From: an uncultured virus (IMG/VR IMGVR_UViG_3300026125_000001)
Lineage: Duplodnaviria; Heunggongvirae; Uroviricota; Caudoviricetes
Reading direction: 5' to 3' (one strand)
Virus record (IMG/VR): IMGVR_UViG_3300026125_000001
DNA length: 20,000 nucleotides
Shown piece after piece: positions 1 to 20,000 of this stretch (position 1 is the stretch's first letter; each line of letters starts with the position of its first letter). Below the pieces are notes generated by a model. The model searched no databases and was not told where the DNA came from. It saw only the letters and a program-made list of their open reading frames with translations. The position numbers and the translations under genes were made by a program.

Positions 1-1247
1 TTCTTGGTCATGTTAACACCAAGGGCATTTGCCTTTACTGCCGACTCTACGAATACGTTTTCATACTCAAGTTCATAGTAGAGTCCGTTACAAACAACAG
101 AGCCTTGGTCATTAGATTCGATTATGACATAAGCATCGTTGTAGGTTTTGGCGTACTTGTATATATGGTCAGGGAATAACAAAGGCGATATAAGGTTATC
201 TCTGAAAGTCGCCACCTGTTTAAAAGGTCTACTTGTTATATCAATAATATTGAATGTAGAATAGTCTTGCCCTCGCCCTTTGGCCACGTCGACAAACATC
301 ATATAATTGTGCTCGGGGTTTGGCTTTTCGTACACGCAAACTGAGCCTTGACGATAAACAGGATTATCAGCCTTTAGGGATAATAGTTTGTCGCCTGAGA
401 TTAGCGTGTTACCAGCGCCCAAGAAAGAGTTACCGAACTCCTGCATAAACTGCAGTTCTGACGTGTTCTCGATTGTCTGTTTCTTCCATTCTTCATCTCG
501 CCCAGGAACGTCCCACCAGTCTACGCGGAATGGTTTGTAAGAGTTAGTACCCTGAACTGCGCCCTCGTATATCTTGTGGAATGTGTTGCCCAAACCATTG
601 GCGGTAGAAGTAACAATTACCCTTGAAGACTTACCAGAAGATACAACAGGGTAGGTTGAGGTGTAGAACTCAACGTCATTCTCAACGAACGCAAACTCGT
701 CTAGGAACAGTAGGTTAATAGACAAACCACGAATAGAAGAACCTGACGTAGCAGCCGCTAATATCTTCGAGTTGTTGCTGAACTCAATAGAACCTTTGTT
801 GAGCGACTTACATCCTGGCTGTAGAAAGAAAGGTAAGTTCTCGAGCATCAACGTGATGCGCGAAAGCATCTCCCTAGCAGTTGCGCCTTTGTTCGCAAGG
901 ATAGCGATATTCTTTTCAGAATGGAATAATGCGTACCAAAGTAGATAAGCACAAGAACTGATAGACTTACCAGATTGTCGACAAGCCAAAACGATACTAA
1001 ATCTGTTGGAATTAAAATGGTCAAACATCCTCTCTTGATAAGGGTAAAGGTTAAAGGGGACCAAACCCTTATCTAGATGTATTACTTTTAGATATGTGCG
1101 CGCGAAGTAAGCGGGATCCTTCATACACTTAGCGTATTCAGTAATCTCTTCTTTGGTAAAGTTTGTTACAACGCCATCGCGCTTTACATGAGGGTTGCCG
1201 AGATAGTGGTGCTCTCTTGGTGGAACATTAGTCGGTATCTGGCTCAA
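1..1247 (-). CDS. terL: Terminase large subunit (T4 gp17-like), 3' end runs off the window
   Basis: Not in the ORF track; translated by hand. Probable TTG start at 1247 with AAGGA upstream, overlapping the end of terS. Reads MSQIPTNVPPREHHYLGNPHVKRDG...LYPYQ, Walker A (LACRQSGKS), Walker B (LLFLDEFAFV), motif C (VIVTSTANG) and nuclease motif (MFVDVAKGRGQDYSTF). Same frame at both ends. Confidence 0.97.
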   Translation of the reverse strand, partial: MSQIPTNVPPREHHYLGNPHVKRDGVVTNFTKEEITEYAKCMKDPAYFARTYLKVIHLDKGLVPFNLYPYQERMFDHFNSNRFSIVLACRQSGKSISSCAYLLWYALFHSEKNIAILANKGATAREMLSRITLMLENLPFFLQPGCKSLNKGSIEFSNNSKILAAATSGSSIRGLSINLLFLDEFAFVENDVEFYTSTYPVVSSGKSSRVIVTSTANGLGNTFHKIYEGAVQGTNSYKPFRVDWWDVPGRDEEWKKQTIENTSELQFMQEFGNSFLGAGNTLISGDKLLSLKADNPVYRQGSVCVYEKPNPEHNYMMFVDVAKGRGQDYSTFNIIDITSRPFKQVATFRDNLISPLLFPDHIYKYAKTYNDAYVIIESNDQGSVVCNGLYYELEYENVFVESAVKANALGVNMTK

Positions 1248-1572
1248 CTTTTACGTCCTTCATCTTATTAGCTAACATCTTTTGTAGATCTGTCGTAGAA
1301 CCAACAAAAAGGTTGTTATTTGTCACTGGAGCATTTAGAGAAGGGGATGCCTTCTCTTCTTTTTCAATATCTTTCTTTTTCTTTTGAAGGTCCATCAATT
1401 TATCAGTTATGTCTGCGTTTTGCTTAAGCATACCAGCCAATACTTCGAACGCACGCGGGTGCTCGCTCTCGCGTGCGAGCTCCATCATCATTTCAATCGC
1501 CTCTTGCCCTTGTTCCGCCAATCTGTAGTATTGGCTTCGGGCGTATCCGTAATCATCATCAATATCAGACAT
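1228..1572 (-). CDS. terS: Terminase small subunit (T4 gp16-like)
   Basis: 114 aa with DDYGYARSQYY, ARESEHPRAFEV and NNNLFVGSTTDLQKML, typical of T4-like TerS; directly upstream of terL. Confidence 0.95.
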   Translation of the reverse strand: MSDIDDDYGYARSQYYRLAEQGQEAIEMMMELARESEHPRAFEVLAGMLKQNADITDKLMDLQKKKKDIEKEEKASPSLNAPVTNNNLFVGSTTDLQKMLANKMKDVKVEPDTD

Positions 1573-1573
1573 G

Positions 1574-2545
1574 TTAAGACACCGTGTACTCGTTTATAAC
1601 AAAGGTTTGACCGCTAGTGCTTCCGGTTAAGGTTTCACCAACTGTAAAATATCCATCAAGATTATTTATAACCACAGTTGTTTCGTCGGCTTGCTCATCG
1701 TAGGTTATAGATTCTATTCTACCGCCAACCGCACTATCCGCTCCGATTACAACCTCATTATCCGTTACGCCAACGGTTCCTGATACCACAGCAGATATAA
1801 AGTTCTCTGGAGCGATATAGTTAAAGGTCTTGACGACCGAGTAATCGTCAGATGAAGATGACGATATTGGATCTACGACTTGACTGACACCTTGTAGGTA
1901 TGAGTCGATGTTTTTACGGTAGTTGACCAAAGTGTCTTTAATAATTTTAGATTTTACTACCTGACCGAAGAAGTGCACTCTCATAGTAAAATCTAGGGTG
2001 TACATGATCACACGCCTAGTTTGGAAGTCGCTTTCATAGTCGTCATTGATTGTGACACTTTGAAGCGTGATCGGAACGTCAAAAGAATTTTCTACACCGT
2101 CAATCAACTTAGCAGATACTGAGTAAGTCGGTTCAAAGGTCGGTAGAATTTGTTCTAATATTTGTAGAGCGTCATCCTGACTTTTCGCCAAGATGTTAAG
2201 TTGCATCCCTATAATGTAAGGAACGTTACCTATGGTGTCTGCTTCTTCGCCGTCATCAGATAGGCGCAAACGTTGAACCTTGCTGGTCTTTATTTGATTG
2301 TTATACTCAACGCTAGTAATCTCGAAAGACATACGAGGTAGCTTGATTGCTACCTTCTGGTCGGTTAAATCAGCCTGTTGGTCTATACGGGCAAGGAACT
2401 TTTGTTTCGGTCCATAAGCAAGGGGGACGCTAGTGATAATAGATTCAGAACCGCTTTTCCGCATTATATTGATGTTATTGAATACAGTTCCGAATATAGA
2501 AACACTCTTTCGCAAAATACCGTGGTAAAAATGAGACCCAAACAT
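1574..2545 (-). CDS. gp15: Tail sheath stabilizer / tail terminator (T4 gp15-like) with C-terminal extension
   Basis: FYHGILRK..FGTVFNNI, VPLAYGPKQKFLAR, LPRMSFEI and QDDALQILEQILPTF; syntenic between gp14 and terS. Confidence 0.95.
   Translation of the reverse strand: MFGSHFYHGILRKSVSIFGTVFNNINIMRKSGSESIITSVPLAYGPKQKFLARIDQQADLTDQKVAIKLPRMSFEITSVEYNNQIKTSKVQRLRLSDDGEEADTIGNVPYIIGMQLNILAKSQDDALQILEQILPTFEPTYSVSAKLIDGVENSFDVPITLQSVTINDDYESDFQTRRVIMYTLDFTMRVHFFGQVVKSKIIKDTLVNYRKNIDSYLQGVSQVVDPISSSSSDDYSVVKTFNYIAPENFISAVVSGTVGVTDNEVVIGADSAVGGRIESITYDEQADETTVVINNLDGYFTVGETLTGSTSGQTFVINEYTVS
1663..1670 (-). promoter_or_regulatory. T4-type late promoter TATAAATA inside gp15, about 90 nt upstream of terS
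   Basis: Plus strand reads tatttata at 1663-1670, an exact gp55 consensus in the sense orientation; intragenic, so chance occurrence is possible. Confidence 0.6.
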
Positions 2546-3447
2546 TAGAATCCTCCTGGCTCACCGAATGGATTTGCTTCAGAGAAATCCAAAATTTCAT
2601 TAGCTTCTCTCTCAAATGTATCGTTGGCAGCATAAGTTGATTCAGCGCCTGAACCGTCAACACTTCCTAGTTGATTAAACGATACGAGAGTACAAATATT
2701 GTTACCGACAGTAATATTCTGCCCCTTCAAGAACTCATGGTAGAGCCCGTCCGAAGTCTTAACATTAATGACGTTAATTGTAGCGCCACCGCTGATTATA
2801 TCGCTGCGAGAAACTACCTCAGCTGTAATATCTACATCGCTTATAGTTTGAGATACAGTATCGCCAAGGTTGATTGTAGCGCCTTCGATTAGACCCGATA
2901 GGGTTAGTTTTAGACGGGTGTTAAATACCGTTTCGACCGCATCAATGTCATTAATACCAGTTTTGAAAGTTTCTTCGCCAAACTCAAACATAGAACACTG
3001 AAGCTTGTATGTAGGCAAATTACTGAGTTGGTAGAAAGGCGATTCATGCTCAACATGATCAATCTGAAACATTGACTTTGACAGGGGCAAGTAAATCAAA
3101 TCGCCTTCATTTGGACGGATCTGTTCAGATTCCCACTGACCTACTGCCTGTTCCCAACGTCTACGTGAAACAATAAAGGTTGCCTGATCTCGAATTTCCA
3201 GACCGAATTTAGAAAGTAGATTTCCTTCGCCTTCAAACCCTTCGGTATTTTCGATATAAGACTCTATGATGTATGCGTCGTCAAACTGAGACTCAACCGC
3301 CTCTCCGAACACATAATCCCGTTCAACTATATTCCTCGGAAGGTAATAAACGTCTTGGCCATATATCTTCAAAGATTCTATTATTAGATCTTCGTAGAGG
3401 TTTTGTTCAGAGACAACCTTTTGTGAGATGTAAACGCTAGTTGCCAT
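2545..3447 (-). CDS. gp14: Neck protein / head closure (T4 gp14-like)
   Basis: EQNLYEDLIIESLKIYGQDVYYLPR, SKFGLEIRD, RPNEGDLIYLP, VEHESPFYQL and C-terminal ILDFSEANPFG. Confidence 0.95.
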   Translation of the reverse strand: MATSVYISQKVVSEQNLYEDLIIESLKIYGQDVYYLPRNIVERDYVFGEAVESQFDDAYIIESYIENTEGFEGEGNLLSKFGLEIRDQATFIVSRRRWEQAVGQWESEQIRPNEGDLIYLPLSKSMFQIDHVEHESPFYQLSNLPTYKLQCSMFEFGEETFKTGINDIDAVETVFNTRLKLTLSGLIEGATINLGDTVSQTISDVDITAEVVSRSDIISGGATINVINVKTSDGLYHEFLKGQNITVGNNICTLVSFNQLGSVDGSGAESTYAANDTFEREANEILDFSEANPFGEPGGF

Positions 3448-3451
3448 TGTA

Positions 3452-4222
3452 TTATCCTATCATGAAGTCAGCTGGCATTTCGTAGCGTAGCTGCATCTCT
3501 TCTTCGATCTTATCGATTTCTAAATTGGCATCATCGAACATTTGACGTCCATTAAACGTTACGCCACCTGGAAGCAACATGCCGTCAAATTTCATCATGT
3601 TCGTGCCCCACTGACGTTTGATCAATGCAGTCGCATAACGTTTAAGGAACATATCGTTGTAAACGTCAGTAAACGTTTCTGGGTCTACAACTTTACTTCC
3701 CTCAACAATAATCCAATCGCCTTCTTTGAGGTCAGTTTCCCAATCGAGGTATAGGTTAATCCTGTCCATATGGCGGTTGAATACGGTATTGGTTGTCCCA
3801 TTACCGAAAGTCATATTGAGCATTTCAATATAACTTTTTGTCATTGTGTATGATGTCAAATCCATCCAAATACCACCACCGTTGCGGAGTAGGTATGCGT
3901 CGGATAACATCATTTGGTATTGGACATTGAACATACCGCTACCCATACCAACGCCGCCTGCTGTAGTGTTGATAGGCATTACTCGTTTAACAACTTGAAG
4001 TTCTTCCGGAACGGTAATGTATTTGTTGGCGATATCCTCAGCCGTCATCTGATATTTGAAATACGTATTTACGATAGCATCAGAGTGATATTCTTGATAG
4101 AATTGTAGAGCTTCGTCTATACGATCTTCAATTTGGTCTTCGTCTACGTTTATTTCTACAACTGGTGCGCCCAGTTTTCGTAGACAAAAATCAATTAAGT
4201 CTTGTCTTGATGCTATAGCCAT
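3452..4222 (-). CDS. gp13: Neck protein / head-tail adaptor (T4 gp13-like)
   Basis: LIDFCLRKLGAPVVEINVDEDQIEDRIDEALQ, FLKRYATALIKRQWG and LPGGVTFNG. Confidence 0.96.
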   Translation of the reverse strand: MAIASRQDLIDFCLRKLGAPVVEINVDEDQIEDRIDEALQFYQEYHSDAIVNTYFKYQMTAEDIANKYITVPEELQVVKRVMPINTTAGGVGMGSGMFNVQYQMMLSDAYLLRNGGGIWMDLTSYTMTKSYIEMLNMTFGNGTTNTVFNRHMDRINLYLDWETDLKEGDWIIVEGSKVVDPETFTDVYNDMFLKRYATALIKRQWGTNMMKFDGMLLPGGVTFNGRQMFDDANLEIDKIEEEMQLRYEMPADFMIG

Positions 4223-4249
4223 GTTGGTACCTGTTATGATAGTTTACTA

Positions 4250-4257
4250 TATTTATA
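4250..4257 (-). promoter_or_regulatory. T4-type late promoter TATAAATA upstream of gp13
   Basis: Exact consensus in the 36-nt intergenic gap, 27 nt before the gp13 ATG. Confidence 0.85.
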
Positions 4258-4258
4258 A

Positions 4259-4903
4259 TCAGAAATAAACCACGTTACACTCAAGTTCTGTATCGTACGC
4301 ATAATGGCACTGCAGAGTAATCCTGAACTGATCCGGTCCATCAACCTGAGTCCTACCAACCCTATGGACAACATGACCACTCCATTCACTTAGTTTGTAA
4401 TATTCGTAATGATATTGCTTTATTTCATCGCCATCATAATAGTCCAACCAAGTACCGTTTGTTGGTTTCTCGATTATTAGGTTTGCCGACCTTATAGTAC
4501 TCGCGTCAATAGTCGGTCTATATTCTATTATACTTGTATCGGTGTGGAAACCAGGAATATAATTTATTGGTAGATTTATTACATGAAATCCAGGACATGA
4601 TAGAACAGGGTCTATTATGGTCTTTATTCCGCTGCGCTCTTCTATACTACTAAGGATTCTGTCATATATCCACCCAAACTTTTCAATCATCCTATTCTTT
4701 AAATCATAATCCGTTTGTGCGTGATTTTCGTGGTGGTATAATGCCCAACCAAGATGACAGAATCCTTCTTTATGAATGCCGTAAGCGGCATGTAGTTCTG
4801 GGCTAATTTGTTTCCATTCATTACGAAACGATAATACATCTTCCCTTATTTTGAGGCGTTCTTCCTCAGTAATAAAGTCTTCAATCACATTTATCAAATT
4901 CAT
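4259..4903 (-). CDS. 2OG-Fe(II) oxygenase superfamily protein
   Basis: N-terminal VIEDFITEEE, facial triad H120-T-D122...H180 (VVHRV) and a distal Arg (R194, RITLQ). ATGA overlap with the upstream propeller gene. Confidence 0.8.
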   Translation of the reverse strand: MNLINVIEDFITEEERLKIREDVLSFRNEWKQISPELHAAYGIHKEGFCHLGWALYHHENHAQTDYDLKNRMIEKFGWIYDRILSSIEERSGIKTIIDPVLSCPGFHVINLPINYIPGFHTDTSIIEYRPTIDASTIRSANLIIEKPTNGTWLDYYDGDEIKQYHYEYYKLSEWSGHVVHRVGRTQVDGPDQFRITLQCHYAYDTELECNVVYF

Positions 4904-6444
4904 TTTAAATCCGTTGTTATGTCGTTAACGAGTCTATCCACAAGCTCAATTGGGTCAACCCCTTTTATTTCCGTTACCGCAAATCCACCATACCTATATA
5001 ACGGATCGAAAGTACCATCGGTAATCCTAGGTCTGGAGAAAACTACCCTATCTTTATACATATTAATAGAAGCAAAGTCAAAGACGTTAGCATCAAATGT
5101 TATCTCAAAATAAGCGTTGGATGGTCTGTTTATGTAATTTGTGTTTATTTCATAAACACTGCTTCTACTAACGTGATTTGGCGACGCCCGACCTAACCTA
5201 ACAACCTTAACCATTTCATCTCTTGAGTCTTCTGTATACGCTACGATGTTATCACCCAGCGCAAAGTGGTTGAAGTATCGTACCGCATTGCCTGTAGATA
5301 TAGATATTTCATAATCTGGCGCTGTCTTAATACCAGAATCTGTAGCATAAAAAAGAAGTGACCAATTCCTTGGCGTGGTAGCTCCATTTCCTCTGTAACA
5401 AGAAGTAGCTATCAAACCGTTCTTAAAGTCTAATTTCCACCCAAACTTTTGATTTGGATTCGAAATGTCGGTGGTGTCTCCCAGAGATGCAGGCGGAGTT
5501 ATCTTATGCATAAGCCTTTGGTCAGGGTTGCCAGTAGTCCCGACCTGATATGATATACTGTAAATGTATATTGCCTCGCTGGCATTATCAGCTTCATTGA
5601 AAGCGGACATACCAATCGCGATACAACCCCCGTCTATCTTAAACCCCCGATAAGGATCTTCAAGGTTAGCGCCAACTTGAAGTGTTGGTTTTCTGATACT
5701 AATGTAAGGACCGACGTCGTCATTGGCGTATTGAACGTTAGCGGATTCGTTCGAATCCGGTGAAGGGAATCTAAACCATCCCATAAAGGAATTAGCGCCA
5801 CCAATAGCCTGATCCCATACAGGGGAGTATAAGTTCCAACTACCATTAATATATGCGACATCAACAGCACAGCCAATCAAATAATTTGGTGCGGTGTTAG
5901 ATGCTTTAAACGTTTCCACAAGGTTTCCGTCCCAATCATAGTATTTTACGCAACCTTGATAAATATTTACACTGGATGAGTACCAACCTGGAACTCCGAC
6001 GGCAATACCTTCTCTAAACAGCTTTATTGAATACCCAAAAAATGGCGCATCAGCGTAGCCCGAATACCTTGTGGGCTCGTCATCGATTATTGTAAATAAT
6101 CGATTGCCTGTAGTATAATCATAAATGTGGACCCTACCAACATAAGTAGTTCCACCATCTTCAGTGTATAAAGGATCCGACACACCAATGAAATTTCCGT
6201 ACTGGCTTACGTCAAATCCAAAAGTGTTTGAATTAGTGCTGGTGTATGGTATAGTATCAGTGAACCTAGAATATTTCCATTTATACTGAAGATCGCCTGT
6301 TACAACATGATCGGAACTATGGTCGTCTATATCCCTAGCAACGCATTCTCTCCAATAAGGGTGGCTAAACACGCTCCATTCAGCTGTATCTATGTTCCCT
6401 AATGGTTCACCGTTTTGAAAAGAATCTTCCCTTAATTGTGCCAT
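4900..6444 (-). CDS. FG-GAP-like beta-propeller protein C' (514 aa), putative virion adhesin
   Basis: Blade-like repeats FGFDVSQYGNFIGVSDP..GRVHIYD, FFGYSIKLFREGIAVGVPG..GCVKYYD and FGWKLDF; short C-terminal amphipathic helix. Confidence 0.7.
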   Translation of the reverse strand: MAQLREDSFQNGEPLGNIDTAEWSVFSHPYWRECVARDIDDHSSDHVVTGDLQYKWKYSRFTDTIPYTSTNSNTFGFDVSQYGNFIGVSDPLYTEDGGTTYVGRVHIYDYTTGNRLFTIIDDEPTRYSGYADAPFFGYSIKLFREGIAVGVPGWYSSSVNIYQGCVKYYDWDGNLVETFKASNTAPNYLIGCAVDVAYINGSWNLYSPVWDQAIGGANSFMGWFRFPSPDSNESANVQYANDDVGPYISIRKPTLQVGANLEDPYRGFKIDGGCIAIGMSAFNEADNASEAIYIYSISYQVGTTGNPDQRLMHKITPPASLGDTTDISNPNQKFGWKLDFKNGLIATSCYRGNGATTPRNWSLLFYATDSGIKTAPDYEISISTGNAVRYFNHFALGDNIVAYTEDSRDEMVKVVRLGRASPNHVSRSSVYEINTNYINRPSNAYFEITFDANVFDFASINMYKDRVVFSRPRITDGTFDPLYRYGGFAVTEIKGVDPIELVDRLVNDITTDLK

Positions 6445-7943
6445 TATTTAGACCTACCTTTAAACAATCTGTTAAATTTACCGCGAAGCTTTTCTGAGTT
6501 TAAATGCTCAACGCTATATGCGCCTGCGGTTGTATTCGCGACTATGTTGTGCCTGTATACCAACAATCTATATCCGTTAGCGTTAAAATCATCAGAATCT
6601 GCCCCTCCTGTTCCGACGACAAGATATGTCGGAGTAGCCAAAACAATCCTTCCGAAATTATAAGGATAGCTGGGGTGAGTGAAAGTATATTTAAAAACTT
6701 GATCTTCGTTTGAGTTAATACCAGGCTTCAGCCATAAATGAACAGCACCAGTAGTATAATGAGACGAAGCTATTGCCACTAATGTATGATGATTATATAT
6801 GTTCACCTCGTATGTTTGCATGGGTAAATGAGTAGTGGACATACTTTTACCAAATGCACCTGTGGGATACCCAGGCGGAGCCGCGAAATTGTTGGTATAA
6901 ACCGTTCCTGTAGTTGCGTTTGAGTTAAGGTATGTCAACATAACGTTGTCATGAGTGTGATCCGAAATTAAATAATAGCCATCTTGAACTAAGGAATTTT
7001 CTCCAGTATAATGAAGCGCTTTTAAACTAAAATATGGTAAACTCTGGACGAAATTTTCTCCTCCACCACCGATGGTAAAGTCGTCGAATAGACTGACCTT
7101 GTTATAAGGTGTAATACCGCCAGCAGTAAATGTGACCCAGCTGGATGGTGAAAACGAATTCAAATAAGCCGCATAAGGAGATGTTAACTTCCTAGAAAGA
7201 TAAGCAATTTTAGTGGTGGAAATAGCTGTTAATGTACCAGCTACAATGAAATCACTGTTAGTAGCAGTGTGAGTGTATTCGCCAAGGTAGGAAGAACCCC
7301 AACCATCTTCTTTGCCGACCCTATTAATAAGGTAGATATAAATCTTCGATTGGCTGATGGAAGAGATGTAAACTATATTGCCTTGTACAATTAAATCTGA
7401 CCCAAAGTCTGTACTAGAGTCAGGACAAACAAAATGCTCTATTAATTCCCCTGTGGTTAAATCGTACATATCGACATAACCATTGGAATTGGTACTGATA
7501 TCAAAATCTTGGAGTTCGTCGTTAGAAGCTGTTTGTTCTCCATTATGAGCTAGAAAAAGAAAATCTCCGTGTAGATGGGCATTGATTATTCCGGAGTTTG
7601 ATGTAGAGTAGTCGCCACCGACATATGTTTTAACCAAAGCTCCAGATTCAATATCATAAATGTATACAGCACCTGTGAGATTACCGCCAGTGTTTTCGTT
7701 TAATGCGGGTACCATCAACCACCTATCATTAGCTTCAGCATTTGCTGCAAACTGATCGCTGGCTGTGTTCAGAGCGTTAATATTAGGGTTGGTTAGTTCA
7801 TACAGTAAAGTAGGTGCGGCAGTTGCAGTTGCTTGTACAGGTCCCTTTTTAAACCTATTAACGAAATCTGTTGAAGTTTCATTTGAAGGGAGAGCAGCAA
7901 TAGGCTGTCCTCCAACTTTAGTGTTTATTTGTAACTTTGCCAT
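6444..7943 (-). CDS. FG-GAP-like beta-propeller protein B' (499 aa), putative virion adhesin
   Basis: DQFAANAEANDRWLMVPA..TGAVYIYDIESG, GYVDMYDLTTG, FGSDL, FGKSM..TGAVHLW; TAATG-coupled to the next gene. Confidence 0.7.
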   Translation of the reverse strand: MAKLQINTKVGGQPIAALPSNETSTDFVNRFKKGPVQATATAAPTLLYELTNPNINALNTASDQFAANAEANDRWLMVPALNENTGGNLTGAVYIYDIESGALVKTYVGGDYSTSNSGIINAHLHGDFLFLAHNGEQTASNDELQDFDISTNSNGYVDMYDLTTGELIEHFVCPDSSTDFGSDLIVQGNIVYISSISQSKIYIYLINRVGKEDGWGSSYLGEYTHTATNSDFIVAGTLTAISTTKIAYLSRKLTSPYAAYLNSFSPSSWVTFTAGGITPYNKVSLFDDFTIGGGGENFVQSLPYFSLKALHYTGENSLVQDGYYLISDHTHDNVMLTYLNSNATTGTVYTNNFAAPPGYPTGAFGKSMSTTHLPMQTYEVNIYNHHTLVAIASSHYTTGAVHLWLKPGINSNEDQVFKYTFTHPSYPYNFGRIVLATPTYLVVGTGGADSDDFNANGYRLLVYRHNIVANTTAGAYSVEHLNSEKLRGKFNRLFKGRSK

Positions 7944-9326
7944 TTAACGATCCAAATACTTTCTTATGTATATATCTGCTGCTGAAGTTCTTATTGGAAT
8001 TGGAGTTATAGCGCCAGTAAGAGTTCCCGCCCCATTAACGTTTAATCGATCGCCAATGCAGAGAACATCGCCAACGAGAGCCGCGACACTGCCCCTGTAT
8101 AGACTAGAGGTAGCTGAAATTTGGGTACGCCCAGAGTAAGAACCAGTTGGGTCTTCCCTTCCCATTGCGTAAGAGCCCCACATCACCCCACCAATATTGT
8201 ATCGGGTAGTTTTACTAGATTGATAATCGTGGTTTGGACATCCTATAACAAACATGTTATCATTGCAATCCATGTCATATCCAAAATAATCCGGAGCGTT
8301 TGTTAACCCACCGAGGAATGGGCTAGGTATTGACAACCTCGAATCGGAAGATACGTCATATATGTCTACCTTTTCTTGGGTCATGTCAGGTCCGCCCATC
8401 GCTACCATTAAACGGGATCCTCGCATAACAATGTTAAACCCCCAACCATAGTTGTTTGTTTGTAGAGAACTAACATGCTTCCAAAATTGAATGTCCATCA
8501 ATTGAGTTTTATGGTTGTATTCCCATCTGTATATATTTACTCCACCATAATATCCGTCATTTCCTACGGCACTAGGGCTGTATGTAACAGCAATGTATCT
8601 TTCGTTCATAACAATTTTACGAGCGAAATTGAGGGGGTCTGACATTCGATTTAGACCATCTTCAATTTGATCGATCGGGGCGCTGACATTATCTCCAGTG
8701 TATGCGTTAAAAATCTGAAAATACCTTGTGTTGTTTACGCCATTATATTTGCAAATCGCTAGGAATGGACCCCAACCATCCATGTCGACTATTTTATCGT
8801 TTGCTTGTAATGGTAATGTGTGAGTCCATTCCTTACCAGTCTTTAAATCGACAAAATCAACAATACCATCCGAATCTGTGCCCACAACGCTGTAATATCC
8901 AGCAGCAGCATAATGCTCCGTGACAGCTTTCCTCAATGAGTCACCATATAGATGAGAAGAATATGGGTATAATGGGTTCCTAGTGAATAAATGTAATGGT
9001 TTGTTCGTCATTACATCGAAAACAACAGGACCATCTTTCGTTGTGGAATAAGCGTCACTTGGGTCTGTTGAACACATTAGGTAATTATGTGACTTTTTAC
9101 TTGGGGCGACACAAATGTCTTTGGTGTGTTCCGTCACCCCGAAGAAATCGCCTGTAAATGCTGTTTGAGGATATCTGTTGAAGATTAAGGAGTTCATAAC
9201 GTTGTCAAACAATTCTTCTGTGTCATTATGTATGGTCGGGTTCACGTTCAAGGTGTCGCCGACACCTTGATAATTGTATGGGTCAGTGCTCGTTAATCGT
9301 AAACTTGACTCTTTAAGGTCAGCCAT
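7944..9326 (-). CDS. FG-GAP-like beta-propeller protein A' (460 aa), putative virion adhesin
   Basis: GGVNIYRW, WGFNIVMRGSRLMVA, DYFGYDMDCNDNMFVIGCP and RGSVAALVGDVLCIGD; first gene after a late promoter. Confidence 0.7.
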   Translation of the reverse strand: MADLKESSLRLTSTDPYNYQGVGDTLNVNPTIHNDTEELFDNVMNSLIFNRYPQTAFTGDFFGVTEHTKDICVAPSKKSHNYLMCSTDPSDAYSTTKDGPVVFDVMTNKPLHLFTRNPLYPYSSHLYGDSLRKAVTEHYAAAGYYSVVGTDSDGIVDFVDLKTGKEWTHTLPLQANDKIVDMDGWGPFLAICKYNGVNNTRYFQIFNAYTGDNVSAPIDQIEDGLNRMSDPLNFARKIVMNERYIAVTYSPSAVGNDGYYGGVNIYRWEYNHKTQLMDIQFWKHVSSLQTNNYGWGFNIVMRGSRLMVAMGGPDMTQEKVDIYDVSSDSRLSIPSPFLGGLTNAPDYFGYDMDCNDNMFVIGCPNHDYQSSKTTRYNIGGVMWGSYAMGREDPTGSYSGRTQISATSSLYRGSVAALVGDVLCIGDRLNVNGAGTLTGAITPIPIRTSAADIYIRKYLDR

Positions 9327-9371
9327 TATAAATCTCTCTATTATTACTAGCGAATTGCCGCATATTACAAC

Positions 9372-9379
9372 TATTTATA
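9372..9379 (-). promoter_or_regulatory. T4-type late promoter TATAAATA upstream of the second propeller triplet
   Basis: Exact consensus in the 79-nt gap between lipB and propeller A'. Confidence 0.85.
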
Positions 9380-9405
9380 AGGTATCAGCTTTCAAAAATA
9401 TTCCC

Positions 9406-10050
9406 TCATTCAAAATCCCATGACGTTGTTTCTAGTTCTATATCAAAATTAAATGCCTTGGCGAAGTTCTCAATCAGGATAGGCGTTACTTGTTCAACCG
9501 TGATACCCTCAACATAGTCTGACATTCTAGCCGACTTCATACCAATATAGCCACAAGGGTGGATAACTTCAAATCCATCGTTTTCGTTTGTGACGTTGAG
9601 AGAAAACCCCCAAGAAGTCCACATATTATCAATCGAAAGACCAAGAGCGCTTATCTTCTTGTTGTCGTAGTACACGCCTGGAGCAGTTGGTTCCAAGAAA
9701 ACGTCATACATACCAAAATGGTTCAGGGTGTCAACAACGCTCTTTTCAATCAACCTCTCCATACTCATCGGGTCTATATTAGATTTGATCAAATCGCGCA
9801 TGTTCAGATTCATATAGCAAGATATCTGTCCTGGCGCAAAATGAGTTACGCATCCACGCCTGTTAGTTTTTATGATTGGCGTGCCGTCACGAGTAACTTC
9901 GCCAACTCCGTCAAGACCTTCTGTGAACGCCCTCTCGTGTTCAGTAACCCATATTTCATTTTGTTTTTTGGGGAGTTTCTTGAACTCCTCCAATTTATCA
10001 ATAGCATCTTCTATTTTAATAATACCGAGTTTTCTCACATTCAATTTCAT
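9406..10050 (-). CDS. lipB: LipB-like octanoyl(lipoyl)transferase, BPL/LplA/LipB family, divergent
   Basis: Collinear with proteobacterial LipB as recalled: VRKLG, EIWVTEH..FTEG, R.G.VT...PGQ, APGVY, KKISALGL (catalytic Lys132), G.SLNV and IHPCGYIGM (catalytic Cys166). Confidence 0.88.
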   Translation of the reverse strand: MKLNVRKLGIIKIEDAIDKLEEFKKLPKKQNEIWVTEHERAFTEGLDGVGEVTRDGTPIIKTNRRGCVTHFAPGQISCYMNLNMRDLIKSNIDPMSMERLIEKSVVDTLNHFGMYDVFLEPTAPGVYYDNKKISALGLSIDNMWTSWGFSLNVTNENDGFEVIHPCGYIGMKSARMSDYVEGITVEQVTPILIENFAKAFNFDIELETTSWDFE

Positions 10051-10053
10051 AAT

Positions 10054-11679
10054 TTACCTTCCAATCAAATTGTCAATAGATTCCTTAATATTGAAACCGC
10101 CTTTTATGTTGTATGATAATAAACCAGCCCACCTGTCAATATCACTGACAGTAGTCCCTATTCTGTTTTCAGGAGGGACTACGCCCCACATAACAAGCCT
10201 ATCCCCTTGAGCAGCCAAACCAGTCCCCAAATAAAAATTGTCTTCTTTTGCTGCCCTAGTTTCGTCTGCAATAAACCTCGTGTCGAATATCCTAGCAACC
10301 CCGCAATCTATACCATCATTAAATTGTCTCTGATGAGAGACTACGATAGGGGGCGGGTTTGGTATATTCGTGTCGTATATCTCACTTATTGAATACATAT
10401 GAAATCCATGCCCAGTAGCGTTCTTCCATGGATACGCCCCGTAATGAGCGGCTTCACTAATGTCAGCTTCGCCACGCTCGTCTGCTACGATCAGGTAATC
10501 GTCAGTAAATGCTGCCGATTGAAGCTTAAATTTGCCTGCCGTATTATAAGACAAATTCTTTATTAGTTTAAGGTCTAGTTTGAATGAAACAGTAGAATCG
10601 TTTGTGACTTGAAATACATGCACTGATCCATAGACAGTGCCCTTAGAAGAACCTTTAGTTGTATTATCAACTATGGCGATAAGATCTCCTTTAAATGCAA
10701 CGGATACACCGAAGTATCCGTTGGTCGATTGATAACTCGGGCGAGGTACCACAGTGCCCCATAAATCTATTAAAAAAGTTGATGACATAAAGTAATGTGC
10801 TGACGTTGGACAAATAAAGACACCGCCATTGTGACTCATAAAAAACCAATTGCTGGTGAATTTGACATTAACTCTATTAAAGACTGCGCCTGAACCGATA
10901 TAGGATGGGTTAAACATGTTATCAACAGTTGTAGGTGGGAAATCCCCACCAGCAACGTATGAATAACCCCAAGTTGTGTTTCTTTCATTTACACTCAACT
11001 GGACATATGACAACTTATCAGTGTTTGTAGTTTCACCCCATTTATTTTGAGTTAGCACTACCAACACATCATGCCTTTCCCCTGGCTCCAAGGTCGATAT
11101 ATTTCCGGAAGCATAGCGTAAACCGCCATCAGCAACGTCAAACGAATTGCCAAAATATAATACAGCGCTTCCGGAGGGAGCAATCGTGCCCAAAAGTTGA
11201 CCTGTGTACATATTATAGCAGTATATCCTGCCGGAACCGCCTTCTGCGCTACCGTCTCCGACATAGAGTCTACCGTTAATAGCTTTATTTGTTTGCAAAC
11301 CCCAGCGCGAACTAGCGCCAGTTGGGGCAGTTAAAACATGAAGTATATCACCGAAGTGGTAGTCTGAAATATAAATCTTGCCAGCGACGCCTACTTGATC
11401 ATTCTGGACCGTCCAACAACAAAGCATCCCATCAATTAAAACATTACAGGCATTGCCCCTTGTTGTCGCAGTCGAGGTAGGCTCGCGGTGAACTGCGATA
11501 GGCAAGGGTGAGTATCCCAAACGGCTTGTTTCATAATCGTTATACAACGGGCTTCTGTACAGATTGTGTAATGTTGGACCTGTACCATATTCGTTGAGCT
11601 TATCATCCCTTGTCACTACAGTACTGGTACCTGAGGCAGTTTCTATCTGTACATCAGTAGGATTATCAAAAAAAGCCAT
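10054..11679 (-). CDS. FG-GAP-like beta-propeller protein C (541 aa), putative virion adhesin
   Basis: GRLYVGDGSAEGGSGRIYCYNMYTG, YFGNSFDVA, YFGVSVAFKGDLIAIVD..GSVHVFQ and YLGTGLAAQGDRLVM. Confidence 0.7.
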   Translation of the reverse strand: MAFFDNPTDVQIETASGTSTVVTRDDKLNEYGTGPTLHNLYRSPLYNDYETSRLGYSPLPIAVHREPTSTATTRGNACNVLIDGMLCCWTVQNDQVGVAGKIYISDYHFGDILHVLTAPTGASSRWGLQTNKAINGRLYVGDGSAEGGSGRIYCYNMYTGQLLGTIAPSGSAVLYFGNSFDVADGGLRYASGNISTLEPGERHDVLVVLTQNKWGETTNTDKLSYVQLSVNERNTTWGYSYVAGGDFPPTTVDNMFNPSYIGSGAVFNRVNVKFTSNWFFMSHNGGVFICPTSAHYFMSSTFLIDLWGTVVPRPSYQSTNGYFGVSVAFKGDLIAIVDNTTKGSSKGTVYGSVHVFQVTNDSTVSFKLDLKLIKNLSYNTAGKFKLQSAAFTDDYLIVADERGEADISEAAHYGAYPWKNATGHGFHMYSISEIYDTNIPNPPPIVVSHQRQFNDGIDCGVARIFDTRFIADETRAAKEDNFYLGTGLAAQGDRLVMWGVVPPENRIGTTVSDIDRWAGLLSYNIKGGFNIKESIDNLIGR

Positions 11680-11697
11680 TATTTTTAACCTCTATAA

Positions 11698-13014
11698 TTA
11701 TATTCCTGGACCCCTGGACCCTGCTTGGCCAGGATGATTGAGACATCTCAATAAATCGCGTTTAGTTATCGTTCTTGTTGCTCTAACATAGACAACCCTT
11801 CCTGAAGTATCTAGACCATTAGTAGTCCTGTAACCGACCATAGCAACAAAATTTTCAGAAGCAACTACTCCGAATCTTCCAATGCCATCGTTTGTAGATG
11901 GTGTTTCAGCTTTGAACGAAGCGGAATATGTCATCCCCTCTGCAGCCCCAGTAGAGTTCATAGTTAAGTTATATTTCTCGACGACATATCCTGTGGTAGC
12001 GTCGGTGCTCCTACAGACATAATATTTAACACCATCATCCCCACCGCTTGTTAAAGCCCCAATATCAGCATAAGGCGTAGATATAGCTGCGTTGTATATT
12101 GTTGATAAAGGAGAAGTCGGGCGCTGTATATTTCCTAAAGTTACTAAACCTGCCGATATGCTGTTATACACATGGTAAACTAAAGCTAGTGAGCTGGCGT
12201 CTGAAGGGTTTGGACGAATACCAAATGCGTTCCCCATTGCGCCGAGCCTGTTTTGGTTGGTTGGACCCATAAAGGCTATCCCACTCTCGTTAGTTACGTC
12301 CACCTCAAAAACAGAGGCAGGGCTCTGTGTTGAACTCATGTTCGTCACACCCCAGTAATAGTTAGGATTACTTGTGAACCATGTTATAAAAGCAGTGCCG
12401 TCAGAAAAGAACTTATGCGCAGAGGTGCCCCAAGCAGCGCCAGCATTCGCAGGAGCCAGCGCTCTGGTATAATGGACGTTTTGTGTGGCAGGAAGTTTGT
12501 CCGAATAAAACCTAAGTTCATTTTCAGTTTCATATGGCATTATAATAACATTGCCCCAAGAGGTTTGAGATCTTTGGTTTGCGCACCAAACTCCATCGTC
12601 AGCAAAGGCGGTATCACCATAAAAGTCCATCTGCCAAATCAACACTCCAGTCTCTATATCGTAAGTATGAACCATACGCGAGTCTGAGTCTGCAGTAAAC
12701 GTTATGGTCTTCTCATGCAAAGCAAAGGGACCATTGTACATTTGAAATTCATTTACTTTGTGCCCGTTGTGAGTTCTGAATACATGGATAACGCCATTGG
12801 CGAGTACTGCTAAATACGCATCATTCATTTGAATCTCATTAGGAGAGATATCGTCATCCAATATATATAACAAATCATCTTCATTAGCCCAAACTTCGTC
12901 CAGGTGTGTATCAAGAGCCACGTCAAAATCTGTTAGAATTTTGAGGGTCTTTCGAACATTAGCCCCTCCCTCTAGATTGCTCGAACCTGTTACTGATGGT
13001 ACCAAATTCGCCAC
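11698..13014 (-). CDS. Beta-propeller-like protein B (438 aa), putative virion adhesin
   Basis: GTG start overlapping the upstream TAG. Beta-rich blades NDAYLAVLANGVIHVF, VHTYDIETGVLIW and GRFGVVASENFVAMVG. Confidence 0.6.
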   Translation of the reverse strand: MANLVPSVTGSSNLEGGANVRKTLKILTDFDVALDTHLDEVWANEDDLLYILDDDISPNEIQMNDAYLAVLANGVIHVFRTHNGHKVNEFQMYNGPFALHEKTITFTADSDSRMVHTYDIETGVLIWQMDFYGDTAFADDGVWCANQRSQTSWGNVIIMPYETENELRFYSDKLPATQNVHYTRALAPANAGAAWGTSAHKFFSDGTAFITWFTSNPNYYWGVTNMSSTQSPASVFEVDVTNESGIAFMGPTNQNRLGAMGNAFGIRPNPSDASSLALVYHVYNSISAGLVTLGNIQRPTSPLSTIYNAAISTPYADIGALTSGGDDGVKYYVCRSTDATTGYVVEKYNLTMNSTGAAEGMTYSASFKAETPSTNDGIGRFGVVASENFVAMVGYRTTNGLDTSGRVVYVRATRTITKRDLLRCLNHPGQAGSRGPGI

Positions 13015-14333
13015 TATACTTCCTCCAACCTTTCCATAAATATTGAATATGCGTCATCGTTCATAAATCGATTTATCGAATAAAAATTCGCAGCCGACCA
13101 AAACAAATCGGATCCGTACGAATCCAGCTTATTATATCCATAAGCAGTCCCAGTAGTTAATCTTCTATAATCTTGGTAGGTGTTTGAATTCCAATTGAAA
13201 CCGTATATAGCGCCAGGGATCCTAGTTGCTTTAGATGTTACATAATCGGCAGCAGGAGCCCCTATCCAAACGTCCTTACCATTGGTGGCCACAGAACCGC
13301 CAAAAGCATCGACAGTGTTGCTACCGTCTACGTTTGGATTTGCGTAAGTGGTTGAGGTTCCATTAGATAGGTCAATGAATACAGCTTTATCTGCCTGAAA
13401 ATATCCGACAATGAGCTTTTCATTACAAATATCCATACAAGAACCAAAATGGGTGGTTGGAGTAACACCCGCAATCGCTTGATCAGTATAAGAAGCAATC
13501 GTTGCGTTCAATTGCCTAACTCGTTTTTTTGTTTTTCCGGTTGAAGCAGTCATAACATAATCGTAATGCGCAATGTTTACAGCCGCAATTGTATCTGAGA
13601 CCCTTGAAGCAACAACATACTGACTGCTCATAACAAGATTTCCTGCGTAATGAGCAGTCGTTGCCGACATCTCCAACGCCCCGAGCGAATCGCCTGTGAA
13701 CAGGTTGACCATCTCAACCATCATTTTATTGCTATAGCTTGGATGCTGCGGGCAGAGGATAGCAAGATTAGCGCCATGAATAGCTATGGCTTGACAATCC
13801 CCGTTGTAGGGGTTTGGAATAGTAATTGTCCACTCATCGCCACTGAGTATATCAGTAACCAGAACTGAACCGCTAGAAGAACCTAACACGCCCACCTTTA
13901 AAACGGCAACATATCGATCATAAGCATCGAACACATATTGTATAGGGGCATAGTTGCTGGCTGTTGATGTGCCAGGAGCATATGATATATGTGCTCTGAC
14001 GTCTTTCACGAACACTATTTGTCCAGTGCTCTTGGAAAACACGACTATTTTTTCAGTTGCAGTCTGTATACCGCCTAAACAAAAGATGTAGTCCTTTGTT
14101 ACCCTGAACTCGCGATTGGCGTAACTAGTAATGGCTGATGACGCATAATAACAAGTCTGTGGCATGGTATTAGTGGTCAACAAGGCAGCTTTTTTGTTAA
14201 ATTTACCATCAGGAACCAATGTTGTGCCATTATTTACCATGATCGCATTGCGAGGGGTAATGGGTTCATTCGGTCCGTTTAGACCTGGTCGCCTTGATTG
14301 AAAATAGCTCCCGATTCCGAGTTTTCCGCTCAT
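13014..14333 (-). CDS. FG-GAP-like beta-propeller protein A (439 aa), putative virion adhesin
   Basis: HFGSCMDICNEKLIVG and DAFGGSVATNGKDVWIGAPAAD..PGAIYGF, a near-canonical FG-GAP blade. Confidence 0.72.
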   Translation of the reverse strand: MSGKLGIGSYFQSRRPGLNGPNEPITPRNAIMVNNGTTLVPDGKFNKKAALLTTNTMPQTCYYASSAITSYANREFRVTKDYIFCLGGIQTATEKIVVFSKSTGQIVFVKDVRAHISYAPGTSTASNYAPIQYVFDAYDRYVAVLKVGVLGSSSGSVLVTDILSGDEWTITIPNPYNGDCQAIAIHGANLAILCPQHPSYSNKMMVEMVNLFTGDSLGALEMSATTAHYAGNLVMSSQYVVASRVSDTIAAVNIAHYDYVMTASTGKTKKRVRQLNATIASYTDQAIAGVTPTTHFGSCMDICNEKLIVGYFQADKAVFIDLSNGTSTTYANPNVDGSNTVDAFGGSVATNGKDVWIGAPAADYVTSKATRIPGAIYGFNWNSNTYQDYRRLTTGTAYGYNKLDSYGSDLFWSAANFYSINRFMNDDAYSIFMERLEEV

Positions 14334-14551
14334 TACCGCATAACCTTCATGTCATTTGTGTATTTTTCTATGTCTGCTTTATATTGGTCAAGGTCAAAAT
14401 CGTCACCTTCTTCCCAACGGTTGTAACGATCCCAAGCGAACATATCTGGACCAACGAAGTAATCTTCTGGTTTTAGTGGACCATTGTAATTAATAGTAAA
14501 CTTTTTAATGACTTTATTTTTCTTAATTGCCAGTATACTTTTTTCAAACAT
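14333..14551 (-). CDS. Small hypothetical protein (72 aa), possible fibre adaptor or chaperone
   Basis: SD-like GGTGAG upstream, 8 nt after the fibre stop, TAATG-coupled to propeller A. Function inferred from position only. Confidence 0.65.
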   Translation of the reverse strand: MFEKSILAIKKNKVIKKFTINYNGPLKPEDYFVGPDMFAWDRYNRWEEGDDFDLDQYKADIEKYTNDMKVMR

Positions 14552-14559
14552 ATTCTCAC

Positions 14560-16467
14560 CTATGATTTTTCAATAATATTTTTCAATTCATCTATCTGTT
14601 GTTGCTGTTCTTTAATCGCTTCTATCAATAAACCGACCATATTTGAGTAAGCAACAGCATAGAAACCTTCGTCATTTTCTGTCACCGCTTCAGGCAATAC
14701 TTCAAGCACTTCTTGAGCAATGACACCAGTAGAACGGACGCCACCCATGTTATCCTTGACATAAGTATAACCACCAATTTTCTTAACCTTATCTAGAGCA
14801 TTTGTTATTGGCTCTATTTCGGATTTCTGACGGATATCTGAGTTTTCGATTAAAGTGGCATTGTTAATTGTAACGTTTGTGTTGTTGACCTCAAGACGCT
14901 CAGATCCGCCAGTAACAACACGCCACTGATCAGCTGCATGGAATTGCAAGTATGTGTTAGTGTCTCCAGTAGAAATGATCTGGTCGTCTACATACAGATC
15001 AGTAACGCCATTAATATCACCTGATACGGTTAATCCACCACGTATATTACTGGCTGCGCCTGCATCAAAAGCGCCTGAGTTCTGAACAGTGAACTGACCC
15101 GCAGCACCACCAGCGGTGCCTGTATTACCAGAAGTAGTATTATTAATAAAGCGAGCTATATCACCAGTTGACCTTTGGTTAATATATAACACAGCATTAG
15201 TACTGCTCCGGTTTACAAATAGATAATCATCACCTTGTACTGTTGTGTTGTTCAGTACAGCATAGTCACCTGCTGCTTGAGCACCTATTTCAGCTAGAGT
15301 CCAAGATACGTCCTCAGTACCGTTAACAGATTTACCAGTAGATCCTATAGTGAGGGTTCTGCTAGTAGTCCACGAAGCAGCGGAAGCAGCGGCACCTGAA
15401 CAAGATGAGGAAACGTTCACCTTCTTGAATTGAATATCGGGCTGTTTTAGGTAGATAGAACCTGTAAAACCAGTCCAGTTGAGTACAACTACACTCATAA
15501 AACCATCAGCGGGTGCAGTGTATGACCGACTGAAGTTAGTCCATGATGTGCCTATGGTACTGTTTTCATACCAACCTGAGTCGCCAGAACTGCTTTCTTG
15601 GACAAATGAATAAGTTGCGCTACCTGATACGTGAGTTTTACCATTCGGAAGGCTTGAGCCATTCCAGAAATATATCCTAAAATACACACCACTGGTTGCT
15701 GCTGCTGAACCTTTCGCTTGTATGTTGATATCTACCTGATCACCAGACTTCATACGTATTGCTTTGAAAATAGCACCACCTGAATTATCAGCTGCGTTCT
15801 TTAATTCTACAGCATCTTGGGTGGCATTCCAGACCACATTAGTTTCGGTAGCATCGCTGTATCCTGGAACCCATCCTAATGCTCGAGCGATAGATTCGTT
15901 TGATTCTGCTTCAGTATAGTATCGCCCGTCATGAGTATGGCTATCATTACCAACAGCAGTGGTAATGCTGATTGAACCATTAGACGCTACCGTAGTTGAA
16001 CCTGTTACATCACCCGTTAATGCTACAGAATCCCCAGACTGGGTGGCTGCAGTATTCAACGCAGCAATATCAACACCATCAACAGTACCAGTTACAGCAA
16101 TGTTACCAGCCACTTGTACAGTACCAGTTACACCAATGTTACCAGCCACTTGTAGCTTATCTGTTCCGTTATCAATAGCTGTGCCAACAAGAACATTACC
16201 ACTAAATTCAGCAAGTCTAATAATACCAGTATCATCTACTTCTATCGAAGGAATACCCGACACATCATTAACAGAGAAGATCGTTCCGGATAAATCGTCG
16301 GATATTGAGAACAACTGACCAGCAGAACCGCTGAACGAAAGTGTTCCATCGTCAAGGACAGTCATCGTAACGGGGTTATTGTCTCCACCAGTGAATACAA
16401 TATTCGGATCGGCTGTAGTTGATCCTCTATTCGGTGTAATTAAAATATTCTTATCTGCGTCTGCCAT
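14560..16467 (-). CDS. Tail fibre protein with C-terminal peptidase S74 intramolecular chaperone
   Basis: Gly/Thr/Ser-rich shaft and fibre motifs NDSHTHDGRYYTE and VSWTLAEIGA. C-terminal SDIRQK...GVIAQEVLEVLPEAV...VAYSNMVGLLIEAIKEQ plus coiled coil is the S74 signature. Confidence 0.9.
   Translation of the reverse strand: MADADKNILITPNRGSTTADPNIVFTGGDNNPVTMTVLDDGTLSFSGSAGQLFSISDDLSGTIFSVNDVSGIPSIEVDDTGIIRLAEFSGNVLVGTAIDNGTDKLQVAGNIGVTGTVQVAGNIAVTGTVDGVDIAALNTAATQSGDSVALTGDVTGSTTVASNGSISITTAVGNDSHTHDGRYYTEAESNESIARALGWVPGYSDATETNVVWNATQDAVELKNAADNSGGAIFKAIRMKSGDQVDINIQAKGSAAATSGVYFRIYFWNGSSLPNGKTHVSGSATYSFVQESSSGDSGWYENSTIGTSWTNFSRSYTAPADGFMSVVVLNWTGFTGSIYLKQPDIQFKKVNVSSSCSGAAASAASWTTSRTLTIGSTGKSVNGTEDVSWTLAEIGAQAAGDYAVLNNTTVQGDDYLFVNRSSTNAVLYINQRSTGDIARFINNTTSGNTGTAGGAAGQFTVQNSGAFDAGAASNIRGGLTVSGDINGVTDLYVDDQIISTGDTNTYLQFHAADQWRVVTGGSERLEVNNTNVTINNATLIENSDIRQKSEIEPITNALDKVKKIGGYTYVKDNMGGVRSTGVIAQEVLEVLPEAVTENDEGFYAVAYSNMVGLLIEAIKEQQQQIDELKNIIEKS
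16082..16153. repeat. 36-bp in-frame tandem duplication in the tail fibre gene
   Basis: acagtaccagttaca(g/c)caatgttaccagccacttgt twice, 35/36 identical; encodes QVAGNI(G/A)VTGTV twice. Confidence 0.95.
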
Positions 16468-16495
16468 TTCTATATCCGAATTGGTTATTATTTAA

Positions 16496-16669
16496 CTATT
16501 TATATCTTCGCTTGTGAGCAATATACAGCTTCTTAACTTCGATATCAGATAGAGCTTCTTTATAAATGTGGTATGGATCAATCTCTCCGTTTGAAGAAGT
16601 CTTGGATTCGGGGTCTAAAATAAAGGTAGACTTCCTATTCGGAAGTTTTGATCCAGAATGTGCTGCCAT
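16496..16669 (-). CDS. 57-aa miniature LamG-paralog (N- and C-terminal modules only)
   Basis: Below the ORF-track cutoff. MAAHSGSKLPNRKSTFILDPESKTSSNGEIDPYHIYKEALSDIEVKKLYIAHKRRYK. TAATG overlap with the upstream gene; both ends resemble those of the neighbouring LamG-like proteins. Confidence 0.7.
   Translation of the reverse strand: MAAHSGSKLPNRKSTFILDPESKTSSNGEIDPYHIYKEALSDIEVKKLYIAHKRRYK
16497..16504 (-). promoter_or_regulatory. T4-type late promoter TATAAATA upstream of the tail fibre gene
   Basis: Exact consensus 29 nt before the fibre ATG; coincides with the last codons (TAT AAA TAG) of the 57-aa ORF. Confidence 0.85.
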
Positions 16670-17850
16670 TAGATACCAAACCTCGCTCTAAGCGCGTTAA
16701 AGTTTTGTTTTATTTCGTTGTTTGTTAACGCTCTGTCATAAACCGTTACATTACCAAGGTCAACGTAAGTCATACCAGAATCCCAAGGACCTCTACTATT
16801 AATAACAAAGTTGTTAGTTGTATCTATAGGCATTGTTACATAATCAACTTTTGTAGAATAATCTGTATGTTTTAGCCATTGTTTTTGTTCGCCGTCAATC
16901 CAAACTCTCACATTACGAGAAGAGTCCATAGTTATAACAGCGTTATGCCAATTACCGTCAGAACTCCATTTGTTATTAGCAGCCTCTACTGACATATCGT
17001 ATGCGCTACCATAACCCCAGTAACCTAAATCTTGGCAGTTTCCTACCCCGTACATAAACCCAAACATAGAGCCTTGCGTAGTCCCCGAGTTAAGAAACCC
17101 TATTTCCCAGTTGTCGGTACCAGATAAAGGTCTATCTGAACGTATCCAAATGGATAAGGTTTTTTCTCTTGGTATATTAAACGAGGGTATAGATATATTA
17201 GCGCTTTGCGACTTAAAGTTAAACGTGTTATCCGTATTATAATTTAAAGAGTTTACTGTTAATGTACGTTTACCAGCCCAATCAATAATAGCTGTTGTAT
17301 TAGTTCTATCATTGCTAGTTTTAGATTCCACATAAGGAGAAGCATATGCGCTCTGTTCAAGTTGCAGATCCCATATCTCAACTACCGTATCAGTAGATTG
17401 AACAAAATCCATAAACCTATACGTACTGTCATATGTTGCACGAGTACCAGTGGCCGTTTGATAGAATACACCATTGCCAAGATCGGTAGTTGTTCGGGTC
17501 ACTGATGTATCACACCAGTCACCAGCATAAAAAGTTGGCCCACCTGATATTATTGTGTACTTAAAAGATAGAGTATATGTTTGACCATTAATAAGGTTAG
17601 CAGGGTTAAAATACATTCTCCAAGAACTACCAGTTAACGATGTGGTAGTTAGAATATACCTTTCGTTAGACACAATAGTAGTTCTTGATATAGGTATATT
17701 TAACTGACCAACTGACCAGTCTATATTGCCGCTCGTATTTTTAGCTAGATTTGTAGTAGGTTTACCTTTCCACGACTTCTTATCATTGCCCATATCATAA
17801 GCAAATACTAATCCATCATTAATGATTTCTGGTCCAGATGATGCAGACAT
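16669..17850 (-). CDS. LamG / concanavalin A-like lectin protein with inserted CBM-like domain (393 aa)
   Basis: Start reassigned to the ATG at 17850 (MSASSGPEIINDGLVFAYDMG, TAATG overlap). LamG motifs TLSIWIR, DGNWHNAVIT, VRVWIDG and VYDRALTNNEIKQNF; insert ends in WDLQLEQSAYASPY. Confidence 0.85.
   Translation of the reverse strand: MSASSGPEIINDGLVFAYDMGNDKKSWKGKPTTNLAKNTSGNIDWSVGQLNIPISRTTIVSNERYILTTTSLTGSSWRMYFNPANLINGQTYTLSFKYTIISGGPTFYAGDWCDTSVTRTTTDLGNGVFYQTATGTRATYDSTYRFMDFVQSTDTVVEIWDLQLEQSAYASPYVESKTSNDRTNTTAIIDWAGKRTLTVNSLNYNTDNTFNFKSQSANISIPSFNIPREKTLSIWIRSDRPLSGTDNWEIGFLNSGTTQGSMFGFMYGVGNCQDLGYWGYGSAYDMSVEAANNKWSSDGNWHNAVITMDSSRNVRVWIDGEQKQWLKHTDYSTKVDYVTMPIDTTNNFVINSRGPWDSGMTYVDLGNVTVYDRALTNNEIKQNFNALRARFGI
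17789..17817. repeat. 29-bp perfect direct repeat, copy 1
   Basis: cccatatcataagcaaatactaatccatc, identical to 18928-18956; encodes DGLVFAYDMG. Confidence 0.95.
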
Positions 17851-18989
17851 TATATTCCGAACCTCCCTCTTAGAGCGTTGAAGTTTTGCTTTACTTCTGT
17901 TGCTGATAATGCTCTGCGGTATATCCTGGTCATGGCATTTACTCCATTCCAGTATCTTCCTCCACCTCCCCATCTACCAAGTCGTAAAAATTCAGTACCA
18001 TCATAATTAATAGCTGGAGCTGCACCCGAGGCAACTTGTTCTCCATTAATATAAATGACTTTAGTATTAGTTGATGGGTTATGAGTACAAACTACATGCT
18101 GCCACACATTTGCTGTTAAATTAAAATTCACAGTAGATCCGGTTGTGTAAAAATAATACTGATTGAGCGTAGTACTGTTTTGTTGAATAACCCAACCTCT
18201 ACTGTTAGTATGATTATTATCTATGATATCAGCATATTGAACTTGTGAAGATCCTGGCTTAACCATTAATTCGATGGATAGTGTGGTTTCTGTAAATCCT
18301 GAACCAACATCTAAGTAATTCGATGACCCATTAAAACTAAAGGTGTTATCACTATTATAAGTTAAAGAGCTAGATGTAATAGTATTATCACCTGCCCAAT
18401 CTACTATTTCTTTCTGATTAGGATTGTATATCTTTGAAAAACTAGAGGCTGATGAATTACGTTCTAGTTGTAAACCATCGTACCATATTTCTACTCCATT
18501 ACCTAAAGAATCTGGTCCATCAAATCTTATTGTTATGGAAGCAGTTGTTGCGTCTGTCATCGTTCTAGTTGTTGTTATTCGTTGCCATTCAGAATTAATA
18601 CTATAAGATGGATTAGATATTGATGTGTATGCACCGTTTACATTAGACTCGAATATCCATATCGCTGATGTTGTAGGTACACTTGAACGTACCCAACAAC
18701 TTGCTGTCCATGTTTCGCCTTGCACCGCTTCTGTAATAATCCATTGCGATCCACTATATGTATTAGTATAAGGATCAGTATCGCTAGTTACTGTCATTTT
18801 TAGTGGCGTATTACCCACAGGACTTTGTATAGTATCCCTTTCAAGAGTACATCTAGCACCTACATTAAACCACGAATATAAATCTGTAGAGTATTGAAAA
18901 GCATTTTTACCGTAGGATCTTGTGCTTCCCATATCATAAGCAAATACTAATCCATCTTTTACTATTTTTGCTCCGTGGCCTAGACTCAT
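17850..18989 (-). CDS. LamG / concanavalin A-like lectin protein with inserted CBM-like domain (379 aa)
   Basis: FSFNGSSNYLD, WQHVVCTH, IYINGEQV and IYRRALSATEVKQNFNALRGRFGI; insert GETWTASCWVRS..WQRIT..DGLQLE. Confidence 0.85.
   Translation of the reverse strand: MSLGHGAKIVKDGLVFAYDMGSTRSYGKNAFQYSTDLYSWFNVGARCTLERDTIQSPVGNTPLKMTVTSDTDPYTNTYSGSQWIITEAVQGETWTASCWVRSSVPTTSAIWIFESNVNGAYTSISNPSYSINSEWQRITTTRTMTDATTASITIRFDGPDSLGNGVEIWYDGLQLERNSSASSFSKIYNPNQKEIVDWAGDNTITSSSLTYNSDNTFSFNGSSNYLDVGSGFTETTLSIELMVKPGSSQVQYADIIDNNHTNSRGWVIQQNSTTLNQYYFYTTGSTVNFNLTANVWQHVVCTHNPSTNTKVIYINGEQVASGAAPAINYDGTEFLRLGRWGGGGRYWNGVNAMTRIYRRALSATEVKQNFNALRGRFGI
18928..18956. repeat. 29-bp perfect direct repeat, copy 2
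   Basis: Identical to 17789-17817. Confidence 0.95.
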
Positions 18990-19645
18990 AAATTAAACCT
19001 TTCTTTTAAAACTTTAAAGTTATACTCAATTTCAGCACCAGTTAGTGGTTTATTATAGTTTACCCAATGAAATAAAGTATGGTTTCCTGGATTTTGTATT
19101 GTTGTTTTAGTAGCATGTCTACTGTTAAACTTCCAATAAGAAGAGTTGCTAACAAGAGTTCCATTAGCAGGATACGTGTAAGTGTTAGCCAAAACACCGT
19201 TTTTATATGTTTTTATATAAGTTCCATCATAAGTTATGGCAATATATGCAGTTTCCCCGACCGAAATGGTTACTCCTGTGTTATACCAAAACCAAGCTTG
19301 GTTGCTAGTATAAATAGCCCACTGAAGAGCACCACCATCATCTCTTATTTCCCAAGAATTTTCTTTATTAATAACAATGTCTTCGCCAGAACCTGCAGAA
19401 TCTCTTCGATAAACTACGCTGACTGTATTACGATCTGCGTTATGTGTAGAATTATCAACTGCTATAAATTGTGACTCATTGCAAACTAAACCATTATTGA
19501 CAATTGTGGGTGTACCATAGTGGTAATTAGTATCGCTTGACAACGCTTCAACCGTGTTACTACCGCTAACACACTTTGCGTTAGCGATATCTACAATAAA
19601 CATTGCCCCTTTGGTTATAATAGAACTACCGTAACCAATTGCCAT
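18986..19645 (-). CDS. LamG / concanavalin A-like lectin protein (219 aa, no insert)
   Basis: MAIGYGSSIITKGAMFIVD, YIAITYDGTYIKTYKNG and YNKPLTGAEIEYNFKVLKERFNL. Confidence 0.82.
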   Translation of the reverse strand: MAIGYGSSIITKGAMFIVDIANAKCVSGSNTVEALSSDTNYHYGTPTIVNNGLVCNESQFIAVDNSTHNADRNTVSVVYRRDSAGSGEDIVINKENSWEIRDDGGALQWAIYTSNQAWFWYNTGVTISVGETAYIAITYDGTYIKTYKNGVLANTYTYPANGTLVSNSSYWKFNSRHATKTTIQNPGNHTLFHWVNYNKPLTGAEIEYNFKVLKERFNL

Positions 19646-20000
19646 TATTCTTCAAACTCCGTTACAAGTTTATCGACATCTTTACGTTCACCGTATACAA
19701 TGTAGAAGCAGTTAATCTCTTCAGCATCCGAATCTACAGTAACAGTTTCGTTATCGAAGTCAACGACCCATAGGTCTTGTTTCTTACCAATAGCAGTTAG
19801 TTCAACGGTAATAGAATCTTCATGTACTAACCCTTTCCAGTATTCAGGCAGCTCAATAGTATCAGAACCATTCAGACGACCACGAACGTATACACCATTC
19901 TCTGGACCCTCAAGAGATCCGTAACGTAGTTTGTGACCTTCTTTAGTTGGGTGATCAATGGTGAATGACTTAGTAGTAGCTGTTAAGAGACCGTTAATTT
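19645..20000 (-). CDS. C-terminus of a fibre-like virion protein (5'-truncated by the window)
   Basis: Translated by hand: INGLLTATTKSFTIDHPTKEGHKLRYGSLEGPENGVYVRGRL..IELPEYWKGLVHEDSITVELTAIG..CFYIVYGERKDVDKLVTEFEE*. I recall this as a C-terminal domain of aquatic-phage fibre proteins. TAATG-coupled to the first LamG gene. Confidence 0.75.
   Translation of the reverse strand, partial: INGLLTATTKSFTIDHPTKEGHKLRYGSLEGPENGVYVRGRLNGSDTIELPEYWKGLVHEDSITVELTAIGKKQDLWVVDFDNETVTVDSDAEEINCFYIVYGERKDVDKLVTEFEE

Follow-up and report, generated by a model that had tools for sequence, protein, structure and literature searches.

Two late units in a freshwater T4-like phage each combine three propeller-type genes with one enzyme gene

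Introduction

At the knee of the T4 long tail fibre, monomeric gp35 binds trimeric gp36 (PMC3004832), and phage particles can be chemically decorated, with glycans observed on the capsid and tail tube of mycobacteriophages (Freeman et al. 2023, as described in PMC12619734). Viral LipB, by its usual classification, is a metabolic helper gene.

Here we describe a freshwater T4-like phage in which two late minus-strand units each comprise three propeller-type genes and one enzyme gene. In the window (the whole 20,000-nucleotide stretch analysed, IMG/VR record IMGVR_UViG_3300026125_000001), both units, A-B-C-LipB and A'-B'-C'-oxygenase, are encoded on the minus strand and are flanked by an S74 fibre gene on one side and gp13 on the other. 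An earlier note on this DNA knew of no described system with such a layout. For the layout in general this overstates the novelty, since transferases, oxygenases or a halogenase occur just upstream of gp13 in 10 of 43 other loci scanned and virion glycosylation encoded by phages has been published; aquatic T4-like phages commonly have modifying enzymes ahead of gp13, and the acyltransferase is the new element. We found no paper tying LipB to phage fibres or auxiliary genes, in a search that covered subscription journals thinly, and no description of propeller triplets of this kind among the papers listed on propellers and heterotrimers, FG-GAP or 2OG proteins.

Organization of the locus

The features, from the fibre gene to the core genes, are given below; we take the motif TATAAATA to be a late promoter from its role in T4.

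16497..16504, minus strand: TATAAATA late-promoter motif upstream of the 635-aa fibre gene, likely start of unit 1
14560..16467, minus strand: 635-aa tail fibre with C-terminal S74 intramolecular chaperone (Pfam PF13884, E 1.5e-14; PHROG fibre families)
14333..14551, minus strand: 72-aa protein without a known family (67-aa homologue in a relative, 34% identity, E 1.4e-7)
13014..14333, minus strand: A, 439 aa, FG-GAP/integrin-alpha-like beta-propeller with C-terminal helix (AF2 model, structure match)
11698..13014, minus strand: B, 438 aa, GTG start, probable beta-propeller (Atlas model)
10054..11679, minus strand: C, 541 aa, probable beta-propeller (sub-cut-off FG-GAP_2; blade profile)
9406..10050, minus strand: divergent LipB-family acyltransferase, 214 aa (TIGR00214, alignment, tree)
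9372..9379, minus strand: TATAAATA late-promoter motif in a 79-nt gap, likely start of unit 2
7944..9326, minus strand: A', 460 aa, paralogue of A with gp36-like start (25% identity to A)
6444..7943, minus strand: B', 499 aa, probable beta-propeller with gp36-like start (blade profile)
4900..6444, minus strand: C', 514 aa, probable FG-GAP-type propeller with gp36-like start (blade profile)
4259..4903, minus strand: 2OG-Fe(II) oxygenase, 214 aa, with WelO5-like fold, from a family found mainly in viruses (Atlas model, alignment)
4250..4257, minus strand: TATAAATA late-promoter motif upstream of gp13, with the same placement in the relative
1228..4222, minus strand: core T4-like genes gp13, gp14, gp15, gp16, then gp17 (Pfam, PHROG), anchoring the locus

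An ORF check confirmed the eight genes at their claimed lengths, all on the minus strand, and the claim that genes within a unit overlap or lie at most 18 nt apart proved correct, with distances from -4 to 18 nt (A-B -1, B-C 18 and C-LipB 3 nt in unit 1; A'-B' 0, B'-C' -1 and C'-oxygenase -4 nt in unit 2). Single contigs span both units in three of three sequencing runs, which may be the window's own source. The sequence G001 covers window positions 1-14943 and, beyond these, only core genes downstream. Unit 1 probably also takes in the fibre gene and the 72-aa gene, so that fibre, 72-aa gene, A, B, C and LipB share the motif at 16497.

The motifs at 9372 and 4250 had been read as marking unit boundaries after each terminal enzyme; they are present and do lie between units, but they begin the next one (A' and gp13, respectively). 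The number of TATAAATA copies in the window is not above chance (5 against a mean of 2.31, with at least 5 reached in 16 of 200 shuffles). Short gaps between genes hold three of the four minus-strand copies, and all six plus-strand copies in the relative precede late genes; this placement in both phages supports the late position proposed for the units. Scans for sigma-70 promoters and terminators gave only chance-level results.

In that relative (G002/L002), a promoter is followed by the 67-aa gene, three genes of 418-455 aa, two LipB copies and then gp13. The 67-aa gene is likewise first in the LipB unit, a counterpart that the oxygenase unit does not have, and the S74 fibre also has a homologue there. 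Because the order of small gene, triplet and LipB is kept, the link between triplet and LipB is conserved, in two phages only, even as the proteins diverge: identity between window and relative is 85% for the portal and 80% for the terminase, compared with 31-32% for LipB and about 26% over part of A. The expectation that related phages would show triplets followed by enzymes is thus borne out for the LipB unit in one relative, whereas the pairing of triplet and oxygenase was seen in one genome, the oxygenase having few homologues. The relative has a second unit in which a structural gene precedes enzymes: a Thr/Asn-rich repeat protein, then a GT29-like protein, a methyltransferase and a GT8 protein.

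Searches for more relatives were blind to distant homologues, and the rarity of the units is not to be read from the following results. Viral contigs gave no match to an A query and none to an A-family motif, the spacing of which suits A and A' and does not cover the A protein of the relative; LipB found nothing there as a single-sequence query and only the same relative as an alignment or motif. The LipB alignment had no match in metagenome contigs, and the LipB motif hit 36 stretches in genome contigs, none from a member of the phage clade. A clade-specific gp13 pattern recovered only the relative in metagenomes and, among the matches listed, no further close relative in viral contigs. Word-index protein searches returned only the query itself for A' and LipB and one 39% homologue for the oxygenase. 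LipB matches occur in six deposited phage records; the one region examined is a prophage end next to attR.

The enzymes

The identification of the first enzyme as LipB is secure (TIGR00214, 109.1 bits against a cut-off of 83.55), while the protein scores below all four PRK equivalog cut-offs. The catalytic dyad K132 and C166 (window numbering) is kept in all three phage LipBs, as are 21-22 of 28 conserved columns. Compared with the cellular consensus, the window enzyme carries G65R, H71F, G72A and H147W; G65R and H147W/F are found in all three phage proteins and H71F in the window enzyme. The altered columns, in the RGG loop and at the pocket histidine, are invariant in 26 of 26 cellular LipBs, and PMC9307952 ties the RGG loop and pocket residues to LipB activity and to the acyl pocket. 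These changes could also mean reduced activity. In trees the three phage LipBs form one long-branched group (support 100/96 and 95) near beta/gamma-proteobacterial LipBs, a grouping that may reflect long-branch attraction. No lipoyl-domain-like acceptor is evident, and neither lipA nor a lipoyl-domain gene is in view in the late fibre region. An ACP-like role for the 72-aa protein was considered and rejected, as no Ser is conserved between the two sequences. In the window LipB lies behind its triplet and 5 kb from gp13, so it tracks the triplet rather than gp13.

The second enzyme was rightly called a 2OG-Fe(II) oxygenase: although no 2OG Pfam family matched by HMM, its Atlas model (pLDDT 0.82) is a double-stranded beta-helix with structural matches at TM 0.77-0.91, those to WelO5/2OG-FeII_Oxy clusters at TM 0.77-0.85, and the HxD...H motif and Arg (H120, D122, H180, R194) are invariant in four of four aligned sequences. 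WelO5-type halogenases carry Ala or Gly in place of the metal-binding Asp. Asp122 is kept here, which argues for a hydroxylase type.

Because enzymes precede gp13 so commonly without triplets, position alone may reflect hitch-hiking. It is possible, if rather unlikely, that the triplets are virion appendages and the enzymes passengers of a recombination hot spot with host or small-molecule targets; LipB would then aid lipoylation of host dehydrogenases or acylate a host surface molecule, and the oxygenase would act on a metabolite or nucleic acid. LipB's score over the TIGR00214 cut-off and its proteobacterial neighbours in the tree suit such a role, as do clear metabolic genes (heme oxygenase, bilin reductase) before gp13 in other phages and a distant oxygenase homologue among the replication genes of P-HM2, near primase and nrdA and outside the fibre region. 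Passengers are harder to reconcile with the late motif and the overlapping or nearly overlapping genes, or with a LipB-triplet link held at 31% identity and a LipB duplicated in the relative; altered residues at otherwise invariant loop and pocket positions, on very long branches, are unlike a metabolic replacement gene.

It is quite improbable that the terminal proteins were recruited as chaperones of assembly or as structural caps, occupying the slot that T4 gp38 has behind gp37, with catalysis incidental or lost. Their genes do stand directly behind presumed adhesin genes, like gp38, and the RGG loop, without which LipB is not fully active according to PMC9307952, is altered. However, LipB keeps its Lys/Cys dyad and most conserved columns in every phage copy, the metal triad and Arg are kept in the oxygenase and its homologues, and the same slot is taken by enzymes of two unrelated folds.

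The propeller triplets

The claim that all six triplet proteins are propellers holds to differing degrees: the assignment is good for A and, by homology, A', moderate for B and C', and weak for B' and C. The AF2 model of A (pLDDT 52) aligns with the integrin alpha propeller 4um8_A (Z 23.2, rmsd 4.2, 321 residues aligned); A itself falls under the Pfam FG-GAP cut-off, and the relative's A exceeds that of FG-GAP_2. A phmmer search with A' over 1.84 billion representatives returned six FG-GAP repeat proteins. For B, an Atlas model (pLDDT 0.48) reaches TM 0.49-0.55 to PQQ/WD40 propellers, and an FG-GAP blade profile gave no signal over shuffles in B or in the relative's C. The same profile scored 8.7 bits in C (shuffle maximum 2.0; FG-GAP_2 E 0.025, below cut-off), 9.7 bits in B' (maximum 4.2) and 20.0 bits in C' (maximum 1.7), whose single-sequence AF2 model has a pLDDT of only 30. 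Among the viral folds closest to A are proteins carrying virion structural or fibre annotations, and none of the six proteins matched a PHROG fibre family.

The description of the triplets as duplicated applies to A and A' (25% identity, E 5e-9, z about 19) and not to the other pairs, in which position-wise homology is absent (z 1.5 for B/B' and 1.9-2.6 for C/C'); no long DNA repeat was found between the two units. A loop lysine, K368, is invariant in the A family and also kept in A'.

Six of nine triplet proteins begin with M[AS]x[LIV][KQRN], against 16 of 714 background ORFs, and five of nine fall in the top 0.5% of 714 background starts when scored against the T4 gp36 start, figures that concern only 15 residues of paralogous chains and a pattern picked after inspecting the sequences. 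In unit 1 of the window such starts are not clear: A and C are not above background and B is in the top 4%. Judged from these residues, the starts of the six proteins fit docking as a three-chain unit and indicate a hinge-type joint instead of the neighbouring S74 fibre's tip. The window contains no recognisable gp35-like hinge gene, and the body of A is a propeller rather than a homotrimeric beta-fibre of the gp36 type. Structure prediction on the relative's A and B with residues 1-140 of C gave a complex score of 0.00 (mark 0.32), which speaks neither for nor against a complex, and C-terminal amphipathic helices reach the top 5% of background in only two of nine triplet proteins.

That the propellers are independent monomers, homo-oligomers or intracellular scaffolds, three in number by accident of tandem expansion, is very unlikely: B and C positions are unalignable between units, other phages have single FG-GAP propeller genes (for example S-TIM5) and P0005 holds two propellers in one chain with a similar C-terminal tail, but there are exactly three propeller genes in three of three units with an A-family member always first, none of 52 other gp13 loci for which 5 kb or more of upstream sequence was available has a run of three 400-560-aa ORFs, and the gp36-like starts recur.

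Discussion

We put at about an even chance that the units encode late, fast-evolving, possibly pseudo-trimeric virion appendages together with enzymes dedicated to the acylation or hydroxylation of phage proteins; the trimer, the virion location and the modification target are what we infer. Each unit would be a late module for an appendage of three different beta-propeller chains, its enzyme tailoring a phage-made protein during assembly. The gp36-like N-termini and short C-terminal helices of the three chains may meet on one axis, and the chains may dock as a pseudo-trimer at a hinge-type site. The LipB derivative would use its Cys/Lys dyad to draw an acyl chain from acyl-ACP or acyl-CoA of the host and pass it to a lysine of the module; candidates are K368, invariant in the A family, and the 72-aa protein, which travels with LipB. 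The oxygenase would hydroxylate a residue of unit 2. The modules would likely serve to tune adsorption or the surface properties of the particle. We note that A' keeps K368 yet belongs to the unit without LipB, which weakens that lysine as the acyl site. The fuller proposal, that LipB has been rewired into a protein lysine fatty-acyl transferase lipidating a heterotrimeric three-propeller adhesin head, with swappable acylation and hydroxylation modules, we regard as unlikely.

The late position of LipB, its association with a propeller triplet in two phages and its remodelled loop and pocket point to a job other than metabolic help. As an altered LipB is kept beside such a triplet in a second phage, these viruses may modify, and perhaps lipidate, their own attachment parts. 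If LipB acylates a virion protein, fatty acylation would be added to the short list of chemical modifications known from phage particles, the enzyme would be a small one with a new acceptor specificity, and many 'auxiliary metabolic' enzymes in fibre regions might be suspected of acting on the phage itself. Under the fuller proposal, this would be a phage-encoded lipidation of a host-recognition structure. LipB and its putative acceptors are small enough for tests in E. coli.

Several known systems frame these units. As proposed for mycobacteriophage glycosylation, where phage-encoded transferases would decorate the phage's own structural proteins, a phage-encoded modifying enzyme is linked to structural genes; in the present units an acyltransferase and an oxygenase take the place of the transferases, their presumed targets are propeller appendages, and the system is known from genes alone. 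Bacterial LipB (TIGR00214; M. tuberculosis 1W66) shares fold family, Cys/Lys dyad, PGQ and most conserved columns with the phage enzyme, which is about 30-35% identical to cellular LipBs, reads RRG at the RGG loop, has Trp or Phe for the pocket His and, in the window, Phe for the second pocket His, and is encoded in a late fibre region. The oxygenase resembles WelO5-like and viral 2OG-Fe(II) oxygenases in fold, HxD...H and Arg, and differs from the halogenases by its kept Asp. Six triplet proteins resemble T4 gp36 over its first 10-15 residues, whereas gp36 is a homotrimeric fibre and the triplets comprise three different globular propellers. Finally, the 407-aa protein of S-TIM5, annotated as virion structural, shares the blade motif and the FG-GAP/integrin-alpha-like fold, but it is a single gene with regular repeats, whereas here degenerate triplets are coupled to enzymes.

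Organization of the triplet-and-enzyme units

The unit consisting of three probable propeller proteins and an enzyme (a triplet plus its terminal enzyme) is real and is conserved in one relative. By ORF and profile annotation, the window covers late genes from a T4-like phage, all encoded on the minus strand, with the best cultured matches to its gp13 reaching only 39–42% identity. ORF calls bore out the lengths and order that the earlier note gave for the ORFs of unit 1 (A-B-C-LipB) and unit 2 (A'-B'-C'-OG, where OG is a 2OG-Fe(II)-type oxygenase), and neighbouring genes within a unit are separated by -4 to 18 nt.

Gene order of the window (all minus strand)
16669-19645: three tandem, overlapping LamG-domain genes (219, 379 and 394 aa) with related starts
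635-aa fibre with S74 chaperone; its gene contains two 36-nt tandem copies, 97% alike, at 16082-16153
72-aa gene
Unit 1: A, B, C and LipB (LipB, 9406-10050)
Unit 2: A', B', C' and oxygenase (oxygenase, 4259-4903)
gp13, gp14, gp15 and gp16
Start of the terminase gene

Three runs labelled freshwater metagenome contain this stretch, and in all three single contigs span units 1 and 2 with no variants inside, although the window may itself derive from these runs, which are therefore not independent of it. The LamG stretch is population-mixed: coverage drops there to roughly one third and some contigs skip parts, whereas the propeller units are fixed.

The octamer TATAAATA, the T4 late promoter, is present in the gaps between LipB and A' (79 nt) and between OG and gp13 (36 nt). 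Its location after each terminal enzyme is as previously described, but the sites begin the unit that follows, so unit 2 would have its own promoter and unit 1 would share transcription from 16497 with the 72-aa gene and the fibre gene. The copy number in the window does not exceed that expected by chance (five or more in 16 of 200 shuffles); their placement is orderly both here and in the relative, where 6/6 copies precede late genes. One further copy (1663-1670, minus strand) falls within the end of gp15, ~90 nt upstream of gp16, and may serve the terminase genes as an internal late promoter.

The description of the units as duplicated survives for their first members, as A and A' are homologous (25% identity, E 5e-9), but not for the remainder: similarity between B and B' and between C and C' is no greater than chance (z 1.5 and 1.9–2.6, respectively), and a search for a DNA-level repeat between the units found none.

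A relative with the same layout

In a set of 80 gp13 loci retained from viral contigs, one phage, present as two contigs (L001, L002 = G002), stands out with 70% gp13 identity. The search for the triplet-plus-LipB layout in related phage genomes, suggested in the earlier note, found it in this one relative, whose portal and terminase are 85% and 80% identical to those of the window phage.

Gene order upstream of gp13 in G002
TATAAATA
67-aa gene
Triplet (437, 418 and 455 aa)
LipB, in two copies
TATAAATA

The small proteins of the two phages share 34% identity and the LipBs 31–32%. The first triplet member of G002 aligns with A (E 3e-6), and DxFG-(14)-PxxD...SK[AT]T is common to all three first members. 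The two triplets of the window and the one in G002 thus make three triplets in two phages, always with an A-family protein first. K368 is the only invariant lysine across these three sequences and falls in a poorly modelled region of the A model, a loop between blade strands.

Three consecutive ORFs of 400–560 aa occurred in none of 52 further gp13 loci that were non-redundant and had 5 kb or more of upstream sequence, the blade profile and LipB matched no ORF of the first 254 gp13 loci outside G002, and many further searches, insensitive to distant relatives, returned no third phage with such a unit.

The two phages also differ nearby. Behind its S74 fibre, G002 (L002 1200-4480) encodes proteins of 128 and 964 aa; the larger one, which matches dockerin, MAM and WD40 weakly, is a likely fibre-tip adhesin that is absent from the window at that place. 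After the portal, the window phage (L304 1-4242, G001) carries a 396-aa collagen-like ORF, ORFs of 118, 141 and 529 aa and another TATAAATA, where G002 has the gp21-gp22 order.

Predicted propeller folds and gp36-like starts

In an AF2 model of A from a three-row alignment (pLDDT 52, pTM 0.61), residues from about 50-75 to 414 form a series of four-stranded blades and residues 426-438 a helix. The model matches seven-bladed propellers, several of them integrin alpha chains (Z 23.2, rmsd 4.2, 321 aligned); its matches in viral models are to FG-GAP, virion structural and fibre proteins. Scored with a blade profile derived from 83 FG-GAP repeats (six proteins), A reached 30 bits, A' 27 (partly circular, because A' was the query that retrieved those six proteins), C' 20, B' 9.7 and C 8.7, against shuffle maxima of 2–8. 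B, at 1.9 bits, was not above shuffles in this profile and is propeller-like in a low-confidence Atlas model (TM 0.49–0.55); modelling C' from its single sequence gave no fold. That there is no true triplet seems improbable to us.

The start of T4 gp36 in the T4 record is MADLKVGSTTGG, and PMC3004832 describes gp36 as a trimer, with monomeric gp35 binding at the knee. Starts of the form M[AS]x[LIV][KQRN] are found in 6/9 triplet proteins (the three of unit 2 and the three of G002, none of unit 1) versus 16/714 background starts, and 5/9 triplet proteins fall within the top 0.5% when scored against the gp36 start. These likenesses are suggestive only, because the pattern was picked after inspection and the chains are paralogous. 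They would fit three different chains occupying a trimer-type site at a hinge-type joint, and the three chains of a triplet may form a trimer; the window has no recognisable gp35-like gene.

The terminal enzymes

The window LipB scores above the TIGR00214 cut-off and keeps the Cys/Lys dyad. Compared with 26 cellular LipBs drawn from 28 loci, the three phage LipBs retain 21–22 of the 28 columns conserved at ≥90%. Two residues that never vary in the 26 cellular sequences, G65 (RGG to RRG) and H147, are changed in 3/3 phage sequences, as is G72, and the window LipB has Phe in place of H71 if the ungapped register holds. PMC9307952 states that full LipB activity requires the RGG loop and lists H71 and H147 at positions that in LplA contact the lipoyl group. 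In the tree, the phage LipBs form one group (support 100/96; 95 with two long cellular rows removed) near beta/gamma-proteobacterial LipBs, on very long branches that carry a long-branch warning; their common origin is supported by shared rare residues (R65, H70 and N81). We read this history as a probable single capture followed by a change of donor or acceptor, plus duplication in G002.

The oxygenase has no 2OG Pfam match. Its Atlas model (pLDDT 0.82) resembles mainly viral clusters (TM 0.83–0.91) and WelO5/2OG-FeII_Oxy clusters (0.77–0.85), and H120, D122, H180 and R194 are invariant in 4/4 aligned sequences. By sequence and model, it belongs to a common viral family and is of the hydroxylase type. 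Its position beside a triplet is a single instance, and a distant homologue in P-HM2 lies near replication genes. The four terminal enzymes are all 214–215 aa (those of G002 at L001 4952-6256) despite two unrelated folds, probably by coincidence, because both families have this size.

Possible functions and comparison with other phages

The most likely reading, to which we give about an even chance, is that each unit pairs a variable virion appendage with an enzyme that modifies a phage protein during assembly. The unit would build the appendage, the LipB derivative would transfer an acyl group to a lysine of a phage protein, and the oxygenase would hydroxylate a phage protein. A less probable but substantial alternative is that the enzymes act on host or small-molecule targets. 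That the terminal proteins are chaperones or caps, with catalysis incidental, we consider doubtful, given the retained dyad and invariant oxygenase residues.

PMC12619734, citing Freeman 2023, reports that the capsid and tail tube of mycobacteriophages carry glycans, and PMC13445384 describes host-made tail-protein methylation required for adsorption, while PMC12801897 interprets cyanophage transferases as host-wall or DNA modifiers. In the literature covered, mostly outside subscription journals, no paper connected LipB with phage fibres or auxiliary genes. Other modifying enzymes do occur upstream of gp13. A background scan took in 43 gp13 loci, from whose upstream regions 147 ORFs were picked by hand out of 261 candidates; in 10 of the 43 it found glycosyl-, sulfo-, methyl- or carbamoyltransferases, 2OG oxygenases or a tryptophan halogenase. 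Upstream of gp13, L009, L016, L066, L067, L169, L196 and L207 hold closely packed genes for glycosyl-, sulfo- and carbamoyltransferases and for nucleotide-sugar enzymes; in L169 these come directly behind an RCC1 propeller gene. Elsewhere in G002 (L303 1-3987), a Thr/Asn-rich repeat protein is directly followed by four enzyme-like genes (a 302-aa protein of no assigned family, a GT29-like protein, a methyltransferase and a GT8), a candidate glycosylated fibre unit. Fibre regions with tailoring enzymes are an emerging theme, of which the remodelled LipB is a new and directly testable element.

What the first reader, a model, noticed from the sequence alone, without database searches (positions are those of the whole stretch)
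9406..10050. Phage LipB with intact catalytic Cys/Lys but rewired substrate-binding motifs
Seen: Lys132 (KKISALG) and Cys166 (HPCG) are kept. Compared with recalled E. coli LipB, RGGQVTYHGPGQ becomes RRGCVTHFAPGQ (His to Phe, Gly to Arg), SFHGLALNV becomes TSWGFSLNV, and the basic LGLRIRR becomes LGLSIDN. No lipA, ACP or lipoyl-domain gene is in the window, and the gene sits 3 nt behind a structural-type gene in a late unit. Inference: a neofunctionalised acyltransferase with a different donor or acceptor, possibly virion proteins, rather than a lipoate-metabolism auxiliary gene.
Basis: partly seen in the sequence, partly recalled or inferred. Interest (0 to 1): 0.78.

Follow-up and report, generated by a model that had tools for sequence, protein, structure and literature searches.

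The report
Phage-only, remodelled LipB-like acyltransferase
A freshwater T4-like phage carries, at the end of a late tail-appendage operon, a fast-evolving copy of the bacterial lipoate-attachment enzyme LipB that keeps its catalytic core but has changed residues that are almost never changed in other LipBs, so it probably still transfers an acyl group but perhaps not in the usual reaction.

Summary
A 214-aa gene on the minus strand (10050..9406) is a true LipB homologue: TIGR00214 scores 109 bits (cut-off 83.55), and an AlphaFold model (pLDDT 94.9) matches M. tuberculosis LipB at TM 0.84. Lys132 and Cys166 are kept. The named substitutions are real and rare. In 147 comparison LipBs, Arg65 replaces a Gly held by 146, Phe71 a His held by 147, and Trp147 a His held by 144. 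All six E. coli ACP-docking basic positions are non-basic here; none of the 147 has zero.

It is not a lone oddity. A related phage contig carries two tandem LipB-like genes at the same place, after FG-GAP propeller genes and before gp13. With a fourth metagenomic protein these form one clade (bootstrap 96) that shares Arg65, Asn81 and an aromatic at 147, and keeps 19 of 25 near-invariant LipB positions.

Best reading (0.4): an active Cys/Lys acyltransferase with changed donor or acceptor specificity. Rival (0.3): an ordinary lipoylation helper gene.

The virion-protein acceptor is untested. The position argument is weak, because the region before gp13 is a cargo region that holds true metabolic genes in relatives.

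The parts
9406..10050 (-). LipB-like Cys/Lys acyltransferase gene, 214 aa (P0001): K132, C166, R64-R65-G66, H70-F71-A72-P-G-Q75, W147
10057..10062 (-). GGAAGG Shine-Dalgarno-like hexamer, 6 nt before the ATG, inside the end of the upstream gene (3-nt gap between TAA and ATG)
   Evidence: read directly from the sequence
10054..11679 (-). Upstream 541-aa gene, FG-GAP-type beta-propeller-like (a lead only)
   Evidence: Atlas structure rows TM 0.55-0.62 to FG-GAP_2 clusters, best feature hit 0.89 to a viral FG-GAP cluster. No Pfam hit and no match in cultured phages
11698..14333 (-). Two further ~438-aa genes of the same unit (11698-13014 and 13014-14333); the second has a weak FG-GAP_2 hit
   Evidence: PF14312 E 0.002, below cut-off; 13014-14333 resembles 7944-9326, E 3.5e-9, and the L004 FG-GAP gene, E 5.8e-6
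14333..14551 (-). 72-aa ORF of unknown function in the same unit
14560..16467 (-). Tail-fibre gene with a C-terminal Peptidase_S74 intramolecular chaperone; first gene of the putative late unit
16497..16504 (-). TATAAATA (T4 late-promoter-like) 30 nt before the fibre ATG; nearest such motif upstream of the LipB-like gene
9372..9379 (-). TATAAATA in the 79-nt gap after the LipB-like stop, 46 nt before the next ATG (9326); marks the LipB-like gene as last in its unit
4900..9326 (-). Three more 460-514-aa genes (7944-9326, 6444-7943, 4900-6444), probably divergent propeller-type paralogues
   Evidence: weak similarities only; no Pfam hit
3452..4222 (-). gp13-type neck protein; anchor for synteny with the related phage contig (70% identical)

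Best explanation
The gene encodes a LipB-derived Cys/Lys acyltransferase. It belongs to a small clade seen so far only in a narrow group of T4-like phage contigs; this window's sequence is held by three freshwater metagenome runs.

Shown: it has the LipB fold and keeps the catalytic Lys132/Cys166 dyad and most of the invariant active-site framework. It is packed 3 nt behind a propeller-type gene and is the last gene before a late-promoter-like motif.

Inferred: it still forms an acyl-thioester on Cys166 and passes the acyl group to a lysine amine. Three functional surfaces are remodelled: RGG has become RRG, both pocket histidines are now Phe and Trp, and the modelled ACP-docking basic patch is gone. 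I therefore think it no longer performs the standard transfer from octanoyl-ACP to a lipoyl domain. It more likely takes its acyl group without ACP docking (acyl-CoA, or the phosphopantetheine arm alone), has an altered acyl pocket, and acts late in infection on a non-canonical acceptor. The co-transcribed appendage proteins are only the first candidates to test.
For: LipB family and fold:
- TIGR00214 scores 109.1 bits against a cut-off of 83.55, and all 5 NCBIfam hits are LipB.
- The AF2 model has pLDDT 94.9. Foldseek gives 1w66 TM 0.84 and 2qhs TM 0.82, against LplA at 0.75 or less.

Conserved core in a diverged clade:
- 19 of 25 positions that are at least 90% conserved in 147 comparison rows are kept in all four clade members, which share only 29-35% identity with the window protein. 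The kept positions include R64, G66, P73-G74-Q75, K132, G148, N152 and C166-G167.
- The tandem paralogues give dN/dS 0.38 (NG86) and 0.45 (LWL85).

Departures at near-invariant sites:
- R65 replaces Gly (146/147), and R occurs in 0/147.
- W or F replaces Ec His150 in all four members (His in 144/147).
- N81 occurs in 0/147.
- F71 replaces Ec His78 (His in 147/147).

Published roles of these sites:
- The RGG loop is needed for full activity.
- His78 and His150 lie at acyl-contact positions, by overlay on LplA.
- K54, R93, R99, R142, R144 and R145 form salt bridges to AcpP in an NMR-guided docking model.
- The window protein has 0 of 6 basic residues at those positions. No comparison row has 0 and 7 of 147 have 1.

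Phage-specific lineage:
- The best non-self hit among 1.84 billion representatives is 36% identical.
- The clade has bootstrap 96 and SH-aLRT 83.
- The related contig has two tandem copies at the same place, after three 418-455-aa genes (one with an FG-GAP_2 Pfam hit) and before gp13.
- A TATAAATA motif follows the LipB-like gene(s) in both phages.
- dN is 0.69-0.72, against 0.12-0.51 for terS, gp13, gp14 and gp15.
Against:
- E. coli G72A/G73A keeps 39% activity. LipB binds ACP only weakly and uses C8-CoA. Each change could therefore be compatible with ordinary octanoyl transfer.
- The ACP interface is a docking model, not a crystal structure. Three clade members keep 2-3 of the 6 basic residues, and three keep His at Ec78. 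Only R65, N81 and the aromatic at 147 are clade-wide.
- The score passes the LipB equivalog cut-off.
- The region before gp13 carries true metabolic cargo in relatives, so position says little.
- Only about 13-14% of the genome was searchable. A lipoyl protein, ACP or LipA could be encoded elsewhere.
- The long branches of the clade leave some risk of attraction artefacts in the tree.
Confidence: 0.4

Rival explanations
1. It is an ordinary auxiliary metabolic gene: a divergent but conventional LipB that octanoylates host (or phage-encoded) lipoyl domains so that 2-oxoacid dehydrogenases or the glycine cleavage system keep working during infection. Host LipA would add the sulfur.
For: It passes the TIGR00214 equivalog cut-off, and all five NCBIfam hits are LipB. 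The dyad and 19 of 25 near-invariant positions are kept. RGG-loop mutants of E. coli LipB keep 21-39% activity, and ACP docking is dispensable with C8-CoA. In relatives the same region holds bona fide metabolic cargo (heme oxygenase, bilin reductase, Coq4-like).
Against: Both pocket histidines and the loop Gly are replaced at sites conserved in 144-147 of 147 rows. The Pfam score is 45 bits, against 102-136 for 11 of the 14 hits scanned; the other three score 69 (phage-type P0006), 81 and 81 or more. The gene diverges faster than the core genes. It is duplicated in tandem in a sister phage. No lipA, lipoyl, GcvH or ACP gene is in the DNA available. The late-unit position is inferred from motifs. 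Canonical LipB is nearly absent from 2.9 million viral contigs: one fragment at a contig end, found with two motif patterns.
Confidence: 0.3
2. It is catalytically dead or decaying: a LipB fold kept as a binding or assembly protein, or a gene drifting toward loss.
For: It changes three residues that are invariant or nearly so. Its family score is low and its dN is high. The gene is absent from the 78 more distant relatives, 56 of which have at least 1.5 kb before gp13. A dyad-less LipB-like protein was noted elsewhere in this scan.
Against: The Cys/Lys dyad and the surrounding framework are kept in all four clade members, and in P0103, at about 30% identity. The frame is intact with a Shine-Dalgarno-like site. 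The paralogue dN/dS of 0.38-0.45 is below 1. The model is confident with no disordered regions.
Confidence: 0.12
3. It works on amide-linked acyl groups, like the LipL amidotransferase of Bacillus (recalled, not tested here). It would move or strip octanoyl or lipoyl groups from host lipoyl proteins to redirect host central metabolism late in infection.
For: Loss of the ACP-docking patch would be expected if the donor is not acyl-ACP. The dyad chemistry is compatible with this role.
Against: There is no direct evidence. No NCBIfam hit to LipL or LipM was found, only LipB models. The pocket changes are not explained.
Confidence: 0.06

Closest known systems
LipB, octanoyl-[ACP]:protein N-octanoyltransferase (E. 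coli b0630; M. tuberculosis 1W66; T. thermophilus 2QHS/2QHT; TIGR00214, PF21948)
   Same: Single-domain fold (TM 0.82-0.84). The Lys/Cys dyad, R64, G66, T69, PGQ, G148, N152 and F160 are kept. The length is similar, at 214 aa.
   Different: RGG is RRG. Both acyl-contact histidines are Phe and Trp. Asn81 replaces a hydrophobic residue. None of the 6 modelled AcpP salt-bridge positions is basic. The pI is 4.96, against a median of 7.81. The gene is phage-encoded in a late appendage unit, with no lipA, lipoyl or ACP neighbour.
The two tandem LipB-like genes of IMG/VR contig L004 (P0006, P0156) and metagenomic P0157
   Same: Same clade (96/83), same signature (RRG, N81, aromatic at 147) and same genomic slot before gp13.
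   Different: Only 29-35% identical to the window protein. They keep His at Ec78 and 2-3 of the basic docking residues. They are duplicated in tandem, while the window has one copy and three extra propeller-type genes after it.
LplA lipoate-protein ligase catalytic domain, and the LipM/LipL octanoyl- and amido-transferases
   Same: Same superfamily fold (TM 0.66-0.75 by query length to the LplA-type structures at ranks 3-9, 12, 15-18). Lysine acylation is the outcome.
   Different: There is no accessory domain and no ATP-dependent chemistry is expected. The sequence models that hit are all LipB. The LipM/LipL comparison is recalled and was not tested.
Cargo enzymes of the variable region upstream of gp13 in related T4-like phage contigs
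   Same: The same slot holds enzymes beside fibre genes: sulfotransferases, glycosyltransferases, methyltransferase, carbamoyltransferase, 2OG oxygenase plus a PLOD-type GT, subtilase and ClpP.
   Different: None of the 78 other loci holds a LipB-like ORF. Some of this cargo is plainly metabolic (heme oxygenase, bilin reductase).

Membership tests
LipB (TIGR00214 / PF21948) | Sequence model above the curated cut-off | tested here: met
   TIGR00214 109.1 bits vs 83.55; PF21948 45.2 vs 27. The lineage-specific equivalogs NF010922, NF010923, NF010925 and NF010921 are all below their cut-offs.
LipB (TIGR00214 / PF21948) | LipB fold | tested here: met
   AF2 pLDDT 94.9, pTM 0.91. Foldseek 1w66 E 2.3e-18, TM 0.84; 2qhs TM 0.82.
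LipB (TIGR00214 / PF21948) | Catalytic Cys/Lys dyad (Ec C169/K135; Mtb C176/K142) | tested here: met
   C166 and K132 align to them. The roles are taken from passages of PMC9307952.
LipB (TIGR00214 / PF21948) | RGG loop (Ec R71-G72-G73) | tested here: not met
   The loop is R64-R65-G66. Gly occupies the middle position in 146 of 147 comparison rows and Arg in 0.
LipB (TIGR00214 / PF21948) | Two histidines at acyl-contact positions (Ec H78, H150) | tested here: not met
   F71 and W147. His occupies these positions in 147/147 and 144/147 rows. The contact role is by overlay on LplA in PMC9307952.
LipB (TIGR00214 / PF21948) | Basic surface that docks acidic ACP (Ec K54, R93, R99, R142, R144, R145) | tested here: not met
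   V49, D86, M95, S139, D141 and N142 give 0 of 6 basic residues. Comparison rows have 1 to 6, and none has 0. The interface comes from an NMR-guided docking model (PMC8495967).
LipB (TIGR00214 / PF21948) | Octanoyl transfer from octanoyl-ACP to lipoyl domains | not testable with these tools
   Needs complementation or an in vitro assay.
LipB (TIGR00214 / PF21948) | Genomic link to lipA or lipoylated proteins (common, not obligatory) | tested here: not met
   There is no radical-SAM, Biotin_lipoyl, GCV_H or PP-binding hit in the window ORFs or in G001/G002. Only about 13-14% of each genome was covered.
LplA lipoate-protein ligase | Best match to LplA models or structures, plus the accessory C-terminal domain | tested here: not met
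   All NCBIfam hits are LipB. LplA structures rank below LipB. The protein is a single domain of 214 aa.
Phage LipB-like clade (proposed here) | R at Ec72, N at Ec88, aromatic at Ec150, dyad kept, gene before gp13 in a T4-like phage | tested here: met
   The residues are shared by P0001, P0006, P0156 and P0157. The clade has 96/83 support. Synteny is shown only for the window and L004; the context of P0157 could not be fetched.

The most novel reading that the evidence does not exclude
A LipB-derived enzyme has been recruited by phages as a lysine fatty-acyl transferase. It would act on phage late proteins (the co-transcribed beta-propeller or fibre appendages) or on another non-lipoyl target. 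That would be the first enzyme-made lysine lipidation of phage particle proteins, and it would co-diversify with the host-recognition module.
Probability: 0.15. Interest if true: 0.85.

Novelty: new variant of a known kind. Interest (0 to 1): 0.55.

Why it matters
LipB is regarded as a housekeeping enzyme with one job and a very rigid active site. I found no paper on a phage LipB in four full-text searches. No PHROG family matches this protein. The best "phage" database hit is bacterial chromosome filed under a phage name.

A phage-only clade that keeps the dyad yet switches residues otherwise fixed gives a natural experiment on what sets donor and acyl-chain specificity in the LipB/LplA fold. 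Its members are duplicated in one phage and diverge faster than the core structural genes. If the acceptor proves to be a phage protein, that would be a new kind of virion modification. If the protein proves to be a normal LipB, it would be a new auxiliary gene class and would show that the two histidines are dispensable.

Tried and rejected
- **Complex prediction.** LipB-like protein with the upstream 541-aa protein: no verdict, score 0.00 in two runs, controls not run. This counts neither for nor against binding.
- **Expression.** No RNA holder was listed among sequencing runs.
- **Population variation.** Three freshwater metagenome runs, possibly the source of this DNA, hold contigs identical over 7900-11700, so no pN/pS could be computed. 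G001 differs by 1 base in 3642.
- **dS between the two phages.** It is saturated for all pairs except terS. YN00 failed on the paralogue pair.
- **More clade members.**
  - The single-protein scan of viral contigs found none.
  - The profile scans of viral contigs and of metagenome contigs returned only the L004 contig.
  - The word-indexed search found only the query itself.
  - The search for longer, fused forms found only a LipB-LipA fusion, which is weak evidence.
- **Closed or unavailable routes.** That P0157 and P0103 share a contig is inferred only from equal contig length and source. Model coordinates were not exposed, so no pocket geometry was measured. The two LipB structure papers were not held.
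- **The 214-aa ORF 4259-4903.** It sits in the slot of the second L004 LipB-like gene but is not LipB-like (hhalign probability 0.4%) and has no significant Pfam hit.
- **Sigma-70-like site.** A site at 10076-10049 overlaps the ATG, and the scan total is at chance level (63 found vs 58.9 expected). It was rejected as a promoter.

Full report
**1. What is in the sequence**

The ORF at 9406-10050 lies on the minus strand (ATG at 10050, stop at 9408-9406) and encodes 214 aa. All large genes of the window run on this strand. In order of transcription they are:
- three Laminin_G_3 proteins;
- a 635-aa fibre with a Peptidase_S74 chaperone end (14560-16467);
- a 72-aa ORF;
- three 438-541-aa proteins;
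- the LipB-like gene;
- three more 460-514-aa proteins;
- a 214-aa unknown;
- gp13-, gp14- and gp15-type neck and sheath-stabiliser proteins;
- the small and large terminase subunits.

The upstream gene ends with TAA at 10056-10054, 3 nt before the ATG, and GGAAGG lies at 10062-10057. GC content is even across the region (0.40-0.41).

The phage has no close cultured relative. There is no megablast match for the window. The best gp15 identity in a listed row is 52.9% (57% of the query, three joined pieces) and the top-ranked rows are about 48%, in cyanomyoviruses; the best gp13 identity is 42%, in other T4-like phages. Three freshwater metagenome runs hold the region, and they may be its source.

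**2. It is a real LipB homologue with a LipB fold**

- Pfam LplA-B_cat: E 1.4e-11, 45.2 bits.
- NCBIfam TIGR00214 lipB: 109.1 bits against a cut-off of 83.55. All five NCBIfam hits are LipB models, although the four lineage-specific ones are below their cut-offs.
- PDB by sequence: 1w66 at E 2.7e-10, and 2qht/2qhs at about 5e-7.
- An AlphaFold2 model built with a 148-row alignment has mean pLDDT 94.9 and pTM 0.91.
- Foldseek ranks M. tuberculosis LipB (TM 0.84) and T. thermophilus LipB (TM 0.82) first, with LplA-type ligases at 0.75 or less.

**3.

I took E. coli LipB from NC_000913.3 and aligned it with the 149 best non-self hits of an exhaustive search of 1.84 billion representatives.

- K132 and C166 align with Ec K135 and C169 (150/150 and 149/150 rows).
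- R65 stands where 148 of 150 rows have Gly.
- F71 stands where 149 of 150 have His.
- W147 stands where 144 of 150 have His.
- H70 stands where 123 have Tyr.
- A72 stands where 134 have Gly and 11 have Ala.
- S139 stands where 138 have Arg or Lys.

The few rows that share any of these changes are listed. Several of them turned out to be phage-type proteins (P0006, P0103).

I set six such rows aside. In the remaining 147 rows, Arg at Ec72 occurs 0 times and His at Ec78 occurs 147 times. "Comparison rows" is my label for these. The library carries no names, so the origin of most of them is unknown.

**4. What those positions do, from the literature**

I read passages of PMC9307952 and took the following from them.
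- The dyad is Cys169/Lys135 in E. coli.
- The R71-G72-G73 loop is needed for full activity: G72A/G73A keeps 39% and R71A keeps 21%.
- By overlay on LplA, the acyl chain is lined by Ec V41, T48, R71, T76, H78 and H150.
- LipB binds ACP weakly and accepts octanoyl-CoA.

I also read passages of PMC8495967. An NMR-guided docking model there places six salt bridges to AcpP at K54, R93, R99, R142, R144 and R145.

In the window protein the acyl-lining positions read T36, T43, R64, T69, F71 and W147. The six docking positions read V49, D86, M95, S139, D141 and N142. That is 0 of 6 basic residues. The 147 comparison rows have 1 to 6, none has 0, and 7 have 1. The pI is 4.96, against a median of 7.81 for 131 rows.

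**5. It is not alone: a phage-only clade in a conserved slot**

The window protein is isolated in sequence.
- The best non-self hit among the representatives is 36% identical.
- The word-indexed search of 5.8 billion clusters found only the query itself, on 6 contigs, the longest 77,938 bases.

One weak hit, P0006, lies on IMG/VR contigs (L003, 9 kb; L004, from a 25-kb contig). L004 has the same layout as the window: S74 fibre, a 964-aa protein, three 418-455-aa proteins (the first with FG-GAP_2 at E 2.5e-10), then two tandem LipB-like genes (P0006 and P0156), then gp13, gp14, gp15, terS, terL, gp18, gp19 and gp20.

| Pair | Identity |
|---|---|
| P0006 vs P0156 | 55% |
| Each L004 copy vs window protein | 31-32% |
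| gp13 (L004 vs window) | 70% |
| gp14 | 52% |
| terS | 84% |

A profile of the three proteins found a fourth, P0157, at 296 bits. Scores then drop to 147 bits for ordinary LipBs (32 hits in all).

A careful IQ-TREE of 56 rows puts the four on one side of a branch (ultrafast bootstrap 96, SH-aLRT 83). P0103 is the next row out (98/80). A quick tree of 60 rows gave the same grouping at SH-aLRT 80. The branches are long, so attraction cannot be fully excluded.

**6. Pattern of conservation in the clade**

Of the 25 positions that are at least 90% conserved in the 147 rows, 19 are identical in all four clade members. These include the dyad and its framework. The six exceptions are:
- Ec72 Gly to Arg (4 of 4);
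- Ec150 His to Trp/Phe/Phe/Phe (4 of 4);
- Ec79 Gly to Ala/Ala/Ala/Ser;
- Ec76 Thr to Ser (3 of 4);
- Ec78 His to Phe (window only; also in P0103);
- Ec168 Pro to Leu/Thr/Leu (the window keeps Pro).

Residues invariant in the clade but absent from all 147 rows are R65 and N81.

Between the tandem paralogues dN/dS is 0.38 (NG86) or 0.45 (LWL85), with dS 0.76-0.95. Between the two phages dS is saturated. dN is 0.69-0.72 for the LipB-like genes, against 0.12 (terS), 0.24 (gp13), 0.45 (gp14) and 0.51 (gp15).

This is the picture of a constrained catalytic core with a few fixed switches and a fast-changing remainder. It is not one of decay.

**7. Transcription context (inferred)**

TATAAATA, which I recall as the T4 late-promoter consensus, occurs 5 times in the window. 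That is not by itself significant: 2.3 are expected, and 16 of 200 shuffles reach 5. However, all 4 minus-strand copies lie 28-91 nt before gene starts: terS, gp13, the gene after the LipB-like gene, and the fibre.

The nearest copy upstream of the LipB-like gene is the one before the fibre (16497-16504). The next copy lies in the 79-nt gap just after its stop (9372-9379).

In L004 a copy lies between the second LipB-like gene and gp13 (11318-11325). The nearest upstream copy on that strand is at 5843, before the FG-GAP genes.

In both phages the LipB-like gene(s) therefore appear to close a late unit of propeller-type genes. The upstream 541-aa protein resembles FG-GAP propellers in the Atlas searches, which give leads only.

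**8. How much does the position say? Less than it seems**

I fetched 80 loci around gp13 relatives. None of the 78 loci from other contigs (gp13 49-57% identical) has a LipB-like ORF by HMM search with either profile. Of these, 56 have at least 1.5 kb and 32 have at least 3 kb before gp13. The gene is thus confined to a narrow sub-lineage.

I ran Pfam on 93 of the 115 ORFs within 5 kb upstream of gp13, from 27 of those 32 loci. The five loci left out had ORF layouts that duplicated others. The scan shows a cargo region holding:
- S74 fibres, tail-assembly chaperones, and C1q, RCC1 and LRR proteins;
- sulfotransferases, glycosyltransferases, a methyltransferase, a carbamoyltransferase, sugar-nucleotide enzymes, and a 2OG oxygenase next to a PLOD-type GT;
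- a subtilase, ClpP and a Coq4-like protein;
- heme oxygenase with a bilin reductase.

Modifying enzymes beside fibres are common there, but so are true metabolic genes. The position alone therefore cannot decide between the readings.

**9. Missing partners**

No radical-SAM, Biotin_lipoyl, GCV_H or PP-binding domain was found in the window ORFs. Six-frame searches of G001 (23.5 kb, 99.97% identical where it overlaps the window) and G002 (25 kb) also found none, while the controls were positive. These records are about 13-14% of a genome, so absence from the phage is not shown.

**10. Is a phage LipB known?**

- No PHROG family matches.
- Of 50,697 phage records, 6 give weak hits of 30% identity or less. 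The best two lie among gltA, rpoD and ybeD-lipB, which is bacterial chromosome filed under a phage name.
- Two canonical LipB motif patterns found one fragment, at a contig end, in 2.9 million viral contigs.
- Four full-text searches found no paper on a phage-encoded LipB. This covers only the held library.

**11. Verdict**

The protein is a LipB by descent and fold but fails three feature tests of a canonical LipB: the loop Gly, the two pocket histidines and the docking patch.

- **Most likely (0.4):** an active Cys/Lys acyltransferase whose donor recognition and acyl pocket have shifted, made late with the appendage proteins, with an unknown acceptor.
- **Ordinary lipoylation helper gene (0.3):** still a serious rival, because published mutants show the loop and ACP docking are not essential.
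- **Dead or scaffold protein (0.12):** disfavoured by the conserved core.
- **LipL-like amide transfer on host lipoyl proteins (0.06):** speculative.

The idea that the propellers are the acceptor has no direct support here.

Noticed in passing
window 4900-14333: Six very divergent 438-541-aa genes flank the LipB-like gene. Only some pairs are detectably similar (7944-9326 vs 13014-14333, E 3.5e-9). One has a weak FG-GAP_2 hit, and the 541-aa one looks like an FG-GAP propeller in the Atlas. The sister contig has three such genes.
   Followed up: partly
window 4259-4903 (-): A 214-aa ORF directly before gp13, in the slot of the second LipB-like gene of L004. It is not LipB-like (hhalign probability 0.4%) and has no significant Pfam hit. 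By eye it has an H-x-D ... H ... R pattern reminiscent of 2OG-Fe(II) oxygenases; this is recalled and untested.
   Followed up: partly
L013-L090 (27 loci scanned), up to 5 kb upstream of gp13: The region before gp13 in related T4-like contigs is a cargo hotspot. It holds sulfotransferases, GT2/GT25/GT92, a carbamoyltransferase, a 2OG oxygenase next to a PLOD-type GT, C1q-domain proteins, an RCC1 propeller, a subtilase, ClpP, and heme oxygenase plus bilin reductase.
   Followed up: partly
phage record CAKLQH020000002.1 (L007): A record named 'Acinetobacter phage MD-2021a' carries ordinary bacterial chromosome genes around its lipB (gltA, rpoD, ybeD, cysG, trmL). This part looks like host DNA filed as phage.
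   Followed up: partly
window 16669-19645 (-): Three tandem Laminin_G_3 (concanavalin-like) genes. The first two listed ORFs overlap by 124 nt (16669-17973 and 17850-18989), so the annotated start of the downstream one is probably too early. An internal Met is followed by a stretch resembling the N-terminus of its neighbour.
   Followed up: no
window 1663-1670, 4250-4257, 9372-9379, 16497-16504 (-); L004 796, 11318, 18291, 19859 (+): TATAAATA motifs sit 28-91 nt before gene starts in the window and about 30-57 nt before gene starts at these four L004 sites, consistent with T4-type late promoters.
   Followed up: partly
proteins P0103 and P0157: Both come from a single Logan contig length of 17,913 bases. 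This suggests a third phage with two LipB-like genes, one of them (P0103) with RGG kept but Phe and Tyr in place of the two histidines. The contig could not be fetched.
   Followed up: no
L004 120-800 (+): A GT8-like glycosyltransferase gene (PF01501, E 1.3e-6) lies directly before the S74 fibre gene of the sister phage.
   Followed up: no
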